Assembly (NCBI GenBank): GCA_964627085.1
Contig: CAZVIP010000003.1
Span: 19,689 to 83,688 of the forward strand
Origin: an uncultured Candidatus Saccharibacteria bacterium
GTDB taxonomy: Bacteria > Patescibacteriota > Minisyncoccia > Phycocordibacterales > CAIZLB01
Direction of reading: 5' to 3'
DNA: 64,000 bases
In this document: piece after piece, positions 1 through 64,000 of the stretch
How positions within the stretch are numbered: the first letter of the stretch is position 1
How the letters are laid out: every line of letters begins with the position of its first letter
The notes under the pieces: generated by a model
The model's database searches: none
Seen by the model: only the letters and a program-made list of their open reading frames with translations
What the model was told of the DNA's origin: nothing
Program-made: the position numbers and the translations under genes

Positions 1-686
1 CTACTGACAGCATCAACGAAGGGTTCTATCTCTATCCCATCATGACCACCATCAGGGTCATCTCCACAGAGCAAGACACGCTGGACAGTGCCGCGGTAAT
101 CCTGCAGTTTAGAGACAAGACAATCTGGATCATCACCAATTTGCGAGAGTGCCTCGCGATTTACTTGCAAGACAAACTCAGGCAACTTCCCTTGCACCCT
201 CTCTTTTACATCTTGGATACTCGCCGGTGTCGGCCACTCAGTATTAAGTTGCAACATGTCGAGGTTGGGGCCAGCAAGTTCCATTGCTTTTGCAATTTCC
301 TTAGCAGAAATTTTGTATTCTGTATAGTTGAAGATGAGACACCGACGGAGATGAATTTCAAACTCCCTCGGATACAGTCTCGTAAACATCTTTTGAACAC
401 ATTCCTGACTCGGATAGCGACCACCAGCTGGTTCCTCAGCGACGGTCTCAGGGCCGCAATTAATGCCGACAACAAACTTACTTCGCGAGCCATGTTTGCG
501 CTCACTGTAATATTGCCTGACGGCATCCTGCATCTGGCTTGTGCAAGTGAGGCCAGCAACATAAATTACCGGGCTTGGCTTTTTAGACTTTTCTGGACTC
601 ATGACTTTGTTTCTTTCTATTTTGGTTTTGGGCTTCAGCGTTCTGCTTGGTCCAATTTTGGATTGTGTATTGGTTTTGGTCGGCAT
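1..686 (-). CDS. Hypothetical protein, N-terminal ~228 aa (C-terminus lies beyond the window start); function not recognised
   Basis: I translated the minus strand by hand. There is an ATG at 684-686 and the frame stays open down to position 1 (MPTKTNTQSKIGPS...VIYVAGLTCTSQ...FVVGINCGPETVAEEPAGG...). The annotated + ORF 42..707 is its shadow and does not read like a protein. Confidence 0.45.
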   Translation of the reverse strand, partial: MPTKTNTQSKIGPSRTLKPKTKIERNKVMSPEKSKKPSPVIYVAGLTCTSQMQDAVRQYYSERKHGSRSKFVVGINCGPETVAEEPAGGRYPSQECVQKMFTRLYPREFEIHLRRCLIFNYTEYKISAKEIAKAMELAGPNLDMLQLNTEWPTPASIQDVKERVQGKLPEFVLQVNREALSQIGDDPDCLVSKLQDYRGTVQRVLLCGDDPDGGHDGIEIEPFVDAVS

Positions 687-952
687 CACGGTATTGTTTT
701 GCCTTAGAACTTATTCTCTGGATTAAAGAGTACCCCCTATCCATAACTTGTCAATTGTGTTGTTGTCCAAACTGACAGTGATTCTATTCAGGCAAAATTG
801 ATACCAACCACACTTTCTTTTATGCTTTGACAAAGCCTAAATACAGTGCTATAATATACAAGCACCCCGTTTCGACATACCGTCGACAGGAAGACGTGCA
901 CTGAACCCGCCAATGCATAAAAACTACACGCAAAGGCAAACCCACACAGAAA

Positions 953-1741
953 ATGAAGCTCATTCAAATTGGAACCCTCCTCGGAGTGCTCCTCTGCAAT
1001 ACCACCACAATCACTGCTGCCGATGACTCAAAAGTCCCGGTAGCTGAAGTCCAACACATCGATTCGGTGTCCACTACCGGCCACTTGTCCTTGTCCAGCA
1101 AATACCTGTCCTTCGGGTCGGGTATCGAGCTGACAGACAAACCCGTCCTGCAAGGTGACATTACCTTGAACTTCAATAAAACCGGTCTCTACGCCCTCGT
1201 CTGGGCATCCACCAGTTTCGATTCCAGTTACAGGAAGAGCAGCTCCGGCAATATCGATTTCGGCAATGAGATCAACTTGGGTGTCGGCTGGTCTGGGCAA
1301 GTGCTCGGACTCGCCACCAATGCAGGTATCACATACTTCGATGAGCCACTGCTTGGCCGAGAGGGTGCGGGAGATATCCTCTATACGCACCTTAAGCTCG
1401 GAAAGGTTCTTGGAGCAGGATACACCCTCTCCGCTTCCTTTGAGAACTACTGGGCATTGCCTGGTAGCTCAGTCGGAGGTGGAAACCTTTACGGTCTTGA
1501 ACTCTCGAACAGCTGGCACCTTGCTAGCAAGCTAACCCTGCTTGCAACCACCGCCCTTGTTTACGATGATGGAGGCTTTGGAGCCGGAAGCGGGCTACTC
1601 ATCCGTGGCGCGACAACCCTGAGCTATCAGCTCACTGATAACCTGTCGATCGACGGTGGCACCAGGTTCTACCTGCCCACCATGTCGGACTATCGCAGCC
1701 CAGACGCAACCTTCTTTATTGGCGCTTCGAAGAAATTCTAG
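953..1741 (+). CDS. Secreted beta-rich protein resembling an outer-membrane beta-barrel
   Basis: It has an N-terminal signal-like segment (MKLIQIGTLLGVLLCNTTTITAAD). Amphipathic alternating strands recur (LYALVWAST, INLGVGWSG, YTLSASFENYWAL, LTLLATTALVY, LSIDGGTRFYLP). The protein ends ...GASKKF with a C-terminal Phe. The segment is GC-rich. Confidence 0.5.
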   Translation: MKLIQIGTLLGVLLCNTTTITAADDSKVPVAEVQHIDSVSTTGHLSLSSKYLSFGSGIELTDKPVLQGDITLNFNKTGLYALVWASTSFDSSYRKSSSGNIDFGNEINLGVGWSGQVLGLATNAGITYFDEPLLGREGAGDILYTHLKLGKVLGAGYTLSASFENYWALPGSSVGGGNLYGLELSNSWHLASKLTLLATTALVYDDGGFGAGSGLLIRGATTLSYQLTDNLSIDGGTRFYLPTMSDYRSPDATFFIGASKKF

Positions 1742-2046
1742 CCGACAGACAAGAAGGTGTCTTGCGCAACAAGACACAACATCGCACGGCGCGCCCAGAT
1801 GGGCGCGCCGTTTTCAATTTTTAAATATTTGACAAAATATGATTACTGTATTACTTTATTGGAAAGTTCTTTGGAAACACGTGCGTTTACAGCCTTAAAT
1901 ACTGGAAAGATACATAAGAGCTTTTACCCTTTTTTCCGTTTTTTATTATTTATTATTTCGAATATTTAAGGCTGTAAACCACATTCAATATGGATAGTGG
2001 TAGAAATTCAGCACCACAACAAAAACACTAGAAAGAAACCGGGCTC

Positions 2047-2868
2047 ATGCCTCCGAAAACCAAACAACAGAGACTATCTTCAACTGGCATCCTCTTTCGC
2101 ATAAGCGATACGAACCCAGTGAAAAATGATCCGATCATGCAAGTCGCCTTCGGCGAGACGGTGCTCGGGACACTTACCCCTGATTGCCAAAAATACTGGG
2201 CACGGATCACTGTCGTCGGAACAAAAATCGATGAAATGACACAACGGGTCAATGACCTAACCCAGGAATTCGGGACCGCAAATGAAAAAAGTATCCTTAT
2301 CAACGGCACCACTTTGCCCGTTGAGACCGCAGTTGCCTTCCGGGCAACCCTGGCTATCATCATCGCCTGTGCGAACAAACACTTGGTGGAGTTCCGGACT
2401 CTCTGGAACTTCTTCCACACACTCGTTGAAATCGATTTCCTCGAACTGGAGGATTGTGTTCGCAATGGAAAACAATATGGTATCCGCACCGGGTATAAGG
2501 TTATTGTCCGAGACGACGATTTGCGAGGAGATGCCGACAACGCTTTTAAGCGTTTTCACAGAGCGGTGGAGCTCGCAAGAGGGCTGTTTCGTGGAGTCAA
2601 CTGTCTCGCACTTCAAACATGTGACAGAGATGCTGCAAATCACTACATTGGTATGCTTTTCTTCAAGAAAGACGATGAAGGAGGTGAGGGAGACAACAAC
2701 CCTCCTGCCCAACTCGAAGATGGCAATACCGAAGGTGGTGCAAAAGCCCCGCAGTCAACTGAGTCCTCTGCGAGCAATTCGGTAACGGCCAAGCCACTGA
2801 AGGCCAAGAAAGCGGCGAAGAAGAAGCGTGCCAAAAAGAAATCAGCACGCAAAACCACCCTCGACTAA
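2047..2868 (+). CDS. Hypothetical protein with a lysine-rich C-terminal tail
   Basis: The 273-aa ORF ends ...KPLKAKKAAKKKRAKKKSARKTTLD. A hairpin plus T-run follows it. Confidence 0.45.
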   Translation: MPPKTKQQRLSSTGILFRISDTNPVKNDPIMQVAFGETVLGTLTPDCQKYWARITVVGTKIDEMTQRVNDLTQEFGTANEKSILINGTTLPVETAVAFRATLAIIIACANKHLVEFRTLWNFFHTLVEIDFLELEDCVRNGKQYGIRTGYKVIVRDDDLRGDADNAFKRFHRAVELARGLFRGVNCLALQTCDRDAANHYIGMLFFKKDDEGGEGDNNPPAQLEDGNTEGGAKAPQSTESSASNSVTAKPLKAKKAAKKKRAKKKSARKTTLD

Positions 2869-2898
2869 ACCCACCAATCAACCACTAACCATATTGAA

Positions 2899-2939
2899 GA
2901 CCGCCCCTTTGCATTCGTGCGAAGTGGCGGTTTTCTTTT
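2899..2939 (+). terminator. Intrinsic terminator (accgcc...ggcggt stem followed by TTTTCTTTT)
   Basis: Hairpin followed by a T-run, immediately after the stop of the 2047..2868 gene. Confidence 0.5.
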
Positions 2940-3034
2940 GATTCCCCTTTGATTACATAGGTACAAAACTTGAAACAAAGCCGTATTCAGGTCAATAGCT
3001 TGACGTGGGGTCATAAAAAATGTTATAGAAAAGT

Positions 3035-3880
3035 GTGGATGAAGAATTCTCTTTATCCAATATTGCACTGCGAAGAGCTCCTATACTCAAATCAGGCAAT
3101 ATCAGTACAACAATCAAAGACACAGAAATGACCGTAACTCAGTTAGACAAGACAAATTTGCGTAGCGCACTCAATCGCTTCGCGAATGCAACCTCGCTGT
3201 TAATTCAGCAATTAGTTCTTTTGTTCGCAATCAGCTTGGGACTTTATTCCCTTTCCGTAGGCACATTGTATGCAGGAGAAGACCATGTCCATGAGGCAAC
3301 CTCAGTCGCGAGAACCGTGGCAAAGATTGCACCAGAGACCATTCCTACAGCCCATGATCGGATCGAAAAGGAAACAAATTCCCAATCCACGCCCGTTAAA
3401 GTTAAATCACCCGAGACAATTTTTGCTCGGAGCACAAGCTATAACAAAGACGAAAAAAAGTCAGACGAAGACACTCGTGCTGACAAAACCTCAACTGAGG
3501 TTGATATTTTCGATTTGAAAGAGCTTGGCTTGGGCACCGTCGCAGTCGATCCAAAAGTAATCCCATACGGGAGTGCAATCATTGCACCAGATAACACTAT
3601 CTGTATCGCAGTCGACACCGGTGGAGATGTCAAAAAAAGAAGGGCCTCAAAAGAACGCGCCGAAGCAATCGGACTTCGCCCATCGAGCAAAGAATACCGA
3701 GCACCAGTGCTCGACTTCTACAGCTATAAGCAAATGGGTAAAGAATGGGATAATTTCAGATTTATTCGCTATGAGGGCAAAACTCCTTTTCAGGAGCTAA
3801 CTTCGAGCGAGAAAAATGAATATCTCGAAACATTGTCCAAAATACTTGGTCTCAATTCCCTGCTCGCTAGCTCAAGCTAG
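3035..3880 (+). CDS. 3D-domain (MltA/YuiC-like) cell-wall-associated protein
   Basis: The C-terminal region LGTVAVDPKVIPYGSAIIAPDNTICIAVDTGGDVKKRR matches the 3D (Asp-rich) domain signature. A TM-like segment (LLIQQLVLLFAISLGLYSL) lies upstream. Confidence 0.6.
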   Translation: MDEEFSLSNIALRRAPILKSGNISTTIKDTEMTVTQLDKTNLRSALNRFANATSLLIQQLVLLFAISLGLYSLSVGTLYAGEDHVHEATSVARTVAKIAPETIPTAHDRIEKETNSQSTPVKVKSPETIFARSTSYNKDEKKSDEDTRADKTSTEVDIFDLKELGLGTVAVDPKVIPYGSAIIAPDNTICIAVDTGGDVKKRRASKERAEAIGLRPSSKEYRAPVLDFYSYKQMGKEWDNFRFIRYEGKTPFQELTSSEKNEYLETLSKILGLNSLLASSS

Positions 3881-3912
3881 TTGCATTAGGAAAAAGCAAG
3901 TGAAGTAAAAAA

Positions 3913-3950
3913 CATGTCTGTGTGGTGCCCCTTGGGCGCCACACAGATTT
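3913..3950. terminator. Bidirectional intrinsic terminator between convergent genes
   Basis: The hairpin tctgtgtggtgcccc/gggcgccacacaga is flanked by an A-run upstream and a T-run downstream. It coincides with the switch from GC-rich to AT-rich sequence. Confidence 0.55.
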
Positions 3951-3956
3951 TTTATT

Positions 3957-5213
3957 TTATTTTTTTACGATATACGCATCAATGACTTCATTGTCTACAT
4001 TTTTAAAATAACAGAGAGCTGTGTCTTTTTTACCTTCATAATTAAATGCACAAAACATTGATCCGTATTTTGCACCTTGGCTTGATGTATACACAGTAGA
4101 CCACCACGGACTTGTATATGTCTGCGGTCTGATACTCTTGCCACCTAGACCTGATACCGTAACAAATGATTTGCCTTTTTCTAGGTGTATTTCATCAACA
4201 AGACTTGAACCAGAAACACCAGCGGGATCTGACGCTGACCCTAAGCGAACCATATTTTTTGGAGATATAATTTGCTTTTCAAAACTATCCATCAAATAAG
4301 TTCGTGAATATGAATGTTCATGTCCGGTGACAATAGGAAAACCAAGGGCTCGACAAGCTTCATATGTTTGCCAGCCTGCCTCGTCAGGTTTGCTTCCAGC
4401 CTGCATAAGATGTTGATTTTTGTGCCAAACACAGAAGTTCCATGTTGCTGACAAATCTTTCATTGAAGACGCTGAAGATGTAATATAGTTTGCAAAATTC
4501 TCTTTGGTCTCTTTGATTGAATCAATACCTGGTGCCGTAATGTACATATGTAAATCACGGAACGTGCACGTTGATTTAATCGCTGTTTCCCCCGTACATT
4601 TGACTGATGGTGTATTTTTTTGATGGGAAGAAATTAACTGACTATACCCTTTCCATTCTTTTTCATCATGATTTCCAATAACTGCAATGAGTGGAAAATC
4701 TTTTCCAAGGACATTTGTGAACATGCTATACCATAAATTTGGATTATCAATATAATCATAATCCCCGAGCAGAGCGAGCGCATCTGCATTTTCATTTTTG
4801 ATGAGTTTAAGTACATCTGTGGTATTTGTATCAGCACCTTGGTCACCGACAAAAGCTACAATATATGTACTTTTGTTCATTGCTTTGATTTTAGCCGCGT
4901 CGATACTTAGATTTGAAATTGTTTTTTCTTTGTCAGGGCTAATTGAGGCCTGATTTGATGTATCTACAGCAACTTGAGTGTCATCGTCCGTCGCAGGATT
5001 ATTGACTTGTCCTTCATTCATACCCTGGCTTGTACCGAGACCACTATTTGCGCCGGTTTGCTTATCATATAAATCTTTTTGTTTTGTAGAGCGGTCGATA
5101 ATACTATCGAATTCTTTTGAGCTCTTTTGCGTATACCAATATACACCTCCGAGTGCACCTGCGATGAGGAGCAAAATAATCATCATTGCGATTACCGTTT
5201 TTTGCATGTTCAT
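3957..5213 (-). CDS. Membrane-anchored calcineurin-like metallophosphoesterase
   Basis: The motifs VGDQGAD, LLGDYDY, GNHDE and VTGHEHSY are present. I placed the start at the internal Met (MNMQKTV + TM helix), because the longer ORF to 5336 overlaps tsaD. Confidence 0.7.
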   Translation of the reverse strand: MNMQKTVIAMMIILLLIAGALGGVYWYTQKSSKEFDSIIDRSTKQKDLYDKQTGANSGLGTSQGMNEGQVNNPATDDDTQVAVDTSNQASISPDKEKTISNLSIDAAKIKAMNKSTYIVAFVGDQGADTNTTDVLKLIKNENADALALLGDYDYIDNPNLWYSMFTNVLGKDFPLIAVIGNHDEKEWKGYSQLISSHQKNTPSVKCTGETAIKSTCTFRDLHMYITAPGIDSIKETKENFANYITSSASSMKDLSATWNFCVWHKNQHLMQAGSKPDEAGWQTYEACRALGFPIVTGHEHSYSRTYLMDSFEKQIISPKNMVRLGSASDPAGVSGSSLVDEIHLEKGKSFVTVSGLGGKSIRPQTYTSPWWSTVYTSSQGAKYGSMFCAFNYEGKKDTALCYFKNVDNEVIDAYIVKK

Positions 5214-5246
5214 GTTATATATAGTATCACCAAAATAGATAATTTT

Positions 5247-6764
5247 ATGGATAAAAACCCACATATCCCTGTGCATACACAAACGCAAAGCTCTACACAA
5301 AACCCTGTACCGGGCACTGTACAAAATTCTGTGCATGGCCCTGTGCCAGGCATCTCGACATGCCCGAGGATTATTGCCATCGAAACCAGTTGTGATGAAA
5401 CTGCTATTTCATATATGTGTGGGCTCTCAGCGCTTTCTCATAGAGTGAATTCTCAGGCGGCACTTCACGCTGAGTTTGGGGGTGTTTTTCCTAATCTTGC
5501 AAAAAGAGAACATACAGAAAATCTAACCCCACTTCTTCGTCTTGTCCTTAGGGATGTATATCCGAACTTCCAGCCCGTAGAAATAGAGGAAACAGAAAAG
5601 AATCTAGCGATATTGGAATTGGAGAAAAAAGAATCTGACCACGGAAATATATCAGAATCAAAATCACAAACAATCAAAGAAATACTTGTACGCGAAGGAA
5701 ATCTCGGAGACAACCTAATCTCTTTTATCAATTCAATTTCTGTTGAAATTTTTGAAGAAATAAAAAGGACAACAGACGCTATCGCTGTGACTTATGGACC
5801 AGGGCTTGAGCCAGCGCTATGGGTAGGAATATCTTTTGCAAAAGCGCTCGCCGTCATTTTTGACAAACCTCTTTACCCCATCAACCACATGGAGGGACAT
5901 ATTGCTTCGGTGATTGCTGATAATTCTATGAATACAGATATTGCGACCAGTGTGGCCGCAGAAAACACAATCAAATTCCCCGCTATTGCACTTTTGATAT
6001 CTGGCGGACATACCGAGCTGGTGCAAATTAATTCATGGCATGACTATCATATACTTGGTCAAACTGTAGATGATGCCGTCGGCGAAGCATATGACAAAAC
6101 AGCCCGAATACTCGGACTTCCATATCCTGGCGGACCTGAAATTTCAAAACTCGCTGATATATTCCGTGCGAATATACAAAATACACAGAGCACAGATAAG
6201 CAAAGTAATGCCGTGCAATCAGAGACGCAAACAGAAAAGATGTTCACGCTCCCTCGCCCAATGCTCCATACAAAAGATTTTAATTTCTCTTTTTCTGGAT
6301 TAAAGACGGCAGTGCTCTATGCAGTACGTGACAAAGTGGCGGAGAAAAATACTGCTGATGTCGAAACCTCAGACGCAATAAATGCAGATAAAAAAACAAC
6401 ATTAGCTGAAGTGGAAAAAAGCGCACTCGCTTTTGAATTTGAGTCAGCGGTCATTGATGTGCTCGCACATAAAACAAAGAAAGCTATTGAATCTGTCGGC
6501 GCACAAAGTCTACTTATCGGAGGAGGCGTTATTTCAAACACAGCGATACGCGCGGCGTTTAGCGAGCTATGCGAATCGATGGATGTTGGGCTCTTTCTCC
6601 CTGAAAAAGATCTTGCGACTGATAATGCAACAATGATTGGACTAGTAGCCGTACTCCAATATATGGATGGTAAAAAAGGTCTCATGCCACAATCTGAAAA
6701 TGAAAAAGAATATGCTGAATTTTTGGCACTCAAAGCATGTGGTAATTTGGGTTTTGATTTATAG
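5247..6764 (+). CDS. tsaD: tRNA N6-adenosine threonylcarbamoyltransferase TsaD (Kae1/YgjD family) with large insertions
   Basis: The sequence RIIAIETSCDETAIS is followed by YGPGLEPALWVGISFAKALA, HMEGHI and SGGVISNTAIR. The start is uncertain: ATG 5247 or GTG 5343. The track ORF starts at TTG 5127. Confidence 0.75.
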   Translation: MDKNPHIPVHTQTQSSTQNPVPGTVQNSVHGPVPGISTCPRIIAIETSCDETAISYMCGLSALSHRVNSQAALHAEFGGVFPNLAKREHTENLTPLLRLVLRDVYPNFQPVEIEETEKNLAILELEKKESDHGNISESKSQTIKEILVREGNLGDNLISFINSISVEIFEEIKRTTDAIAVTYGPGLEPALWVGISFAKALAVIFDKPLYPINHMEGHIASVIADNSMNTDIATSVAAENTIKFPAIALLISGGHTELVQINSWHDYHILGQTVDDAVGEAYDKTARILGLPYPGGPEISKLADIFRANIQNTQSTDKQSNAVQSETQTEKMFTLPRPMLHTKDFNFSFSGLKTAVLYAVRDKVAEKNTADVETSDAINADKKTTLAEVEKSALAFEFESAVIDVLAHKTKKAIESVGAQSLLIGGGVISNTAIRAAFSELCESMDVGLFLPEKDLATDNATMIGLVAVLQYMDGKKGLMPQSENEKEYAEFLALKACGNLGFDL

Positions 6765-6805
6765 GTGGCGGGCTAAATAATTTTTATAAAAAACAATCCA
6801 TACAA

Positions 6806-6840
6806 AAACCCTCAGTTACGAGAGTTTTCGTATTGAGGGT
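6806..6840 (-). terminator. Intrinsic terminator for the small minus-strand gene
   Basis: On the minus strand, the hairpin accctca...tgagggt is followed by TTTTTGTATGG. Confidence 0.5.
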
Positions 6841-6876
6841 GTAGACATTAAACAACACATTCCTCTGGCTTAAAAA

Positions 6877-7104
6877 TCAGATAAAGATAACTCTCTCTTC
6901 CGTGCCGTCTTCGGATCTGATAATTAGCTGCTTTTTCTGGAGCGACGCCTTCAAAACAAAGTTTCTGAGGCTCAATCCTCTTCCGACCTCCTCGATCCTG
7001 CTCCTTGAGTCACCGATCTTGAGATTCTCATTGAGCAATCTATCGTCATGTGGGTTCAGGTCTAAATTTAACCGTTTTTTTGGTTTTTTTACTTCGCTTG
7101 CCAT
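6877..7104 (-). CDS. Small hypothetical basic protein (75 aa)
   Basis: A terminator lies downstream on the same strand. I recognise no family. Confidence 0.35.
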   Translation of the reverse strand: MASEVKKPKKRLNLDLNPHDDRLLNENLKIGDSRSRIEEVGRGLSLRNFVLKASLQKKQLIIRSEDGTEERVIFI

Positions 7105-7430
7105 AACATCTATTTGGGTTTGTGGTTTTATTTTTATTTAACAGAGCTATATTTCATTGATTAAAGTAACATATATTTACCATCTGTCAACAGATAAGCG
7201 CGCGCACTCAAAATTTCTGCCATGCCACACAAATTCTTTCTGTGGAAGCAATGAACCTCTACGAACTAATTACCCTTCAAAAACCCATAAAAATCTGGTA
7301 AAATGGCGAAATAATAGGAGAAGAAAAGCAGAGATAGGCAGCACCGTAACCACATACACAGCAACCCAATCCCTACCCTGCGCAAAACCACAACCAATTA
7401 CCACCCATAATCACCCTTAATTTTTAATCA

Positions 7431-9959
7431 ATGTCCGAAAACACACAACCAACAAGACAGCCAAATATACCTGAAAAATTCCTGAAGCCATATGATCCCA
7501 TTGAGACTGAGGCTCGAATCCAAAAACTAGAACAGGCTACACCTGATACATCTATCTACAATCCGGATGTTTTGTTGAATATGGGTATTTCTGACAAGGG
7601 TGATATGGATAGCTCTAACTCTTTTTCTATAATACTTCCCCCACCGAATGTAACCGGCACACTTCACCTCGGTCACGGTCTCATGCTCACTATCCAGGAC
7701 ATTCTAGTGCGTAAAGCTCGCATGCAAGGCAAAGATACACTCTGGATACCTGGGACAGATCATGCAGCAATCGCCACACAGTCAGTAGTTGAAAAAGAAA
7801 TTTCAAAAAAAGAAGGTAAATCTCGCTATGATATTGGTCGCGAAGAAATGCTCAAACGCATCGGTGAATTTGCCACAAAAAGTCATGACACAATTGTCTC
7901 TCAAACAAGACGTATGGGTGTGTCTCTTGATTGGTCTCGAGAAGCTTTTACACTCGATGACAAAAGAAATCATGCAGTACGAACAATGTTCAAGAAAATG
8001 TTTGACGATGGACTTATCTATCGTGGATTTCGAATTGTAAACTGGGATCCAAAAGGCCAGACAACGATCGCCGACGATGAACTTGTATACAAAGAAGAAA
8101 AATCAAAATTCTATTATTTCAAGTACGGACCATTTACTATTGCGACAGCAAGACCAGAAACAAAATTCGGTGACAAATATGTGGTTATGCATCCTGATGA
8201 CGCACGTTATTCTGCATATACTCATGGACAAAAAATTACAGTCGAATGGATTAATGGTGAAATAGAAGCCACTATTATCAAAGACGATAGTATCGATATG
8301 GAATTCGGTACTGGTGTTATGACAATTACTCCATGGCATTCTGCTGTGGACTTTGCTCTTGCAGAAAAATACAGTCTCGACAAAGAACAAATTATCGATA
8401 GATACGGCAAGCTACTTCCTGTTGCTGGTGAATTTGCTGGAATGAAAATTGCAGAAGCCCGAGAAAAAATTGTAGAAAAACTACAAAGCAAAGGTCTCGT
8501 AGAAAAAATCGAAGAAAACTATATTCACAATATTGCAACTGCAGAGCGAACAGGTGGGACAATTGAACCCCAGGTCATGAATCAATGGTTCGTTGCAGTA
8601 AACAAAGAATTCACTATTCCCTATTCTGAAATCGCAGGCATTTCAAGTGGTTCAAAAACAACACTCAAAGAAATTATGCGCAAAGCTGTTGATGGCGGAC
8701 AAATTGAAATCCTTCCTGAACATTTCAACAAAACATATTTCCACTGGATCGATAACCTCAATGACTGGTGTATTTCAAGACAGATTTGGTATGGTCACCG
8801 TATTCCTGTTTGGTACCGCAGTTTGAGTGGGCAGATTTTGGAAAAAAGCGGCGAACTCCACCCTTCAAATCCAGACCTCGAGATTTATTGTGGTATTACG
8901 GACCCAAATACGAATCCGACTACTGACCAAATGGCATCTGGGGGCAATACAGCAGATACATCTATGACAAATAGCAACCCTGGACCATGGATACAAGATG
9001 AAGACACGCTCGATACATGGTTCTCTTCTGCGCTTTGGACTTTCTCTACGCAGGGATGGCCAAGTGCTGATGCATGGGACAAAATAACTCACAAAGCAAA
9101 AGCAGGTTCAGACCTTGCGAGATTCCATCCCACAAATGTGCTTGTGACTGGATATGAAATTCTTTTCTTCTGGGTTGCACGTATGGTTCTCATGACAGGA
9201 TATGAACTTGGTACTATTCCATTCAAAACTGTATATCTCACAGGTACAGTTCGCGATAGCCAGGGACGAAAAATGTCAAAATCACTCGGTAATGGTGGTG
9301 ACCCAATCGAAATGTCTGACAAATATGGCGCAGATGCACTTCGTATGTTCTATGCCATGAGTACAACTCCTGGTACTGATACCAGAATCTATGAAGACAA
9401 AATTAAAGGTTATAAACATTTCTGTAATAAGCTTTGGAATATTACTCGCTTTATCCTAAGTGCCATTGATGAAAATGAGCATGCCCGTGGTATCTCTTTT
9501 GACAAAAAATTCACTGCATGGACAGAGCTCGATAGCGTCCATATCAATGAATGGAATGAAACAAAGAAGAAAATCTCTGACCACCTCGACCGATATCGCA
9601 TCCACCTCGCAGCAGAAGAACTCTATGGTTATGCATGGCATACATTTGCGGACAAGATTTTGGAGGAAAGTAAACCAATACTCAAATCTGACTTTGCCAA
9701 AGTACGTGGTGATATTGACTCTACTGCTGACACAATAATTGAGCAAGATCAAAACGATCAAGCCGATATCACAGAACAAAAAGTATCTGCGATTTCACGC
9801 GCACAAATGCTTCTCACCATCCTTCGAGAACTTCTTCTCACTGCACATCCATTTATTCCGCATGTGACACAAGAAATTTGGTCACTCCTTCCACAAGAAA
9901 TCAGAGAAGATGCAATAACTCATGGTATGATAGCTATTGAGAAATGGCCGCTTCAATAA
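7431..9959 (+). CDS. valS: Valine--tRNA ligase
   Basis: The class I HIGH-type motif PPPNVTGTLHLGHG, the KMSKSLGN motif and WISRQ/WDTWFSS blocks are present. At 842 aa it is typical of ValRS. Confidence 0.9.
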   Translation: MSENTQPTRQPNIPEKFLKPYDPIETEARIQKLEQATPDTSIYNPDVLLNMGISDKGDMDSSNSFSIILPPPNVTGTLHLGHGLMLTIQDILVRKARMQGKDTLWIPGTDHAAIATQSVVEKEISKKEGKSRYDIGREEMLKRIGEFATKSHDTIVSQTRRMGVSLDWSREAFTLDDKRNHAVRTMFKKMFDDGLIYRGFRIVNWDPKGQTTIADDELVYKEEKSKFYYFKYGPFTIATARPETKFGDKYVVMHPDDARYSAYTHGQKITVEWINGEIEATIIKDDSIDMEFGTGVMTITPWHSAVDFALAEKYSLDKEQIIDRYGKLLPVAGEFAGMKIAEAREKIVEKLQSKGLVEKIEENYIHNIATAERTGGTIEPQVMNQWFVAVNKEFTIPYSEIAGISSGSKTTLKEIMRKAVDGGQIEILPEHFNKTYFHWIDNLNDWCISRQIWYGHRIPVWYRSLSGQILEKSGELHPSNPDLEIYCGITDPNTNPTTDQMASGGNTADTSMTNSNPGPWIQDEDTLDTWFSSALWTFSTQGWPSADAWDKITHKAKAGSDLARFHPTNVLVTGYEILFFWVARMVLMTGYELGTIPFKTVYLTGTVRDSQGRKMSKSLGNGGDPIEMSDKYGADALRMFYAMSTTPGTDTRIYEDKIKGYKHFCNKLWNITRFILSAIDENEHARGISFDKKFTAWTELDSVHINEWNETKKKISDHLDRYRIHLAAEELYGYAWHTFADKILEESKPILKSDFAKVRGDIDSTADTIIEQDQNDQADITEQKVSAISRAQMLLTILRELLLTAHPFIPHVTQEIWSLLPQEIREDAITHGMIAIEKWPLQ

Positions 9960-10705
9960 TTGGGCTTACCCAATCACCACTCTTTGTCATAGAAATGTTT
10001 ACATACGCCTTGCTTGGCGGTGTTTTGCCGGCACTTCTATGGATGTGGTTTTGGATGCATGAAAACTATAAGCACGATGAGCCGAAATGGATTATTGCCC
10101 TCACTTTTATTTGTGGGATGTGCGCAGTTTTTCTTGTCTATCCAGTACAAAAATTATTTCCAGACGTTGATTTTGGTTCAAGCGAACCTGGTGGTGCAAT
10201 TGGTGGACTTTCTGGACTATTTACTATTTCAGGATGGGCATTTGTGGAAGAGCTCTTTAAGTATGGAGCTGCATTTTTCTGTGCCCTTAATGTCAAAAAT
10301 GTATTCAATGAGCCAATTGATGCTTTTATCTACCTTATGACCGCTGCGCTTGGTTTTACGGCCCTAGAGAACACTTTTTACCTTCTTGCCCCACTACTCC
10401 AAGGCGACACTGTCGGAAGTATCATGACAGGTAACCTACGGTTTATGGGTGCGAGTTTGCTTCACGTCGTGGCATCAGGATCGCTTGCTATCTGTCTTGG
10501 ATTCTCTTTCTACAAATCAAAATTTGTTAAATTCCTATATTTCTTGGTTGGAATCACTATCGCTACAATAATCCATACATTATTTAATTACTTTATTATT
10601 ATCACTACCGAAGGGAGCACTTTCCTTATTTTCTCATTCGTCTGGCTCACAACTATTATTTTGATAATCACGCTCGATAGAGTGAAGACAATCAAGAAGT
10701 TCTAA
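9944..10705 (+). CDS. PrsW-family intramembrane metalloprotease
   Basis: Multi-TM protein with FVEELFKYG, GFTALENTFY and LLHVVASGS motifs. It overlaps the valS 3' end by 16 nt. Confidence 0.7.
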   Translation: MAASIIGLTQSPLFVIEMFTYALLGGVLPALLWMWFWMHENYKHDEPKWIIALTFICGMCAVFLVYPVQKLFPDVDFGSSEPGGAIGGLSGLFTISGWAFVEELFKYGAAFFCALNVKNVFNEPIDAFIYLMTAALGFTALENTFYLLAPLLQGDTVGSIMTGNLRFMGASLLHVVASGSLAICLGFSFYKSKFVKFLYFLVGITIATIIHTLFNYFIIITTEGSTFLIFSFVWLTTIILIITLDRVKTIKKF

Positions 10706-10863
10706 ACAGCAACATCTGCGCAATTTCAGGAATTCAGCAAATTCATCTTCGCACCTACCTGTCTGCAAAGTTCTAAACAGTTAAACCGAATCAAAACTGT
10801 TTATACTTAAAAAATTTGTTATAATAAAAACAATATTAAGAGCAAGGCAATTAATTTACTTAT

Positions 10864-11388
10864 ATGAACTTTAAAAAGAAACGATCATTTTTGGATAGAC
10901 TAACTGGCCGTGATCAGTACGATGACGAAAATACTGAATTATATGAAGTTGAAGAAGATGAAATTTTGATTGAAAAACCTCGTGAACGTGGCTCAATCAA
11001 AAATAAGGGCATGTTCGAAGAAGAAAATCGATCAAAGTGGATGGAAGAAGAAGTCGATGAAGGCGAACTCTCTATCGATATGTATCAGACAGCAAGCGCG
11101 GTTGTCATCAAGACAATGATCCCTGGTGTCAAAAAAGAAGATCTCGATATTGCCCTCTCGCGTGACTCACTCACAATCAAAGGCAAGAGAATGGAGGACG
11201 GCAGAATCGCTGATCAGGATTATTTCTTCCGTGAATTGTACTGGGGCTCTTTCTCAAGAAAAGTTGACTTACCACATGAAGTAGATATCGAGCAAGCAGA
11301 CGCTGTAGAAAAAGACGGCATGCTCACACTCACCCTCCCACGCATCGATAAAGGCAGACAGACTAAATTGAAGATTAAGTCGGTATAA
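10864..11388 (+). CDS. Hsp20/alpha-crystallin family small heat-shock protein
   Basis: An alpha-crystallin domain is present (GELSIDMYQT...DIALSRDSLTIKGKR...GSFSRKVDLPHEVD...DGMLTLTLP). Confidence 0.8.
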   Translation: MNFKKKRSFLDRLTGRDQYDDENTELYEVEEDEILIEKPRERGSIKNKGMFEEENRSKWMEEEVDEGELSIDMYQTASAVVIKTMIPGVKKEDLDIALSRDSLTIKGKRMEDGRIADQDYFFRELYWGSFSRKVDLPHEVDIEQADAVEKDGMLTLTLPRIDKGRQTKLKIKSV

Positions 11389-11453
11389 TTTGCTTTCTAT
11401 TTTATAGCGAGGTCACACCTACATGGCAATCTATCACTAGCAACATACGAACA

Positions 11454-11492
11454 ATGGCCCGCCTGTTTTGCAGGCGGGCCATTTTGTATTTG
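11454..11492 (+). terminator. Intrinsic terminator (perfect 12-bp stem atggcccgcctg/caggcgggccat + TTTTGTATTT)
   Basis: Directly visible hairpin and T-run after the Hsp20 gene. Confidence 0.7.
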
Positions 11493-11522
11493 ATTTGTTT
11501 CGATTATTGGTTGTAAGAAACC

Positions 11523-12149
11523 CTATTCCTCGGCCCAGACCGAAAGAAGCGGTGTGATTCTTGCGACTGTTTCGATGATAGGACCTTCGAGTGAGATGTT
11601 TCTGATCTGGCCTGCATAATAAAGACTTGATACCAGATAAGGAAAACCCATCATGATCTCGGCGATGCGTGCCGCTCTTTCCCAAGCATGATTCAATTTT
11701 TCACCCTTGAGGTATTCTGGAACACCACCCTCCGAGCCGTGATACACGTTCGCAGGAAAGACATCGTGATACTGCCCGAAAGGTGGATAAAGCAAAGGTG
11801 AGGACGAATAAACACCAGCTGGAAAGACATCCACTATTGCCCCGTCCCGAAGCTCCAGCCAAGAATGTTCGATGAATCCACCATAATTAATCCTGTGTAT
11901 CGCATCATCATAACCAATGCTGTAATGACTAGACCCTGCAATATATCCATCGACGACAGTGACCTTATCACCAAACATAATCTTAATTGCACGCACCATC
12001 GAGTGACAATTCGGCATGACAACCTCACGTTGCGGGTGTGGCAACCTCTCATGGACATTAACAGCAAACCTTACAACGTTATCCATGAGATCATAGACCA
12101 GTGCATCGTGTGTTGTGACACGGCCTAAGGCTTCAGTTGTTGTATACAT
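11523..12149 (-). CDS. Hypothetical protein (208 aa), GC-rich relative to flanks
   Basis: Clean ORF with no recognised family. It contains an NCHS motif, Y/G-rich segments and a possible Cys/His active site. Confidence 0.5.
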   Translation of the reverse strand: MYTTTEALGRVTTHDALVYDLMDNVVRFAVNVHERLPHPQREVVMPNCHSMVRAIKIMFGDKVTVVDGYIAGSSHYSIGYDDAIHRINYGGFIEHSWLELRDGAIVDVFPAGVYSSSPLLYPPFGQYHDVFPANVYHGSEGGVPEYLKGEKLNHAWERAARIAEIMMGFPYLVSSLYYAGQIRNISLEGPIIETVARITPLLSVWAEE

Positions 12150-12254
12150 TCTGTATATCCCCTTTCTATTTAGTTAAATTTTGAACAAAACATGTGTGAA
12201 GAATTCTTTCTCCAACAACATGACCAAAAATACAATACAATATGTATGTAAAAA

Positions 12255-12295
12255 TAGCAATAAACCCCCACCCGCCTGACGGCGAGTAGGGGTTC
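12255..12295 (-). terminator. Intrinsic terminator downstream of fbaA
   Basis: Minus strand: CCCCTACTCGCC GTCA GGCGGGTGGGG followed by a T-rich run. Confidence 0.5.
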
Positions 12296-12356
12296 GATTT
12301 TGTATTATTGTGAGGCAGCGCTATGTGCTTTCCGCACAGACTTGATCAAATCTACT

Positions 12357-13460
12357 TTAACCAAAGAGTGTATTGACGTCTGTGCTCTTCAGTGCAGCAA
12401 ATGCCTCAACGATGCGGTCAGTCATACCAAGCTCGCCTGCCGAAAGAAGCTTCCGTGGGTCGTATTTGCTCTTGTTTGGCTTATCATCGCCCTCAGGGTT
12501 TCCAATTTGGGTCTGGAGATATGCAGTGTTTGCTTCCACATATTTCACAACCTGACGGGTCCATGCGAATTGTGTGTCGGTGTCGATATTCATCTTCACT
12601 ACACCATATTCGATTGCTTCATGAATCTCTTCGAGAGTTGACCCAGATCCACCATGAAAGACGAAATCAATCGGGCGACTATCCAAAGAAATACCAAGCT
12701 CTTCAGCCGCATGCTTTTGACATGCGGCCAGAATTTCTGGTTTCAACTTCACATTACCTGGCTGATACACACCGTGCACGTTGCCAAAAGCCGCTGCGAT
12801 AGTGAAATAGTCATAGCCCGTCTGAGCAAGAGTGTTATAGAGCGCAAAGACGTCTTCAGGACTGGTATATAGCTTGTCTGCTGAAAGACCAGAGTTGTCC
12901 TTGCCGTCTTCTTCACCACCAGTTGGACCAACTTCGACTTCGAGATACTGTTCGTTTCCGTGCAGAATCCGACTCCAGATGTCGGCTGTTTCGAGAATTT
13001 CTTTCAGAGGTTCAGTTGATAGGTCAAGCATGTGGCTTGAAAATGCCATTTGATCACCAGACAACAAGACGATGTCTCGATTACTCCTGTTTGCAAGAAG
13101 CGAAAGTGTCGGAAGATCTACGCGCTCAGCATGATCGGTGTGTAGAATAACTGACACACCGTATGCAAGTGAGAGGTTCCGAACCGTTTCAGCAAGAACT
13201 ATTCCGCCAACTTGGCGCCGACGATGTTTGTCTTCAACAACACCCTTCAGTTGAGGCCCCGCAAAATACTCGAGACCTCCCATTGATACCTGGATAATGA
13301 TTGGCGAATTGACTTTTGCAGCAGCCGCGAGCGCAGCCGTCACACCGGTGCTGTTGACCACATTGATTGCTGGTAATGCGCATTTCACTTTTTTAAGCCC
13401 CTTAAATAAACGCTTAATTTCTGGACCAGTTAGAATCCCTGGCTTGAGTTTTTTATTCAT
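12357..13460 (-). CDS. fbaA: Class II fructose-bisphosphate aldolase
   Basis: The motifs ILHTDHA, GGEEDG and FTIAAAFGNVHGVY, together with ~360 aa length, match class IIA FBA. It is GC-rich relative to its neighbours. Confidence 0.85.
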   Translation of the reverse strand: MNKKLKPGILTGPEIKRLFKGLKKVKCALPAINVVNSTGVTAALAAAAKVNSPIIIQVSMGGLEYFAGPQLKGVVEDKHRRRQVGGIVLAETVRNLSLAYGVSVILHTDHAERVDLPTLSLLANRSNRDIVLLSGDQMAFSSHMLDLSTEPLKEILETADIWSRILHGNEQYLEVEVGPTGGEEDGKDNSGLSADKLYTSPEDVFALYNTLAQTGYDYFTIAAAFGNVHGVYQPGNVKLKPEILAACQKHAAEELGISLDSRPIDFVFHGGSGSTLEEIHEAIEYGVVKMNIDTDTQFAWTRQVVKYVEANTAYLQTQIGNPEGDDKPNKSKYDPRKLLSAGELGMTDRIVEAFAALKSTDVNTLFG

Positions 13461-13639
13461 AACGAACTATTGTTTGGGCATTGCCCGGTTTGTGTTTTGT
13501 CTTTACTTCATTTGCATAGGCAAAGATCAGTAATTTACTGTTTCATCCATAGGTTAGGGTCCCGAGATTACTTTAGACTGCTTGGACAAGCAGAAACTTA
13601 CGTCCTCGGATATTGTACTTATCTATGTTATTTTGTAAA

Positions 13640-13670
13640 CAAAAACCCACCATTTGATTGGCGGGTTTTT
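13640..13670 (-). terminator. Terminator downstream of tRNA-Phe
   Basis: Minus strand: AACCCGCC...GGTGGGTT followed by TTTGTTTAC. Confidence 0.45.
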
Positions 13671-13694
13671 GTTTATCTACATTGTTTCTTTTTT

Positions 13695-13767
13695 GTGCCG
13701 AGAGCCGGGCTCGAACCGGCGACCCCATCCTCTTCAGGGATATGCTCTACCAACTGAGCTACCTCGG
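13695..13767 (-). tRNA. tRNA-Phe (GAA)
   Basis: The reverse complement folds as a canonical cloverleaf: GCCGAGG / TAGCTCAGTTGGTAGAGCA / anticodon loop CTGAAGA / GGTTCGAGCCCGGC / TCTCGGC-A. CCA is not encoded. Confidence 0.9.
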
Positions 13768-13807
13768 CAAGTGAGGATATATGGAGATCTCTTTTTACAA
13801 AAAGACT

Positions 13808-14092
13808 CTACTTAATCATACTTCTGAGCAAATCAATTGATGATTCACTCTGCCCTACTCCTGACCCACCAATACTGGTATATGTCTGGAGCAGAACTTC
13901 GAGAAATGGTTGTATATAGTAAAATGCACCGAGAGAAAAGCCGATGATTACAACCCATTTGATAACGCTAATCGCAGACGATAAACGTACACGGCGATAC
14001 ACGCTCTGGATCATTTCATGATCTTTTTCGATGATTTCACGTACTTCTTGAAGTTCCTTTTGAAGGGCTTGGATTTCTTGATCCATGGACAT
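13808..14092 (-). CDS. Small protein with an N-terminal coiled coil and a C-terminal TM helix
   Basis: MSMDQEIQALQKELQEVREIIEK...VIIGFSLGAFYYI. It is possibly co-transcribed with the two genes upstream. Confidence 0.45.
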   Translation of the reverse strand: MSMDQEIQALQKELQEVREIIEKDHEMIQSVYRRVRLSSAISVIKWVVIIGFSLGAFYYIQPFLEVLLQTYTSIGGSGVGQSESSIDLLRSMIK

Positions 14093-14155
14093 ATGCTAGC
14101 ACAAAAAACTAGAGAAATCAAAAACTATACACTTAAAAAATATCCCTATTCCTAG

Positions 14156-14461
14156 CTATTCTTCCTTCTCAACCTCCTCGCCCACCTGACCCTCTACAGT
14201 GGTCAACACTTGGTCCATACTGTGCACATCGCTCCCAAGCCCGCCTACAGCCTTCATAAGAGGTACTGCAAACTGCCCCGCGGCTATGGCATGTCCTTCG
14301 AGAGTGCCATCATTAAGTAATTCATCGAGCCGGGCTTCAAGTGCCGCTGCATCAGCCTCTAGATTGGTCACAGCAGGTGCTTCAACCTGTGTATCAACTT
14401 TCACAGCATCACCCTCTGCTCTTGGCTGACTGATATCTAATTGATTTGGATTTTCACTCAT
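14156..14461 (-). CDS. Small acidic hypothetical protein (101 aa)
   Basis: Ala/Glu/Asp-rich ORF lying between the large coiled-coil gene and the small membrane-protein gene. Confidence 0.4.
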   Translation of the reverse strand: MSENPNQLDISQPRAEGDAVKVDTQVEAPAVTNLEADAAALEARLDELLNDGTLEGHAIAAGQFAVPLMKAVGGLGSDVHSMDQVLTTVEGQVGEEVEKEE

Positions 14462-14526
14462 GATTGTAATGTAATTATTATTTATATGATCTGTCTCTTT
14501 ATCCCAATTTTTGAGAAAAGAGTTTC

Positions 14527-16455
14527 CTACGCCGCACTCTCAACGTTCTCCTGCGCACTCAGCGCCTGCCTTGAAAGATATGCAAAGACATCATCCGCTA
14601 AAGCATCGAACTGCTTCGGTTTTAACTTTACAGACTTCTGCAATTGTGGATTTGCAAGATAGTAATTTCTGACGAGTGCAGTAAACTGCGCTTTATTTGC
14701 AGTTGTACCAGCCCTTCTATTTGAATCAAGAACAACTTTGCTAAACATATGTTCAGGATATACTTGTATTTTCGTGCCGTGAATTTTATTCCAAGCACTG
14801 GCCCATTCATCAAAACTAAATGCATCCTTTCGTTCATAACCCAGATCTGCATTTTCAATTTCAAGGAAACCATCAGAATTAACGTCACTATCTTCAAATG
14901 ACAAGTCACGCCCCATCATAAATGCCGCTTCAGGTTCAGTTTGTTTACCTGTTACAGCATTTTTTGTCTCAGCAAATGACTCACCTCGCAAGAGACCCTC
15001 TGGTACACCTTCTTCTGCAAAGCCAGTGTATGAGGCTTTTTTGATATCCCATTTCTGTAGTACTGTGCCGACTTTAATTAATTTTGCTTCAGCATCGACA
15101 AGTTGTCCGGCTCGTGCCGTGAGCTCTTTTCTCGATCTCATTATTCTATCCTCAGCCTGCTTAATTTTCTGCTTGAAGGTTTCTTTTAGATATGGATTAT
15201 TGAGTGCATCAGCTTTGATTTTTTCAAGACGTGCAGATTCACCCTGAAGACTGAGTCTCCATTCATGTATCTCGCGACTAAGGGCATCTTTCGTGGATGT
15301 CAATTCCTCAAATTTTTGTTTTTGCGGAGCTGTTCTTTCGTCAACTATTTGTGAAAACTCTTCGGCAATTAATTTTTTCTTATTTTCATGATTCAAAGCC
15401 TGTGCCTCATGAGTTTTTGCTTCGAGTTCTTTTGTATCACGTGCTTCGATTTCTTTTGCTAGTTTTGCCTGGAGTGCCTGATACCTTTTTTGAATATTTA
15501 CCAAATCTTTAGGAGAAATTTCACCCTCATATGCACGCACTTTATCAAGTTCTGCAATCTGTGATTTCACTTCATTTACACGACTTTCTGCTTGGACAAA
15601 TTCACCGCGCGCTTTTTCAAATTTTTTGGCGTGTCTATTAGCAAAAAAACCTTCTTTCATGGTCTTGCCATATGTGAGGATTCTATTTTTTTGAAAGACC
15701 GCAAAACTACCAACACCTTCGGCTGCTTTTTCAAAAGGTTTTGCAACGGCACTAAGAGCTTTCTTTGCTCCAGATTTTAGAGCACCTTCAGCTTCGTCTT
15801 CCTCACCCTCTGCATCATTTGCAACCTTGATTTCAGCAAAAGGTAAATCTGGTTTTGGCATTGATTCACCGTCTCGTGGATGAACCACTCCGAGCAGAGC
15901 ATTTTCGCGCTTGAGGTTCATTTTGATATCACGGTTGAGTTCATCCAAATTTGGCGGAACATACAATTCTGTCGGAACAGCATTATTTCTAGCTCTTTCA
16001 TCTGGATTTATCAATTGTGCAAAAGGACTATTTTCATAACCCGGTGGTGGTGGAGGCATTCGCATCTGTGACGGCTTTGGACTTCTGTCGGCTTGCTGAT
16101 CAGCGATACTCCTAAGCAGCGCTTCCTGATTTGCAATTCTTCGTTTTGTTTCATCTGAACTTGCCTGGCGCTCTCGCTCTTCCTCTTCTTCACTTGCAAT
16201 TCTTTCCCAACTACTTACAAGTGCAGGATCATTTGAACCCGGTAGATTTACTCTTTGTTCAGGACCTCTAGCGTTGCCTATATTTGCCGACCTACTCCTA
16301 AGTTCTACTGTCGGAGCAGCTGAGGGTGTATCTACACTAACCTCCGCATTGGACCTTCTAGGATAAGGTACATCCGGTGCTTTTGGTGCATCAGGTCTTG
16401 TTCTCGTTGCTTCCCCTGGAATAGTAACCGACATTGATTGTGGACCCTCTTTCAT
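14527..16455 (-). CDS. Large proline-rich / coiled-coil protein (642 aa), function unknown
   Basis: The N-terminus carries PPPPPGY and acidic stretches. The central region has long heptad-like segments (KELEAKTHEAQALNHENKKKLIAEEF...). The C-terminus is globular. Confidence 0.55.
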   Translation of the reverse strand: MKEGPQSMSVTIPGEATRTRPDAPKAPDVPYPRRSNAEVSVDTPSAAPTVELRSRSANIGNARGPEQRVNLPGSNDPALVSSWERIASEEEEERERQASSDETKRRIANQEALLRSIADQQADRSPKPSQMRMPPPPPGYENSPFAQLINPDERARNNAVPTELYVPPNLDELNRDIKMNLKRENALLGVVHPRDGESMPKPDLPFAEIKVANDAEGEEDEAEGALKSGAKKALSAVAKPFEKAAEGVGSFAVFQKNRILTYGKTMKEGFFANRHAKKFEKARGEFVQAESRVNEVKSQIAELDKVRAYEGEISPKDLVNIQKRYQALQAKLAKEIEARDTKELEAKTHEAQALNHENKKKLIAEEFSQIVDERTAPQKQKFEELTSTKDALSREIHEWRLSLQGESARLEKIKADALNNPYLKETFKQKIKQAEDRIMRSRKELTARAGQLVDAEAKLIKVGTVLQKWDIKKASYTGFAEEGVPEGLLRGESFAETKNAVTGKQTEPEAAFMMGRDLSFEDSDVNSDGFLEIENADLGYERKDAFSFDEWASAWNKIHGTKIQVYPEHMFSKVVLDSNRRAGTTANKAQFTALVRNYYLANPQLQKSVKLKPKQFDALADDVFAYLSRQALSAQENVESAA

Positions 16456-16537
16456 CTTGATAAGTATTTAAATAATATGTTAATTCAATATAAAAATTAT
16501 AACATATTAAAACCATCGTATCGCATATCTATCAAAT

Positions 16538-17545
16538 CTAGATAGCACGTTTCCATCTCGCAACAATCCCACAAGGGAGCAATCGTTGAGGCAAATCACC
16601 TTGTACTCTCTCTTGAATAAGTAATTCCCCGTTTTCTATTTCACCCCCAAACTTTTGAGCGAGTATACCAAGATTGTTTGCATAGGCCACAGATGAATAA
16701 CCTGATGCATATCCATTGAGAATAAAAAATAACGGTTCAGAAGTAAGTAGTTCATAGCACAATTCGAGAAGCGGAACTAAATCGCGCTCAATTTTCCAGA
16801 CCTCACCTTTTGCACCACGCCCGAATACAGGCGGATCCATAATAATGGCATCATATTTGTTTCCGCGACGGATTTCTTTTTTGACAAAGTTAACCGCATC
16901 TTCAAGCATCCATCTAATTGCATTTTCAGGAAGACCTGTTGCGAGCATATTTTCTTTTGCCCAAGTGATTGCACCACGTGAAGCATCCACATGTGTGACA
17001 TCTGCCCCAGCCTTTGCAGCAACAACACTTGCCCCACCTGTATATCCAAATAAGTTCAAGACTTTTGGTCTTTGGTTTGTTTCATCAGCCATTACCCCAT
17101 TTCCTTTTAGAGCGTTTTTAGCTTTGGTTACTTCTATGCATTTTTTAATCAAATCTTCACTCCATGACCAGTTTGCAAGTTGTTCTGGAAAGATAGCCGT
17201 ATGCTTAAAAGGTGTCAGTCTTGCATACAATTTTATCGAACCAAGAGAAATACAAGCACCGAGAGTCTTGTCGTCTGTGTATTCGAGCTTACCTTTTGCA
17301 GAGTCAGCAACATGCCATTTTCCTCTGTCTTCTCCGTCATTGTCTGCAAATTTTTCCGCGGCTGATCCGGGTGCAGGAGCTTTTTTGAAAGTGGCATCTG
17401 CTTTGTCCCATTCTGCTTGTATGCATCTTTTTTTCCAGATAGCTTGTGGGTCTGGGCGCGCAACAACCACTTTTCCATATCGCTCAAGTTTCATCTCATC
17501 ACCAGAGTCGATGAGTTCGTATTCAGGCTGTGGTTCAATAATCAT
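16538..17545 (-). CDS. Class I SAM-dependent rRNA methyltransferase (RlmI/RlmK-like)
   Basis: SAM-binding motifs LNLFGYTGGASV...VTHVDAS and IIMDPPVFGRG are present. A PUA-like N-terminus is also present. Confidence 0.7.
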   Translation of the reverse strand: MIIEPQPEYELIDSGDEMKLERYGKVVVARPDPQAIWKKRCIQAEWDKADATFKKAPAPGSAAEKFADNDGEDRGKWHVADSAKGKLEYTDDKTLGACISLGSIKLYARLTPFKHTAIFPEQLANWSWSEDLIKKCIEVTKAKNALKGNGVMADETNQRPKVLNLFGYTGGASVVAAKAGADVTHVDASRGAITWAKENMLATGLPENAIRWMLEDAVNFVKKEIRRGNKYDAIIMDPPVFGRGAKGEVWKIERDLVPLLELCYELLTSEPLFFILNGYASGYSSVAYANNLGILAQKFGGEIENGELLIQERVQGDLPQRLLPCGIVARWKRAI

Positions 17546-17554
17546 ATAAATATA

Positions 17555-19066
17555 TTACTTCAATTCCTTCATTATGTCTTCCAAATCTTTGTGGCGCACA
17601 TCGATTCCCTGTCCGTTCATCACGAGAAAATAATCCGGTTCGAATTCTTCAATAAATTCATAATCATGAGTGACAAGTAGGATGGAAACCTTTGATTGTT
17701 TACATGCACTCAAAAATATTTCCCAAGTGACTTCATCGAGATTGTTTGTCGGTTCATCGAAAATAATGCATTCCGCTTTTTTTCCAAAGACAAGAGCAAA
17801 ACGTACACGCATACGCTCTCCTCCTGATAGATATTTGATTTTTGTGTCTGCTTTTTGCTTATCAAAACGCATCATACCGAGAACTGCACGCGCCTCAGTC
17901 TCAAGTAAATTCAAATCATGCATAGCAATCTGCATCGGTGTTTGCTCTGGATCAAATTTTGCATGCTGGTCAAAATAACTAAATTTCATTCCTTCAATCC
18001 ATCTCACCTCACCTTCAGTTGGTGCATGCTCTCCAGTTAGACATTTGAGAAATGTTGATTTACCTGAGCCATTTCTTCCCAGGAGAACAATATGCTGACC
18101 AGAACGAATTTCGAAATGAACACCGTGGAGCATGTCACCTTTGGCACCTTCATATCTAAATGCCATATCAGTTGCTCGACAGATAAGCTTGCCATCATGG
18201 CTAATTGAGCCATTTGCGCCCTTGATTTTTATTTTTGATTGCTTGATATCAGGTCTGCCTTCATCTTTGTGCGAGCCTTTTAGCTCGGCAAGTTCTGCTT
18301 TTTTTCTTTGGTATAAAGCGACACCACCACCGCGAAATGCTTTTTTACCCAAAATTCTCACAGCTGCTTCCAGTTGCTTGATTCGTTTGGTCTCCGCATC
18401 GTAACTTCTCTGCATCCCTCCGATTCGCTCAAGCCGCGCATCAATATAATCTTGATAGTCACCCTCTGAGATATGCATTGTACCTCCATGTAATTCCCCA
18501 ATCTTTGAAGCGATAGAGTCTATGATTTTTCTATCATGTGAAATAAAGATAACCCCACCATTATATTCCTGGAGCAAATCAATAAGCGCCACACGACTGA
18601 CGATGTCGATATGGTTTTCAGGTTCATCCAGTAGGATAAAATCTGGATTGAGTGCGAGACCTGTACTTAATACTAAAATCTTCTGCTGTCCTCCGGAGAG
18701 TGCCCCGCACTTTTTTTCCTCAATTCTTGTGACGGAAAGACCAAGTCTTGAGGCGAATTGGTAGACCTTCCCTTTGAGTGCGTCACCGCATTTTTCTTTT
18801 ATATATTCTGATACTGTATGCTGATTAAAATTTGCATCGAATTCCTGAGGGATATATGCTGCGCGAATATGACCCTGATGCTGTACAAGTCCATTCTCAG
18901 GCTCTAGTTGACCAGCGATAATTTTAAGAAGTGTAGATTTTCCGGCACCGTTTTCACCAATAACACAAAGGCGCTCGTCCTGATCGCATTTAATTGAGAC
19001 ATTGGAGAATATGACTCTTTCTCCAACATTGTATGAAATATTTTTAAGTGTAATTGATTTTGACAT
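17555..19066 (-). CDS. ABC-F family ATPase (tandem ABC domains, no TMD)
   Basis: Two Walker A motifs (GENGAGKST; GRNGSGKST) and two signature motifs (LSGGQQ; LSGGERMR) are present, separated by a linker. Confidence 0.85.
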   Translation of the reverse strand: MSKSITLKNISYNVGERVIFSNVSIKCDQDERLCVIGENGAGKSTLLKIIAGQLEPENGLVQHQGHIRAAYIPQEFDANFNQHTVSEYIKEKCGDALKGKVYQFASRLGLSVTRIEEKKCGALSGGQQKILVLSTGLALNPDFILLDEPENHIDIVSRVALIDLLQEYNGGVIFISHDRKIIDSIASKIGELHGGTMHISEGDYQDYIDARLERIGGMQRSYDAETKRIKQLEAAVRILGKKAFRGGGVALYQRKKAELAELKGSHKDEGRPDIKQSKIKIKGANGSISHDGKLICRATDMAFRYEGAKGDMLHGVHFEIRSGQHIVLLGRNGSGKSTFLKCLTGEHAPTEGEVRWIEGMKFSYFDQHAKFDPEQTPMQIAMHDLNLLETEARAVLGMMRFDKQKADTKIKYLSGGERMRVRFALVFGKKAECIIFDEPTNNLDEVTWEIFLSACKQSKVSILLVTHDYEFIEEFEPDYFLVMNGQGIDVRHKDLEDIMKELK

Positions 19067-19316
19067 ATATATGGTGTTTGGCAGAATTTCTCATCTGACC
19101 AAATAATAACTGAGTATACACGAAAATGGCGATTTGTTTACCTTTTATTGTCGCAGGGTTAATCACGGTGTGGCGCTTTGAAGTTATTCACTTTTGGATT
19201 GTGGATATGTGTATTGCTAATTTAGCCATGAAATTAGGCGTTATTTGAGATTATATTTATCAGAATTTAATACTAGTCAAGATAGACTGCGGGTATTAAT
19301 AAATTTTATACTTCAT

Positions 19317-19649
19317 ATGACAATCATCAAAACCATGACAAAAAGAGCTAAGCCAACAGAATATGTTACAAAGTCAGAATTCAAGTCTGCTATGCTAAAT
19401 ATTGATAATAAATTTACTTCCATGGAAGACCGCATCGATAAAATCGATGCAAAATTCGATACCTTCAGAGATGAGTTTTTCGCATATGTCCGTGAAATTA
19501 TGGATGAACAGCGAGCACATTATGAGGAAACACATAAGCGCGAAATCGGTGCTCTGCAGGAACATATTGATCACAAGTTTGTAGTATTGATGGAGCACCC
19601 TGTTTTTACCGATTATCAAAAATCAGCAGAGGCGAGGATGGGTGTATGA
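19317..19649 (+). CDS. Small hypothetical coiled-coil protein
   Basis: ORF beginning MTIIKTMTKRAKPTEY... I recognise no family. Confidence 0.4.
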   Translation: MTIIKTMTKRAKPTEYVTKSEFKSAMLNIDNKFTSMEDRIDKIDAKFDTFRDEFFAYVREIMDEQRAHYEETHKREIGALQEHIDHKFVVLMEHPVFTDYQKSAEARMGV

Positions 19650-19987
19650 GTATAGAGGAGGGTGTGTAAGAGAGTGTGCGACCACAGATGATTTTCGACC
19701 CTCAGCAGGAATCTCGCCTTACAGGCGCTGTACAGGTTTCGTATCGTGCTCGCTACGCTCCGCGCGATATACTCAACCTTTTCGATTCCTGCACGCAAAG
19801 CATTCAAATGCTTTGCTCTCGGGCACAAATGAAAAAACGCCTTGCGGCACCCTTAATCTGTGGTCACGAGTGATTTCCTCGTCGACACTCGGAAATTCTC
19901 GCGAAGCCTCACGGCACGAATCTGCTAATCGCCCACCTCGCATGTCTCATCTGCTGATGAGACATGGCTCCGGCCGGCCCCAGTCGC

Positions 19988-20017
19988 AAAAAATCCCAAC
20001 ACAGGTTGGGATTTTTT
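19988..20017. terminator. Symmetric hairpin terminator (AAAAAATCCCAAC...GTTGGGATTTTTT) just 3' of tRNA-Arg
   Basis: Perfect stem with an A-run on one side and a T-run on the other. Confidence 0.6.
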
Positions 20018-20020
20018 CGC

Positions 20021-20095
20021 TGGTGCCCTCGGCAGGAATCGAACCTACAATTACCCCTTAGGACGGGGCAGTTATATCCATTTAACTACGGGGGC
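20021..20095 (-). tRNA. tRNA-Arg (CCT), CCA encoded
   Basis: Reverse complement: GCCCCCG TA GTTA AATGGATA TAAC ... anticodon loop GTCCTAA ... GTAGGTTCGATTCCTGC CGAGGGC ACCA. There is one C-A mismatch in the acceptor stem. Confidence 0.8.
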
Positions 20096-20196
20096 GAATA
20101 TAAATATTGACACCAATCAACTAAGATAATGGCAATCAAGAACAGAAATCAGGTCAAACAATATCCACAAAACAAATCTATCATACATGGGCTCAA

Positions 20197-20254
20197 ATAA
20201 AAATACCTTGTACCGAGCACATGGGTATGTACAGCAGATACAAGGTATTTTTAT
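20197..20254 (-). terminator. Terminator downstream of the FKBP gene
   Basis: 12-bp stem aaataccttgta/tacaaggtattt, with a T-run on the minus strand. Confidence 0.5.
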
Positions 20255-20269
20255 ATCTTTATATCAAAA

Positions 20270-20815
20270 TTATTTTCTTTCGATATTTACAACTTCTACA
20301 TCAAAGATGAGAGTTGCGTTTGGAGGAATAACGACTGCACCTGTTCGTGGATCAGTGATACCCTCTGCACCATAACCATCCTGCGGTGCGATAGTGAGAG
20401 TCTTCTTGTCACCAACTTTTGTGCCAAGGAGCCCCTTGTCCCAACCAGCAATTACCATGCCGGCACCGAGCTGAAATGTGAAAGGTTGGCCTCGTGGAAT
20501 AGAACTATCGAATACCTTGCCGTCAGTTAGCTTACCTGTGTAATTTACAGTGATAACATCACCGTTTTTTGCGACAAGTGCAGCAGCGCCGTTTGCCACA
20601 GCACTGTCTGCTGAATTTCCTGTATTTGTTGTATCCATATTTTGATTATTTTTTGATTCAGATAGATTATTAATATTTGAAACATTCGCTTCGTCTGACA
20701 CACTAGATGAAATCATGTCTGCCCTCTTTGCAGAAATTGTATACAGACCGATTCCGAGAAGCACCAACACCAAGATTGGTACTATATGTTTTTTATCCAT
20801 AATGATATGCAACAA
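20270..20815 (-). CDS. FKBP-type peptidyl-prolyl cis-trans isomerase, membrane-anchored or secreted
   Basis: FKBP domain present (DGKVFDSS...QPFTFQLGAGMVIAGWDKGLLGTKVGDKKTLTI...GAVVIPPNATLIFDVE). The N-terminus has a TM helix. Confidence 0.75.
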   Translation of the reverse strand: MLHIIMDKKHIVPILVLVLLGIGLYTISAKRADMISSSVSDEANVSNINNLSESKNNQNMDTTNTGNSADSAVANGAAALVAKNGDVITVNYTGKLTDGKVFDSSIPRGQPFTFQLGAGMVIAGWDKGLLGTKVGDKKTLTIAPQDGYGAEGITDPRTGAVVIPPNATLIFDVEVVNIERK

Positions 20816-20858
20816 TTATATTAATAAATGAGTAACAAAACCCACACTGTACGGATAA

Positions 20859-21131
20859 TTATTTAGATTCAGCCTCAGTATTCGCTGACGCAGAAGCTGG
20901 AGTACTTGCAAGAATACCTGCAATTGTAGATTCATCGAATCCGACAACAACCTGTCCATTGATATCAATTACAGGAACTCCCATTTGACCTGATTTTTCA
21001 ACCATTTCTTTTCGCTTCTCTAAATCTGATGCCACATTGTATTCTTCATAAGAAACATTGTGTTCGTGGAAATAATCTTTTGCCATATTGCAGTACATGC
21101 AAGATGGAGTGCTATAAATTTTTACTGTCAT
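20859..21131 (-). CDS. Glutaredoxin-like protein
   Basis: Thioredoxin-fold motif VKIYSTPSCMYCNMAK...GVPVIDING. Confidence 0.65.
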   Translation of the reverse strand: MTVKIYSTPSCMYCNMAKDYFHEHNVSYEEYNVASDLEKRKEMVEKSGQMGVPVIDINGQVVVGFDESTIAGILASTPASASANTEAESK

Positions 21132-21187
21132 AATACAGATATTATAACACCAAGATATGAAATTTTTACAAAGAAAAACTCAAATAC

Positions 21188-21991
21188 TTATTCAAGCAAC
21201 AATAAACCGGCCATGGCAACCACACCAAGCAAAATAACTATAATATGCTTTACAAAATCACTCCTATGATTCTTGCGAAGTTCAGGTATTAAATCTGCGC
21301 CAGCAATGTATAGAAAACCTCCAGCGGCCGCAGCCAAGAAATATGGCAAATAAACCTCTAGCAAGGCAGTGTGCTGATTAAGCAAGAGGACCAAAACATA
21401 ACCAACACAAGCAAATAATGCGGAGACGAAATTGAAGAAGATTGCCTTTTTCTTTGACCAACCAACATACAAAAGCAAACCCATATCACCTATTTCTTGA
21501 GGTATTTCATGTAGCACAATCGCAATTGTTGTCGCGATACCAATCTCAGTTCCAAGCACAAAGCCAAGAGCGATAATTACACCATCGAGCAAATTATGGA
21601 TACTATCAGCAACTGTCACCAAGCCCCCGATATGCTTTCCATGATCATGATCACCCTCTTCGTCCCCATGCGAATGATGCCAATGTAGGCCGTGCTCCAA
21701 TATTAAAAACAGAAAGAAACCAACTAATACCCAACCACCGACAATCGAACTGTTTACCCCCTCAGAAAATGCTTCTGGCAATAAATGTAAAAAAGCGTCA
21801 CCCATCAGCGCACCCACCGAAATACTCACAAGATATGGCAAAAACCTCTTTAACCTATCTTTTGAAAGCACAAATGTTAAAGCACCGAAAAAAGAAACCA
21901 GGCTCACGAGTAGTACAGCCATAAAACCCACAGCCATGTCACTAGCCATAAATGAACTAAAACTTTGATAGATATTTTGCATTGTATTCAT
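21188..21991 (-). CDS. zupT: ZIP-family zinc transporter
   Basis: ZIP signature HEIPQEIGD; multi-TM protein with a His-rich loop (HWHHSHGDEEGDHDHGKH). Confidence 0.8.
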   Translation of the reverse strand: MNTMQNIYQSFSSFMASDMAVGFMAVLLVSLVSFFGALTFVLSKDRLKRFLPYLVSISVGALMGDAFLHLLPEAFSEGVNSSIVGGWVLVGFFLFLILEHGLHWHHSHGDEEGDHDHGKHIGGLVTVADSIHNLLDGVIIALGFVLGTEIGIATTIAIVLHEIPQEIGDMGLLLYVGWSKKKAIFFNFVSALFACVGYVLVLLLNQHTALLEVYLPYFLAAAAGGFLYIAGADLIPELRKNHRSDFVKHIIVILLGVVAMAGLLLLE

Positions 21992-21993
21992 AA

Positions 21994-23277
21994 TTAATGT
22001 CTATGTACGTGCATGTGTGAGTGATGGATATGTACATGAGCCGTTTCATCGCCCTCATGGCCCGTTCCTGTATTCGTATGAGCAGGCAACCTACCTCTAA
22101 GCATCCAGATGGAAAGAATCGTAGTAATCGGAACCGTAAGTACAAGCCCGATACTACCTATCAATGTCCTGATTACCTCAGTAGATATATCTTCTCGATT
22201 TATTATAGCCCCAATACTTGAATTACCAGCAGTATAAAAAAGCAATAATAGAGGTAAAGAGGCCCCGACATATGCAAGTGCAAGATTATTCACAAGCGCA
22301 CCTATATGCTCTCTACCAATTCTAATTGATCGTTCAAAAATCTTTCTTATGTGTAGATGCGGAGCAGATCGTAGTAATTCTTCCACGATAATCGCCTGAC
22401 CAATAGCAATATCATAGAGTATACCCAAAAGACCGATCATTATCCCCCCTAGCAGCAATCCCCTCAAATCAATATTTCCACCCATATTAAAATTTAGATA
22501 AACAACCTCCTCAGATGATAGGCCAGTGAGTCGCAAAACATATACAGCATGCAAAGTGAGTAAGCCTGTGCAAACAACAGTTACAATCATCCCAATCACA
22601 GCAGATGATGTTGTGCGATTAAATCCATGTGTCACATATGAACCAAGGATAATAATTATCCCGGAAACAAACACAGAAAGCAGGAGCGGTGACACACCCG
22701 CCACGAGCTGTGGTAAATATAGGTAAAAAATAACAAATATACTTGCAAACAAACTTAGAAGCCCTCTCACACCTTGCATACCACCAAAAAATACCGTGAG
22801 AAAAATAAAAATAACTAAGTAGAAAACCAGCCAATTAAGGCGATAAACCTCTGTTGAGGCATATGTGATTTTCCCATCGTATGTCTTGGTGACTTGAACA
22901 TAAAACACATCACCGCTTTTAGTTTTTAGATGATCATCGAGAATAAGAATATCTTTTTCCTTGTCTGGACCCTCTAATAATCTTGCTTTCACAGTCCTAA
23001 GCACCTGTTTTGTGTCAGTCCCAGGTATTGGCAAAAGGTTTTCTGATTCAATGCTCAATACTTTTGCTTTATATACATACACCTCATCAATTCGCATCGT
23101 TGGCCCTTGAGTGTCTTGGTTGACGGATACCTGACCACCAACACCTGCTTCATTTACTTTTTCTACAGTCTTTTTTTCTCCAGTCAAAGTAAAAAAAACA
23201 TAAAGCACAGCGAATAACGCCACACATACCAGAACCCATTTTTTCCTATTTTTCGAGCCGGTGAACTGAAAACTCAT
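21994..23277 (-). CDS. YibE/F-family membrane protein with His-rich C-terminal tail
   Basis: Polytopic membrane protein. The C-terminus reads HEGDETAHVHIHHSHMHVHRH. Confidence 0.7.
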   Translation of the reverse strand: MSFQFTGSKNRKKWVLVCVALFAVLYVFFTLTGEKKTVEKVNEAGVGGQVSVNQDTQGPTMRIDEVYVYKAKVLSIESENLLPIPGTDTKQVLRTVKARLLEGPDKEKDILILDDHLKTKSGDVFYVQVTKTYDGKITYASTEVYRLNWLVFYLVIFIFLTVFFGGMQGVRGLLSLFASIFVIFYLYLPQLVAGVSPLLLSVFVSGIIIILGSYVTHGFNRTTSSAVIGMIVTVVCTGLLTLHAVYVLRLTGLSSEEVVYLNFNMGGNIDLRGLLLGGIMIGLLGILYDIAIGQAIIVEELLRSAPHLHIRKIFERSIRIGREHIGALVNNLALAYVGASLPLLLLFYTAGNSSIGAIINREDISTEVIRTLIGSIGLVLTVPITTILSIWMLRGRLPAHTNTGTGHEGDETAHVHIHHSHMHVHRH

Positions 23278-23278
23278 A

Positions 23279-23956
23279 TTATTTCTTTATTTTCTTATCA
23301 CCTAATTTCTTTGTCTTCAACAGTTTTTTTGTGTGAGCTGCATTTTTTACGCCAGCAATAATCTTTGTGCTGACTTTATTCTTTGTGCCAGTTTTCTTCA
23401 CCCCAGATTTTGTGAGTGCCGGACCAGTACAACCATTGCATGTACCGAAAAACTCAAGTGAATGACCATCTACAGATCTAAAATTTGGCACATGCGCAAT
23501 CAACTTTTCAATTGCAGATTCAATCTGTGTACTCTCAACATGTTCTGCAAAACCACAATTTTTGCACACCACATGGTGACAGCAGTGGTCATGTTCAACT
23601 GCACCGACTATTTCATAGCGAACAACACCGTCATTGAAATGGACTTCTTTTGCCAAATTAACCTTCACAAACTGGTCGACGATTCGGTAGACCGTTGCTC
23701 TGTCTGGCGATGTTTTGCCAAGTTCTTTAATTATTGATTCAACAGTGATAGGTGTTTCTGTGAGGAAAAGAGTTTCAAGGACACCGATACGACCCTGCGT
23801 ACTCTTAAGGCCTGCCGCTTTGAGAAGAGCTGACAGATCATTTGCTCCGGTGCCATGAGTGACACTATCGACACTCTTGGTTTTTGATTTCGCTGATTTT
23901 GCCGATTTCGTTGATTTTCCAGATCTAGGTGTTGTTTGTGGTGTTTTTTTGGCCAT
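23279..23956 (-). CDS. Fur-family metalloregulator (Zur-like?) with lysine-rich N- and C-terminal extensions
   Basis: The winged-helix region TQGRIGVLETL...ITVESIIKELG...ATVYRIVDQFVKVNL is followed by HDHCCHHVVCKNCG...CNGC. I placed the start at the internal ATG 23956 (MAKKTPQ...). Confidence 0.75.
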   Translation of the reverse strand: MAKKTPQTTPRSGKSTKSAKSAKSKTKSVDSVTHGTGANDLSALLKAAGLKSTQGRIGVLETLFLTETPITVESIIKELGKTSPDRATVYRIVDQFVKVNLAKEVHFNDGVVRYEIVGAVEHDHCCHHVVCKNCGFAEHVESTQIESAIEKLIAHVPNFRSVDGHSLEFFGTCNGCTGPALTKSGVKKTGTKNKVSTKIIAGVKNAAHTKKLLKTKKLGDKKIKK

Positions 23957-24405
23957 GTTTTTGGTAGTAGGATGTTGGTATATTTGGATAATTGATAGAA
24001 AAACAATACCACACTTACTCAATATCTCAAATGCGATTATGTACCAATTGCAAATGCATATCAAATGCGACAGGCTTGCATTAACTAAACCTCTATGCTA
24101 TCCTACCAAATGAAGCAAAGCCTATGCTTCACTGCACAAATCAAACTGACTCAGAGGCAGAGTCAATTCTCGGGTTAGAAAGGCCCAGAAGACATCATGA
24201 ACACCAAGTGGCCCGCATGGGCACTCAAAGGCATCAGCCTCCTCCGCCCCGGTCGGCGCACTGCACTCCAAAAGGGGTGCAATTGCCCAGCCGGGCGCTG
24301 CCGCTGCTAGCGCCTAAGGTTTCTGTGATCGACGCTCCGCTTAACCACAGCTGAGCTAGATCCAGGAATCCTGGCACGACCATGTGTCGTAGCCAAAAAT
24401 ACGCA

Positions 24406-24458
24406 GACCGTTCGCAACAGAACCCTCGTGGTTCAAACGTTGCGGACGGTCTTTTTTT
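24406..24458 (+). terminator. Strong intrinsic terminator at the end of a GC-rich noncoding island
   Basis: 13-bp stem gaccgttcgcaac/gttgcggacggtc followed by TTTTTTT. Confidence 0.65.
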
Positions 24459-24572
24459 AACTTTTCTATATTTTAATTTTACATATTTCATCGAATCCTC
24501 GCGAAATACCTCACGAGATTGAATTTAACAGTAGAATACCAAGCCGACAGCAAAATTTGCTATACTGTATAT

Positions 24573-25052
24573 ATGGAAAAAAGCGAACAACAAATCGTCC
24601 AAGGTGCGCAGAGCTTTCGAGATAAGATCGGGAGCAAGGCATTATATATAGGACTCATTCAAGCTATAGTGGCATTTTTGGGAAGTATGACATTTAGCGA
24701 CATTCTCATGTACAAGCCCTGTACACTTTGCTGGTATCAGAGAATTACCATGTTCCCTCTTGCGATATTACTCATTGTCGGAATTGTACGCAGAGACAAA
24801 GGGGTGCATACATATGTCCTCCCGCTCGCAATCATTGGATGGGTGATTTCTCTTTATCATAATTTACTGTATTACAAAATAATTCCTGACACACTCGCTC
24901 CGTGTTCACTCGGTGTATCATGCACAACAAAATATGTAGAATATTTTGGTTTTGTTACAATTCCTCTTCTTGCATTTGTAGCCTTTTCAGTCATCATTAT
25001 GGCTATGTGCGAGCATATGCGTTTTATCAAAACACAGGCAAATACGCAGTAG
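24573..25052 (+). CDS. Disulfide bond formation protein (DsbB/BdbC family)
   Basis: The KPCTLCWYQR motif typical of BdbC is present in a 4-TM protein, along with a second Cys pair (CSLGVSC). I placed the start at MEKSEQQ (24573). Confidence 0.7.
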   Translation: MEKSEQQIVQGAQSFRDKIGSKALYIGLIQAIVAFLGSMTFSDILMYKPCTLCWYQRITMFPLAILLIVGIVRRDKGVHTYVLPLAIIGWVISLYHNLLYYKIIPDTLAPCSLGVSCTTKYVEYFGFVTIPLLAFVAFSVIIMAMCEHMRFIKTQANTQ

Positions 25053-25118
25053 AATATGCAGTATAGTACGCAATCAAATTTGCAAACAGCTAACAATTAA
25101 ACATAATAAATAAATTAT

Positions 25119-25784
25119 ATGAATTCAGAAGTTAAAGTTGTATCTATCATAGTCATCCTTACTATCCTCGTCATCATTGGCGGACTATCTCTCACAAGCG
25201 GAAAATCAAATTCAAATAGCACACAAAACGATATCAAAATTGATCCGGCATTTCTCACAAGTAGCACCAGTCCAAGACAAGGGCCTGAAAATAGTAAAGT
25301 CCAAATTGTTGAATTTGCTGACTTTGCCTGCCCTGCCTGCGGTATGCTTGCACCAAACCTCAAGGCAGCCCTTGCTGACTACAAAGACTCAGTCTCATAT
25401 AGCATGCGTATTATTCCAATCCACAACAAGACATCACTCGACTCTGCTGTTGCGGCCTTCGCAGCTGGTGAACAAGGAAAGTTTTTTGAGATGGGAGATA
25501 TCTTATTTGCAAAACAAAGTGAATGGGTAGCCAAACATACACCTGACCTCTTTATCAAATATGCAACTGAACTTGGCCTCGATATCCCAAAATTTACAGC
25601 CACAATTAACTCAAAGGAGTTTATAGACAAAGTCACAGCTCAAATCACTAAAGACAATCAAGATGCAACTTCAATGCAAATCTCTTCTACCCCGACAGTT
25701 ATTGTTAATGGCAAAATCGTCATCATTGGTGTCCAAACCACAGAGACACTCAAGAAGATTGTCAAGGATGAGCTCGCGAAATAA
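25119..25784 (+). CDS. DsbA/BdbD-family thiol:disulfide oxidoreductase (membrane-anchored)
   Basis: N-terminal TM helix and the CPAC thioredoxin-fold motif (VEFADFACPACG). Confidence 0.7.
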   Translation: MNSEVKVVSIIVILTILVIIGGLSLTSGKSNSNSTQNDIKIDPAFLTSSTSPRQGPENSKVQIVEFADFACPACGMLAPNLKAALADYKDSVSYSMRIIPIHNKTSLDSAVAAFAAGEQGKFFEMGDILFAKQSEWVAKHTPDLFIKYATELGLDIPKFTATINSKEFIDKVTAQITKDNQDATSMQISSTPTVIVNGKIVIIGVQTTETLKKIVKDELAK

Positions 25785-25902
25785 TATTGCTATACTTGCA
25801 ATGTAATTATGTGTGACCGTGCCCATCAACTATTGACCCATATGCGTCAATAGTTTGGACATAGACATACATTTATTTAATTAAATAAACCGTATATATA
25901 TT

Positions 25903-26217
25903 ATGAAAAATTTCGTATCTGAATTCAAAGCATTCGTCGTTAAGGGCAATGCAGTAGAACTCGCAATTGGAGTTGTTATCGGTGCAGCATTTAATCAAGT
26001 CGTTGACTCACTTGTAAAAGATATCATCCTCGGTGCTATCGCTACATTTGCAAACCAACCTGACTTTGCATCATTCTCATATGGCGCAATCAAATGGGGA
26101 TCATTCATCAACTCACTTGTAAACATGCTCATTGTTGGTTTTGCTGTATTCATGACTATCAAGTTCTTGAACAAAATCACAAAGAAAGAGGTTGCAAAAG
26201 TAAACCCAACTGCATAG
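25903..26217 (+). CDS. mscL: Large-conductance mechanosensitive channel
   Basis: MKNFVSEFKAFVVKGNAVELAIGVVIGAAFNQVVDSLVKDIILG is a canonical MscL N-terminus. Confidence 0.85.
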   Translation: MKNFVSEFKAFVVKGNAVELAIGVVIGAAFNQVVDSLVKDIILGAIATFANQPDFASFSYGAIKWGSFINSLVNMLIVGFAVFMTIKFLNKITKKEVAKVNPTA

Positions 26218-26253
26218 TCCTCAAAAAGCTAAGTGGATTAGGTTAAATCAACA

Positions 26254-26292
26254 AAACACCCGAAGGTTTGCCTCCGGGTGTTTTTGTTTTGT
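26254..26292 (+). terminator. Intrinsic terminator after mscL
   Basis: acacccg...cgggtgt stem followed by TTTTTGTTTTG. Confidence 0.6.
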
Positions 26293-26413
26293 GCTAAGTG
26301 TGTGAAGACGGGTGAAAAAGCTTTGTAAATAAGGTTATTTTGCAACTCCCTCCTGCCTGCTTGGTCAATAATTGTTGGTATGCAATGCAAGGGTCATGAT
26401 ACATTACGTGTAT

Positions 26414-26443
26414 TTGACAATAAGGGATATAATATGTTATAAT
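26414..26443 (+). promoter_or_regulatory. Near-consensus sigma70 promoter with extended -10 (TTGACA-18-TGtTATAAT)
   Basis: TTGACA at 26414-26419 and TATAAT at 26438-26443, preceded by TG. Confidence 0.6.
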
Positions 26444-26621
26444 ATTAGCAGAAATTTCTTATACTCTTATGAGTATCTGAGTCCGTTTTCCTTCAATCTC
26501 CTATCCGCCACACGATGTGGTTTATAGGATCTTTGAGGGAAAACGGATAGCTCCTTCACAAGATACTGTTTGCTATCCAAAACAAACTGAATGAAACCGG
26601 GGCACTGCCCCACAAAACTGA

Positions 26622-28094
26622 ATGAAAACTGCTACACTGAAAGTAACACACATCGGCCGAATCACCACAGTCTCTCAAGACTTTGCATACGGCTTTATCA
26701 GCATCGCCACGGTCTCCAAGATCGACGATATCCAACACGGTCTTGCGACCACAGTGGATATCTACATCCATCAAAATGATTGCAGCTCACGACCTCTCAG
26801 GGTCGGCATGCTTGTATCATTTGATGTCACACCTGACCTAACACGGGCGGGTGCGTTCCGAGCAATCGGAGCTGTTGAGGAAATCGAGGCAGAACTCCTC
26901 CCTGAAGGCCAACAGCCGATGGAAGGATTCAACGCTCTCGCGCCCTTTGCTGGGACATCCACGCTTGCACAAGCCGATAACGGTGGCTACATCCCGCCAA
27001 CACAAGCACAGGCACCAAAGATGAAGGCTTCCGACCCGGCAACACTCGCATTGGTTAGTGCAAACAACCCGGCGCCTGGCATCCCACGGGACCACACGGT
27101 CCCGGAAAACGTTGACGAGCTTATGGTATTGTTTCTACAAAACCAATACCCCTCGCTAGTTAGTTTCGGTGCGCACTTTGGTCTGGACTCGGATGAAACT
27201 GAGTTCAATGAGCAAGTATCAGCAGCGACAGAAGAACTGAGAGGACTCGGCATGGATACCCAAGTCGGAATCCTCGAGAACGAGGCAGCTCACTTCTTGT
27301 CATTCCGCAAGGCCTTGGTCATTATGAAGCGCGAAAAACTCATCCGGAAAGACGCCATCATCCCGATGGAGTTCTTACCAGACTTCTTCGCAGCAGTTCC
27401 AGTTTGGTTCCATTTCGGAAGTGATGAGGAGCACAGGTTGGCAACTAACGGCGATCAGCGTGGGGCCTTGCTGGTTCCACCAAGAATCAGAGCATTCTGC
27501 AGCATTTTCCCCAACCAAAACTGGGTAGACATGCTATTGATGTTCAATCGCCGTCCAAGAACACACCAGATGTATGCAGGAGATCAAATCCCACTAAGCG
27601 TCCTTCGTCGTGTTCGGGAGATGCTCCCACATTTTGATCACGTGGTCATCATGACCCCTTATCACGATGTGGCAGGAAGGGATTGGCAGAGGCTTAGCAC
27701 CCTCCGTAATCCTGACCCATACATCATTGGAGTCAAGGTAGGGGTTCCATACTTCTTCATTCTCGCCAGGTTCAGCGACAGCGGGACATTCCCTGCTCAT
27801 CACGAACTAATTGCAGACACAATGAAATTCTTGGACAACAACAAGGACAAGTTGAGAGGTTTCAACTCAACACCAGGTCTCGAGTGGCTCGGATACGACC
27901 CTATCAATCCCAGCCGGACAGTAGGGGACATTTCTTCCATGAATGGCATGGGTGTTGGTCGGGCAAACTCCCTCGGTGATCATCTCATCAAAACAGCCGA
28001 AGAAGCTCTCCTTGCTTTCGAGCAAGGAAAACTCTTCGATTGGCTCCGGGGAGCAAAGCTTGAACCAGTGACTGAAACAGCTTCGGCAAAATAA
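26622..28094 (+). CDS. Hypothetical 490-aa protein: cold-shock-domain-like N-terminus fused to a large domain of unknown function
   Basis: The N-terminus (LKVTHIGRITTVSQDFAYGFISI...TVDIYIHQNDC...VGMLVSFDV) follows the CspA pattern (KGxVKWFNxxKGFGFI...VFVHxSAI...VxFxV). The gene is GC-rich, with its own promoter, long leader and terminator. Confidence 0.6.
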   Translation: MKTATLKVTHIGRITTVSQDFAYGFISIATVSKIDDIQHGLATTVDIYIHQNDCSSRPLRVGMLVSFDVTPDLTRAGAFRAIGAVEEIEAELLPEGQQPMEGFNALAPFAGTSTLAQADNGGYIPPTQAQAPKMKASDPATLALVSANNPAPGIPRDHTVPENVDELMVLFLQNQYPSLVSFGAHFGLDSDETEFNEQVSAATEELRGLGMDTQVGILENEAAHFLSFRKALVIMKREKLIRKDAIIPMEFLPDFFAAVPVWFHFGSDEEHRLATNGDQRGALLVPPRIRAFCSIFPNQNWVDMLLMFNRRPRTHQMYAGDQIPLSVLRRVREMLPHFDHVVIMTPYHDVAGRDWQRLSTLRNPDPYIIGVKVGVPYFFILARFSDSGTFPAHHELIADTMKFLDNNKDKLRGFNSTPGLEWLGYDPINPSRTVGDISSMNGMGVGRANSLGDHLIKTAEEALLAFEQGKLFDWLRGAKLEPVTETASAK

Positions 28095-28185
28095 GTCCTG
28101 GCGAGGGCCGTCTCGAGATGCAGACAGTATCAATACGAAAGGTGAGTAGACTCACACGCATGAGATGAGCGTTCAACATATTCTC

Positions 28186-28220
28186 AGCCTCAGACCATTC
28201 CGGTCTGAGGCTTTTCTATT
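28186..28220 (+). terminator. Intrinsic terminator (agcctcagacc/ggtctgaggct + TTTCTATT)
   Basis: 11-bp stem directly after the 26622..28094 gene. Confidence 0.65.
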
Positions 28221-28296
28221 GCATAGGTTTTATGTATCGAAAAAGAGAAATAATCTGTGAGAAAATTTTACCTGTGCTCAAGCCAGAACTTCAAGA

Positions 28297-30300
28297 TTAA
28301 GGCTCAATCTTATCAGGCTCAAGGACGAGTACGTCTTCGGTTTTTTCTATCTCTTTCATTGTATCTGTCATTGCGCCATCTGTAGTTGCACTATGTTTTG
28401 TATCAGTGTCTTGTGTTGCACCCTCGGATTCAGTGGTGACAACAGTGCTCTTTGCATCGACATTTCCGGTGGAGATATTGGACTCGCTCGTAGCTGTAGT
28501 TGTATCACCAGCAGAATTGGTGACGGCGCGACCAGAAGCATCAGACACAGATGCAGACAAAGACGCAGGCACAGCACCAGCGGTCGCGAATTGTGGACGA
28601 CTGGTTTTGCCAAAGATTGTAGCGAAAGGAATTTTCTTGTGGAGTGTTTCGGAGACTTCTTCGAGCTCTTTGCTGCCCAGCGCCTTGAGTACAAAAATAC
28701 CTACGATAATTCCAATACAACCAGCGACAAAGCCGTGAAGGAAAACACCTCGTAGTGTTGTGAGGTCAAATACTCCGTCAAAAATATTGAGCGCTACATA
28801 TGCGAAAAATCCTCCGATGACACCAGCGCCAAGTGAGCCAATCCATACTCTCCATGTTTCGCGAAGCAGAAGGCCGTGACTGAAATCTTTTTCAAATTTA
28901 ACCCAGAATGCGAGTGTGTTTACAATTGTTCCGAGTGTGTATCCGAGCGGTAGCATCAAAATTTCGATACCTGCAATTCCCTCTACTCTAAATAATCTTG
29001 CAAAAAAGTTTCCAAACTCCGGACTCACACGATAAAGCCAGATAAATGCGAGCGGTGATCCAATTGTGAGCACTGATGAAAGTAAATTGATAACAAGTGG
29101 TTTTCTTGTCTCACCTGCTGCATAGTATGCGCGTATAAATAATAATTCGAGAGACTGTCCAACAAGTGATATGACAAAGAGCGCAAGACATGCTGCGGTC
29201 AATCTCGTATTATCCCAATTGAAGTTTCCAGAACCGAGAACAGTTCGTACAATTTGTGCGCGGAGGACTATGAACAAAGCTGAAATCGGAACGGACCAAA
29301 AGATAACATGTCGCATCGCATTGACGATTTGATTCATGAACTTATCTCGCTCCCCTTTTGCAAAATATGCACTGAGTGTTGGAAATGCCGCGAGCGCATA
29401 ACTAACACCAACAATACCAAGTGGTACTGATTGTATATTAAAAGAAAAACTCAAAATAGAGATTGACCCGATGGTGAGTGTTGATGCGAGTGCTGTTAAA
29501 AATACAAGTTCAAGCATTGATGCTGAAAGCGTCAATGTTCGTGGAACTGAAAGTGCAAATACTTCACGCACGATTTTCCAGTCGATATTGCGTGGGAGGC
29601 GGAGGCGCGGGAGGAGGCGCTCTTTTTTAATAAAAGGAATTTGAATACTGAAATGTAAAATACCTCCGAGCACAACACCCCACACCACACCTGAAATGCC
29701 GAGAAATGGCCGTATAAAGAATATACCGAAGATAATGGCCACATTGTATACAATTGGTGAAATTGCATATAACACAAATCTTTTGCGAAGCTGTGTCAGT
29801 GATCCTAGAATGTTTGAAAGCCCTAAACAGATTGGCTGCAAGAGCAGAATTCGAGACAGAAATACAACTTGATCGATCACATGTTGATTATCAGCAAAAC
29901 CTTTGAAGACATTTTTTGTTAACCATGGCATGAGCATGTAGAAAATCGCAGAGAGCACAATCATCATGATTCCAAATGTATTGAAAATTGAATCAAGGAG
30001 ATTGCGGACTTTTTCATGTCCTTTTTCTGAATCACTCTCACTACTTTCTGCGCGATTAATAAATGGGATAATAACTGAGATTGAAACAAGTGACGCAGCA
30101 GTTGCAAAAATTACATCCGGAATTCGAAAGGCAGCATAATAGATATCAAGTGTTTGACCAGCTCCAAAAAAATGTGCCAAAGCTCTGTCACGCACAAGCC
30201 CCAAGAGTTGGGCGAGTAATGTAAAAAATCCAATCAAAAATGCCGCCTGATGGACGCCAATAATTTCACGGTTAAATAGTTTGAGGATTTTGGATACCAT
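28297..30300 (-). CDS. murJ: Lipid II flippase MurJ (MviN) with Ser/Thr-rich C-terminal extension
   Basis: About 14 TM helices. MviN-like start MVSKILKLFNREIIGVHQAAFLIGFFTLLAQLLGLVRDR...FFGAG. Confidence 0.85.
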   Translation of the reverse strand: MVSKILKLFNREIIGVHQAAFLIGFFTLLAQLLGLVRDRALAHFFGAGQTLDIYYAAFRIPDVIFATAASLVSISVIIPFINRAESSESDSEKGHEKVRNLLDSIFNTFGIMMIVLSAIFYMLMPWLTKNVFKGFADNQHVIDQVVFLSRILLLQPICLGLSNILGSLTQLRKRFVLYAISPIVYNVAIIFGIFFIRPFLGISGVVWGVVLGGILHFSIQIPFIKKERLLPRLRLPRNIDWKIVREVFALSVPRTLTLSASMLELVFLTALASTLTIGSISILSFSFNIQSVPLGIVGVSYALAAFPTLSAYFAKGERDKFMNQIVNAMRHVIFWSVPISALFIVLRAQIVRTVLGSGNFNWDNTRLTAACLALFVISLVGQSLELLFIRAYYAAGETRKPLVINLLSSVLTIGSPLAFIWLYRVSPEFGNFFARLFRVEGIAGIEILMLPLGYTLGTIVNTLAFWVKFEKDFSHGLLLRETWRVWIGSLGAGVIGGFFAYVALNIFDGVFDLTTLRGVFLHGFVAGCIGIIVGIFVLKALGSKELEEVSETLHKKIPFATIFGKTSRPQFATAGAVPASLSASVSDASGRAVTNSAGDTTTATSESNISTGNVDAKSTVVTTESEGATQDTDTKHSATTDGAMTDTMKEIEKTEDVLVLEPDKIEP

Positions 30301-30424
30301 TTATTGGCTTATAATAACATGATTTTGGCGATTTTATAATTATTTGAGGATTATTTTTGTGGTTTTGTGCACACTAGATTTAATCCGTATTTTATGATAT
30401 AATATACATGTATCAGATAATCGC

Positions 30425-30895
30425 CCGACTGTGGATGTGCATTGCTTTATTGCAAAAAATCCACGGAGGGAGGAAAGTCCGAACACAGCCTTTGTGATGA
30501 TTTATGTAGCGAGCAGCAACTTTGCAACATATTGAACAAAGGAGAAAGGTAGCAGGTAATACCTGTCTGTCCCCTTTTCACTCTGATTATCATTTGAGCA
30601 AGGCAACTTCTCAAACAATCAAAGTGCACTGGGCAAACAAGAGGTGCGAGCAGTGACGCCTGGAGCGAAAGCAAGAGGTATCTCTTTATCCAAAAACATA
30701 TAGCAATATATACAAAGTAGATTTAGAGATAAATCCCTATGGCGACATAGAGAGTGAAACGGCAAAATCCTTACCCCTGTGCAAGTCCGTGCCTGAAGCA
30801 GCCTTGGATTACCACGTGTATGTCCAATGCCGCCTTGTGGAGTGACGCAAAGAATTGCATGGCGATATGCAATCAAGATGAATGATTGTCGCCTT
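30425..30895 (+). ncRNA. rnpB: RNase P RNA (candidate); ends approximate
   Basis: The universal P4 5'-strand motif GGAGGGAGGAAAGTCCGAACACAG is at ~30466-30489. A P3-like hairpin (gtggat...atccac) precedes it. GTGACGCCTGGAG and GAGCAAGGCAAC blocks resemble conserved RNase P segments. There is no credible ORF here and the region is GC-rich. I could not verify the P4 3' strand. Confidence 0.55.
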
Positions 30896-30971
30896 TTTCA
30901 GATTTGTCTTCATCGCAAGATCTAGATTATTTTTTTGAGAAAGAGTACAGAATTCGGCTTATAGATACAAC

Positions 30972-31014
30972 AAAACACCAACTCAGAAATGGGGTGGTGT
31001 TTTGTTTTTTGTTT
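30972..31014 (+). terminator. Intrinsic terminator (aacacca/tggtgtt + TTTGTTTTTTGTTTT)
   Basis: Hairpin plus long T-run downstream of the rnpB candidate. Confidence 0.55.
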
Positions 31015-31222
31015 TATGATTTATGGTAATAAATAATTTCCGCAATTCGCAAAATGCGCGATCACCCCACCCCTATCGCCCAATATTGCCTTTTGCATAT
31101 TTTGGAATACTATATACACGGAAAATTCCATTCACGAGGTTTGGGTTAGTGTCAGGCAAAATACTTTGTCCCCTACTCACCTCAATCAGCACAACACGGC
31201 GAGAGCCAAACCACAATTGAAT

Positions 31223-32086
31223 ATGAAACCGCACACTATTAACCCAAAACTCCGCTATGCATGCATTGCTCGTGCAGAAATTGCTGCGAACCTAGCTCAA
31301 AAGAAAACTCGAACCAGCAGAGAAAATGCATGGAAAAACATCTGCCGCGACATTCGTCGAGGGCGCTCGACATTCGGAGACCCACAAAACCCTCTGCTCG
31401 ACAAGCTCATCTTGTCTCTTGGGCAGAGCGTTTTGCACAAACCTGACTTACTTGGAAGCATAGTAGAGAGGGCCAAAAGAAATATTACCGCCCTGCAAGA
31501 AGCTGGCAACACCGTGGTCTTCGTCGTCGAATATGAAGAAAAAGGTGCGAGGCTCGCATATATCGGGCCGTACGGAGGTGAAAGTCTCGGAAATCTTATG
31601 CCCAGCAATCCAGGAACACGCTCAGAGTTTCTTATATTTGCTGGTATCACTTCCGGTGATGCGAATGCTGTTGAAACCTTTGTCGATAGCATCTTGCCCC
31701 GAAAACCAAAAAGTGCCGCGGAGTTGATGGCAATTCCGGGTAGCCCTGAACCAGCAGTCGAACTACCATTTCAAAAATTCGTCATGGTGGACACAGGCAA
31801 ATTCATGTGCACAGATTCAGATGGACTATCTCCAGTGCAGGATGGGCCATGCCTAGTGGATCCAGAGCATGCTGAACAGTTGCGTCCAGCCCTGCTAGGC
31901 CTCGGATTACGTGATTTCGAAGTGTATATCTGGGGAAGCTGCTTATGCTGGGACGACTTATCCAAAAACGACCAGAACGGCTTAGTTATCAAAAACGTGC
32001 AGTCTGAACGGCTCCAGCAACGCCTCGGAGATATCCGCCTTGCATTACAGAGCCTCGGTTGGGGTCTGGAAACTGCCCCAGCATAA
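31223..32086 (+). CDS. Hypothetical protein (GC-rich orphan)
   Basis: Clean ORF from ATG 31223 (MKPHTINPK...). I recognise no family. It is followed by a strong bidirectional terminator. Confidence 0.5.
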   Translation: MKPHTINPKLRYACIARAEIAANLAQKKTRTSRENAWKNICRDIRRGRSTFGDPQNPLLDKLILSLGQSVLHKPDLLGSIVERAKRNITALQEAGNTVVFVVEYEEKGARLAYIGPYGGESLGNLMPSNPGTRSEFLIFAGITSGDANAVETFVDSILPRKPKSAAELMAIPGSPEPAVELPFQKFVMVDTGKFMCTDSDGLSPVQDGPCLVDPEHAEQLRPALLGLGLRDFEVYIWGSCLCWDDLSKNDQNGLVIKNVQSERLQQRLGDIRLALQSLGWGLETAPA

Positions 32087-32106
32087 AGTAATTTGTGCAC
32101 AAAAAA

Positions 32107-32149
32107 TCAAAAAGGGCTCCGCATTTTGTTGCGGGGCCCTCTTTTTTTA
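32107..32149. terminator. Bidirectional intrinsic terminator (agggctccgc/gcggggccct flanked by A- and T-runs)
   Basis: Lies between the convergent genes 31223..32086(+) and 32191..34623(-). Confidence 0.7.
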
Positions 32150-32190
32150 TACTTTATATTTTTTCAAACCACATTAACTAGACCCTCAAA

Positions 32191-34623
32191 CTACTTCTGC
32201 TCTGTCTGAACAACGATATCGTCGATTGTACATACACCGCCGGCACATGCGAGCTCAGCTTTGACATCAGTCTGGTCTTGTCTTTCGTAGATGACGATTT
32301 TTGAGAAGTCTACATTTTCCCATCGCTTTGAGAGTTCTTCATATGTTTCTTTTGTGCAAGTCTCATACGGAGCTAGCTGATAGACATGATTTGATCTTGG
32401 GAGGAAAGAGAGTCCACCAGCATATTCCCAGTTCTTGTAAATCCAGTTTGCAACTTCGAGCCATTCATCATCACCGATAGAAACAGTTACTGAAGGATTG
32501 TGCTCTGTATAATTTAATTTTACATTTTTCCAGAATTCGAGCTGATCGATAGCTGTGAGGTCATCCTTGAAGATTGAATTCTTTGGAGCCTTTGCTGGGA
32601 AATCAATTACATATGTAGTTGCATTATCAGCGTTCTGCCCTACTTCTGGATGATATGGCACCTGCTGATCTTTGAGCATTTTGAAAAGTGCATCAGTAGA
32701 TGAGATACGAACTCGTCTGATGTAATATTCTGAATGTCTTGCATGCATACCAGATGAACAATCCACTGTCTGAGAAAGGTTTCCTGATGGCTTCACCGTT
32801 GTGATAGCAGCTGATGCGTTGATACCGAATCTTTTAGCATACAATTTATTGACCCTGATTGCTTCTTCGCGGAGAGCTCGGAGTACTTCAGGCTTTCGAG
32901 CATTTGGTGAATCCCACATACCTGTGATAGATACTCCAAGGAGGGCTTCTTCTTCACAGTTCTTTTTCCATTCTGGAGAAAGATACATGAAATCTGTAAA
33001 TGTCGCTTGGTATGTACCGATAATTGTTGCGATGCGGATTTTTCTCTTGAGTGATTCGAGTGTGTCTTCGTGACGAGCAACTACTTCTGTGAGGTTACAG
33101 AATTGTTTTGGTCGAAGGATAATTTCTCCACAAGGGTTTGTACCGAACTTATCCATAAATCCTTCTGAGATTTTTAGTCGTCTCTCTGGAAGCTGAACAG
33201 AAAGTCCGCCTCGGTTGAAGATCCCTCTTTCTCCTGAACCTGATTTCATAAGGGCTACCCATTCCTCCATAAACTGTTCGAGTGAAGGTTTCTGAGTGTA
33301 TACCGCAGAGTTATTTGCGAGAGCTCGCTGTGGCTCTGACATCCAGAACTGACCCTTCTTTGAGTCTCGGATACCTCCATCATTGAGATCAGAAAGTGAG
33401 ATAAGAGCTGTTCGTCTTACACCACCTGAAACAACACCCATACCGATCTGACAAATAATATCGTGCACATCGAGGTTTGAAAGGTGCTGACCTTGTCTTG
33501 AGAGAATCTTTGCGCGTGTGAAATCGTGGATTTGTTTGAGTGGGTCTGGACCTGAACTCTTTCCTCCTGTTGTCTTGAGGCGTGCTCCTGCTGGTCTTAG
33601 TTTTGAATAATCAAATCGTACATCGATACCGTTGAAAAGTTGCTCCATACCATATGACATAGAATCTGACCATCCCTCTCGACTATCTTCGATGACATAG
33701 TCCACAACTTTACCAGTCTGATTTTTGATCTGTGGCAAAGCCTGTGCACTGTAACTTTCAGCAGAAAAACCTACACCTGTACCTGACATAGAAAGGAACA
33801 TGATTTCTGCAAAATCCTGGAATGACTGAGGTGCGGTAAATGAACAGTTGTATGCACATGCATGGTTGCGTCTTGCTGCAGGACCAGCGAATTGCAAAAG
33901 TCTCATTGATGGCATTGCTTCATGTTTGAAAATACCCTCTCGAACTTCTGAATATTCTTTTTCTGTAAGCTTATTGCCGAGATTTTCTCGCATGAAATCA
34001 ACATATCTTGCAACTGTCTCTGTCCAAGTTTCGCGTCGGCCCTCTTCTTCAATCCATCTTGAATATGTTCGATAGTAAATAAATTCTCCGAGTGAGTTTC
34101 GGAATGCTTTTTTACTTTCTTCGGCAAGTGCTCGAACTTTTTCTGGGACCTCAATACTTCGCTCTCGAAGCTTGGCATGTTCTGCTCGGTATAGAATGTA
34201 TGCCTTTGCAGTTTTTGCATATTCACCCAAGATGAGTGCTTGCTCGATTTCATCTTGTATACCCTCTACTGTTGGAATAAAATTTTTGTATTTCTTAGAA
34301 ATTCGTACAAGGTCAGCATATACATTGTTTGCGACAATTTCTGCCTCTCGAAGTGAACCCTCACCTGTTGAAAGCATTGCTTTGTAGATTGCATTTACTG
34401 CGCGGTCGAGATCAAAGTCGACAATCATACCATTTCGTTTCACTACTTTTTTAATCAAAAAGTTTTTCTTCTTTTCAACTTTTGAAGCGTGATCGATAGT
34501 GCTTGAGACAGTCTGTGTTTCTGGTTTTTCTGAAACCTTAGTCTGTGGAGCCTTTTTTGCTACTACAGTTTTTTTGATTTCAACTTTGTTTTTGTCGCTT
34601 TTTTTATTGTTTGATCGAGCCAT
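32191..34623 (-). CDS. Class II (adenosylcobalamin-type) ribonucleotide reductase with N-terminal ATP-cone
   Basis: ATP-cone (VVKRNGMIVDFDLDRAVNAIYKAM). The catalytic NPCGEI loop (KFGTNPCGEIIL) and the C-terminal Cys pair (CAGGVC) are present. About 810 aa. Confidence 0.8.
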   Translation of the reverse strand: MARSNNKKSDKNKVEIKKTVVAKKAPQTKVSEKPETQTVSSTIDHASKVEKKKNFLIKKVVKRNGMIVDFDLDRAVNAIYKAMLSTGEGSLREAEIVANNVYADLVRISKKYKNFIPTVEGIQDEIEQALILGEYAKTAKAYILYRAEHAKLRERSIEVPEKVRALAEESKKAFRNSLGEFIYYRTYSRWIEEEGRRETWTETVARYVDFMRENLGNKLTEKEYSEVREGIFKHEAMPSMRLLQFAGPAARRNHACAYNCSFTAPQSFQDFAEIMFLSMSGTGVGFSAESYSAQALPQIKNQTGKVVDYVIEDSREGWSDSMSYGMEQLFNGIDVRFDYSKLRPAGARLKTTGGKSSGPDPLKQIHDFTRAKILSRQGQHLSNLDVHDIICQIGMGVVSGGVRRTALISLSDLNDGGIRDSKKGQFWMSEPQRALANNSAVYTQKPSLEQFMEEWVALMKSGSGERGIFNRGGLSVQLPERRLKISEGFMDKFGTNPCGEIILRPKQFCNLTEVVARHEDTLESLKRKIRIATIIGTYQATFTDFMYLSPEWKKNCEEEALLGVSITGMWDSPNARKPEVLRALREEAIRVNKLYAKRFGINASAAITTVKPSGNLSQTVDCSSGMHARHSEYYIRRVRISSTDALFKMLKDQQVPYHPEVGQNADNATTYVIDFPAKAPKNSIFKDDLTAIDQLEFWKNVKLNYTEHNPSVTVSIGDDEWLEVANWIYKNWEYAGGLSFLPRSNHVYQLAPYETCTKETYEELSKRWENVDFSKIVIYERQDQTDVKAELACAGGVCTIDDIVVQTEQK

Positions 34624-34891
34624 GGATTTGTACGGATTTTCTAATTAAATAATATTTCAACAAAGTATCGAGGGACTCCTAGAGAGCGCATGGGTATATA
34701 TGCGCTAACTGGGTAGAGATAGATGCTTTGTATGCACATAATTTTACTCTCTTTCTCGGAAAAGGGGCTGTGGATATCCTCAAATTTTGCTCAAATAAAG
34801 TGTCATGAAATACCTAGCCGAGGTTGTAAATATCAGTGTTCTAGGAGGGCTTAAATTTTAGGTGAAAAGAGACTCTTTATCCAAAATTATT

Positions 34892-35479
34892 TTATTTTGA
34901 AAATATCTTCGGGATATCACTCAGTAAATCACCGACTTTTAGGTTATTTTCAGCAGCGGCCCCAGCAGGGATCTCGATAACATATCGAGAAAGTTCAGGT
35001 GCCTGATATGTTGTTGGATATGAATCAGGCCTTGCTCCAGAGACTATATATGTGACCTTGCCTGCGGAATTAACCCAGATCATATCGATATCAAATGACA
35101 TATCTTTCATCCAAAATGGATAGTAGTTGTCTTTTTGGAAGGCAAATATCATTCCATTGTTTTTCTCAAGACCTGTGCGGTAGCTAAGGCCGAGCTCTTG
35201 CAGTTCGTGTGAATCTGCAATCTGCATATCAAACTGACTGTCACCTAGAGCAAACCTTGTCTTTTTGTACTGACTTTGGAAGTAGCCCGATTTAACTTTT
35301 TCTTCAGTAGTGAGACTGTTTGCAGGAAGCGCCACTGAGCGAGTGTCCTCAGTTATATATGTATGCAAGGCAATTCTCACGGCACGATAAGTTATATAAC
35401 AGACTGACACAAAAAGAATGAAACAAAGCGTCATTAGCATGACTCTTCTTTTATATATATTTTCCTTATTTTTCATCAC
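34892..35479 (-). CDS. DUF192-domain protein (membrane-anchored)
   Basis: GLSYRTGLEKNNGMIFAF...YPFWMKDMSFDIDMIWVNSAGKV matches the DUF192/COG1430 pattern. Confidence 0.65.
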   Translation of the reverse strand: MMKNKENIYKRRVMLMTLCFILFVSVCYITYRAVRIALHTYITEDTRSVALPANSLTTEEKVKSGYFQSQYKKTRFALGDSQFDMQIADSHELQELGLSYRTGLEKNNGMIFAFQKDNYYPFWMKDMSFDIDMIWVNSAGKVTYIVSGARPDSYPTTYQAPELSRYVIEIPAGAAAENNLKVGDLLSDIPKIFSK

Positions 35480-35500
35480 TTAGTAGATTAGTTTGAAGGA

Positions 35501-36106
35501 TTACTTCACTAGTGAACGACCGATTTGTTCTACTTTTTTGAGAAAAGCTTCTTTGTCCCCTTCAGATCTCCAGGTCTTTTTGTCGAGCACTTTGAATGCA
35601 CGAGTTTTCATTCCACAGTAGCCGATGATTGCGAATTGCCAGATTAGGCGAAACGGCTGAGCCATGAGTGTGTATAAAAACATCGATCCATCACATGTGA
35701 TAAAGACTGATGCAGTCTTCCCTTTGAGGAGCCCAACTAATTTTCCATTCACATACTGAAAGGCAAAATGTGCAGAAATATTTTGATCAAGGAAGTTCTT
35801 CATAATCGCCGGTGCACCGAGCCACCAAAGCGGATGAATAAATACAAGTTCATCTGCCGAAGATATTTTTGCCTGGATTGCAGTTCGGGCCGCATCCGGT
35901 GCAATGTCTCGAGGTGTTTCAAAAGTAAGGAAGGGTTGTTTCAAATCTGTTTTGTAAAGGTCAAGTATTTCTGCAGTACCCCCAGCACTCTCAAGCCCCA
36001 GCTTATACCTCTCTGCAATCTTATGTGTAAATCCAAGAGAGCTCGGATGAGCAGTGATGATAAGGGCGTGCTTTGTTTTCTTGATTTCAGTGTTTGTATT
36101 TTCCAT
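35501..36106 (-). CDS. Flavodoxin-like fold NAD(P)H-dependent oxidoreductase (FMN reductase / NQO-like)
   Basis: ALIITAHPSSLGFTHKIAERY... and ADELVFIHPLWWLGAPAIMKNFLDQ are typical Flavodoxin_2 family blocks. Confidence 0.65.
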   Translation of the reverse strand: MENTNTEIKKTKHALIITAHPSSLGFTHKIAERYKLGLESAGGTAEILDLYKTDLKQPFLTFETPRDIAPDAARTAIQAKISSADELVFIHPLWWLGAPAIMKNFLDQNISAHFAFQYVNGKLVGLLKGKTASVFITCDGSMFLYTLMAQPFRLIWQFAIIGYCGMKTRAFKVLDKKTWRSEGDKEAFLKKVEQIGRSLVK

Positions 36107-36123
36107 ATTGTTAGATTATACAT

Positions 36124-36168
36124 GAAAAAACACCCCACATACATTAGCGTGTGGAGTGTTTTTCTTTT
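36124..36168. terminator. Hairpin terminator downstream of the aquaporin gene
   Basis: acaccccaca/tgtggagtgt stem with an A-run and T-run on opposite sides. Confidence 0.5.
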
Positions 36169-36248
36169 AGCTTATTTATGCGCACCGAGACATAAAGTCA
36201 TAAATGCTATGCAAATAAACCTAACTAACAAGTACTCGTCTTTGAAGA

Positions 36249-36893
36249 TTAAGCCTTGAAATTTCGCTTGACGTCTCGTGCAATTGATTTTGCATCTTCA
36301 CCCAAAGTGACAAAGAGCCACATACCAATAACTGATCCAACGATTGGACCAATAACTGTAGCCCAAGATGTCAGACTAAGACCAAATGCAACCGCCGGGT
36401 TAAGCACTGCAGAGTCACCACTGTTACCAAGGAGTAGCATTGATGCAACAAGACCGAGGAAAAGTGAAAGACCAACAACAAATCCAGATGCAGCTGATTC
36501 AACCTTCTTGAAAGCAACACTAGCCACACCGTATGAGAAGATAATCATACCCAAGACTTCTGCAAGGAATAGTTTCCATGACCAAACAGATTCTACGGCT
36601 GTAGGAGATGCGATCTTTGAATAATACAAAACACCAACAGCAACTGATGCACCGGCAAGCTGAGCGACGATATAGTAAAGCGCTCGAAGTGGTGTGATTT
36701 TGTTTACTGAAAGCGCACCGAGAGTGATAGCTGGGTTAATATGTGCACCGCTCACATGTCCAAAACCATACACAACGTACATAAGTACGAATGCAGCCAT
36801 AACAGCTCCAATCCATGGACCAAGGGTAGCACCCATGATGAGGACGAGAGTAAGTAAACATGTTCCGATCGCTTCTGCAATATAAGATTTCAT
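36249..36893 (-). CDS. Aquaporin / MIP-family channel
   Basis: Two NPA boxes (HINPAIT; NPAVAFG) and six TM helices. Confidence 0.85.
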   Translation of the reverse strand: MKSYIAEAIGTCLLTLVLIMGATLGPWIGAVMAAFVLMYVVYGFGHVSGAHINPAITLGALSVNKITPLRALYYIVAQLAGASVAVGVLYYSKIASPTAVESVWSWKLFLAEVLGMIIFSYGVASVAFKKVESAASGFVVGLSLFLGLVASMLLLGNSGDSAVLNPAVAFGLSLTSWATVIGPIVGSVIGMWLFVTLGEDAKSIARDVKRNFKA

Positions 36894-36934
36894 AGATTAA
36901 ATTGTTATCAAAAAGATATAAATAATGGTAATGG

Positions 36935-37282
36935 CTAAAGTATAGCACCTTTTTTGGCTTGTTTTAATAAATATACACTCTTGCCAAGACTGTTTTTGTG
37001 TTTTTCAAATATGACACCTTCTGTTTGTAGGAGCTCAATCTTTTTGGCGATGTCTCTTTTCCCTATAAATGTATACTCTCCCACCTCACCATTTGTCCGA
37101 ATAATGCGGTGGCATGGGATGATAATTGGCTTCTTATTTTTTCCGACAATTGTCGCAATGGCGCGGATTGCTCCAGGAAACCCTGTTCGCTTAGCCAGTT
37201 CACGATATGAAATAACCGAGCCCCTGCTGACTTTTTTTATTTCTGCATATATTTGTTCGGGGTCGATTTTTGTTTTAGTCAT
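36935..37282 (-). CDS. MGMT-family (O6-alkylguanine-DNA alkyltransferase DNA-binding domain) protein
   Basis: PCHRII active-site-type motif (IIIPCHRIIRTNGEVGEY). I placed the start at ATG 37282; the track ORF begins at an upstream TTG. Confidence 0.7.
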   Translation of the reverse strand: MTKTKIDPEQIYAEIKKVSRGSVISYRELAKRTGFPGAIRAIATIVGKNKKPIIIPCHRIIRTNGEVGEYTFIGKRDIAKKIELLQTEGVIFEKHKNSLGKSVYLLKQAKKGAIL

Positions 37283-37410
37283 TTTTTTGTTGTTTCTGTT
37301 GTTTTGTTTTTTTGCAAATCTATTTTTTTTGCGTATCAATGCCGTCGCAAATCACATATTCCCCATTTTATTTTAAATGCTAGAATAGCGCCATAGACGA
37401 AAAACACCAG

Positions 37411-37457
37411 GTGTCTCATGTGTCTTGTGTGTCTTGTGTACCTTGTGTGTCTTGTGT
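37411..37457. repeat. 9-bp tandem repeat (GTGTCTTGT-like, about 5 units) in a divergent promoter region
   Basis: Directly visible: gtgtctcat gtgtcttgt gtgtcttgt gtaccttgt gtgtcttgt gtaaac. Confidence 0.6.
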
Positions 37458-37515
37458 AAACTTTTTTTAGACAAGAAAATCAATGAGATAGGATCAAAAT
37501 AAAGAAATTACCAAC

Positions 37516-38208
37516 ATGCTCGAAACCCACATTAAATCTATAGAAAATTCCTGGAAAAAGATTTTTGATGAATTCTTTATGACGAATTCAGGTTTAGATA
37601 TTTTGAAAAATTTTGATAAAGAGATGGCCGTCGCACCCGAATCCACCCATCCAGCAAAAGAGTTTATTTTTCACGCCTTTAACCTCTGTCCTTTGCAAAA
37701 GACGAAAGTCATTATTCTCGGACAAGATCCATATCACGGCGAAGACCAAGCCATAGGTTTATCTTTTGCCGTACCCAATCACACAAAAATTCCGCCATCA
37801 CTTCAAAATATATTTAAAGAAATTGAAAATGATTTGCAGGTTGAGGTAGATAAAAAGAATGGCGACCTTTCTCGATGGGCAAACCAAGGTGTGCTTCTGC
37901 TAAATAGTGTTCTCTCAGTTCGCGGTGGATTACCTGGATCACATTCACATATTGGATGGGAACATTTTACAGATTACATAATCAAATATCTGAGCGATCA
38001 CACATCAGGGCTCGTCTTTTTGCTCTGGGGAAATTTTGCTAAAAAGAAAAAGTCGTTAATTGATGAGACAAAACATCTTGTACTAGAATCCGCGCACCCT
38101 TCACCACTATCCGCACATGGCAAAGAAGGTTTTTTCGGTAACCACCATTTTTCAAAGGCAAATAACTATTTGAAAGACATTGGTGCGAGTGAGATTGACT
38201 GGAAATAA
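37516..38208 (+). CDS. ung: Uracil-DNA glycosylase (family 1)
   Basis: Motifs GQDPYHG, LLLNSVLSV and HPSPLSA are present. Confidence 0.9.
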   Translation: MLETHIKSIENSWKKIFDEFFMTNSGLDILKNFDKEMAVAPESTHPAKEFIFHAFNLCPLQKTKVIILGQDPYHGEDQAIGLSFAVPNHTKIPPSLQNIFKEIENDLQVEVDKKNGDLSRWANQGVLLLNSVLSVRGGLPGSHSHIGWEHFTDYIIKYLSDHTSGLVFLLWGNFAKKKKSLIDETKHLVLESAHPSPLSAHGKEGFFGNHHFSKANNYLKDIGASEIDWK

Positions 38209-38287
38209 TCTGTGAGGATGAAACTAAGCAACTATATTTTTTTTGAATAGACTCAGACTTATTAATTCATACATGAATGCTATCAAA

Positions 38288-38722
38288 TTACTTTTCTGTC
38301 TTATGGTGTTTTTTCATCTCCCTGCATGAGTTCTTTATCACAGCCTTAAGTACCATGAGATCAACATCCTCAATGCTTTTTATTGCTAAGCATGATTTTC
38401 CAGATAACTTGTACTTACCTAACTTTTCAATATCTTGTCTATACATTTCCCAGCCCATCATGTTGTAAAGTGTAAAACCACCAGATGAGACAGCAAATCC
38501 TGTTATGAGATATGTGTGCTCACCACCCTTACTATCTAAATAATGATATTTCCCAAAACCAAAAATCTTATTCCACATCACACAGGATGAGCCTGAAGCT
38601 TTTGAGTGCAGATCAACCAAAACCGATGCTTCGTTTTGCAATTTCTCTTTCCCTTTAAAGTTATTTTTTATATATTTTTCAGAGCTAATTGCTGTCGGCT
38701 GAGTTTTATTAGTATATGACAT
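38288..38722 (-). CDS. YdhG/DUF1801-like small protein (tentative)
   Basis: About 140 aa, with a central GFAVSSGGFTLY block. The assignment is from memory of the family and is weak. Confidence 0.4.
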   Translation of the reverse strand: MSYTNKTQPTAISSEKYIKNNFKGKEKLQNEASVLVDLHSKASGSSCVMWNKIFGFGKYHYLDSKGGEHTYLITGFAVSSGGFTLYNMMGWEMYRQDIEKLGKYKLSGKSCLAIKSIEDVDLMVLKAVIKNSCREMKKHHKTEK

Positions 38723-38783
38723 GTGTGGATTGTATCTTGATTAATTTACCGAAGATATAATATAAAAGATTGATTACAATTTA

Positions 38784-39239
38784 TTAATTCTTCTCAGCCA
38801 CCTCCTTTAGTTTTTCGAGAGCCTTAGGCCATGTAGCAACAAAATATTCATAATATTCATCGGTTGCATCCATGTCTAATGTAAACAAAGTTGATCCATC
38901 TCTTTCTTCAAAGGTGTAGTTCTCATAACTTGGTGCCCATTTTTTAACCTCTTCACTTGTTGTGTCTTCGATACTATTACTTACATAACCATTATGTTTA
39001 ATTGAAATATATTTAAATTGAATATTATCTGCTATCTCACTAACCATACCTCCTTCACCATTAGACTTTGGGTCTAGACCAAGAAAAAGAATCTTAGAAC
39101 CCTTGTTCCAATCACCTTTAAAATAAGAACCTGGACAAAAAGCCGATGTCCATTCCCTGTACTTATTTTCATCAGTGACAGCATCCCAAACTTTTTCTAC
39201 GCTAGCATTAATCCTTATGCTTAAATTTATTTTTTTCAT
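38784..39239 (-). CDS. SRPBCC / AHSA1-domain protein
   Basis: N-terminal VEKVWDAVTDENKYREW motif and ~150 aa length. Confidence 0.65.
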   Translation of the reverse strand: MKKINLSIRINASVEKVWDAVTDENKYREWTSAFCPGSYFKGDWNKGSKILFLGLDPKSNGEGGMVSEIADNIQFKYISIKHNGYVSNSIEDTTSEEVKKWAPSYENYTFEERDGSTLFTLDMDATDEYYEYFVATWPKALEKLKEVAEKN

Positions 39240-39279
39240 ATTATTTTATTATGTTTATTTTGATTATTACTGAACGACT

Positions 39280-39678
39280 TTAATTTTTACTTTTGCGCTT
39301 ATCAGTACTTATACCCAACACCTCTGCAATCTTCTCCATTTTTTTACCCCTTGCAAGATCGTCAACAAGTTTATCTAAGTACCGCACCTTTTTGGTCAAT
39401 CGGTTATCGATCTCCTCAATCCTATAACCACATATCGACCCGGTTATATTTTTTGCATTTGGATTTAAATTGGCCTCTTCAAAAAAGCCCTTAAATGTAA
39501 TCTTTTGATCAATTAATTCACCTACTCTTTTTTTATTAAAACCAGTCAACCACTCAATCACCTGACACAACTCTTCCTTTGTTCTACCCTTCTTTTCAAC
39601 CTTTTCCACATAGCACGGATAAACAGAGGCAAAAACCATCTTAGCCATTCTATCGTTATGTTCCTTTGTAATTTTCAT
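39280..39678 (-). CDS. DUF2200-family protein
   Basis: MAKMVFASVYPCYVEKVEKKGRTKEE...WLTGF...YLDKLVDDLARGKKMEKI matches the DUF2200 family pattern I remember. Confidence 0.55.
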   Translation of the reverse strand: MKITKEHNDRMAKMVFASVYPCYVEKVEKKGRTKEELCQVIEWLTGFNKKRVGELIDQKITFKGFFEEANLNPNAKNITGSICGYRIEEIDNRLTKKVRYLDKLVDDLARGKKMEKIAEVLGISTDKRKSKN

Positions 39679-39785
39679 ATCTTACTTTTACCCAGTATTG
39701 TATCTGGATTATAGAGTTATTATGTAATAATTTTCTCATATTCCACGAAAACTTGTCTACAAAACTATTTTATCATTTTATTTTG

Positions 39786-39872
39786 CGGAGAGAGGGAGAT
39801 TCGAACTCCCGGTACCCTTTCGAATACGCCACCTTTCCAAGGTGGTACATTAGACCGCTCTGCCATCTCTCC
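39786..39872 (-). tRNA. tRNA-Ser (GGA), long variable arm
   Basis: Reverse complement: GGAGAGA TGGCAGAGCGGTCTAATGTA CCACC TTGGAAA GGTGG + long variable arm + GGGAGTTCGAATCTCCC TCTCTCC G. CCA is not encoded. Confidence 0.85.
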
Positions 39873-40037
39873 AATATATTTGATTTCACCCCTGTTTTGT
39901 TGCGCAGGCAAATATTCGTACATCTGCATTTTATACACCAAAACACATTAAGTTTATATCACATTTTTCTATAATTTTACTAAAGGAAAAATTAATGTTT
40001 ATTTGATACTCTTTTTCCATAAATTTAATGTGGCCTA

Positions 40038-42290
40038 TTGTATATTCTGCATATGCGATCTGGAGCAGAGAAAAATACTGTAAATCAAAAAGACAGAAGC
40101 ATATATGCGTTCGGTCATCCCGGGTGTATTTGTTCTGCAACACCGAGAGCGAATGTAGATAAGCCAATTTTTATTTCTGCACTTGAATCACTTTCACACC
40201 TCAGAACACTTGCGTATAGAAAGTTTGGATTAGGGCATGATTGTGAGAGTTATCTGGTAAGCGTTAATCACATGCGAAACTGTTGCCTATTTTTATCGCA
40301 GATATCAGCTGACGGGACCATAAATTATTACAATCGAAATTCTCAATTTTCTGAGTTGTATCCAGATGATATCGACGACACATTCACCTGTCTTCATATT
40401 TTAAATACATATCCAGACAGCAACCTTTTACCACCCCGTACAGGTGGTTATATACACCCAGAACTTATCGCTCGGACAATTGAGGGTTTGGATAAGATCA
40501 GGTGTAGACCATCAGATATACTAGGAGATACTGGATCTTGCCCGACCACAGATGATGGTATCTTATTTAATACTTGGTATAGCCACCTACCCCAATTCAA
40601 ATCAATTGACATTACAGCCCAAACTTCAGTAATTGCATTTTTTGATAGTGTAGGTTTTGACTGCACAAGACTTAAAGACATAGTCAACGAAGCTTTCATC
40701 CAGAGAATTCAATACGCAACATATTTTGAAGATACACTCTGCCAATTTTCTGAATTCTATCAATCACCTTTTTTGCCTATATATTTATTTAGTAGATCAA
40801 AACTAAGTGGTGATCAGCTAGAGTGTTTTGTCACATCAACATCAGCGCTATTACAGAAAAGTTTTTTCAGGCAGAACAATATTTCTTGTCACGCTTCAAG
40901 CGTGGGAAGCTGGACCAAAATAGACACACTTCTCCTTGTGTGTGCAATAAATTATCAATTACATAGCTTTCTTTCATCAAACAATACAGACCCGGACGTA
41001 CTATTAGGTGCGGGGTGTAATCAGAGCACTCGCCTTATTTATGAAATACATAAAATCAAACATATACTCAAGTATTTTGCAGGACAAAATCAAAGCAAAA
41101 TTTCATATTTAAAAGGATTGAATCCTACCAGATACCCGCTCTATATTGAGAGACAATCCGTGGAAGTAACAACATATGCACATAGCGAAACTTTTATAAA
41201 GAATATTGCAAGAGAAGCAATACTTGGGTCAAGACAAATTCTTTCTAAGTACAACAAGTCGAGTCACCTTGTGGACATTTCCACCCCGAGCTACACCTAC
41301 AAGGATCTAAACTCAATTACTCTCACCGATATTTGCACGGATGAAATACATCTTTGTCTTTTTGAATATATTGAAAAGTTTACCGCAGATGAAAAAACAT
41401 ATATTCAATCTTTAATCAGTGACCTCACAAATTCAACTGACTTTCAGATTGCAAAAGACATCTTTAATTCCAAATTTAGTCAGGTTATCACTTGTGCAAA
41501 TAAAATCGGGGGAGAAGCAGGAAGGCATATTTTTTATTTATATTCTGGAGTTTCAGAGTGGGTCACATATAGACCAGTACATCTATTATCAAATCATTTA
41601 CTCGGGATTATTGGTTTTTATCTATATGACAAAATAATCGACAAAGAGTTAAGTGTTACATATCTCCCTATATCAAAATATTGCATTCAAGTATTTGAAG
41701 AATGGCTTTGCGATATTTTCTTGTTAATTAATACAGACATGAAACTGTCCATATCTCACATACTCTATCTCATGAATATTTCATACCTTGAAGAAGTGCA
41801 AGGTAGACCAATTCCGATCAAAAATATTCACCACAAGTCTATTTGTAGCTCTATTCTGGCACTTATCGTATACCCAAAATACGCAAATCAAACCATCTCA
41901 TATTTTGAACACCTACAATGCGCAAGACAAATCTGTGATGATCACAAAGACTTTGACTCAGATTTCAAGACTGGAAAATCAACATCGATGACTCATTTCT
42001 TGCGAAATGTAAAAAACCAAAACAAAGAAAAAATAACAAGACAAAACAGCGACAATCTCATCCTTGGGCCAATACCAAAATTAGACGAAGAGAAAGTTTA
42101 CACTTACCTTACGAACAAGTGCGCCAAGACCATAGAATGTGTAGCGTACACACAAGACATAAAACTTAGACACATCTACACAAAGTACATAGAAAATCTT
42201 TGTGAAAAAATAGACAAAACAAAAATGGAGCAGAAAATACTTTCTAAACTACGAGATACCGCAGGGACACAGGGCACTCTCCCGCCTTAA
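40038..42290 (+). CDS. Large (750 aa) Cys-rich hypothetical protein with two Asp-rich DDxxD-type motifs (possible isoprenoid-synthase-like fold)
   Basis: DDIDDTF is near the N-terminus. QICDDHKDFDSDFKTGKST near residue ~640 resembles the second Asp-rich motif of trans-prenyl/terpene synthases. There are many Cys residues. The gene has the AT-rich host-like composition. Confidence 0.6.
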   Translation: MYILHMRSGAEKNTVNQKDRSIYAFGHPGCICSATPRANVDKPIFISALESLSHLRTLAYRKFGLGHDCESYLVSVNHMRNCCLFLSQISADGTINYYNRNSQFSELYPDDIDDTFTCLHILNTYPDSNLLPPRTGGYIHPELIARTIEGLDKIRCRPSDILGDTGSCPTTDDGILFNTWYSHLPQFKSIDITAQTSVIAFFDSVGFDCTRLKDIVNEAFIQRIQYATYFEDTLCQFSEFYQSPFLPIYLFSRSKLSGDQLECFVTSTSALLQKSFFRQNNISCHASSVGSWTKIDTLLLVCAINYQLHSFLSSNNTDPDVLLGAGCNQSTRLIYEIHKIKHILKYFAGQNQSKISYLKGLNPTRYPLYIERQSVEVTTYAHSETFIKNIAREAILGSRQILSKYNKSSHLVDISTPSYTYKDLNSITLTDICTDEIHLCLFEYIEKFTADEKTYIQSLISDLTNSTDFQIAKDIFNSKFSQVITCANKIGGEAGRHIFYLYSGVSEWVTYRPVHLLSNHLLGIIGFYLYDKIIDKELSVTYLPISKYCIQVFEEWLCDIFLLINTDMKLSISHILYLMNISYLEEVQGRPIPIKNIHHKSICSSILALIVYPKYANQTISYFEHLQCARQICDDHKDFDSDFKTGKSTSMTHFLRNVKNQNKEKITRQNSDNLILGPIPKLDEEKVYTYLTNKCAKTIECVAYTQDIKLRHIYTKYIENLCEKIDKTKMEQKILSKLRDTAGTQGTLPP

Positions 42291-42953
42291 TTATCTCCCA
42301 CTAAACGCCTCTGCGAGTGGCTTGCCATTCAAGAATACCGCAACAGTAGATGGTGCGTATACAGCATCAAGTGTTTTTTGGATCTGTGCGACAACTCGTG
42401 GACCATCACACACCCCGCCGATTTTTGGTGTGCCAACTAGTCTAACTTCGTACTGACCTGGAATATCTTTGATGGTCTTGATTGTAATTTTTGATCCAGC
42501 AAGAACATTGTATGGCTGTGTTGCTTTTGATGGATTCAATTTCTCTAGACCTTCAAACACTGTATTGTCAAAAAGCTGTCCAAGAACATATGTTGTTGCA
42601 TCTGCTTTTGTTGTTGCAAAAAGATCACCTACTGGAATTTCATACGCAACAACAGCGTCGCCACAACCAATACTCTGCGGATCAGTTGTATTACTTCCAA
42701 ACTTTTCTAAATCAATATAGTAAAGACTTGCTTTTGAAAGAGGTGCATCGAATACTTTTGCAGGATCTGGAACATCTTGCATTACAGCCTTATCAACATA
42801 CTGTTTCGGGTTAGAATCTGATGATCTGATAAGGAACACGAATGCGAAGATCGCCATTATTCCAACAACAAAAGCGGTAGTAAAAATCCTTCTATTTGAT
42901 GTAGGGATTTTTGAGATTGGATTCTGATTTGAATTTGGGTTTTGATTTGTCAT
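42291..42953 (-). CDS. Membrane-anchored GerMN-like domain protein (tentative)
   Basis: N-terminal TM helix. The C-terminal domain carries LDAVYAPSTVAVFLNGKPL, similar to GerMN/Gmad2-type domains. Confidence 0.45.
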   Translation of the reverse strand: MTNQNPNSNQNPISKIPTSNRRIFTTAFVVGIMAIFAFVFLIRSSDSNPKQYVDKAVMQDVPDPAKVFDAPLSKASLYYIDLEKFGSNTTDPQSIGCGDAVVAYEIPVGDLFATTKADATTYVLGQLFDNTVFEGLEKLNPSKATQPYNVLAGSKITIKTIKDIPGQYEVRLVGTPKIGGVCDGPRVVAQIQKTLDAVYAPSTVAVFLNGKPLAEAFSGR

Positions 42954-43136
42954 TGTTTAAGTTTTAGGCTTTTGTCTAAATTGTGTAAAGCTTTATATTA
43001 CCCCTATATTTTACTATTTTTATTGATTTTACTCAAACATGCAGGATGCTCAGCAATCCGTAGACATTCTCCAAACCCCATTCAGACATAGTTACCTGAT
43101 AAGCCCTTGGCAGACTTCGGGATTGTTGCACAGGAA

Positions 43137-44042
43137 CTATTTTACACTTGATCTAAGCATTGCGATCCTCTCCTCTGCCGGTGGATGTGTCATAAAAAGG
43201 GCGTGAATACCTTTACCAGCAAGACCACCAAATGGATTTGAAATATAAAGGTGTGCAGTCGCGTCTCGTGCCGTCTCCATCGGCTCAGCATGTGTTGATA
43301 TTTTCTCAAGTGCCTTTGCGAGCCCTTCTGGATTTCTTGTTAAAAGAGCAGCGCTTGCATCTGCAAGAAACTCACGTTTGCGTGAAATAGCAAGGCGAAT
43401 CAATAAACCCGCAAGCGGCGCAAGTAAGATGAGTATAAAACCTATAATTATAGAGACACCACCCCTATTATCCTGACCATCCCTCGCACCAAAACCACCA
43501 AATAGCGCAGAGCGCAAAAAGATATCAGATGCAATAGAAAGAAACCCTGCAAGGACAACTGCAATTGTTGAGATTAAAATATCCTTATTTCCGATATGAG
43601 ATAGCTCATGTGCAAGTACACCCTCTAATTCTGATCTATCTAATATTCGAAGGAGTCCTGTAGTCACCGCAATTGCACTATGATTTTTATTTCTACCAGT
43701 TGCGAAAGCATTCGGCACCTGATCTTGGACCAGATACAAACGTGGCACAGGAAGGCCTGCGGTAATACACAAGTTCTCAACCATTCTACGGAGCTCAATA
43801 TATTCAGGGTCTTGTGGACCAATTTCCACTGCCTTTGCCATTTTGAGAGCAACAGTATCAGAATACCAATAGCTAAAAAAGTTCAATACCACACTAAAGA
43901 CTACCGCCCCATATAATATCGATCGGCTATTGAAATAAAAACTCAAAAACCAACCAACAGCAATAATAAGCGAAAACAGGAAGACCATGAGAAACAGTGT
44001 CTTTGTATTATTAGATTCCTGGTGTGTGTATAGTGTTGCCAT
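43137..44042 (-). CDS. htpX: Protease HtpX (M48 zinc metalloprotease)
   Basis: HELSHI zinc motif, TM helices and an HtpX-like N-terminus are present. Confidence 0.85.
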   Translation of the reverse strand: MATLYTHQESNNTKTLFLMVFLFSLIIAVGWFLSFYFNSRSILYGAVVFSVVLNFFSYWYSDTVALKMAKAVEIGPQDPEYIELRRMVENLCITAGLPVPRLYLVQDQVPNAFATGRNKNHSAIAVTTGLLRILDRSELEGVLAHELSHIGNKDILISTIAVVLAGFLSIASDIFLRSALFGGFGARDGQDNRGGVSIIIGFILILLAPLAGLLIRLAISRKREFLADASAALLTRNPEGLAKALEKISTHAEPMETARDATAHLYISNPFGGLAGKGIHALFMTHPPAEERIAMLRSSVK

Positions 44043-44072
44043 AAATACGCAATTATTAACTCTGGTTACTTG

Positions 44073-44642
44073 CTAGAATTTTACCTCCACTGGATTTTGC
44101 ACTGCAGTTTTTTCAGCTTCTGGAATTTCAAAAAATGACATTTTGGTGAAATGAAACATGCCAGCAATGACATTAGATGGAAATGTGTCGATTGAAATAT
44201 TTAATTCACGAACATTACTATTGTAAAAACGTCGTGCTGCCTGAATTTTGTTTTCGGTATCAGATAATTCACGCTGCAATTCCAAGAAGTTTTGATTTGC
44301 CTTGAGATCAGGATATGCCTCAGAGAGTGCAAAGATAGATTTGAGTGACTGACTAATACTGTCTTCTTTTTTGGCACGGTCTTCGATTGATGCATGTTCA
44401 TCGATGGCGTTTATTGCCTGATTTCTCGCCGAGACCACAGCATCAAGTGTGCTTGCCTCATGGGTCGCATAACCTTTAACAGTATTCACGAGGTTTGGAA
44501 TAAGATCGTATCTGCGCTTGAGTTGGATATCAATATCGGCCCATGCCTCTTTTGCCCTATTGATATTCTTAATAAACCCATTATAAAGACCGATAAAACC
44601 CAGAACGAAAGCCAAGACGATGATTGTAACAATAATTAACAT
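44073..44642 (-). CDS. lemA: LemA-family protein
   Basis: N-terminal TM helix plus the LemA pattern (NxxxKEAWADIDIQLKRRYDLIPNLV...). It is paired with htpX in the classic arrangement. Confidence 0.8.
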   Translation of the reverse strand: MLIIVTIIVLAFVLGFIGLYNGFIKNINRAKEAWADIDIQLKRRYDLIPNLVNTVKGYATHEASTLDAVVSARNQAINAIDEHASIEDRAKKEDSISQSLKSIFALSEAYPDLKANQNFLELQRELSDTENKIQAARRFYNSNVRELNISIDTFPSNVIAGMFHFTKMSFFEIPEAEKTAVQNPVEVKF

Positions 44643-44829
44643 ATGACTATAATTATACCCCTACTAAATAATGTGTATACCCCGAAGAGTATAGCGGTGT
44701 TTTGTGGGGCAATATATGCACCGCCACCTTTTAACCTACAAAATGTCAGTTTGCACATATTAATACGCACAAAATTCCATTAAATTTCACATAATCAACC
44801 ACCAGTTGGTTATGATTTACCAGGCTCGA

Positions 44830-45813
44830 TTATTTGTCTGAGGCCGTATCTTTGCTCTCACTTTCACTATGAGCCGCTGTGATTTCCTCCGCTGTATGAG
44901 TCTTTCGAACATCTTTAATCATAAGCAGGATAAAGAGCACCTCAAGCGGAACGATAACAAAATTTGAACCAATAAATGGAATCAGGAATGCAACGAGACC
45001 AATGACAGTGGCAAATGTTCTTGAATAGAGACCAATTGAGTATGCAGTTTTGAATGGCTGTGGTTTTTTGAGTAATCTGAAGATAAGCCAAGCTGCGAAA
45101 CCATAGAGCAATGATGCGAAGAGTGCACCAATATAGAGTGTTGCGAGCAAGAAGAAAAAGGCAATGAACGGCAAGAAGCGAGCAAAGTCTTTTATCCATG
45201 CTGTTTTTTCCAGTAACCACTTTTCATCAATGACAAGGTCGAGATCCTTCATGTCTTTGAATTGCGTAATAGTAATTCTACCTGTATCCCCTTTGAAAAT
45301 AATACCGTCTGCAGTCACAAGTACGAATGTATCTTTTTTCTCAAGATCTGCAGGTGTTGTAGAAGCAGTCACATCAAGGACGAGCAAATTCTTTATACCA
45401 AGCACACTTACAGGTACAGCAGATGCGATAGTCGATGTTGATGTGATGCCTGGGTTAGCTTGCCCCTCGTTTGTGCTAATGACCTGATTTGTTGTATCAA
45501 CAATTGACTGTTTGATACGCACACTTCTTTCATCTTGTGGCAAAGGCACGACAATTGGATTTGAGTTTGTTTCCAACCTACCGTCTTTGACTAAGACTTC
45601 TGCACCTTTTGGTAAAATATTTTGTGCGAGATTATCAATTGCTGGTAAAACCTGTGCGATATTTATTGATAATAATATTGTGAGAAAGAGCGCTGCAATA
45701 ATTTGTAATTTAAAAACAAAACCGAAGCCTATCTTTTTTTCACCTCGAATTACACTGAGGTAAAAATCCTTTTTGGTGAGCGAATTAATTAGTGTGTGGA
45801 AAAATTTCATCAT
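44830..45813 (-). CDS. DUF1189-family membrane protein
   Basis: The N-terminus MMKFFHTLINSLTKKDFYLSVIRGEKKIGFGFVF... resembles the DUF1189 start. C-terminal TM helices are present. Confidence 0.55.
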   Translation of the reverse strand: MMKFFHTLINSLTKKDFYLSVIRGEKKIGFGFVFKLQIIAALFLTILLSINIAQVLPAIDNLAQNILPKGAEVLVKDGRLETNSNPIVVPLPQDERSVRIKQSIVDTTNQVISTNEGQANPGITSTSTIASAVPVSVLGIKNLLVLDVTASTTPADLEKKDTFVLVTADGIIFKGDTGRITITQFKDMKDLDLVIDEKWLLEKTAWIKDFARFLPFIAFFFLLATLYIGALFASLLYGFAAWLIFRLLKKPQPFKTAYSIGLYSRTFATVIGLVAFLIPFIGSNFVIVPLEVLFILLMIKDVRKTHTAEEITAAHSESESKDTASDK

Positions 45814-45842
45814 TTGCCTATTTTAACATACTATTAAAGGAT

Positions 45843-47114
45843 ATGAGTAGAAAACCAGTACTAGCAATATGTCTTGTCGGCCTTTTATCAGTAGGCGCGC
45901 TTAGTGCACTTTGTATTTCCAAGGCAGTCTTTTCGGCACAGGAAATGACCGGGACAAGTTCTGCTCTCGCACCAGACATACAAGATAGCAACCTTCTCTC
46001 ACCTACACCTTCTGCCTCTTCCACTTTTTCACTTCTATTTTTTGGAGACATGATGTTCGATAGAGGTGTGCGCACACAAATCAAGAAAATCGGCGAAGAT
46101 ACTGTTTTCAAAGACTTTACCAAGAAACTCGCGAGTCAATATGATCTCACTATCGCGAACCTCGAAGGACCTGTCACAAACTCAAAATCAAAGTTGGTAA
46201 ATTCTGCAGGTAAAGCAATCCCTGGTTTTACATTTACATTTCCAACATCAACCGCAACTCTTTTGCGAGATAGCGGTGTCGACATAGTGAGTCTCGCAAA
46301 TAATCATACTCAGAATTTTGGACAAAGCGGTCTCAAGGAAACCGCCTTATGGCTTGATAAAGCTAATGTGAATTTTTTTGGTAATCCGACAAATACAAAT
46401 CTAGTGAATATAAATTCCGCGAGTGTGAATTCTACGAGCACAAATTCCGTGGGTGCAAACACAAACCTCACTGGCACCAACTCCGGGATTAATTCAATTT
46501 CAAAAAGGCAGTGTTATAACCAAGACGCAATTTGTATCACATTTATCGGTTGGCATGAATTTGCATATCAAAACAATGCTGAAGTCATCAAAGAAATCAA
46601 ACGAGCCAAAAACGAAATTACTGACATCACTGGTAAACACAGACAATCAGATCTTATCATTGTCCTGCCACATTGGGGTATTGAATATAAAAACAATCCA
46701 AGCAAAAACCAAATCACCCTCGCCTATACCTGGATTGATGCAGGTGCTGATATGGTCGTCGGATCACACCCTCATGTCATACAACCCATTGAAATGTATA
46801 AAGATAAATTGATTTTTTATTCACTTGGAAATTATATATTTGATCAATATTTTTCTTTTGATACCACTCACGGTCTCGCTGTTGGCCTGACATATTCTTT
46901 GAATCCTTTGGAGAAAAACCCAGATGGACAACCCGTAGCACGTATAAAACTAAACTCAATCAAATTAATTCCAATCGAAATTACTGGTACAAAATTGCAG
47001 GAAATATCTGAGACAAATAAAAACACTATGCTAAAGAAATTGGAAAATATTTCGTCCTCTTTCCTCCCAAAAAACAAACTCGAACAGATAAAGAGTGGTG
47101 AAATCGGTTTTTAG
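45843..47114 (+). CDS. CapA / PGA_cap family (poly-gamma-glutamate synthesis-type metallophosphatase) protein
   Basis: Signal/TM start. The blocks LLFFGDMMFDRGV, ANLEGPVT, IVSLANNHTQNFG, HWGIEY and GADMVVGSHPHVIQP match CapA. Confidence 0.7.
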   Translation: MSRKPVLAICLVGLLSVGALSALCISKAVFSAQEMTGTSSALAPDIQDSNLLSPTPSASSTFSLLFFGDMMFDRGVRTQIKKIGEDTVFKDFTKKLASQYDLTIANLEGPVTNSKSKLVNSAGKAIPGFTFTFPTSTATLLRDSGVDIVSLANNHTQNFGQSGLKETALWLDKANVNFFGNPTNTNLVNINSASVNSTSTNSVGANTNLTGTNSGINSISKRQCYNQDAICITFIGWHEFAYQNNAEVIKEIKRAKNEITDITGKHRQSDLIIVLPHWGIEYKNNPSKNQITLAYTWIDAGADMVVGSHPHVIQPIEMYKDKLIFYSLGNYIFDQYFSFDTTHGLAVGLTYSLNPLEKNPDGQPVARIKLNSIKLIPIEITGTKLQEISETNKNTMLKKLENISSSFLPKNKLEQIKSGEIGF

Positions 47115-47126
47115 TTTTAGTTTTAA

Positions 47127-47834
47127 TTATTCAATCGAAAAAGAGCGCAATGCCTTGTCAGCATTACCAATAAATGTTTGCACATCACGATCGGTATCAG
47201 CAATTGGACCCGTACTTGAAATAAAAGCAGAAAAAGCATAATAGATTTTTGTGCCGGCTCGATAAAAATAGATACGTCCTTTTGCCACCATTTCTGAATT
47301 TGAATAACCATCATAATCGACAATGAACCCAGCGAGTGCATGCGGATATGATAATTTTTGAGTTTTTGTGTTTTTGATTTCTATATCTTTTTGACTCAAA
47401 GCCTTGAGCGCAACAGACACTGCTGTATCTTCAGAATATGATTCAATCTCCTCTTCGGTACTACCCAGCGATGTGAATGTATCTTTTGCAATTGCGATAT
47501 ACCCCACTCGTGCAGGACTATCGGCAGAACCACCGACAGTACCACTTGCAATATATTCAGATGAAAACACTGGAACAAAGCTTGGAATATTTTTTGGATC
47601 AACCATTGTCCAAGATTTTGGATATGAAAAACTAATATTATTTTTGATATCGATAAATGTTGCATCCTCACCCTTTTTTGTCTCCGTAATCTGAACTGCT
47701 TGGGTATTAAATAGTTTTGGGCTCTTTACTATTTGAATAGTGAAAAAGAGCGCAGCCACAATCACAATAATCACCACACCAATGAGCAATGTTTTCATAC
47801 TGAATATGATACTGCGGATTTTTGTTATTGTCAT
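47127..47834 (-). CDS. Membrane-anchored hypothetical protein
   Basis: TM helix followed by a ~200-aa extracytoplasmic domain of no recognised family. Confidence 0.5.
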   Translation of the reverse strand: MTITKIRSIIFSMKTLLIGVVIIVIVAALFFTIQIVKSPKLFNTQAVQITETKKGEDATFIDIKNNISFSYPKSWTMVDPKNIPSFVPVFSSEYIASGTVGGSADSPARVGYIAIAKDTFTSLGSTEEEIESYSEDTAVSVALKALSQKDIEIKNTKTQKLSYPHALAGFIVDYDGYSNSEMVAKGRIYFYRAGTKIYYAFSAFISSTGPIADTDRDVQTFIGNADKALRSFSIE

Positions 47835-47892
47835 ATTTTTTCAATCCACTTTCAAAATACAGTGGAAAAAATATAATAGAAATTAGAGATAA

Positions 47893-47947
47893 GAAAAAGG
47901 TCCGCCGATCATGCAATTACACATGATGGCGGACCCTCGTTTTTTTG
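47893..47947. terminator. Hairpin terminator downstream of purC (bidirectional character)
   Basis: ggtccgcc(g)atcatg...catgatggcggacc stem with flanking A-run and T-run. Confidence 0.6.
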
Positions 47948-47993
47948 GCGATTTCTTAACATTTTTCAGCTACTCGCCTACATTGCACAGAGT

Positions 47994-49055
47994 CTAAGCC
48001 TGGTAACCAAAAGGATTCAAACCTTGTGCCAGGGATGCTCCGTAACCATAGACCTCAAGAATTTGCCGATGTAGTTCAGGGCTATTTGGGTCACCTGTCC
48101 ATTTACGAAACAGGTCCTTATCGAGCCTTCCGGCGCCAGACAATTGTTTAAGGCGCAGAGAATCTAGATCAACACAATCACCAACCTTGAGCCAGTTTGT
48201 AGGAATTGAAATACTGGCTAGCTCCGGAGACCAAATTCCAGCGCGTCCGCATTCGATCTTGAAGTCGATGAGGTTCATACCTTGGCTCGCAAACAGTTTT
48301 TTCAGTGAACGGAAAGCACTGAAGGTTATATCCCGTAACTTGCCCACAAATTCTGCAAAATGTTCAGGGTGCTCAATTGGCTGATAACCAAGGAAAGCAC
48401 CTTCTGCACCCATTGGTTTTTGAGGGTCATAAAGGAGACCATGATTGCCAACAGCGTCGAACCTGAGCATAGGATCATGCCTTGCATCATCCTTAATGAA
48501 GATTTCGAATGGGTATGGGTTGAGTTCCCGCCCTTCTTCTACACCTGGATTACGACGAAGGTATGAACCAAACGCTAACGCTCGCATCACGAGCTCGTAT
48601 TTCTCCATCTCCGCCAAATTCATCAGATAGACATCACCTCTCGCGGCAATACCACGCACTGAAACATCAACAGTGAGACTTGGTGACGCGTCTGGAACAG
48701 AAGCTTGACGCTTTCCGAGGACAATGCCCAGGTGCTCATGTTCCAAAACCTCATCCTTATCCACGAAATGTGTTGGGACATTATCGCGCTCCAGATGTCT
48801 GAATAGTGCGACTGTAGTTGTGGTTTTCAAGCAGCCGAGTCCAGTGATGACAGTGCTTTTTGCGCCGTCACCAGCGGTCAAAGTGTCTTTGGTCTGGACA
48901 AGAACAAGGCTTTTACCTTCGATGATTGGTTTACCGTCTGGACCTACAAATTTATAGACCCTTTTGGTTTTTCCTTCGATGAGGAGTGGAAATGGAAGTG
49001 CTGGTTCATCAGAACCTGTGGCCGCCGAAGCGGAAGTTACTGTGTTATCACTCAT
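47994..49055 (-). CDS. purC: Phosphoribosylaminoimidazole-succinocarboxamide synthase (SAICAR synthetase)
   Basis: LIEGKTKRVY, TAGDGAK, ELNPYPFEIFIKDDARHDPML and LIDFKIECG align with conserved PurC blocks. The gene is GC-rich relative to its flanks. Confidence 0.75.
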   Translation of the reverse strand: MSDNTVTSASAATGSDEPALPFPLLIEGKTKRVYKFVGPDGKPIIEGKSLVLVQTKDTLTAGDGAKSTVITGLGCLKTTTTVALFRHLERDNVPTHFVDKDEVLEHEHLGIVLGKRQASVPDASPSLTVDVSVRGIAARGDVYLMNLAEMEKYELVMRALAFGSYLRRNPGVEEGRELNPYPFEIFIKDDARHDPMLRFDAVGNHGLLYDPQKPMGAEGAFLGYQPIEHPEHFAEFVGKLRDITFSAFRSLKKLFASQGMNLIDFKIECGRAGIWSPELASISIPTNWLKVGDCVDLDSLRLKQLSGAGRLDKDLFRKWTGDPNSPELHRQILEVYGYGASLAQGLNPFGYQA

Positions 49056-49344
49056 AATTTAGAATGCCATGTTATGGCTTGTTTTTGGTTGTATTTGCTG
49101 ATTTCGACCCAATTATTACCGGTTTGGCAATAAAAGGTCTTTTTTTGTGGAATTTGGGTTACCCCGAGAATTTGCAGGAAACTTTTTGAATTTGATATCT
49201 CAAAGATCTGCAACTGGGAGGAATAGTACAGATAAGCCACGTCTTGGGCAAGCTTTGCCTATAAATAACCCTATTTCACATAAATATTAACAGATATACA
49301 CGTCCTATATTGCAAAAAAAACTGAATATGCTAATCTAATACCG

Positions 49345-49575
49345 ATGGATATTATCTCTACACTCCCAGTGATTCAGATCATACTTGCTGTACTCCTTAC
49401 AGTGAGCGTACTACTTCAGCAGTCAGATGCTGGGGCTGGTGGCGCATTTGGTGGCAGCGATTCTGTTTCAACCTGGAAGACACGCAGAGGCTTCGAAAAG
49501 TTTTTATTTTTCTTTACGATTGTTGTCGCAATACTATTTGTTGCTTCAGCTATCGTTGCGCTTCGAATTGGTTAA
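49345..49575 (+). CDS. secG: Preprotein translocase subunit SecG
   Basis: LLQQSDAGAGGAFGGS between two TM helices; 76 aa. Confidence 0.8.
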   Translation: MDIISTLPVIQIILAVLLTVSVLLQQSDAGAGGAFGGSDSVSTWKTRRGFEKFLFFFTIVVAILFVASAIVALRIG

Positions 49576-49797
49576 TTAAATTGGTTGGTTTTTAGATTTG
49601 GAAAAAAGACAGATATTCTTATCTCACGGTGTTACCCACGCCAGTATTCCAAAAAACCTCTATATATATACAGAATATACAGTTTGATTGTCCCCCTGCT
49701 CTCTTTTGCACTAAATGTATACCAAAAGATTACGTACAGTTCAGTAGAAAAGAAATAATATCTCTCGCTCTATTTATTTACGTATTATTTTCGTCTC

Positions 49798-51588
49798 GTG
49801 AACACATTCAAATCATTTAGACCTAGTGAAAAACTCGCTGTACTCATTACAGCAGGAATCTTTCTCCTCAGTGCATTTGCAGTATACAAAACCGCACAAT
49901 ACACATATGGTTCAGAAACCCCAAAAAATGGTGGCTCTCTCACAGAGGGTGTTATTGGGTATGCGAGATTTATTAACCCACTCCTCGCCTCAACTGATGC
50001 GGACAAAGATTTAACTACGCTCATCTACTCTGGGCTCCTCAAAGTAAATGATAAAGGAGAACTTGCACCGGATCTCGCTGAATCATGGAGCATATCTCCT
50101 GATGGCCTTACGTATACAGTAAACATCAAACCATCAGCAACTTTTCACGATGGTGAACCAGTCACAGCAGATGATATTGAATTCACAATACAAAAAGCTA
50201 TTAACCCAGCAGTCAAAAGCACACAAGCATCAAACTGGACTGGTATTGCGGTGACAAAAGTAAATCCATACCAACTTACGTTCACACTCAAAAAACCATA
50301 TTCACCTTTTGCAGAGAACCTTACACTTGGCATACTTCCAAAACATATTTGGGAATCTGTAAGTGATGAAGCTTTTGATGTTAGTACGTATAACAAAGAA
50401 CCAATTGGATCAGGTCCATATAAAATCAAAAAGACAAAGCAAGATCGAAGTGGTCTTTATGAATATTATGAACTCACTCCTTTTTCAGGATATACACTCG
50501 GTGCGCCATTTATTGAAAAATTCTCTCTCAAATTTTATAAAAATGAAGATGATTTAATTTCTGCATTCAAGGATAATGACATTGATTTGATTGGCGGTCT
50601 TTCACCAGAATATGCATCATCAAGTCTAAGTAATGCCAAAATGATTAATAGCGCAACTCTTCCAAGAACTTTTGCCCTATTCTTCAATCAAAACGTAGAC
50701 CCTGTACTTATCAATAAAGAAGTGCGCAAGGCTCTCGATATCAGTGTTGATAGAAATCAGTTGATTTCACTTGTACTTAAAAATTACGGAGTACCGAGCA
50801 ATTCCCCTCTTCCAACATACTTACACAACCTTGCAATACAAGCCTTTGCATCTTCAAGTGCATCTGCCGCCATCGCAGGTTCTGCGACAAGTACAACAGA
50901 AAAAATGCTTGGGCAAAATCAGGATACAACCACAAACATTGATACTGCGAGAAAATTACTGGAATCAAATGGCTGGAAATTAAATACAAACATCGAAGGA
51001 CTTGGCCTCCCTACTGATGCAATAGGTGTATACGAAAAAGTAAATGCCAAAAATGAAAAACTTACTTTTTCATTTACAATTACTACAGCAAATTCACCAG
51101 AGCTCAAACAAGTTGCAGAAGCTTTGCGAACACAATGGGCAAAGATTGGGGCAAATGTCAAAATAGAAATATACGAAAATAGCGATTTAACACAAAAAAT
51201 TATTCGCCCAAGAAAGTACAGTGCGCTTTTGTTTGGACAAGAGACTGACAGAGACATGGATTTATATCCGTTCTGGCATTCATCACAGCGTGTTGACCCA
51301 GGGCTGAATATTGCGCTTTATGCAAATATCAAAGCTGACGAAGCACTTGAAAACACACGTGCCACAAACGATATTCAGAAGCAATTTTCTGCGAGAGTTC
51401 AATTTGAGAAAGAGATACAAAATGACATACCAGCAATCTTCCTCTTTTCTCCAGAATATATTTATGCATCCAACATACAAATCAAGAATATGAACATCGA
51501 CACCATCACAGAGTCAAGAGAAAGATTAAGCAATATAAACTCATGGTATCTAAAGACAAAATTTATATGGAAAAAATCGAACAATTAA
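49798..51588 (+). CDS. ABC transporter substrate-binding protein, family 5 (peptide/nickel type)
   Basis: N-terminal anchor and ~600 aa. SBP_bac_5-like blocks are present (LTEGVIGYARFINPL..., ESWSISPDGLTYTVNIKP..., DGEPVTADDIEFT). Confidence 0.75.
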   Translation: MNTFKSFRPSEKLAVLITAGIFLLSAFAVYKTAQYTYGSETPKNGGSLTEGVIGYARFINPLLASTDADKDLTTLIYSGLLKVNDKGELAPDLAESWSISPDGLTYTVNIKPSATFHDGEPVTADDIEFTIQKAINPAVKSTQASNWTGIAVTKVNPYQLTFTLKKPYSPFAENLTLGILPKHIWESVSDEAFDVSTYNKEPIGSGPYKIKKTKQDRSGLYEYYELTPFSGYTLGAPFIEKFSLKFYKNEDDLISAFKDNDIDLIGGLSPEYASSSLSNAKMINSATLPRTFALFFNQNVDPVLINKEVRKALDISVDRNQLISLVLKNYGVPSNSPLPTYLHNLAIQAFASSSASAAIAGSATSTTEKMLGQNQDTTTNIDTARKLLESNGWKLNTNIEGLGLPTDAIGVYEKVNAKNEKLTFSFTITTANSPELKQVAEALRTQWAKIGANVKIEIYENSDLTQKIIRPRKYSALLFGQETDRDMDLYPFWHSSQRVDPGLNIALYANIKADEALENTRATNDIQKQFSARVQFEKEIQNDIPAIFLFSPEYIYASNIQIKNMNIDTITESRERLSNINSWYLKTKFIWKKSNN

Positions 51589-51660
51589 TTATACGAAAAG
51601 CAAACAATATAGACACGAAAAAATTTTTACAAACAAATTAACAATAGTAACAAAAACATT

Positions 51661-54117
51661 ATGAATTACAGAAACACAAACAATGCTCCATACGGTCAAA
51701 GAGACTCTCGCCCACAACAAGGCGGATATGGAAATAATTATGGACCACGAGGTGGTTCGGCACAAAGACCTGCCCCAAGACAAGGTGGCTATAACCCTGC
51801 TGGACCAAGACAAGATTCGAGACAAGGATACGGTGCGAGAAATAATGCACCTTCAAGACCATATTCGAATCAAGGTGGTAATCAAGGTGGCGGATATGAC
51901 AATGCAAGACCTTATAACAACCAGAGACCTATGCATGGCACAGGAACAGTACGAAGAGAAACAGGTAAAGCTGATGCGGTTACCGAATTTAAACAACTCG
52001 TCAACCAAGCACTTCAAGCTGAGGGTAAGAGTCTTGAATCAATTTCAGGAAGTCAGACAAATAATTTTTCAGGACAAACTAATCAAACAAATATGAAATC
52101 AAATCAAAATTTTACAAACTCTCCTTTTCCAAGCTCAAGCGAGGATGAATCGCTCGGCGAACGATTTGATCATGACGATGTTATGAGTGATGACCAAGTC
52201 ATCCCACTAGAAATCGACAATGCAGACGAAGGTTACGCTGATACAACTCAGGGTGATTTTGAAAGTGATGCAGATGCAAACATGGCAACAAGCAGTCAGC
52301 CGGCAGGTGCACAGAAACGTGGCGGACAAGGTGGCGGTAAAAGTTCAAAGAACCGCATGCGCCCTCGCCCACTCGGTATCCCAAAGAAACACACAGCCAT
52401 CCAGCAAAGTAATCCAAATATTCCAATCCCTCCAGTTCCAGCCGGATCAATTCGAATTATTCCACTTGGTGGAGTAGAAGAAATCGGTATGAATATGACA
52501 GTCATTGAAATTGGAAATGACATCATCGTTATTGATGCCGGATTTAAATTCAAGGATTCTGATACACCAGGAATCGACTATATCCTTCCAAACACAAAAT
52601 ATCTTGAGGAAAGAAAGGATAGAATTCGAGCCATGATTGTCACTCACGGTCACCTCGACCACATCGGTGCTCTCCCATTTATCATGGACAGAATCGGTAC
52701 ACCACCAATCTATACACGAAACCTTACTTCCCTCATGCTCAAGAAGCGTCAGGCAGAATTCCCACACACGAAGCCTTTTGAATATCGTGTCATGGAAGGT
52801 AATGAAAGAGTAAAAATCGGTGAATTGTCAGTACAATTTTTCGGTGTAAGTCACAGTATTCCAGACTCACTTGGTATCGCCATTGAGACACCTCATGGCT
52901 ATGTCATGACTCCTGGAGACTTCAAACTCGATCACCGAGAAGGCGTTGTCTGCGAAGACGAAGAAAGAAACTATTCTATCTTTAATGGTAAGAACGTGCT
53001 CTGTTTTATTGGTGAATCAACAAACATCGAGAACCCAGGCTTTTCTACACCTGACTATATCGTTAATGAAAACCTTGAAGAAATTGTAAAAAATTCTACA
53101 GGAAGACTCATCATGGGTATGTTCTCTTCTCACGTAAACCGAATCGCACACGTTATTCACGCATGTGAAAAGCTTGGTAAAAAAGTGATCATTGAAGGAC
53201 GTAGTATGAAAAACAATGTCGACATTACTATTCAGGCTGGTATTTTGAAAGTAGCAAAAAGCACATTCATCAACCCACAAGACATTGAACAGTATGCGCC
53301 CGACAGGATTGTTATCATTGCCACAGGTGCGCAGGGTGAAGAATTCGCTTTCCTCATGCGTATTTCAAATAATCAGTACAAGCACTTCAAGCTTACTGAG
53401 CGAGACACAGTTGTACTCTCTTCTTCTATTGTCCCAGGAAATGAAAAAGCGGTACAAAAACTCAAGGACAGTATTGCAAGACAAGGCGCAAGACTTATGC
53501 ACTACCGAAGTTCAGATGTATATATCCACTCAACTGGTCACGGTAACCGTGGTGAAATTGAATGGCTACACCGAAAATTGCGAGCGAAGTTCTTCGTCCC
53601 AATTCACGGTAACCACTACATGCTCAAGCTTCATGCAGAGCTCGCACACCAACTCGGTATTCCAAAAGAAAATATCATCATCCCTGATGACGGTACTATC
53701 ATGGAAATCGATACCACTGGTGAGAAGTTCACAAGACTTGCTGTAAAAGCACCTGACAACACTGTCATGGTTGACGGATTCACTATCGGTGATATCCAAG
53801 ATGTTGTTATCCGCGATAGACAAATTCTTTCACAAGACGGAATCTATGTTGTCGTAGGTATCATCAACGCAAACACGGGACGACTCAAAAAATCTCCAGA
53901 TATTATTTCTCGAGGATCTGTCTACTTGCGAGAATCACAAGAACTCCTCCGCGAGATTCGATTCTTGGTCAAGAACACAGTTGAACAAGTGACACGTGAT
54001 CAGCACCCAGTAAACATTGATTATGTTAAAGACGTCGTCTCAGATGTGCTCGGACGATTCATCTTCCAGCAAACAGCTAAGCGACCGATTATTATCCCGG
54101 TGATGATATGTGTATAA
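51661..54117 (+). CDS. rnj: Ribonuclease J with ~250-aa low-complexity (RGG/GY/Q/N-rich) N-terminal extension
   Basis: The metallo-beta-lactamase motif THGHLDHIGALP, the beta-CASP region and the C-terminal domain follow an N-terminus made of QGGYGNNYGPRGG repeats. Confidence 0.85.
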   Translation: MNYRNTNNAPYGQRDSRPQQGGYGNNYGPRGGSAQRPAPRQGGYNPAGPRQDSRQGYGARNNAPSRPYSNQGGNQGGGYDNARPYNNQRPMHGTGTVRRETGKADAVTEFKQLVNQALQAEGKSLESISGSQTNNFSGQTNQTNMKSNQNFTNSPFPSSSEDESLGERFDHDDVMSDDQVIPLEIDNADEGYADTTQGDFESDADANMATSSQPAGAQKRGGQGGGKSSKNRMRPRPLGIPKKHTAIQQSNPNIPIPPVPAGSIRIIPLGGVEEIGMNMTVIEIGNDIIVIDAGFKFKDSDTPGIDYILPNTKYLEERKDRIRAMIVTHGHLDHIGALPFIMDRIGTPPIYTRNLTSLMLKKRQAEFPHTKPFEYRVMEGNERVKIGELSVQFFGVSHSIPDSLGIAIETPHGYVMTPGDFKLDHREGVVCEDEERNYSIFNGKNVLCFIGESTNIENPGFSTPDYIVNENLEEIVKNSTGRLIMGMFSSHVNRIAHVIHACEKLGKKVIIEGRSMKNNVDITIQAGILKVAKSTFINPQDIEQYAPDRIVIIATGAQGEEFAFLMRISNNQYKHFKLTERDTVVLSSSIVPGNEKAVQKLKDSIARQGARLMHYRSSDVYIHSTGHGNRGEIEWLHRKLRAKFFVPIHGNHYMLKLHAELAHQLGIPKENIIIPDDGTIMEIDTTGEKFTRLAVKAPDNTVMVDGFTIGDIQDVVIRDRQILSQDGIYVVVGIINANTGRLKKSPDIISRGSVYLRESQELLREIRFLVKNTVEQVTRDQHPVNIDYVKDVVSDVLGRFIFQQTAKRPIIIPVMICV

Positions 54118-54121
54118 CATT

Positions 54122-54183
54122 TTATAAAAATATATTGACCTCCGGTGCAAAATCCGCAAAGTCGCTCAATATATTTTTATAAA
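54122..54183. repeat. Perfect 17-bp inverted repeat (ttataaaaatatattga / tcaatatatttttataa) flanking a 28-bp GC-richer spacer
   Basis: Directly visible, immediately after the rnj stop codon. Confidence 0.6.
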
Positions 54184-54202
54184 ATGAAAGAAGTGAAACA
54201 AG

Positions 54203-54245
54203 AAAGCGCCCTGCGGAATTGATTCCGCAGGGCGCTTTCTTGGTT
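54203..54245 (+). terminator. Perfect 17-bp stem hairpin (gaaagcgccctgcggaa/ttccgcagggcgctttc), probable rnj terminator
   Basis: Directly visible; the downstream T-run is short (CTTTCTTGG). Confidence 0.6.
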
Positions 54246-54287
54246 AGGTTCATGCCCAGATTCCAGATATGAACCGTTGTGGATATA

Positions 54288-54316
54288 TTGACAAAACACA
54301 ATAAAAGGAGTATAAT
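54288..54316 (+). promoter_or_regulatory. Perfect consensus sigma70 promoter TTGACA-17-TATAAT
   Basis: TTGACA at 54288-54293, 17-nt spacer, TATAAT at 54311-54316. It lies ~260 nt upstream of the 54579 start codon. Confidence 0.65.
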
Positions 54317-54578
54317 ATTAGGCGTATAAGTACCTTGAAATTACAGCTTACTCAAGATATTTCTTTTGGGATTTTTGCAAATACACCCGCAAAAGATACT
54401 GACTATCTACCCCCTCACCCCTATCGTTACAGCCATATAGAGCCATATTACAGACCTGACAATATTGTCAGCAAGTGAACATGACATGATATGGAAATAT
54501 GTGACTGTAACGATAAACCTGTGTGGGCTAAGTTTTCAGTAAACAACGGCCGTAATGAGCCTTACCCAAAATTAAATC

Positions 54579-55823
54579 ATGAAATTAGGACAAATCCTCG
54601 CCAGACTATTCGCTTCGGAAGTTAAACCACAATCCATGGACCAACCGGAGATTCCAGAAAATGGAACCTTCGACCAATACTTGGGTATCTGGAACGCGAC
54701 AAACTGGCGCCATAAACAGAGGAATGAACTTGCGGTCAAACTCGCAGAGTCAGTTACAACGACTGATGAAGCAGCAAGATTCCCAACAGAAATCCTTGCC
54801 AACACCAACGGCGCACGTGAAATTGTCTATAAATTTGAGATTGATCACATCGATGACTTCGATACTCTTCTCAAAATTCATAGGAACTACTCTGAGCCAT
54901 CCCAAAGGCGTGAACTTGCCGGTGAAAAACTTACACCAATGCTCAATACAGCAAAGCGCTGCATTGCATATTGGTCAGGTGCCCACTGTCAAGGGGCTGT
55001 CTCATTAGATACGTGTGAAGAGTTGGTAAAGTTGTGTGCAACCACCGACGATTTTCGTTTATTAAATTGGAACATTAGCACCGAAAAAACCCAAGACGCA
55101 AAATTATTAGAAAACGCCATGATGCTTAAATGGACGAGGGCTGTTGAAAGTGAATTAGTATCGGCAGATACCACACAAGCTCTACACACCCTTGCAAGAA
55201 ACGCACCTCATATTGAAGATCTTCAAAGGAAGATCCATGCAAAATGGTGTGAAGTTGCCTTGAAAGAGGTTCAGGCCTTAATCGGAAAAAAGCGCAACAT
55301 TTTTTTGCTTAGACATCTGATCAAGTTTCTGAGGTCTTGCCCTTATGAATCTGAGGCTCGAGTAACAATTTATGGTGAAATCAATAACTTGATTGACCCC
55401 TTCATAACAAAGATCCAGTCACTCGACAGGCTCAAACGTTTGAAGAAGAGAATTGACGAGCCATCAGAAACCTTTACAAAGTTTCTGGCGCAGTGGAATA
55501 AACTTTCGCTAATTGAAGTGGAAAAAGCAACCACAATTGCGCAAGTAAAGATGGCTTATGACAGAGGTGATGCCGGTGCAAAAGAGGTGGCTATTAAGAA
55601 GATGCTACAGTTAGCGAGACACCCCGTCGACCTAACAGGTGTCTTTGACTCTGATCAAAACCAACCCGCATGCTGGAAATCAGCTTGCTGGTGGCGTCGT
55701 CTTGACCTTGCCAAAACCTCAACAGACCTAAACACCTTGTATGCCGAACTCGTGTCTTACGAGGAAGGCTACAAGGAAAAGCTTGACGCTATTACGCAAA
55801 AACGCCTAGACATGTTGTCATGA
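54579..55823 (+). CDS. Hypothetical 414-aa protein (predicted all-helical), first gene of a two-gene operon
   Basis: Clean ORF of moderately higher GC with no recognised motif. Confidence 0.55.
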   Translation: MKLGQILARLFASEVKPQSMDQPEIPENGTFDQYLGIWNATNWRHKQRNELAVKLAESVTTTDEAARFPTEILANTNGAREIVYKFEIDHIDDFDTLLKIHRNYSEPSQRRELAGEKLTPMLNTAKRCIAYWSGAHCQGAVSLDTCEELVKLCATTDDFRLLNWNISTEKTQDAKLLENAMMLKWTRAVESELVSADTTQALHTLARNAPHIEDLQRKIHAKWCEVALKEVQALIGKKRNIFLLRHLIKFLRSCPYESEARVTIYGEINNLIDPFITKIQSLDRLKRLKKRIDEPSETFTKFLAQWNKLSLIEVEKATTIAQVKMAYDRGDAGAKEVAIKKMLQLARHPVDLTGVFDSDQNQPACWKSACWWRRLDLAKTSTDLNTLYAELVSYEEGYKEKLDAITQKRLDMLS

Positions 55824-56176
55824 ACCAACCCAAAAAATCCCTCACTATCACCCATGACTGCGACCCGATAACGGAAGCTGATGTGTGGATGCTTGAGGAA
55901 CTAGGACGGGCGATAATCAGCTGTCATACAGCACTGTCGCTTGGACGAGAAGTTCGCTTTGTCCCTGATGGTTTAAAGGAGCTGCTTACAGGTGATACGC
56001 GCAAGCGTATTGCCGGAGAAGTTTCAGGTTGCAAACGCACCACTGCGTTTATCACCTACACAGGTCTTGGGGTTCAAGCTGTAATTCAGTTCAAAAAGGA
56101 AAAAACTATTGTGAAAGAAATTGCGATTTGTTTCGCACATGAAGCACAGCAGTTGCAAATCCTTTGGGGACTTTAG
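55820..56176 (+). CDS. Hypothetical 118-aa protein, translationally coupled (ATGA overlap) to the upstream gene
   Basis: 4-nt start/stop overlap. A terminator lies downstream. Confidence 0.5.
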   Translation: MNQPKKSLTITHDCDPITEADVWMLEELGRAIISCHTALSLGREVRFVPDGLKELLTGDTRKRIAGEVSGCKRTTAFITYTGLGVQAVIQFKKEKTIVKEIAICFAHEAQQLQILWGL

Positions 56177-56232
56177 AAAGAAATTTCCGGTACCGATACG
56201 TAAATCGGTAGGATGAAAATCCGAAACCACCC

Positions 56233-56276
56233 GTCTTGGCGTTGTCCAAGGGGTGGTTTTTAAATTTAGGTATTTT
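56233..56276 (+). terminator. Intrinsic terminator after the two-gene operon
   Basis: aaaccacccgtcttgg...ccaaggggtggttt followed by TTTTTAAATTT. Confidence 0.55.
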
Positions 56277-56368
56277 TGATGTACGAAAAAATCATACCCT
56301 AAATACTGTATACTTATAGCTATATCAGTATTAATTATCGCTATAGATTAGCCATTCCACCAATTCTT

Positions 56369-57598
56369 ATGGACCGATTTTATTCCAAGACAAATAAATT
56401 AAATACTGTGCTTTTGATTTTTGTTGCTGTACTTATTCTTTCTTTTCACTTTTTCTTCATCTATTTTGTGAACTCGACATATGTCACAGCCTTTGTCGGA
56501 GAAAAAGCTGTGAGTCTTATATATGCCATTGGAGCGATATTGAATATCTCTTTATTCCTGATGATTCCCCGAATGCTGCGGAAGAAAGGGATTATCTCGC
56601 TGACACTCACCTTCACATTTATTGAGGCCTTTTCGCTTATATTCCTCGCCTTCCCCTTGCATCCTGTGATTGCTATCTTGGCTTTTTTGCTTCATATGAG
56701 TGTAGCCAGTGCACTTATCTACTGCATGGATATTATTCTTGAAAAATACACTAAGCCAGAAGAGGCCGGATCTATGCGTGGAACATTTTTGACCATGTGG
56801 AATATCCCTCCGATTGTTACTCCATTTATTGCAGGTGCCATACTCGGTAGCGACGGAAATAATCTTATTTCTGCAATGAATAATGATGTAATTAACTCAC
56901 TCTATACATCAGGATTCTGGAAAATATATATTATCTCTGCCGTATTTCTTATTCCATTTATTGTTATCCTCAAAACGACATTTCCGAATTTCAAGGATGC
57001 TGAATACTCAACAATGAACATTAGACATGCGTTCAAGTCTTTTTATAAAAATTCGAATATTTTTGATGTCTTTGCGGATAGAATTTTGCTCAATTTATAC
57101 TTTGCTTGGAATGTTGTATTTCTACCTATTTATCTTCACGATTATATTCATTTCACCTGGAATCAAGTTGGTATTATTTTGAGTGTCATGTTACTTCCTT
57201 TTGTGTTGCTACAGAGAACTATTGGTAGAATTGAAGATCAAACTCATCAGGAGAAAAGCCTCCTCATTTTTGGCTTTTTGATTATGGCGGTTGGGACAAT
57301 TATTCAACCACTCCTAAGTACACCTAACCTCATCGCTTGGTGTGCATTACTTTTTATGACACATATCGGGGCTGCCTTTGTTGAAGTATCGAGTGAGAGC
57401 TATTTCTTCAGGCATGTGAAGCCTGAGAATTCGAACTATATCAGCCTTTTCCGCATGACACGAACTATACCTTATTTCATTATGCCGATACTAATTCCGC
57501 TTATACTGTGGTTCTTGCCATTTGGATATATGTTCTTTGTCCTTGGTGTAATTATGCTTCTTGGTGTGAGATATGCATTCTTGATTCGAGGCAACTAA
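56369..57598 (+). CDS. MFS-type transporter (about 12 TM)
   Basis: Polytopic hydrophobic protein of 409 aa. An MFS-like loop with basic residues (PRMLRKKG) follows TM2. Confidence 0.6.
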   Translation: MDRFYSKTNKLNTVLLIFVAVLILSFHFFFIYFVNSTYVTAFVGEKAVSLIYAIGAILNISLFLMIPRMLRKKGIISLTLTFTFIEAFSLIFLAFPLHPVIAILAFLLHMSVASALIYCMDIILEKYTKPEEAGSMRGTFLTMWNIPPIVTPFIAGAILGSDGNNLISAMNNDVINSLYTSGFWKIYIISAVFLIPFIVILKTTFPNFKDAEYSTMNIRHAFKSFYKNSNIFDVFADRILLNLYFAWNVVFLPIYLHDYIHFTWNQVGIILSVMLLPFVLLQRTIGRIEDQTHQEKSLLIFGFLIMAVGTIIQPLLSTPNLIAWCALLFMTHIGAAFVEVSSESYFFRHVKPENSNYISLFRMTRTIPYFIMPILIPLILWFLPFGYMFFVLGVIMLLGVRYAFLIRGN

Positions 57599-57618
57599 AT
57601 TAATAATACCCAGTCTAT

Positions 57619-58638
57619 TTAGTTGCCCTTTGCAGAGCCTGCAAGGCCTGCACATGAGTTAAATGAACGAACCTGTTCATTGTATGTTTTGATCTCATCC
57701 TTGAGTCCTCCGAGCCTTGTATTGTAATCTATAACCATATCATTGTATTTTTCTACACTGACACGATAATTATCCACTGTAGCACCGACTGGATTTGTAC
57801 CATCGATTTGTGATTTAAGTTTATTGAGCTCCGCCTCTCGTACAGCAAGCTCTGTTGTGTGAGAATCTATTTTTGCCTTAAGGTCAGCGCTAGGTCCACT
57901 ACATGAAGAAAGAGGCTTTGCAAAATGCTGAATGGCAATCCATTGCTCTTTGCCATTATATTGACCTCTACCTACAGCCACACCCATTTCCTGGAATCTT
58001 GAATCGAGAATATTAGCTCTGTGACCAGGACTATTCATCCACGCAGTTACCACCTGCACATCACCACCAAAGTTTCCTAGGGCCAAATTCTCCCCCACTA
58101 CAATATATTCATAGCCCATTTTGCGGACAACATCTGACACATTTACGCCTGTTGGCGATATGTGCTCAAAGTATTGATTGGTGAACATGTCCTGCAATTT
58201 TGCTTCAGCTGATTTATTTAAATTTGAATTAAGCCTAAGTGCACCCACACTTTTGGCACTGCGCTCTTTGTTTGTTTGATTTAAAACACCCTGGATAGTG
58301 AGACCAGAATTATCCGCGGAGAGTGTATTGTCTTTTGAGACAAGGACAGGCTTACTTCCCGCAGTGACCTCAGGAATTATATTCTGCGATGAAGCCGTAC
58401 TGGTTGATGAACCAGATACTGAATTTTGTCCGGTCGCGTAATTATTATGCAAATAATCTGGCAAGGTTTTACCAGACGAACTTGCACTGTCTACACCCTT
58501 AAAATAGTTTACAATCGGGCTGATATAGTGAGTATTAACCACTGCGAGATTCTCATTGAGATGCTGGATTGGGCCACGCAATACAAAAAGACCCATAAAA
58601 AATACCAATATAATTATGACTGGTCTCCAGATCATCAT
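57619..58638 (-). CDS. CAP (SCP/PR-1-like) domain protein, membrane-anchored, with C-terminal coiled coil
   Basis: CAP signature VVTAWMNSPGHRANIL. N-terminal TM helix present. Confidence 0.7.
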   Translation of the reverse strand: MMIWRPVIIILVFFMGLFVLRGPIQHLNENLAVVNTHYISPIVNYFKGVDSASSSGKTLPDYLHNNYATGQNSVSGSSTSTASSQNIIPEVTAGSKPVLVSKDNTLSADNSGLTIQGVLNQTNKERSAKSVGALRLNSNLNKSAEAKLQDMFTNQYFEHISPTGVNVSDVVRKMGYEYIVVGENLALGNFGGDVQVVTAWMNSPGHRANILDSRFQEMGVAVGRGQYNGKEQWIAIQHFAKPLSSCSGPSADLKAKIDSHTTELAVREAELNKLKSQIDGTNPVGATVDNYRVSVEKYNDMVIDYNTRLGGLKDEIKTYNEQVRSFNSCAGLAGSAKGN

Positions 58639-58653
58639 ATATCTAGAATTGTA

Positions 58654-59535
58654 TCAGGAATTGATTAATTTTGCCTCTATACACATGAACATCGGTATTT
58701 CCTTTCGGGCCGTATCTTCGGCCTCTTTTCGGGGTCCGGCTTCTGTCTTTTTATGTGAGCACCATTCCTCTAGTTTTGTTATCGCAAAACCGTGTTTTGA
58801 TAGTAATTTTACAAATAATTGAAGAGGCCTGTGAAATGACAAAGTGATGTTTTTTCTGTTTCCAGTATACCCAGGAGTCATATCAATCTGAATTGTCGCC
58901 TCTTGCATATATTTTGAAACTGTCCGGTTTTGGACATTTTTCATTGCATCATATGACCAATCAGAATGTTGTGGAACCCTGAAGCTTGGATGATTAATAA
59001 CAAAAATAAATGAACCATTCTTTTTGAGCATTCGTGCACATTCGCCGATGGTTTGGTCGAGTTCTTTTATATTTTGAAGAGCAAGTACACATACAATCGC
59101 GTCCTGTGTCTTTGGATAAATCATTGAGACATTACTTGCAGGCGCAACGTGAAATTGTGGCAAGAAATCAACTTGAGCTATGCGTGCAACTTCTTTTTTT
59201 TGCTTTGCAAAAGCGATAAGCTCAGAGGCGATATCTACACCTGAGACTGTATATCCGAGCATTGAGATAAGGTATGAAAAATACCCTTGCCCACATGCAA
59301 GATCAAGAACTGCTCCACCGCGTGGTACCGCGGCTGAAATAATTCTATTTAGGTTTGGCCACACAACTTTTGCTTGATACGTGTCAGCGTCTCCTAGATA
59401 TTCGTCATACCATTTCGCAACAGAACCCCAAGATGTCTCTTTGGATTTTACCTTGGAATTTATTTTTGAATTTGGAACAGACTTATGCGCTGATTCTCGC
59501 ATTGGTTTATGCTCAGATTTTGGTTCAGGTTTCAT
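58654..59535 (-). CDS. Class I SAM-dependent methyltransferase
   Basis: Motif I VLDLACGQGYFS; motif post-I VSGVDIASE. Confidence 0.7.
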   Translation of the reverse strand: MKPEPKSEHKPMRESAHKSVPNSKINSKVKSKETSWGSVAKWYDEYLGDADTYQAKVVWPNLNRIISAAVPRGGAVLDLACGQGYFSYLISMLGYTVSGVDIASELIAFAKQKKEVARIAQVDFLPQFHVAPASNVSMIYPKTQDAIVCVLALQNIKELDQTIGECARMLKKNGSFIFVINHPSFRVPQHSDWSYDAMKNVQNRTVSKYMQEATIQIDMTPGYTGNRKNITLSFHRPLQLFVKLLSKHGFAITKLEEWCSHKKTEAGPRKEAEDTARKEIPMFMCIEAKLINS

Positions 59536-59546
59536 TCAGGATTTAA

Positions 59547-60155
59547 CTAAGCTTTTTTCATACCCTTTGCCTTCTGTGTTGTTGATGCTTTTGCGGCAGT
59601 AGTAGCAGAACTTTTTGCTACTTCTTTTTTGACAGCTTTAGCGACGTTTACAAGAGTGCCAACCACTGCCTGTGTCTTTGAAACGGCTTTGTTGGCTGCT
59701 TTTTTTCCATTTACTGTCAATTCCTTTTTTGCAGAATTCCAGTGAGATTTTAATTCTTTTGAAAAATGTGCGATGTCTGCAGCATCAATATGTGAAAGCT
59801 TCTCGTATTTGGCTGTAACTGCGTCTACAACACTGTGATATGCACCTTCGTTTACTTCCTTGAGCTTTTCTACTTTTTCGAGTATTTCACCTTTGGCTTT
59901 GAGTGCCCAACCTTTTACAGACTTAATCTTTTTCTGCGCATTTTTATTGTGATAAAGAAAATATCCGCCAATCGCAGCGGCTGCAGCGATACCACCGATA
60001 ACAGAGGCTACCGCAGCATTTGAAGTTTTACTTTTTGCTGGAGCTGATTTAGTTGATCCTGATTTCGACGGTGCTGATTTTACTGAATCTGATTTTGAAG
60101 TTTTGTTTGTTTTTTGAGTCATAAATATATTTATAAATATAAATTGTACGAGCAA
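59547..60155 (-). CDS. Hypothetical Lys/Ala/Ser-rich protein with one TM helix
   Basis: Low-complexity basic protein with no family assignment. Confidence 0.4.
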   Translation of the reverse strand: MLVQFIFINIFMTQKTNKTSKSDSVKSAPSKSGSTKSAPAKSKTSNAAVASVIGGIAAAAAIGGYFLYHNKNAQKKIKSVKGWALKAKGEILEKVEKLKEVNEGAYHSVVDAVTAKYEKLSHIDAADIAHFSKELKSHWNSAKKELTVNGKKAANKAVSKTQAVVGTLVNVAKAVKKEVAKSSATTAAKASTTQKAKGMKKA

Positions 60156-60223
60156 TTACATTACTTATAATGAAATATACCCGTGGGTTATTTGTTTATA
60201 TCTTACCCTTCAATTATACCCTA

Positions 60224-60664
60224 TTATTCATTTTCAGTCTCAAAAGAATCGTCTTCGAGGTTTTCATCATCCATGTCTCGAGAAGCCTCCCTGTTTGTGT
60301 CTCTACCTGTCTTTGCTGACCTTGTTTTTCGAGATGCATCTTTCTTATGTGGTGATTTGGCAGTCTTTGACTGTGTAGACTTACCTTGCTTCTTTAGGCT
60401 CTGCCCTATAATACTTGTCACAAAACCGAGTGCACTTCCAAACACCCCTGGTGCTTTTGCGGCTTTTTCTCTGAATGCAGCTCTGATTTCTGCCATATCA
60501 TCAGCAATAATATCACTGCCGTTTCTTATTCTTTTGGCGATGTATTCGATATGTCTGGCGGCTTTAATAAAATAAAAAAGAATTAAAAGAGAAACAAGCG
60601 TAATACAAATAACTGCAATAGAGGTAATAAAGAAGAATATGTCAGATTTTAAAATTGATTCCAT
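60224..60664 (-). CDS. Hypothetical membrane protein with charged C-terminal tail
   Basis: N-terminal TM helix; Ser/Lys/Asp-rich tail. Confidence 0.4.
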   Translation of the reverse strand: MESILKSDIFFFITSIAVICITLVSLLILFYFIKAARHIEYIAKRIRNGSDIIADDMAEIRAAFREKAAKAPGVFGSALGFVTSIIGQSLKKQGKSTQSKTAKSPHKKDASRKTRSAKTGRDTNREASRDMDDENLEDDSFETENE

Positions 60665-60699
60665 AAATATATATTAAATAATAATTGGCATATTTTAAT

Positions 60700-61566
60700 C
60701 TAAGCCTTGTTCTGAGTTGTTTTACTTTGAGCCGATTTTTCCTGCACTACCCTAATTTTAGATCGATCAGAATTTGCCTGAGCGCCCGAATGTTCATAAC
60801 CAAACATATGTCCAAAAATTGAGCCTGCGCTAGATGGCAATTCCCCGTGACGATTCGGAGCTGGATGCCCCTTGACGGTGAGCAAGACAATAAATAGTGT
60901 AAGTAGCACGAAGTGAATCGCAAATAGCAAAGTGCCCCCAAAAGCACCAAATGGCGACACAAATGCAAATAGATACATGAAGGCAATCCACCCAGGCAGA
61001 TCGAGGTTATGAAGCCTTCTTACAATAAGAGAAAGGACAATGATAGTCACCGGAGCAAACATAAATGGCACACACATCAGCCATATACCGTATGAATCCT
61101 GCTCGACAAAAGCCAAAACTTGATTATAGAAATGAGGGAACAGTATCTGGACCCATGTGACCATTATCGAGAAGAAAACAAAACCAAGCCCGAAAAAGAA
61201 CAAAACCCCCATCAAAAAATCCTTTCTTCTTAGTCTTCCCTTAAAAAGACCCTTGTGAGTGATTTCAGCTGTAACGATCTGTGATGCTTCAGCAAAATCC
61301 TGTGTATCTAACCCTGGATTATTGACAACTTTTGTTTCAATCTTTTTTGACAAAGGAGGCAAAAAATCATTCTGTGCGGCTTCACGCTGATGTGTTGGCA
61401 TCTCTTCGTCTAGGAGGTACTTCACCGCTCTCTTGACTTCTGCTACAGCAAAACCAGCGCGTGAAAGCATATCTTCAATCTGTTTTGGAGTATTCCCATG
61501 ATCAAGCTTTTGCTTAATTAGATGGAGCATTCCTTTGTCGAAATCTTTATTGATTATTTTTGTCAT
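60700..61566 (-). CDS. DUF805-family membrane protein with N-terminal soluble domain
   Basis: The block GRLRRKDFLMGVLFF resembles the DUF805 (YhaH-like) signature. I placed the start at MTKIINKDF. Confidence 0.55.
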   Translation of the reverse strand: MTKIINKDFDKGMLHLIKQKLDHGNTPKQIEDMLSRAGFAVAEVKRAVKYLLDEEMPTHQREAAQNDFLPPLSKKIETKVVNNPGLDTQDFAEASQIVTAEITHKGLFKGRLRRKDFLMGVLFFFGLGFVFFSIMVTWVQILFPHFYNQVLAFVEQDSYGIWLMCVPFMFAPVTIIVLSLIVRRLHNLDLPGWIAFMYLFAFVSPFGAFGGTLLFAIHFVLLTLFIVLLTVKGHPAPNRHGELPSSAGSIFGHMFGYEHSGAQANSDRSKIRVVQEKSAQSKTTQNKA

Positions 61567-61716
61567 TATATACCCACTAACTATACAACAAATTTTCATT
61601 TTAAAAAACCACACCTAAGAAATCGGTGAACTGATAGACTTTTTTTCACACAGGAGTAAACTACGAATAGATTCGCAGCTCTTTGCTAATCACCAAAACT
61701 CAACCAGAGATTCAAA

Positions 61717-61953
61717 ATGAACACATATCACAGAGGGGTTATTAAATACTACTGGTTAATACCACTCATCCTGGCCATTGTAGGTATCCCGACCTACATA
61801 TTTTGGACCAACATTGTCTCAGCTATCAAGCATTTCCTGAGTGCAAACTGGGGTTTGATACTTGTAATCACCATCCTGCTCATCATTCATTTCACCATCA
61901 GACTTATGGGTAACTTAAAACCTGGCGGGACGTGGAGGGACAGACATCAATGA
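61717..61953 (+). CDS. Small two-TM hypothetical protein
   Basis: 78-aa hydrophobic ORF. Confidence 0.35.
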   Translation: MNTYHRGVIKYYWLIPLILAIVGIPTYIFWTNIVSAIKHFLSANWGLILVITILLIIHFTIRLMGNLKPGGTWRDRHQ

Positions 61954-62009
61954 CGCACCGATTGCGTCATGACACATGTTTGGTGGCATACAACCAGGGT
62001 CAGCCGATA

Positions 62010-62070
62010 CAAAAAAAAACCGGAATCAACATTGACGATAAGTCAGTCGAGATTCCGGTTTTCGCTTTTC
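62010..62070. terminator. Bidirectional terminator (aaccggaatc...gattccggtt with A- and T-runs)
   Basis: Directly visible between convergent genes. Confidence 0.6.
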
Positions 62071-62094
62071 TTAAATTTTTATCTGGAGAGCTTT

Positions 62095-62421
62095 TTAAAA
62101 TTCTGCGTCGATGGCCTTGAGATCAGCTTCATTGTCCCCAGAACTTATCGCATCTATTTCAGCGTACAAAGGATCACTTGCAAGATTTGCGTCAATATCC
62201 GTAACTGCAGTTCCAGATGCATTTTGTTCATACATTTTTACAACATTCGCCGGACCAATATCCGCACGCTTAGGATATACAAATACAATCCAGGCGGCCA
62301 CTGCAAGCATAACTATAACTAAGATAACAAGAAGTGAAACAAGTCGTGCGCTAGAATGAGGGGCTTCATTTAGCGTTTGCGAATCATTTTTCTTTACACC
62401 ACTTTCGATAATTGGATCCAT
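62095..62421 (-). CDS. Hypothetical single-TM protein
   Basis: 108-aa ORF with a central TM helix. Confidence 0.4.
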   Translation of the reverse strand: MDPIIESGVKKNDSQTLNEAPHSSARLVSLLVILVIVMLAVAAWIVFVYPKRADIGPANVVKMYEQNASGTAVTDIDANLASDPLYAEIDAISSGDNEADLKAIDAEF

Positions 62422-62476
62422 ATAATTTATTTATGTTTATTTTTTTGATAAAGAGATACACACCTATAGTGATAAA

Positions 62477-63223
62477 TTATTGTACCAATGGTGTTGTTGT
62501 TCCAACTGGTGCATTGTCTTCATTCTTTACAATTACCCGGAGAACATTCTTATATGCAGTTGTCGTTGATTTGACACTATCCTCACCTTTCTTTGCCAAA
62601 TCTCTAAAGACAGCACTCGCAGTAGATGTAGAAGTCTCAGAGGCAGCAGATTGTTTGATTGCAGCAATGGTTGTTTTTGTGGAAGCAAATGAATCACGAG
62701 CTGTTACCAAGAGAGCAGTCGCCTGTATAGTATCTTTTCCGGCAGTAGATAATTTAGCGATTCTGGCCTCAATATTTGAATCGAGCTTTGCAAGCCTGTC
62801 GATTCGGTTGTCAAAGCGTGTCGCAATAGCAGTCATCCGCTTAGAAACCCTTTCGCTTGCCTTTTGTTCGAGTTTCTTTGTTTTAAATTCTTTGTTTTCA
62901 TCTTTCTTTGCTTTGATATCGGCCCTGAGCTTTTCAACTTTAGACTTTACTTCTTCGCGCTCCTTCTCGATATTTGCTCTAATGTTGTCTTTTGTAGATG
63001 AAGCAATCTTATTGGATTTCAATGTAGAACTAGCAGTACGAAGATCGTGAATTCTCTCCTTTCTTTCTTCTCGCAAATCTTTGATATCACCTCGAATATC
63101 CTTTATTTCATTTCTGATTTCACCTCTCTCAGCTTGTGCAACCTGAACAGATCCCAGCGCAAGGAGCATAAAGCAAAATGAAGAAACAATCGCTATTTTC
63201 TTGGGGGTATTTTTAAACATCAT
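62477..63223 (-). CDS. Secreted coiled-coil protein (signal peptide + charged heptad repeats)
   Basis: Signal-like N-terminus followed by a long K/E/R-rich coiled coil. Confidence 0.5.
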   Translation of the reverse strand: MMFKNTPKKIAIVSSFCFMLLALGSVQVAQAERGEIRNEIKDIRGDIKDLREERKERIHDLRTASSTLKSNKIASSTKDNIRANIEKEREEVKSKVEKLRADIKAKKDENKEFKTKKLEQKASERVSKRMTAIATRFDNRIDRLAKLDSNIEARIAKLSTAGKDTIQATALLVTARDSFASTKTTIAAIKQSAASETSTSTASAVFRDLAKKGEDSVKSTTTAYKNVLRVIVKNEDNAPVGTTTPLVQ

Positions 63224-63276
63224 AAATATATAACAGAATTACAAACCGGTATTAATACCTAAATTATACCCCCAAA

Positions 63277-63735
63277 CTATTTCTTGGACAATTCAACTAT
63301 GTGCGCGAAATCTAGCGCAGAAACAGGCTGTATAGAGAGCCTCATGCCCTTTTTGGCTACAAGCATATTCGCAAGCGATGGATCAATCTTCATCTCTGCT
63401 AGAGTGACCACTCTCTTGAGTTTCTTCTCGAACTTCATATCAACCAATATCCACTCAATCTTTTTATTTGATTCAAAATATTCGCTCTTAATATCATCCG
63501 CTGTCTTGTCCTTGTAAGGAAGACTGTCTACACGTGCAATACCTGCAACACCTGTATGTTCAGGTTTTGTATTTGAATGATAAAAGAGACAAAGGTCACC
63601 AATTTTCATTTCATCACGCATAAAGTTTCGCGCTTGATAATTGCGAACACCGCTCCATGGCGTCACATCATCTGCTTGCAAATGATCAATTGAATATGTA
63701 TTCGGTTCTGATTTAATAAGCCAATATTTTTTCAT
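63277..63735 (-). CDS. EVE (PUA-like) domain protein
   Basis: MKKYWLIKSEPNTYSIDHL...WSGVRNYQARNFMRDEMKIGD matches the EVE-domain N-terminus. Confidence 0.75.
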   Translation of the reverse strand: MKKYWLIKSEPNTYSIDHLQADDVTPWSGVRNYQARNFMRDEMKIGDLCLFYHSNTKPEHTGVAGIARVDSLPYKDKTADDIKSEYFESNKKIEWILVDMKFEKKLKRVVTLAEMKIDPSLANMLVAKKGMRLSIQPVSALDFAHIVELSKK

Positions 63736-63810
63736 AGTCTAGAGATATTTGGGATTTCAGAATAATCATCACTTCTTGGACTCTTAGCCTCTTGTATCCG
63801 CTAGAGCTTG

Positions 63811-64000
63811 CGAATAACTGCCCGCACAACAGCTCGGATATCGAGCTCATAGTCCGGATAGATTGGCTTGAATAATTTATTTGCAGGCTCAAGATAGACT
63901 TGGCCTTTTTTGTCCTTTTTGTAGAACTTCATAGTCCAGCCACCATCAACTAGCGCAATGACAATGTCACCAATTTTTGGATTATCATTTCTCTCGACGA
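63811..64000 (-). CDS. LexA-like / S24 peptidase, C-terminal fragment (gene continues beyond window end)
   Basis: Hand translation of the minus strand gives ...GDIVIALVDGGWTMKFYKKDKKGQVYLEPANKLFKPIYPDYELDIRAVVRAVIRKL*. This is typical of the S24 C-terminal beta domain. Confidence 0.55.

Follow-up and report, generated by a model that had tools for sequence, protein, structure and literature searches.

Why a CPR genome should encode a protein that resembles an outer-membrane porin is the question raised by the DNA analysed here, a 64-kb stretch that we refer to as the window. What is at stake is a conserved and apparently well-expressed outer-membrane-style porin gene in CPR, a group that is believed to lack an outer membrane. 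The initial annotation placed this gene in a GC-rich block covering the first ~3.9 kb of the window and proposed that the block was either horizontally acquired or an assembly chimera. The reading that we consider probable is that the block belongs to a variable region of a CPR genome with accessory genes, including a self-contained, conserved, GC3-rich TorF/Gcw_chp-like barrel gene, and that its 3D-domain neighbor is a resident gene.

Gene Content and Composition of the GC-Rich Block

The gene content had been described correctly as a partial gene, a beta-rich secreted protein ending in Phe, a Lys-tailed protein and a 3D-domain protein. These genes, their signals and the first gene beyond the block are as follows.

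1..686, minus strand: orphan gene for 308 aa, cut by the left edge of the window so that its first 228 codons remain (start codon at 686); GC 47.1%
827..855, plus strand: sigma-70 consensus promoter (TTGACA, 17 nt, TATAAT, with a TG before; 12/12 matches)
953..1741, plus strand: barrel gene, monocistronic; 262 aa, TorF/Gcw_chp-like, predicted signal peptide and 12 beta-strands, C-terminal Phe
1786..1811, plus strand: intrinsic terminator of the barrel gene; 11-bp stem, G-C in 10 of its pairs, then a T-run; -25.5 kcal/mol
1885..1979, no strand: long hairpin in the spacer between the barrel and 273-aa genes; 24-nt arms with 92% complementarity around a 47-nt loop; about -32 kcal/mol
1984..2004, plus strand: left arm of a 21-nt inverted repeat; the 273-aa gene lies between the arms
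2047..2868, plus strand: 273-aa orphan protein whose C-terminal tail is rich in Lys; GC 50.0%, GC3 53.6%
2878..2898, minus strand: right arm of the 21-nt inverted repeat
About 2900-2935: terminator-like hairpin after the right repeat arm; -26.1 kcal/mol
3035..3880, plus strand: 3D-domain protein, 281 aa, membrane-anchored; PF06725 at 26.3 bits (cut-off 23.8); GC 44.6%
3916..3948, no strand: intrinsic terminator for both directions; 15-bp stem with a T-run on each strand (-34.9 and -24.8 kcal/mol)
3957..5213, minus strand: metallophosphoesterase gene; 38% GC; length of 418 aa from the Logan assemblies

The full length of the left-hand orphan was taken from L001, and its product had no match in Pfam, PHROG or PDB. 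A single-sequence AlphaFold2 model of the 273-aa protein was unusable (pLDDT 36.6). The inverted repeat that brackets its gene was found with 2 matches against 0.01 expected, and the arms pair at -23.4 kcal/mol. The 3D-domain protein is probably a peptidoglycan-cleaving enzyme of the YuiC/MltA-3D-like type. Each gene of the block ends in its own terminator. The hairpin previously noted at the GC switch is indeed there, where the 3D and metallophosphoesterase genes converge.

The GC-rich block is real, yet it is not one unit. Positions 1-3950 have a GC content of 47.0%, versus 40.5% for 3951-64000, and rank first among 1201 sliding 3950-bp windows of the 64-kb stretch. To that extent, the claim that the block is GC-richer than everything downstream was confirmed. 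However, its composition is uneven, and single genes at 26622..28094 (51.3% GC) and 31166..32086 (49.7%) match it. GC content per gene drops in steps from the barrel gene (53.6%) through the 273-aa (50.0%) and 308-aa (47.1%) genes to the 3D gene, whose 44.6% is ordinary for the window (FBA, 47.1%; SAICAR synthetase, 47.6%). The left edge of the GC-rich stretch lies about 240 bp outside the window, in left-flank sequence taken from L001. Raw tetranucleotide distance was extreme only in 1-3000 (0.31) and 1001-4000 (0.30), compared with 0.188 ± 0.029, and nothing was unusual from 2001-5000 onward. After normalization for base composition, the signature was ordinary (r = 0.78 and 0.75 vs. 0.787 ± 0.053).

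Contiguity across the Junction

In an assembly or binning chimera, GC-rich diderm DNA would have been misjoined to a CPR contig near position 3950, and the GC step does adjoin a hairpin, a typical place for misjoins. However, the junction is spanned at 100% identity by independent Logan assemblies of two separate runs, SRR13443990 (37-kb contig) and SRR13444056 (16-kb contig), and both contigs run on into AT-rich CPR genes on either side. A strain variant in SRR13443995 keeps the same gene arrangement with 7 mismatches in 7.7 kb, and the three crossings have identities of 99.9-100%. The barrel gene is present on 21 contigs. The separate-run assemblies effectively refute a chimera, to which we give almost no credence.

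Host Lineage and the Variable Region

The named best matches of the ValRS (57-65% identity) all come from Pacebacteria, Parcubacteria, Taylorbacteria, Lloydbacteria or Paceibacterota. Judged by these relatives, the host genome is of the Parcubacteria/Paceibacteria type of CPR. A Pfam scan of about 46 ORFs of the window and six of the left flank yielded no outer-membrane biogenesis family, and no diderm markers were found in the ~73 kb of host genome surveyed. Published work treats CPR as a monoderm clade in which porins were lost, and a cultivated CPR bacterium has been described as having no outer membrane. The earlier impression that the rest of the window looks monoderm is borne out by the ValRS matches and the ORF scan. 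Because the surrounding genome belongs to a monoderm-type lineage, the barrel is truly out of place.

In related genomes, a variable region lies between conserved TrxR/LemA/NUDIX genes and TsaD-ValRS. In the lineage of the window this region contains accessory genes, of which the 308-aa orphan, the barrel gene and the 273-aa orphan are the GC-rich three. When we fetched the 10 kb upstream of ValRS from two close relatives (L050 and L051) and searched it by tblastn, none of the three had a match; we regard them as lineage-specific additions to the variable region. The AT-rich metallophosphoesterase gene likewise had no match in the fetched flanks, so the variable region reaches past the GC-rich part. 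L051 retains the 3D gene: a 41% identical homolog occupies the corresponding position ahead of TsaD-ValRS. On the basis of this synteny, we regard the 3D gene as resident and not foreign.

Predicted Fold and Family of the Barrel Protein

The description of the 953..1741 product as an outer-membrane-type beta-barrel with a C-terminal aromatic residue agrees with both structure prediction and remote homology. AlphaFold2 gave a model of medium confidence (pLDDT 75.9, pTM 0.72) with 12 long strands. Among the 50 Foldseek matches listed from the PDB, nearly all were natural outer-membrane barrels. NanC was the best (E = 9.5e-8), followed by FapF, COG4313, KdgM, Tsx and PcoB. The protein has a Sec-type signal peptide, and its predicted fold is an outer-membrane-type transmembrane barrel of 12 strands.

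The window protein itself falls below every Pfam and NCBIfam threshold, and its family membership comes through relatives and profile comparison. PF09694 was matched by 10 of 14 subfamily members and TIGR02001 by 17 of 23. With hhalign, the subfamily profile matched a gammaproteobacterial 'TorF family putative porin' at 97.8% probability. A word-indexed search with the same profile returned canonical TorF at E = 1e-7 to 1e-4 and subfamily members at ≤1e-54. This pattern points to a remote, divergent member of the TorF/Gcw_chp putative porins. The motifs YLAFGSG, TYFDEP and YDDGGFG are invariant in the subfamily, and most copies keep a C-terminal beta-signal-like motif, G-x-x-aromatic-x-F.

Transcription, Distribution and Selection

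The consensus promoter precedes the start codon of the barrel gene by 97 nt, and the 5' UTR is about 95 nt long. In other loci, the arrangement TTGAC-N-TGCTATAAT was found upstream of 13 of 29 barrel genes versus 19 of 452 control ORFs, an enrichment of about 10-fold. At almost all of the loci examined, a strong GC-rich hairpin stands directly after the barrel gene. These signals mark the barrel gene as a predicted self-contained transcription unit with its own promoter and strong terminator. The gene is probably functional and putatively strongly transcribed.

Relatives of the barrel occur in Saccharibacteria, Paceibacteria/Minisyncoccia and a few Verrucomicrobiota. Twelve GTDB species representatives carry one: six labelled CPR (on contigs that include ones of 270 kb and 404 kb), three Verrucomicrobiota and three unlabelled. 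The picture of a mostly CPR family comes from pattern-limited scans, and the 141 cluster representatives at E ≤ 1e-30 are without taxon labels. The window and Verrucomicrobiota clades are sisters (100% bootstrap), and in a TorF-rooted tree they fall inside a CPR-dominated subfamily. In CPR genomes the barrel gene stands alone, at a wide variety of housekeeping loci, and homologs of the 308-aa, 273-aa and 3D genes were found near it in no other locus. Its dN/dS of 0.09-0.25 (seven pairs) shows purifying selection in CPR genomes.

GC3 Excess and the Question of Horizontal Transfer

GC3 of the barrel gene is 62.7%, and C3 is 43.9% against a background of 18.3%. From background to barrel, the codon share of TCC rises from 4% to 31%, that of ACC from 12% to 67% and that of CCC from 5% to 33%. 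Barrel GC equals or exceeds flank GC in 32 of 33 loci, and in most of the AT-rich CPR genomes that have it, the gene is oddly GC-rich.

Such an excess could arise if a native gene were expressed at a very high level and its codons had adapted to that. This reading would suit the perfect consensus promoter and strong terminator, the concentration of the excess in C-ending codons and the mild C3 rise also seen in HSP20. However, the ribosomal proteins L7/L12, L10 and L19 of L025 have the lowest GC3 (0.21-0.24), whereas the L025 barrel stands at 0.67. Similarly, DnaK beside the barrel in L008 has a GC3 of 0.32 and the barrel 0.54, and the codons that the barrel prefers (TCC, ACC, CCC) are the rarest of the genome. 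Since ribosomal-protein genes are GC3-poor, we do not attribute the excess to expression-linked codon bias, which we consider very improbable.

A second explanation is that the whole 3.9 kb is one recent island from a GC-rich Gram-negative donor and that its GC content is an un-ameliorated donor signature. This would account for the most GC-rich stretch of the window, for three genes unmatched in the fetched flanks of related genomes and for a sister clade in Verrucomicrobiota (63-68% GC). In L008, moreover, the barrel marks the margin of a GC-rich island and has a phage-type integrase as its neighbor. Against it stand the resident 3D gene, the separate terminators, the barrel's own promoter and the solitary occurrence of the barrel elsewhere. 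No integrase, tRNA target, or flanking direct or att-like repeats were found around the block in the window, and the normalized tetranucleotide signature is ordinary; neither points to recent transfer. The closest diderm (Verrucomicrobiota) homologs are only 44-47% identical. In the locus pairs L016/L017 (collinear over 16 kb) and L013/L025 (syntenic), barrel GC3 is 0.50-0.68 despite saturated dS, which argues that the GC excess is not a fresh-transfer scar. A single recent island is therefore, in our judgement, improbable.

High GC3 has persisted through vertical descent in AT-rich CPR genomes, so GC excess does not serve as a simple mark of recent transfer. We infer that selection acting on the coding sequence or mRNA maintains it; slowed translation via rare codons, or mRNA stability, are guesses as to why. 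Horizontal acquisition of the block as a 3.9-kb unit is not supported, given the 3D homolog in L051 without the other three genes and the separate terminators. For the barrel gene alone it is still plausible, since genomes related to that of the window lack it and Verrucomicrobiota form its sister clade. We infer that the barrel gene entered CPR genomes horizontally; between the two sister clades, transfer may have run in either direction.

Possible Site of Action

A self-contained accessory barrel gene in a CPR variable region, as we favor, raises the matter of where its product would act. The protein would be exported via Sec and, in a lipid layer beyond the cytoplasmic membrane of the CPR cell, would serve as a channel for passive diffusion. 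Outer-membrane barrels normally require the BAM complex and periplasmic chaperones. Because cultivated CPR bacteria have no outer membrane, our leading guess, reached by elimination of alternatives and offered tentatively, is that the barrel inserts where the cell touches a diderm host, in the host's outer membrane, and acts there as a nutrient conduit. Alternatively, CPR cells may themselves have an unrecognized lipid layer on the outside, which we find rather unlikely.

The barrel would be an ordinary porin if barrel-carrying CPR lineages had an outer membrane or some lipid layer equivalent to one. Purifying selection and apparently strong promoters in many CPR lineages fit this idea, as does the beta-signal-like C-terminus kept in most copies, and Paceibacteria envelopes have hardly been imaged. 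The published view of CPR envelopes speaks against it, and no outer-membrane biogenesis gene was found in the ~73 kb surveyed here or among the immediate barrel neighbors scanned at five further loci. In addition, the barrel is sporadic, being absent from the same region in L050 and L051, and such an occurrence is a poor fit to an essential envelope component. We consider an outer membrane in these lineages unlikely.

Comparison with Known Systems

The barrel resembles TorF/Gcw_chp proteins (PF09694, TIGR02001) in length (~230-260 aa), signal peptide, all-beta fold and C-terminal aromatic residue, and the family HMMs and profile comparison connect most of the subfamily to them. Unlike TorF/Gcw_chp, the window protein matches neither HMM and the subfamily has its own invariant motifs; this subfamily is found mainly in CPR genomes and not among Proteobacteria. 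We know of no citable demonstrated function for the TorF family itself. With the KdgM/NanC porins (2wjq, 4fqe, 8xua), which reside in the outer membrane of Enterobacteria and depend on BAM for assembly, the barrel shares strand number and small monomeric size. The Foldseek TM-scores (NanC, 0.54/0.67; KdgM, 0.51/0.75) indicate likeness of fold and not family membership. The sequences are only 10-14% identical, and in the Pfam scan the barrel did not match KdgM.

The product of 3035..3880 scores above the Pfam gathering threshold for 3D and has weak matches to B. subtilis YuiC and Ent cell-wall-binding proteins. Unlike YuiC-type and stationary-phase survival 3D enzymes, it matches over about 40 residues, and its membrane-anchored N-terminal part is unrelated. 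This resident gene is linked to the barrel in no other genome.

Like integrase-bearing islands, the window has lineage-specific genes of deviant GC in a variable region flanked by conserved genes, and the L008 barrel abuts both a phage-type integrase and a GC-rich island. Unlike such islands, the window has no integrase, tRNA target or flanking direct repeats, its genes are independent transcription units, and the GC excess of the barrel outlasts vertical descent.

A TorF-like porin in an unexpected host group

The gene at 953..1741 encodes a 262-residue protein (here called the barrel) that the initial annotation had described as an outer-membrane-type beta-barrel in a genome of monoderm type. 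Read from the sequence, its N terminus is a Sec signal peptide (MKLIQIGTLLGVLLCNTTTITA/ADD) whose hydrophobic core is accompanied by a basic residue and an A-x-A-like site, and its strands alternate hydrophobic and polar residues. AlphaFold2, given a 14-sequence alignment, predicted an N-terminal signal helix (residues 2–13), then a disordered linker, in an otherwise all-beta model of 12 long strands and one 3-residue bridge (pLDDT 75.9, pTM 0.72). As modeled, the protein is consistent with a closed antiparallel barrel with an even number of transmembrane strands. Nearly all of the best 50 PDB matches listed by Foldseek were natural outer-membrane barrels. NanC headed the list (E = 9.5e-8), with FapF, the channel COG4313, KdgM, Tsx and PcoB after it. 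The C terminus, GASKKF, has the terminal Phe, with Lys three residues from the end where G-x-x-aromatic-x-F has its aromatic residue. Most relatives have the canonical ending (GGLRYQF, GITYKF, GMSWNF); the barrel of locus L013 and the homolog P0005 end in TWKP, and those of loci L016 and L017 have one residue beyond the Phe.

The window's own protein had no match in Pfam (E ≤ 10) or NCBIfam (E ≤ 1) and did not reach the TorF/Gcw_chp threshold. Among its relatives, PF09694 (Gcw_chp) was matched by 10 of 14 and TIGR02001 ('TorF family putative porin') by 17 of 23, the best at E about 2e-9; precomputed PF09694 annotations exist for the homologs P0007, P0013, P0143, P0145 and P0146. When the profile of the barrel subfamily (A2) was compared by hhalign with P0155, a gammaproteobacterial 'TorF family putative porin', the probability was 97.8% (E = 1.1e-12). 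Because the relatives match both families and the profiles agree, sequence comparison places the barrel as a divergent branch of the TorF/Gcw_chp putative-porin superfamily, with invariant motifs of its own (YLAFGSG, TYFDEP and YDDGGFG). The 12-strand model, the Foldseek matches and this remote homology bear out the outer-membrane-type barrel.

Host taxonomy was based on named ValRS homologs. The best of these for the window's ValRS (57–65% identity) all came from Pacebacteria, Parcubacteria, Taylorbacteria, Lloydbacteria or Paceibacterota. A Pfam scan that covered some 46 ORFs of the window and 6 of the left flank matched no outer-membrane biogenesis family, and neither Omp85 nor any other such family was found in those ORFs or in the barrel's neighbors at five other loci; MurJ, DsbB/DsbA-like, RNase J, class II RNR, PrsW, LemA, DUF1189 and PGA_cap were matched. 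Both the ValRS relatives and the lack of outer-membrane biogenesis families in the scanned ORFs support the monoderm-type host. The barrel represents a subfamily of TorF-like porins, and its host group, the Candidate Phyla Radiation (CPR), is unexpected. Literature searches returned nothing relevant on TorF/Gcw_chp or beta-barrel porins in CPR.

Composition and contiguity of the first 3950 bases

The features of this stretch are as follows.

Start codon at 686, minus strand: partial gene, 308 aa in full, GC 47.1%
953..1741, plus strand: beta-rich protein with signal peptide and C-terminal Phe, 262 aa, GC 53.6%
2047..2868: 273-aa protein with Lys-rich tail, GC 50.0%
3035..3880: 281-aa 3D-domain protein, GC 44.6%
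3916–3948: hairpin with a 15-bp stem and T-runs on both strands, between the convergent 3D and metallophosphoesterase genes

The initial annotation had read these genes as a GC-rich block, either horizontally acquired or joined to the rest by an assembly error. This observation was partly confirmed. GC is 47.0% for bases 1–3950 versus 40.5% in the remainder of the window, the highest among 1201 sliding windows of equal size, and the gene content is as described. However, GC across the block is graded rather than uniform, and the 3D gene is no higher than ordinary window genes such as those for FBA and SAICAR synthetase. Single genes elsewhere in the window are equally GC-rich (26622..28094 and 31166..32086). 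Raw tetranucleotide distance was extreme (about 4 SD) only in windows 1–3000 and 1001–4000, and the signature of the block was ordinary after normalizing for base composition.

An assembly chimera at 3950 is ruled out. Logan assemblies of two separate runs, L001 (SRR13443990) and L002 (SRR13444056), match the window across the junction at 100% identity and reach 9 kb further left, through AT-rich TrmB, NUDIX, LemA, TPM phosphatase and TrxR genes. A strain variant, L023, shows 7 mismatches over 7.7 kb and keeps the gene order. In all, 21 contigs encode the barrel protein.

A resident gene among lineage-specific additions

Two related genomes, L050 and L051, have ValRS proteins 72–73% identical to the window's and share its right-hand synteny, from TsaD-ValRS-PrsW-HSP20 on to FKBP, ZIP and DsbB. 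L050 runs from TrxR to TsaD within about 1.5 kb; the order in L051 is LemA, NUDIX, a homolog of the 3D protein (41% identical) and TsaD. Since this homolog occupies the syntenic position, the 3D gene is resident, which argues against the 3.9 kb being one foreign block. By tblastn, the barrel, 273-aa, 308-aa and metallophosphoesterase genes had no match in the 10 kb upstream of ValRS in either genome; these four are therefore lineage-specific additions to a variable region. Neither the block nor its flanks contained a recombinase or integrase family, flanking direct repeats were not above chance, and no tRNA marks an insertion, the closest being at 13695. Save for its absence from the relatives' syntenic region, the block lacks the hallmarks of an integrative genomic island. 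The earlier interpretation is partly supported: it was right about the barrel and the monoderm-type host, and wrong about a chimera and a single foreign block.

The 3D protein matched PF06725 over residues 168–203 (26.3 bits, cut-off 23.8, E = 8.9e-6) and, weakly, YuiC in the PDB. The 273-aa protein had no match in Pfam, NCBIfam, PHROG or the PDB, and its single-sequence AlphaFold2 model was unusable (pLDDT 36.6). A TrpF-like identity for the 308-aa protein was a first impression that no search supported.

The 273-aa orphan gene is bracketed by a 21-nt inverted repeat (1984–2004 and 2878–2898, 19/21 complementary), with arms 43 nt before the ATG and 10 nt after the stop. Two matches were found versus 0.01 expected, and the window has no further copies. 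The arms might bring the 5′ and 3′ mRNA ends together by base pairing (−23.4 kcal/mol), or a small mobile unit might have them as its terminal repeats. The spacer that separates this gene from the barrel terminator contains a hairpin (1885–1979) with 24-nt arms, 92% complementary, and an AT-rich loop of 47 nt; its energy is about −32 kcal/mol whichever strand is folded.

Distribution and phylogeny

In an exhaustive profile search for the barrel family, 141 cluster representatives scored E ≤ 1e-30; with the threshold relaxed to E ≤ 1e-3 the number was 1922. Relatives occurred at 12 loci among GTDB species representatives: three in Verrucomicrobiota (44–47% identity; one an Akkermansia sp.), four in Saccharibacteria (one on a 270-kb contig), one in Minisyncoccia (on a 404-kb contig), one in Paceibacterota and three in AT-rich MAGs without a taxon label. 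By neighbor-joining, the window clade, which includes homologs P0002–P0004, and the Verrucomicrobiota clade are sisters (100% bootstrap), and in a TorF-rooted tree both are nested in a CPR-dominated subfamily. Transfer of the gene between CPR and Verrucomicrobiota is therefore likely, with either direction possible. A phage origin was rejected because the barrel had no relative in IMG/VR, and the barrel, 273-aa and 308-aa proteins had no PHROG match.

A constrained gene with persistently high GC3

Seven pairs of barrel genes gave dN/dS values of 0.09–0.25, indicating strong purifying selection. In the window, the gene has a predicted promoter at 827–855 with a 12/12 sigma-70 consensus and an extended −10 element, and a strong terminator at 1786–1811. 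The arrangement TTGAC-N-TGCTATAAT lies upstream of 13 of 29 barrel genes versus 19 of 452 control ORFs, and a GC-rich hairpin lies 3′ of the gene at almost every locus. The housekeeping locus that it occupies varies by lineage: beside GrpE and an integrase, beside a UvrD-like helicase, or upstream of GH3-TrmD. Further immediate neighbors are unrelated housekeeping genes, among them MraZ, a LysRS/AsnRS-type synthetase, CorA, an S41 protease, DprA, CofD, a P-type ATPase and an aminotransferase. At the other loci we found no conserved partner or outer-membrane machinery near the barrel, and no homologs of the 308-aa, 273-aa and 3D proteins. A link to peptidoglycan-active neighbors (GH3, PG_binding_1, 3D) was seen in 4 of about 13 contexts, which is too inconsistent to sustain. 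In CPR genomes the gene is apparently functional, solitary, compositionally odd and strongly promoted.

Barrel GC equaled or exceeded that of the flanks at 32 of 33 loci, reaching 51–55% where the flanks have 36–42%. Expression-linked codon bias was rejected as the cause of the high third-position GC (GC3): in L025 the ribosomal-protein genes for L7/L12, L10 and L19 have GC3 of 0.21–0.24 versus 0.67 for the barrel, and in L008 DnaK has 0.32 versus 0.54. Recent transfer alone, the simple reading of a GC excess, does not account for it either. Collinearity between L016 and L017 extends over 16 kb, their flank proteins are 76–94% identical, and their barrels share one site and have a dS of about 2; L013 and L025 are syntenic (TrmD 79%, GH3 63% identical), and their barrels are 52% identical with dS saturated. 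In all four, barrel GC3 is 0.50–0.68. Something besides recent transfer upholds it, probably selection that acts on the mRNA or at synonymous sites. As a methodological warning, finding a GC-rich gene within an AT-rich genome is not reliable evidence of recent transfer here, because the family's GC3 of about 0.5–0.7 persists through long vertical descent. This value, contrary to ribosomal-protein codon preference, is itself an unexplained case of probable synonymous-site selection.

In L008 (4533–13979), another AT-rich genome, a barrel 55% identical to the window's directly follows a dnaJ-dnaK-grpE operon; next come a phage-type integrase and genes of GC3 about 0.54 (GH3 auxin-amidase-like, VTT domain, radical SAM), and the region looks like a classical integrated island. 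In L024, from an AT-rich freshwater genome, the barrel is preceded at a distance of about 5 kb by a prophage-like cluster at 1–5700, which comprises DUF5681, two DNA methylases and a Phage_rep_O-like gene; just downstream of the barrel are a PG_binding_1 protein and a multi-domain GH43 protein of 2278 aa. In L026 and L025 (the latter Saccharibacteria-type) a GH3 (NagZ-like) gene and TrmD follow immediately after the barrel. L013, also Saccharibacteria-type, keeps all three, with a 672-aa PG-binding protein between barrel and GH3; its barrel and that of L025 (52% identity) are less conserved than the flanking proteins (63–88%).

Other features of the window

Further orphans that are GC-rich by the standard of this genome lie at 26622–28094 (51.3%), 31166–32086 (49.7%), 54579–55823 (43.9%) and 11523–12149 (46.7%), with GC3 up to 0.54. 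These four had no Pfam or PHROG match and no mutual similarity, and no paralogy was found among the window's GC-rich orphans. Such orphans are also scattered in other AT-rich CPR loci (h191 in L025, GC3 0.60; h133 in L013, GC3 0.50). The AT-rich region at 37000–42500 (33.6–37.5% GC) surrounds tRNA-Ser (39785–39872), contains several small ORFs and a 750-aa orphan (40038..42290), and has the window's lowest GC-normalized tetranucleotide correlation (0.61–0.70); it may be a second, AT-rich island.

Shine-Dalgarno sequences are almost absent upstream of window genes. Since they are lacking throughout, their usage is uninformative as a marker of foreign genes. Several genes have a TATAAT-like box about 6–12 nt before the ATG, e.g., at 5213, 36106 and 44642 (minus strand), which suggests that leaderless or very short-leader mRNAs are widespread; the barrel leader, at about 95 nt, is unusual within this genome. 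AACCGGG, followed by a small GGGC...GCCC hairpin, occurs at 2037–2043, 13484–13490 (minus strand) and 26595–26601. In each case it lies no more than 30 nt before the start codon of a GC-richer gene (the 273-aa gene, FBA and a 490-aa orphan, respectively). With 4 occurrences found versus 2.6 expected, the motif is not above chance.

Proposed role and comparison with known porins

A central question about the CPR/Patescibacteria, a group that may hold a large share of bacterial diversity, is how they take up nutrients from the cells that host them. With its Sec-type signal peptide, the barrel protein would be exported, and it could then act as a passive channel through some lipid layer beyond the cytoplasmic membrane. 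The location of that layer depends on the CPR envelope. CPR are treated in the literature as a monoderm clade that has lost porins, and a cultivated CPR bacterium has been described as having none of the outer membrane of diderms; the envelopes of most CPR are described as uncharacterized. If these CPR are truly without an outer membrane, the most economical reading, which we offer tentatively, is that the barrel inserts, where the two cells touch, into the outer membrane of a diderm host. The main alternative, an unrecognized outer lipid layer on the CPR cell itself, seems to us quite unlikely.

Insertion into the host membrane can be extended to a fuller proposal, which we consider unlikely as a whole. 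Saccharibacteria and Paceibacteria would keep a dedicated, strongly transcribed TorF-like porin and export it into the diderm host's outer membrane as a private metabolite channel for metabolically minimal episymbionts. The non-native, GC3-rich coding sequence would be part of tuning synthesis or export in a cell without periplasmic chaperones or BAM. In a variant, some CPR would have an unrecognized outer lipid layer that needs porins.

A conserved, apparently strongly promoted porin subfamily in several CPR classes offers a concrete, clonable candidate for a host-interface pore or, alternatively, a reason for re-examining CPR envelopes. If the host is merely a diderm-like CPR, or the protein a leftover, the finding reduces to an ordinary accessory porin gene. 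Having no Pfam match, the barrel does not belong by sequence to the KdgM/NanC porins, but its fold resembles theirs, at 10–14% identity.

What the first reader, a model, noticed from the sequence alone, without database searches (positions are those of the whole stretch)
13808..16455. Putative three-gene operon: proline-rich 642-aa coiled-coil protein + small acidic protein + small coiled-coil membrane protein
Three co-oriented genes are separated by only ~60 bp each: 14527..16455, 14156..14461 and 13808..14092. They end next to tRNA-Phe. The large protein has a poly-Pro/acidic N-terminus, hundreds of residues of heptad repeats and a distinct C-terminal globular domain. It has no signal peptide and no recognisable catalytic motif. 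This architecture resembles secreted effector or tether proteins, or a cytoskeletal/division scaffold with membrane partners. I recognise no described family.
Basis: partly seen in the sequence, partly recalled or inferred. Interest (0 to 1): 0.55.

Follow-up and report, generated by a model that had tools for sequence, protein, structure and literature searches.

The report
Unknown helical protein pair in CPR
The three genes are real, but they are two separate things. One is a previously undescribed, fast-evolving gene pair: a long helical-bundle protein and its small acidic partner, found only in a narrow group of ultra-small (CPR) bacteria. It has been inserted next to the other, a much older and widespread small membrane-protein gene that almost always sits just upstream of tRNA-Phe. 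What the pair does is unknown.

Summary
None matches a curated family (Pfam, NCBIfam, PHROGs, PADLOC) or a solved structure.

An exhaustive HMMER search found only 16 cluster representatives related to the 642-aa protein (A) among 1.84 billion. They share a ~420-aa module:
- an amphipathic start;
- a basic three-helix bundle of fixed length (228-240 aa);
- an acidic linker;
- a ~95-aa helical end domain.

This module sits behind a hypervariable acidic, proline-rich disordered N-terminus.

In all 13 contexts where the sequence could be checked, A is followed (-4 to +65 nt) by a small acidic helical protein of one family (B). This holds in unrelated neighbourhoods and in a homolog (P0019) that lacks the end domain. 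A-B is therefore the functional unit.

The membrane protein C is different. At least 320 relatives occur in metagenome contigs. tRNA-Phe(GAA) follows it in 51 of 55 informative contigs. A is present in only 3 of the 80 fetched loci.

The order A-B-C-tRNA-Phe recurs in one clade, often with B/C start-stop overlap. In one relative the order is C-tRNA-Phe-A-B.

Function is unproven. My best guess is a cytoplasmic, membrane-proximal scaffold complex. The rivals are a toxin/immunity pair and a nucleic-acid binder. Interest is moderate.

The parts
14527..16455 (-). Gene A, 642 aa. Founding member here of an uncharacterised family: 16 cluster representatives among 1.84 billion proteins.
   Evidence: ORF. 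Exhaustive phmmer gives 11 relatives at E 1e-19..1e-45 and 4 weak ones that share the motifs. No curated family or solved structure matches.
15793..16455 (-). A residues 1-221: acidic, Pro-rich, largely disordered N-terminal region. PPPPP at 134-138; one charged helix at about 77-123. Hypervariable in length (139-553 aa) across the family.
   Evidence: Composition. AF2 pLDDT below 50 for most of it. Alignment.
15697..15792 (-). A residues 222-253: amphipathic segment with conserved aromatic and basic positions (..PF.K...W/F..FQ..R). Candidate membrane-interface helix (inferred).
   Evidence: Hydrophobic moment peaks at 1.83 around residues 231-248. Conserved columns. Low model confidence.
15004..15696 (-). 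A residues 254-484: basic three-helix core (pI 9.4, net +9). Motifs: HENKK..IAE.F..IV.ER..P, NNPYLK and LQKWD.KKA.Y.
   Evidence: AF2 with the family alignment gives helices at 225-308, 315-419 and 421-481 with pLDDT 85-94. Core length is 228-240 aa and net charge +1..+19 in all 16 members. Invariant columns.
14824..15003 (-). A residues 485-544: acidic disordered linker, 25-88 aa in relatives. Many relatives carry a [YF]R[DNS]P motif here.
   Evidence: pLDDT about 30. Alignment.
14530..14823 (-). A residues 545-642: small all-helical C-terminal domain with invariant W...WN and conserved G[ST], QF..LV. Absent in distant members P0018 and P0019.
   Evidence: pLDDT 84-91. Alignment. pI 9.3.
14156..14461 (-). 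Gene B, 101 aa, pI 4.06. Member of a fast-evolving family of small acidic two-helix proteins, always encoded directly downstream of an A-family gene.
   Evidence: A profile built from non-window members hits B alone among 742 window ORFs, E 1e-6. Leave-one-out recovers all 13 members, E 2e-4..9e-31, with decoys at E 0.3 or worse. Positions.
13808..14092 (-). Gene C, 94 aa (92 aa if it starts at M3, nt 14086). Cytoplasmic coiled N-terminus, a basic patch, one TM helix (KWVVIIGFSLGAFYYIQP) and a conserved tail of about 30 aa. A widespread CPR-type family.
   Evidence: 33-54% identity to relatives; 320 confirmed metagenome matches.. No curated family.
13695..13768 (-). tRNA-Phe(GAA). Conserved downstream partner of gene C.
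   Evidence: Follows C in 51/55 unique informative contigs, median gap 36 nt. Also seen in L018, L092, L096, L097 and L099.
16538..17545 (-). SAM-dependent methyltransferase (PF10672). Conserved upstream neighbour of A in the A-B-bearing clade; context only.
   Evidence: Synteny. Tree.
17555..19066 (-). ABC-F type ATPase, 9 nt upstream of the methyltransferase. Not present at this position in most relatives; context only.
20021..20095 (-). tRNA-Arg(CCT). The other boundary of the ancestral tRNA-Arg ... C-tRNA-Phe interval into which the methyltransferase and A-B are set.
   Evidence: L018. L096, L097, L099 and L100. 37/54 C-family contigs.
16496..16504 (-). Possible extended -10 element TGTTATAAT, 40 nt upstream of the A start codon. 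Weak, because the spacer is AT-rich.
   Evidence: Read directly from the sequence. Not reported by the consensus scan because no -35 element is present.

Best explanation
The locus combines two units of different age, in a Patescibacteria (CPR) chromosome.

(1) An ancient CPR-wide unit. Gene C encodes a ~90-aa single-pass membrane protein and lies directly upstream of tRNA-Phe(GAA), near tRNA-Arg(CCT).

(2) A lineage-restricted two-gene module, A plus B. In one clade it became fixed between a SAM-methyltransferase and C. In one relative it lies just after the tRNA instead.

A is a non-enzymatic modular protein made of:
- a hypervariable acidic, Pro-rich disordered arm;
- a short amphipathic segment;
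- a basic three-helix bundle of fixed length (about 230 aa);
- an acidic linker;
- a small helical end domain.

B is a small acidic two-helix protein.

Inferred mechanism, not shown. A and B form a cytoplasmic complex in which B binds or caps the basic helical core. The complex acts as a membrane-proximal structural scaffold. The amphipathic segment, and perhaps the cytoplasmic coiled N-terminus of C, would hold it at the membrane. The disordered arm would serve as a spacer or recruitment arm. In the A-B-C clade the three genes are probably co-expressed.

What is shown: the gene anatomy, the families, the conservation of the pair, the independence of C, and the lack of any known homolog. What is inferred: the A-B contact, the membrane association and the scaffold role.
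For: The family is real and narrow. There are 16 hits in 1.84 billion representatives. They are not generic coiled-coil hits, because the matches span the core and the C-domain with shared motifs.

A-B pairing:
- A B-family gene lies -4 to +65 nt downstream of A in 13 of 13 sequence-verified contexts. One more context is known from gene calls only.
- This includes three lineages with unrelated neighbours (L090/91, L102, L183).
- It includes P0019, which lacks the C-domain. That points to the core as B's partner.

Charge is complementary in every pair. The core carries net +1..+19 and B carries net -2..-18.

The core has a conserved length and a confident three-helix model. There is no SP or TM in A or B. 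There is no enzymatic family or motif.

Inheritance looks vertical, single-copy and syntenic, inside a housekeeping block (Zip-Grx-FKBP ... MT-A-B-C ... Hsp20-PrsW-aaRS-TsaD). No paralog was found in the window. There are no relatives on viral contigs.

B and C have start-stop overlap or gaps of 9 nt or less in L097, L099, L100, L103 and L105.

C is independent. A is present in 3/80 C loci and B in 4/80. tRNA-Phe follows C in 51/55. L018, L107, L108 and L111 have MT-C-tRNA-Phe without A-B.
Against: - No direct evidence exists for an A-B contact, membrane binding or any cellular role.
- The charges of A's core and of B do not covary significantly (rho -0.31, p 0.32).
- The amphipathic segment is modelled with low confidence.
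- Structure searches give no significant neighbour. 'Scaffold' therefore rests on the absence of catalytic features plus the architecture.
- A and B evolve much faster than their neighbours. A is 25-31% identical and B is undetectable by tblastn, against 55-73% for the neighbours. This is also what conflict systems look like.
- Much of the triplet's conservation could simply reflect whole-neighbourhood synteny among related genomes.
- L107, a close relative by the methyltransferase, shows no A-B at either known site. The module may therefore be dispensable.
Confidence: 0.4

Rival explanations
1. Toxin (or secreted effector) plus immunity or chaperone protein, with a colicin-like layout. This would comprise a disordered N-terminal 'translocation or targeting' arm, a long helical middle, a small basic C-terminal effector domain and a small acidic protective protein encoded immediately downstream. 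The epibiotic CPR cell would use it against hosts or competitors.
For: - The domain order and the small acidic downstream gene (pI 4.1-4.5) mirror nuclease-bacteriocin operons. That comparison rests on general knowledge. Colicin E3 appears only as a weak Foldseek hit (E 0.6).
- The C-domain is basic in most members.
- A and B evolve much faster than their neighbours, and the N-terminus is hypervariable.
- The distribution is narrow and patchy. A-B is absent at both known sites in a close relative.
- In L092 the pair sits just after a tRNA gene, a classic insertion hotspot.
Against: - No toxin or immunity family matches in Pfam or PADLOC.
- The invariant residues of the C-domain are aromatic (W, W, N, F), not catalytic-looking.
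- The most conserved part is the helical core, not the C-domain.
- P0019 lacks the C-domain yet keeps B. P0018 lacks it too, but its context was not examined.
- There is no signal peptide, no secretion system in the 64-kb window and no lysis gene.
- The module is single-copy, syntenic and vertically inherited in a housekeeping block.
- It is not found on viral contigs.
Confidence: 0.15
2. A nucleic-acid- or ribosome-associated factor. The basic helical core would bind RNA or DNA, and the acidic B would act as a mimic or regulator. The genes sit among translation genes.
For: - The core is consistently basic, pI 8-10.3.
- Neighbours are an rRNA-type SAM methyltransferase, ABC-F and tRNA genes in the main clade.
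- In L102 the neighbours are a pseudouridine synthase and ribosomal protein L19.
Against: - Translation genes are the commonest neighbours of anything in streamlined CPR genomes.
- Other distant contexts are cell-envelope genes (DUF11 repeats, PG-binding, OmpA in L090).
- No known nucleic-acid-binding fold or motif was found.
Confidence: 0.12
3. Membrane-shaping protein of the N-BAR/F-BAR or PspA/ESCRT-III type. An amphipathic helix plus a long basic helical bundle would bind and bend the membrane, with B as a regulator and C as an anchor. This is a specific version of the scaffold idea.
For: - The architecture fits: an amphipathic segment followed by a basic three-helix bundle about 230 aa long.
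- F-BAR (PACSIN2, FCHO2, srGAP2) and eisosome BAR proteins recur among the top, non-significant Foldseek hits.
Against: - All structural matches have E above 0.05, with TM-scores of 0.27-0.35 at best.
- There is no Pfam BAR, PspA or Snf7 signal in any member.
- Dimer geometry cannot be assessed with the tools at hand.
Confidence: 0.12
4. No functional link at all. The three are unrelated hypothetical genes that stay adjacent only because the whole chromosomal neighbourhood is syntenic in a young clade.
For: The entire Zip...TsaD block is collinear among the relatives. C clearly has an independent history.
Against: A-B adjacency survives in three lineages whose neighbourhoods are completely different, with gaps of -4 to +10 nt. 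It also survives relocation relative to C and the tRNA in L092.
Confidence: 0.08

Closest known systems
F-BAR / N-BAR domain proteins (e.g. PACSIN2, PDB 4bne; eisosome Pil1/Lsp1)
   Same: A long antiparallel three-helix unit of about 230-270 residues with a basic surface, preceded by an amphipathic segment. These proteins recur among the best Foldseek hits.
   Different: The hits are not significant (E 0.13-0.5, TM 0.35 or less). There is no sequence or profile similarity. Dimerisation and curvature are unknown. BAR proteins have no obligatory small acidic partner gene.
Nuclease-type colicin/pyocin operons (toxin - small acidic immunity protein - lysis protein)
   Same: The order is a disordered N-terminus, a long helical middle and a small, mostly basic C-terminal domain. 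An acidic protein of about 85-110 aa is encoded immediately downstream on the same strand, followed by a small membrane-associated protein. Divergence is rapid.
   Different: No toxin or immunity family is detectable. The helical core, not the end domain, is the conserved part. B persists where the end domain is missing. C is a CPR-wide gene tied to tRNA-Phe, not a dedicated lysis gene. The module is chromosomal, syntenic and single-copy.
PspA-PspB-PspC / LiaH-LiaI membrane-stress modules
   Same: A peripheral helical-bundle protein is co-encoded with small single-pass membrane protein(s) that could anchor it.
   Different: There is no PspA/IM30 (PF04012) signal in any member. The helix lengths and the extra domains differ. 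B is soluble and acidic. C exists mostly without A.
Polar or attachment-organelle scaffolds with acidic proline-rich regions (Mycoplasma HMW1/HMW3/P65; Caulobacter PopZ). Comparison from general knowledge only.
   Same: Cytoplasmic, with no signal peptide, an acidic Pro-rich disordered region plus helical oligomerising parts, lineage-specific and fast-evolving.
   Different: No homology was tested or found. There are no EAGR boxes. The resemblance is compositional and architectural only.
Tail-anchored small membrane proteins ElaB/YqjD/YgaM (DUF883) - for gene C
   Same: About 100 aa, with a helical cytoplasmic N-terminus and a single TM helix near the C-terminus.
   Different: There is no DUF883 hit. 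C has a conserved extracytoplasmic tail of about 30 aa and a unique, conserved linkage to tRNA-Phe.

Membership tests
SMC / Rad50-like coiled-coil ATPases | N- and C-terminal ABC-type ATPase head (Walker A/B, signature motif) flanking the coiled coil | tested here: not met
   No SMC_N or AAA hit for A or its relatives. The only signal is a PADLOC LmuB match at E 0.056 over the helical part. Foldseek SMC-arm hits have E above 0.06.
EzrA (PF06160) | N-terminal TM anchor followed by spectrin-like triple-helix repeats that match PF06160 | tested here: not met
   There is no TM helix in A. PF06160 matches only 1 of 14 family members, at E 0.048 and far below the cut-off.
DivIVA / GpsB; PspA/IM30/ESCRT-III | Match to the family profiles (PF05103; PF04012/Snf7) with their characteristic N-terminal lipid-binding domain or helical hairpin | tested here: not met
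   No hit at E up to 1 in A or in any of the 14 trimmed members. There is no PDB sequence hit by profile.
BAR / F-BAR domain superfamily | Curved dimer of three-helix monomers; significant structural similarity to a BAR fold | tested here: inconclusive
   The best F-BAR match is PACSIN2, E 0.13-0.2, TMq 0.26-0.27, TMt 0.35. Dimer geometry is not testable with these tools.
ClyA/Hbl/Nhe/Ahl alpha-pore-forming toxins | Elongated helical bundle carrying a hydrophobic head (beta-tongue or hydrophobic helical hairpin) | tested here: not met
   Foldseek gives E 0.1-0.6. A has no hydrophobic stretch; the highest 19-residue Kyte-Doolittle mean is about 0.2.
Colicin-type or polymorphic toxin plus immunity | A recognisable C-terminal toxin domain with catalytic residues, and a cognate immunity protein that depends on that domain | tested here: not met
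   There are no toxin or immunity families. The invariant C-domain residues are W, W and N. B is retained next to P0019, which lacks the C-domain. Toxicity itself is not testable here.
WXG100 / T7SS small helical substrates (for B) | Helix-turn-helix of about 100 aa with a central W-x-G motif, and linkage to an EssC/EccC ATPase | tested here: not met
   There is no WxG column in the B alignment and no WXG100 hit. No FtsK/EssC-like gene lies in the window.
A-B module as defined here (new family) | An A-type core with the motifs HENK..IA..[YF]A..V..R..P, NNP[YF], QKW..KK..Y, plus a B-family gene directly downstream | tested here: met
   The window's A matches the family profile at E 1e-135, though that profile includes it. 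Independent pairwise E-values are 1e-19..1e-45. B is recovered by a leave-one-out profile at E 1.2e-6.
C family (new; CPR small membrane protein upstream of tRNA-Phe) | About 90-115 aa, a coiled N-terminus, a TM helix with KW[VI].II[GA]..G[AT][FY]Y[YF][VI][QE]P, and tRNA-Phe(GAA) downstream | tested here: met
   33-54% identity to relatives. tRNA-Phe lies 39 nt downstream. The family pattern is met in 51/55 contigs.

The most novel reading that the evidence does not exclude
A-B is a previously unknown CPR-specific membrane-organising machine. An N-BAR-like basic helical bundle (A) would be switched or capped by a dedicated acidic partner (B) and docked through the CPR-wide tail-anchored protein C. 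It would shape or mark the division or host-attachment site in ultra-small episymbiotic bacteria that lack most known division regulators.
Probability: 0.1. Interest if true: 0.7.

Novelty: new variant of a known kind. Interest (0 to 1): 0.4.

Why it matters
CPR/Patescibacteria make up a large share of bacterial diversity. They are mostly uncultured, and they lack many canonical cell-biology genes. A conserved, non-enzymatic helical-bundle protein with an obligatory small partner is a concrete candidate for lineage-specific cell architecture. The alternative is a conflict system. Either way it comes with defined domains and motifs that can be tested in vitro.

This analysis also corrects the unit of study. 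A-B is the module. C is a separate, far more widespread gene whose near-universal position directly upstream of tRNA-Phe is itself unexplained.

Still, uncharacterised lineage-specific families are common in CPR genomes, and no function is demonstrated. The finding is of moderate rather than high interest.

Tried and rejected
Searches that found nothing:
- Word-indexed homology searches with full-length A, with its C-terminal 173 aa and with the family profile returned only A itself, a fragment, or one known member.
- Pfam, NCBIfam, PHROGs and PADLOC gave nothing for A, B or C. Pfam on every family member gave no consistent hit.
- PDB by sequence and by profile gave only lamin/keratin-type coiled-coil noise.
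- Foldseek of the single-sequence and the MSA-based models against PDB and BFVD gave no hit with E at or below 0.001.
- IMG/VR scans for the A and C families found none.
- Rfam found only tRNAs.
- Literature searches on CPR coiled-coil or proline-rich proteins and on the run accessions found nothing relevant.

Searches that failed or were limited:
It returned relatives at 50% identity or less, without A or B, and only L018 carried C.
- The metagenome scan with the divergent A alignment failed because it has no conserved 7-10-residue stretch.

Ideas tested and dropped:
- Paralogs of A, B or C in the window: none.
- Charge covariation between the A core and B: not significant.
- A third, small basic ORF upstream of A in L102 and L183: no similarity between the two.
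- An A-like N-terminus after the tRNA in L107: none.
- The promoter and terminator scan is at background level.
- SMC, EzrA, DivIVA, PspA, ClyA-type and WXG100 memberships are rejected, as listed in the membership table.
Full report
OBSERVATION

The window carries exactly the ORFs described: A at 14527..16455(-) 642 aa, B at 14156..14461(-) 101 aa and C at 13808..14092(-) 94 aa. The gaps are 65 and 63 nt. tRNA-Phe(GAA) at 13695..13768(-) lies 39 nt after C.

The co-directional run is longer than three genes. An ABC-F ATPase (17555..19066) and a PF10672 SAM-methyltransferase (16538..17545) lie upstream, 9 and 82 nt apart. tRNA-Arg(CCT) lies at 20021..20095.

The same DNA, with at most one mismatch, occurs in contigs from at least 8 sequencing runs.

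Sequence features:
- A has a PPPPP run (134-138) and an acidic 221-aa N-terminus (pI 4.9, 13% Pro). It has no hydrophobic segment.
- B has pI 4.06.
- C has a coiled N-terminus, a basic patch and one TM helix.

ORGANISM

The methyltransferase's relatives among named genomes are Patescibacteria/CPR MAGs (Paceibacterota-, Nomurabacteria- and Saccharibacteria-labelled), at 50% identity or less. The window shows a small-genome, housekeeping gene content: aaRS, TsaD, PrsW, Hsp20, MurJ, class II RNR, RNase J, LemA/HtpX. The class within the CPR is not resolved.

NO KNOWN FAMILY

Pfam, NCBIfam, PHROGs and PADLOC give nothing above noise for A, B or C. PDB sequence searches give only lamin/keratin coiled-coil noise.

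THE A FAMILY

Word-indexed searches failed because they were swamped by low-complexity words. The exhaustive HMMER scan of 1.84 billion representatives returned only 16 proteins. One is a fragment of A itself. Eleven are clear relatives (E 1e-19..1e-45, 27-37% identity, 512-977 aa). Four are weak but share the motifs.

With so few hits, these are not generic coiled-coil matches.

The conserved module corresponds to A residues about 215-642:
- An amphipathic start (..PF.K...W..FQ..R).
- A core with HENK[KR]..IA..[YF]A..V[DN][EN]R..P, NNP[YF]LK and LQKW[DE]NKKA.Y.
- A variable acidic linker, often with [YF]RDP.
- An end domain with F.[FY][DE].W...WN.L.GS[KR]L and QF..LV.

Across members the N-terminal region varies from 139 to 553 aa and is acidic and often Pro-rich. 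The core keeps 228-240 aa and is always basic (net +1..+19).

AlphaFold with the 14-sequence alignment gives mean pLDDT 76.5. It predicts three long helices (A residues 225-308, 315-419 and 421-481; pLDDT 85-94), a disordered linker and a helical end domain (548-641; pLDDT 84-91). The single-sequence model agrees on the helices.

Foldseek against PDB and BFVD finds nothing with E at or below 0.001. The top hits are a designed three-helix bundle, F-BAR PACSIN2, ClyA/Ahl toxins, SMC arms and phage tail proteins. No Pfam family recurs among the members.

GENOMIC CONTEXT OF A RELATIVES

In the main clade the locus lies in the same collinear block as in the window: Zip-Grx-FKBP ... methyltransferase-A-small-small ... 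Hsp20-PrsW-aaRS-TsaD.

The neighbours are 55-73% identical to the window's proteins. A is only 25-31% identical, C is 42-53%, and B is undetectable by tblastn. A and B therefore evolve much faster than their surroundings.

THE B FAMILY

The gene immediately downstream of every A relative encodes a 78-118-aa acidic protein, with pI 4.1-4.5 in all but one (L102, pI 5.5). Pairwise similarity is weak but transitive.

A profile built without the window sequence picks window B as the only hit among 742 window ORFs, at E 1e-6. In a leave-one-out test, each of the 13 proteins is the top hit against 741 decoys. E-values run from 2e-4 to 9e-31, and the next best decoy scores 0.3 or worse.

The pair is kept in three lineages with unrelated neighbourhoods:
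- L090/91, among DUF11/PG-binding/OmpA genes;
- L102, between a pseudouridine synthase and L19;
- L183.

The gaps there are -4 to +10 nt. The pair is also kept next to P0019, which lacks the end domain.

A-B is therefore the conserved functional unit, and B's likely partner is the helical core. Charges are complementary in all 12 pairs, but they do not covary significantly.

THE C FAMILY

C is well conserved in relatives (33-54% identity) but has a different history.

In the 80 fetched loci, A occurs in 3, B in 4 and the methyltransferase in 6. Among 67 unique sequences:
- tRNA-Phe(GAA) follows C on the same strand within 400 nt in 51 of 55 informative contigs, with a median gap of 36 nt.
- tRNA-Arg(CCT) lies within 1.3 kb upstream in 37 of 54.

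L018, a Paceibacterota MAG, shows tRNA-Arg - methyltransferase - C - tRNA-Phe with no A-B.

In L096, L097, L099, L103 and L105 the order is MT-A-B-C-tRNA-Phe. L100 shows MT-A-B-C, but its contig ends before any tRNA-Phe could be seen. B and C often overlap or lie within 9 nt of each other. In L092 the order is MT-C-tRNA-Phe-A-B.

A methyltransferase tree puts all A-B-bearing loci in one clade with the window. L108 and L111 (C only) are basal. L107 sits beside the window (71% identity), yet it has MT-C-tRNA-Phe and no A-like ORF within 500 nt after the tRNA.

So A-B was added to an older tRNA-Arg...C-tRNA-Phe interval. It can move or be lost.

C has no curated family. Its only signal is a sub-threshold, architecture-level resemblance to coil+TM stalks.

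MOBILE OR VIRAL ORIGIN

No A or C relatives occur on IMG/VR contigs. There are no PHROG hits. The window holds no paralogs.

INTERPRETATION

Shown:
- Three real genes.
- Two new families (A, B) forming a conserved pair.
- A third new but widespread family (C) tied to tRNA-Phe.
- No homology to SMC, EzrA, DivIVA, PspA, BAR, pore-forming toxins, colicins or WXG100 proteins.

Inferred: A and B form a cytoplasmic complex, with acidic B on the basic core. The complex acts as a membrane-proximal scaffold. The amphipathic segment and possibly C's cytoplasmic coil would provide membrane attachment, and the disordered arm would be a variable spacer or recruitment region.

I give this about 0.4.

Rivals:
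- A colicin-like toxin or effector plus an immunity or chaperone protein (0.15). The layout, the charge pattern, the rapid evolution and the patchiness favour it. The lack of toxin signatures, the conserved core and the retention of B without the end domain count against it.
- A nucleic-acid or ribosome-associated factor (0.12).
- A specific BAR/PspA-like membrane shaper (0.12).
- Mere synteny (0.08). This is already contradicted for A-B.

VERDICT

- The unit is A-B, with C an independent, older neighbour.
- The transcription unit may extend upstream to the methyltransferase and ABC-F. A possible extended -10 element (TGTTATAAT, 16496-16504) lies 40 nt before A, but it sits in AT-rich spacer.
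- This is a new, narrowly distributed family pair of unknown function in CPR bacteria. It is moderately interesting, and it is testable with multimer modelling and simple heterologous assays.

Noticed in passing
window 13695..14092 (-); loci L103-L182, L018, L092, L096, L097, L099: The C-family gene encodes a single-pass membrane protein of about 90 aa. It is embedded in a conserved tRNA cluster in CPR-type contigs. tRNA-Phe(GAA) follows it in 51/55 unique informative contigs, with a median gap of 36 nt. tRNA-Arg(CCT), and often tRNA-Gly(CCC), lie just upstream. At least 320 relatives exist and there is no curated family. This suggests an mRNA co-transcribed with tRNAs, but the reason is unexplained.
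   Followed up: partly
window 11523..13460 (-) versus L099, L096, L097, L092: The stretch between tRNA-Phe and Hsp20 is variable. The window has a class II fructose-bisphosphate aldolase plus an orphan 208-aa ORF, with no homolog found in any related locus. L099 goes straight from tRNA-Phe to Hsp20. L096 and L097 carry asparaginase fragments. L092 has the A-B pair there. It looks like a tRNA-adjacent insertion hotspot.
   Followed up: partly
window 17555..19066 (-) and 19245..19649 (+): The ABC-F ATPase and a 134-aa coiled-coil ORF (weak DUF16/JetA-like hits only) lie between tRNA-Arg(CCT) and the methyltransferase. They are absent from the fetched syntenic relatives, which often have purD (GARS) there instead. 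A JGI relative has an ABC_tran gene on the opposite strand.
   Followed up: no
window 51661..54117 (+): RNase J is 818 aa. It has an N-terminal low-complexity extension of about 275 aa that is rich in Q/G/N/P/R (MNYRNTNNAPYGQRDSRPQQGGYGNNYGPRGG...). Long disordered N-terminal extensions are therefore not unique to protein A in this genome.
   Followed up: partly
window 26622..28094 (+), 40038..42290 (+), 54579..55823 (+), 31166..32086 (+), 42291..42953 (-): Several further sizeable ORFs (490, 750, 414, 306 and 220 aa) have no Pfam family at E 1e-5 or better. None resembles A, B or C.
   Followed up: no
L090 2996..7820 (+); L091: The distant A-B pair (P0020) lies directly downstream of a 1317-aa DUF11-repeat protein and a DUF11 + PG_binding_1 protein, near OmpA, on a 57% GC contig. 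In L091 an rve-family integrase follows the pair. The organism may not be a CPR bacterium.
   Followed up: partly
window 43137..44642 (-): A LemA-family gene is adjacent to an M48 (HtpX-like) peptidase. This is a known membrane-associated gene pair, unrelated to the finding.
   Followed up: no

Follow-up and report, generated by a model that had tools for sequence, protein, structure and literature searches.

Organisation of the region between fur and dsbB

In the window, by which we mean the whole 64-kb stretch of DNA that was analysed, a gene for a Fur-family metalloregulator and a dsbB gene lie on opposite strands on either side of an intergenic island whose G+C content reaches 0.67 (120-nt windows) at positions 24129-24433, the peak of a window with a mean of 0.41. 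A preliminary description of the sequence had proposed a GC-rich island between these two genes and had read it as an independent unit that has a promoter of its own and ends in a strong terminator; both proposals are borne out (Table 1). There is no second copy of the island within the window. The fur gene heads a gene string, fur / YibE-F / ZIP (ZupT-like) / glutaredoxin / FKBP, that is divergent from the small gene in the island, and the YibE/F gene behind fur has a His-rich tail. On the other side, dsbB is followed downstream by a DsbA-like thioredoxin gene and then by mscL. The NCBIfam Fur and PerR models both match the regulator, with similar scores that are both below their cut-offs, and two of its neighbours, the ZIP gene and the His-rich YibE/F gene, suggest that its signal is zinc or some other divalent metal.

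Judged by the names of its DsbB matches, the organism belongs to Patescibacteria/Parcubacteria (Paceibacteria). Seven public contigs are 100% identical across the region. Two short contigs carry near relatives, L010 and L011, with 89% and 83% nucleotide identity over the region, respectively. At more distant loci the gene order is kept, with Fur protein identity of 64% in L012 and 46% in L013, and nucleotide similarity to the window is there limited to the AAATGCGA...TTGCA block beside fur. When the three-sequence alignment was run with nhmmer against all 102 loci, matches were found in the near clade only, the island being absent from 90 other Paceibacteria loci. Conserved RNA blocks, sought as exact patterns in JGI metagenomes and IMG/VR, gave zero matches, and a scan of GTDB genomes with the Fur protein returned just distant Fur genes from unrelated phyla.

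Table 1. Features of the fur-dsbB region, in window coordinates; z, folding score against shuffled sequences.
Feature	Coordinates	Strand	Description and evidence
Fur-family metalloregulator gene	23279..23956	-	225 aa, Lys-rich N- and C-terminal extensions; Pfam PF01475, E=1e-15
Putative operator	24064..24082	.	Imperfect palindrome AATGCGAC-AGG-CTTGCATT; small-gene -35 box lies within its right half
Small-gene promoter	24076..24104	+	-35 TTGCAT 24076-24081; 17-nt spacer including TG; -10 TATCCT 24099-24104
5'UTR	24111..24196	+	About 86 nt; three hairpins, 24111-24131, 24147-24165 and 24167-24190; z=-2.2
Small ORF	24197..24310	+	37 codons + TAG, MNTKWPAWALKGISLLRPGRRTALQKGCNCPAGRCRC; aligned start and stop in L010 and L011, substitution bias, syntenic peptides elsewhere
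Structured 3'UTR	24311..24405	+	Long hairpin 24318-24370, second hairpin 24372-24395; z=-4.3
Intrinsic terminator	24405..24458	+	14-bp stem 24405-24452, inner 5-bp hairpin, T7; z=-5.4
dsbB	24558..25052	+	Gene 24573-25052 (Pfam DsbB); own extended -10 TGcTATACT 24558-24566; from sequence

The promoter TTGCAT-17-TATCCT had been placed at 24077-24105 and is present one base earlier, at 24076-24104, where the TG in the spacer makes it an extended -10 promoter (TGcTATCCT) with a predicted transcription start at about 24111. A generic promoter scan omitted it because TATCCT is a weak hexamer. It is kept in L010 and L011, and the layout TTGCAT-16/17-TAnnAT is also found in the more distant loci L038 and L094. 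Beside the putative operator, further AAATGCGA / TTGCAAATGCA half-sites occupy 24029-24060, over the predicted fur promoter on the other strand. The corresponding site in L038 is a perfect palindrome, ACTAATGCAAC-ATA-GTTGCATTAGT, whose right half is the -35 box TTGCAT, and the pattern derived from it maps to 24064-24082 with one mismatch, the sole site with fewer than three mismatches in the 64 kb; no additional operator site in the window is better than chance. At the level of sequence, then, the candidate operator overlaps the promoter, which is the arrangement of systems of the ZinS/ZinP and RybA/MntS type, and the palindrome is kept across lineages. We infer that the Fur-family protein binds at 24064-24082, and the overlap with the -35 box suggests that it would do so as a repressor.

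The -10 element of dsbB lies 6 nt before its ATG, so that the dsbB mRNA would be leaderless or nearly so. This layout, TGnTATAAT-ATG, also precedes dsbB in L038 and in a further locus, L100, and dsbB is predicted to be no part of the small gene's transcript.

Folding of the whole region compared with shuffled sequences gave z=-6.9 for the plus strand and z=-4.2 for the minus strand. The multiple internal helices reported in the preliminary description are real hairpins, but they are clear in two segments only: the 3'UTR and the terminator clearly beat shuffles, and the 5'UTR and the ORF (z=-2.1 when folded alone) are marginal, with z of about -2. The strong terminator, formerly given a 13-bp stem, is real and has a 14-bp stem; it shows in L010 the compensatory changes GCAAC/GTTGC to GCAAT/ATTGC and GAACC/GGTTC to GAGCC/GGCTC, together with one G-U to A-U change. 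Covariation at homologous loci, which had been suggested as a check, is found as these two compensatory pairs in the terminator. In the long 3'UTR hairpin the outer stem survives three one-sided changes in L011, and the apex is variable. Of the three 5'UTR hairpins, the first shows no change, pairing in the second is maintained through G-U changes and the third is deleted in L011. Conservation of the untranslated regions resembles that of flanking coding DNA (3'UTR identity 0.94 in L010 and 0.81 in L011), and the AT-rich spacer past the terminator is unalignable in L011. The long 3'UTR, 148 nt including the terminator, is specific to the clade of the window; L012, L038 and L094 have no long 3'UTR, and their terminators stand within tens of bases of the stop codon. 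Just ahead of the terminator in the window is an unpaired A-rich stretch, CCAAAAAUACGCAG, at 24392-24405.

A conserved small ORF and its relatives

The island had been described as lacking a credible ORF. This does not hold, as the small ORF at 24197-24310, which coincides with the G+C peak of the island, is conserved. When the small ORFs of the aligned sequences are listed, a single one proves to be kept by all three of the G+C-rich homologues; the orthologous ORFs of L010 (MNTKWPAWALKGASLLLPRRAGTALRKGCNCPAGRCSC) and L011 (MNVQSWPAWALKGISLLSRRSGTALRKGCNCPAGRCSC) are each 38 aa long. Their ATG codons align with that of the window, as do their stop codons (TAG/TAG/TAA in window, L010 and L011). 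Indels within the ORF are of 3 nt only, and the indels of 1, 2, 3 and 6 nt among these sequences are confined to the 5'UTR. Substitutions at codon positions 1/2/3 number 4/3/8 between the window and L010 and 6/2/10 between the window and L011, synonymous codon changes number 6-7 in the ORF frame as against 1-3 in shifted frames, and the last 14 codons have 4 synonymous and 2 non-synonymous changes; since the G+C-rich version is present in three sequences only, this dN/dS-type evidence rests on few substitutions. Overlapping rival ORFs fail in one or more of these respects. L010 has a 2-nt deletion that breaks a 76-aa plus-strand ORF at 24124-24354, and a stop codon within a 46-aa ORF running through the terminator; an 85-aa antisense ORF, broken in relatives, was rejected as spurious. 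It was this antisense ORF that gene callers had called in one contig; the small ORF itself they left uncalled.

The predicted 37-aa peptide is basic (pI 10.9), has zero acidic residues and carries four cysteines as two CxC pairs at its C-terminus. CxC motifs are typical of metallothioneins. No Shine-Dalgarno sequence precedes the small ORF in the window, and none precedes fur, dsbB or dsbA either. Its GC3 is 0.76, compared with 0.33-0.39 in neighbouring genes; such a value is unusual in a native gene that is translated, and it points to either recent transfer or selection at the RNA level. The peptide has no homologues in Pfam, NCBIfam (E<=10) or PDB sequences. A phmmer search with the peptide against 1.84 billion protein representatives returned nothing real, as did a word-index search with the peptide alignment, and the peptide is absent from a library that represents about 15 billion predicted proteins. 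An AlphaFold single-sequence model had a pLDDT of 58 and was uninformative. The SmtA/BmtA family of bacterial metallothioneins (PF02069) has about 9 Cys plus His, which hold a Zn4 cluster. Membership of that family was rejected, the peptide having no Pfam or NCBIfam match at E<=10, no PDB relative and 4 Cys in 37 residues.

Related peptides are recognisable in DNA that cannot be aligned with that of the window. At the same site in L012, L013 and L038, which represent three more distant Paceibacteria lineages, a small plus-strand ORF in AT-rich DNA unrelated to that of the window is divergent from fur and upstream of dsbB, as in the window, and its peptide has an MxT start and a CxC...(R)CxC end. 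These ORFs encode MKTKLFNGINILLHSLKVNKNAACTCRGRCTCK in L012, MKTLSF...VQLRARRCKC (with a GTG start) in L013 and the 30-mer MKTIALGARSAKKRPRACTCGRFGHHCTCG in L038, where the ORF lies on a 580-kb contig. L012 overlaps L102, from the same sample, and the overlap restores the order fur / small ORF / dsbB. The L038 ORF is preceded by a canonical Shine-Dalgarno sequence, AAGGAGGTGA, 7 nt ahead of the ATG, has the promoter TTGCAT-16-TATTAT and is followed soon after its stop codon by a terminator. All peptides of the family are basic (pI 10-11) with acidic residues nearly absent, and both CxC pairs are invariant in the four lineages. As a background we collected ORFs mechanically (25-60 aa, six frames) from 413 kb of non-redundant loci; an RCxC(x)* end was found in 5 of the 3,392 ORFs, all at this site, and in 0 of the 3,387 others.

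The small ORF travels with the fur regulator and not with dsbB, as is seen when L038 and L100 are compared. Among 80 metagenome loci anchored on DsbB, L038 alone has an adjacent divergent fur and alone has the small ORF, and the ORF is missing from about 40 DsbB loci whose upstream sequence is long enough to show it. In L100, whose DsbB has 76% identity, the ZIP, glutaredoxin and FKBP neighbours are kept; here fur and the ORF are both missing and the gap is 68 nt.

Known RNA classes and described systems

The island is about 350 nt long, G+C-rich within an AT-rich genome, folds well and has a promoter and a terminator to itself; in these respects it resembles what would be expected of 6S RNA, tmRNA, a tRNA relic, SRP RNA or RNase P RNA, and the preliminary description had offered a 6S-like RNA or a tRNA- or tmRNA-like relic as candidates, with an Rfam search as the check. 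Rfam identified no known family: over the whole window at the gathering score there was nothing at the island, and over 23900-24600 at E<=10 there were only chance matches to miRNA, snoRNA and lncRNA models. ARAGORN likewise called nothing at the island and found three ordinary tRNAs elsewhere in the window. These candidates are accordingly not supported. For tRNA and tmRNA, including permuted forms, there is neither an ARAGORN call nor an Rfam match at E<=10, and a tmRNA-like tag frame, AQPGAAAASA*, is lost in L010. The minus-strand block that had been likened to a tRNA D-arm (TAGCTCAGCTGTGGTTAAGCGGAGCG) is present at 24333-24358, but it belongs to no tRNA feature in the ARAGORN or Rfam results and is not conserved in L011.

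6S RNA consists of one long helix, about 180 nt in all, that is interrupted and opens into a large bubble at its centre. The island has no Rfam match to it and, in contrast to this rod, forms separate hairpins in a row, at least six of them across about 348 nt, in both the minimum-free-energy and the consensus folds. RNase P RNA was rejected for want of an Rfam match and of P4-type pairing (CR-I/CR-V, inspected by eye). SRP RNA likewise has no Rfam match, and the island sequence is confined to near relatives. The absence of the island from loci where Fur is 46-64% identical is incompatible with a housekeeping RNA.

By analogy, the locus resembles three described systems, of which ZinS/ZinP is the closest. 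ZinS of Staphylococcus aureus is a Zur-repressed RNA of 274 nt that encodes ZinP, a basic peptide of 34 aa; ZinP is widespread, and the regulatory 3'UTR of ZinS, which carries the RNA function, is confined to close relatives (PMC13586535). The two systems have in common a transcript of about 300 nt that was noticed at first as a structured RNA between genes, a strong intrinsic terminator, a Fur-family (Zur) box in the promoter (here the putative operator), a very basic peptide of about 35 aa, and a peptide that is conserved more widely than the 3'UTR. They differ in that no cysteines are mentioned for ZinP, whereas the window peptide has a CxC...RCxC end. ZinS also has a strong Shine-Dalgarno sequence and a short 5'UTR, unlike the window gene with its 86-nt 5'UTR, and it belongs to another phylum, the window gene being from the Patescibacteria.

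In E. coli, RybA was a computational sRNA prediction, with a complex secondary structure, before it proved to encode MntS, a protein of 42 aa under MntR; it is repressed by this metalloregulator when metal is plentiful, and MntS has been shown experimentally to act in metal homeostasis (PMC4361602). There, as here, a predicted sRNA turned out to contain a short conserved ORF; however, the regulator is of the MntR/DtxR type and not of the Fur family, and MntS has no CxC motif and no sequence similarity to the window peptide. The cyanobacterial smtA-smtB pair is divergent around an intergenic operator (PMC7387436), and so offers the likeness of a small Cys-rich gene divergent from a metal-dependent repressor, with operator and promoter in a common intergenic region. 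SmtA, however, matches the Pfam family Metallothio_Pro and has 9 Cys and 3 His among its 56 residues, compared with 4 Cys and no Pfam match in the window peptide, and SmtB, a member of the ArsR family, lifts its repression when zinc is high. That a Fur-family sensor can control a metallothionein gene is known from Synechococcus, in which Zur activates bmtA (PMC9337993); the operator over the -35 box at the present locus suggests repression instead.

Interpretation of the locus

We consider it probable that the island is an unannotated small-protein gene which encodes a four-cysteine peptide, has structured untranslated regions and is controlled by the adjacent Fur-family regulator. Under this reading the gene would be monocistronic and about 348 nt long (about 24111-24458, plus strand), with the 37-codon ORF as its core, and would be driven by the extended -10 promoter, whose -35 box lies inside a palindromic operator common to it and the divergent fur. 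Binding of the metallated (or reduced) regulator would repress both the small gene and the regulator's own operon, and when the signal drops the small gene would be induced together with the fur / YibE-F / ZIP / glutaredoxin / FKBP string. We infer that the ORF is translated and that, most likely, the four C-terminal thiolates of the product bind a metal ion, as in a mini-metallothionein or a metallochaperone. Four cysteines are few for a metallothionein, and since a repressor of the Fur/Zur type induces at low metal, a chaperone or scavenger fits better than a detoxifying metallothionein. The product might alternatively be a small modulator of the adjacent metal transporters, as MntS is. The message may be stabilised by the terminator and by the G+C-rich hairpins of both untranslated regions, with a regulatory-RNA role possibly added.

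Annotation of this locus mends a gap, the intergenic region having been left empty by automatic callers or given a spurious antisense ORF, and it brings to light an unannotated small-protein family in Patescibacteria. The genomes of these bacteria are tiny and hardly any of their regulation has been characterised; here a conserved module of regulator, operator and small protein would be a concrete piece of metal or redox homeostasis. It would also be a further case in which a candidate sRNA is, wholly or also, the mRNA of a small protein.

An extension of this reading, which we regard as possible though rather unlikely, is that the transcript is a dual-function RNA, that is, a peptide mRNA whose structured 3'UTR would also base-pair in trans, in the manner of a metal-sparing sRNA such as ZinS/ZinP. 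An RNA-level function is kept open mainly because the GC3 of the ORF is unexplained, and this high value hints at an RNA-level constraint. The 3'UTR is far longer than those of L012, L038 and L094, folds better than shuffled sequence and is conserved like flanking coding DNA, next to a post-terminator spacer that is unalignable in L011; the peptide family is, moreover, wider than the 3'UTR, a pattern that is reported for zinP and the 3' part of ZinS (PMC13586535). The A-rich stretch CCAAAAAUACGCAG is complementary at 13 of its 14 positions to the start-codon region of a gene for an M48 zinc-metalloprotease (44039-44052), which ranks first among 57 initiation regions with -20.3 kcal/mol (next best, -15.2), but about 0.6 such matches are expected by chance among the 57 genes, so that the match is not significant and this target is only a lead. 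The comparison, moreover, comprises just three homologues, among which the apex of the long hairpin varies, and long structured 3'UTRs can simply shield an mRNA from exonucleases. The conserved, clade-specific 3'UTR may be a snapshot of a regulatory RNA arising from the 3' end of a small gene. The fuller proposal, in which a family of basic peptides of ~30-50 aa with a C-terminal CxC...(R)CxC metal-binding knuckle is tied to Fur in Paceibacteria and the 3'UTR acts in this clade as a trans-acting, metal-responsive sRNA, we judge to be unlikely; if it held, no dual-function RNA of the ZinS/ZinP kind would have been known before from the candidate phyla radiation.

That the island is a purely non-coding structured RNA, as the preliminary description had supposed, and the ORF a by-product of stop-poor, G+C-rich sequence, is very improbable. 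The folding score of the whole region, the several overlapping ORFs that the G+C content opens in other frames, the atypical GC3, the missing Shine-Dalgarno sequence and the failure of gene callers to find the ORF would all fit such an RNA. However, the 24197-24310 ORF alone survives in all three homologues, and synonymous changes within it disrupt predicted helices (for example GGG to GGA, which breaks a C-G pair at columns 168/179). Homologous peptides, one of them behind a strong Shine-Dalgarno sequence, are moreover encoded at the same site in AT-rich, unalignable DNA; the fold of the ORF segment is marginal, and Rfam has no match. The core of the island is, on this evidence, a conserved small coding ORF.

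We give hardly any credence to a Cys-rich leader peptide or attenuator, in which ribosome behaviour at the Cys codons or an arrest peptide would set terminator read-through into dsbB-dsbA-mscL: every lineage does have, ahead of its disulfide-bond genes, a small ORF whose extreme C-terminus is conserved and which is followed by hairpins and a strong terminator, and genes for protein localisation are known to be preceded in some cases by arrest peptides with conserved C-termini (PMC12992588), but dsbB has its own extended -10 near the ATG in the window, L038 and L100, the ORF tracks fur as described above, and no antiterminator pairing that competes with the terminator stem is seen in the folds.

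To return to the small-protein gene, the corresponding site in L094, which represents a fifth lineage, is occupied by another kind of Cys-rich small ORF; it encodes 49 aa, has a Shine-Dalgarno sequence and begins with a signal-like N-terminus.

Small proteins beside Fur-family genes

Fur-family genes of these bacteria repeatedly occur side by side with small proteins that look metal-binding. In L094, a locus from a relative (Fur 48% identical), a 49-aa Cys-rich peptide, MKKLILGVIAAAASSLGICPRCNKPANRSIGARTTANCSGGCCDGSCAM, differs from the peptide of the window despite lying at the same fur-dsbB site. Its G+C-rich gene has a Shine-Dalgarno sequence and its own terminator, and the N-terminus of the peptide is signal-like; an annotated 104-aa ORF on the opposite strand was judged to be a spurious product of the gene caller. 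In a second locus, L095, the 95-aa ORF is on the same strand as the Fur homologue and overlaps its start. The Fur-family protein of the window itself is 225 aa long, compared with approximately 135-155 aa in relatives.

Features of the window and of related loci (L numbers)
Feature	Locus	Position	Strand	Remarks
Extended -10, TGnTATAAT-like	window	24558-24575		before dsbB; the -10 itself at 24558-24566
Extended -10, TGnTATAAT-like	L038	2953-2970		before dsbB
Extended -10, TGnTATAAT-like	L100	2986-3003		before dsbB
Fur-family protein	window	23279-23956	-	Lys-rich low-complexity extension at each end
YibE/F protein	window	21994-23277	-	His-rich C-terminal tail HEGDETAHVHIHHSHMHVHRH; adjoins Fur-family gene
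Peptidase M48 (HtpX-like zinc protease)	window	43137-44042	-	start-codon region 44039-44052
490-aa ORF	window	26622-28094	+	G+C 50-60% (window mean 41%)
49-aa peptide	L094	1119-1268	-	fur-dsbB site
95-aa His- and Cys-rich protein (HNHAHN..., CGECG...CRECG)	L095	987-1274	+	upstream of Fur homologue
Second G+C-rich stretch	window	14143-14460	-	G+C up to 0.58; between tRNA-Phe and 642-aa ORF
Antisense ORF within murJ	window	28541-28765	-	ends ...CCACVFVCICV

Translation starts and a pairing candidate

The dsbB ATG lies only 6-8 nt past the extended -10 in three lineages (the window, L038 and L100), a distance so short as to imply that their dsbB mRNAs would be leaderless or nearly leaderless. A Shine-Dalgarno sequence is missing at fur and the dsbA-like gene of the window too.

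The unpaired stretch 24392-24405 in the structured 3'UTR of the small-ORF transcript is complementary at 13 of 14 positions to the M48 start-codon region, which ranks first for such pairing among 57 initiation regions, a result that is not statistically significant.

Other reading frames in the window

The stretch by tRNA-Phe reads on the minus strand as an ORF of approximately 100 codons starting near 14461 rather than as an RNA gene. It has no Rfam match. The murJ antisense ORF, the sole background match to a looser form of the CxC...CxC-end pattern (the C-terminal Cys signature of the 37-residue peptide), was judged spurious. Searches of Pfam and NCBIfam gave no match to the 490-aa ORF, which is flanked by mscL and murJ and looks like a clade-specific insertion, because the syntenic mscL-murJ site of the related locus L013 holds no counterpart.
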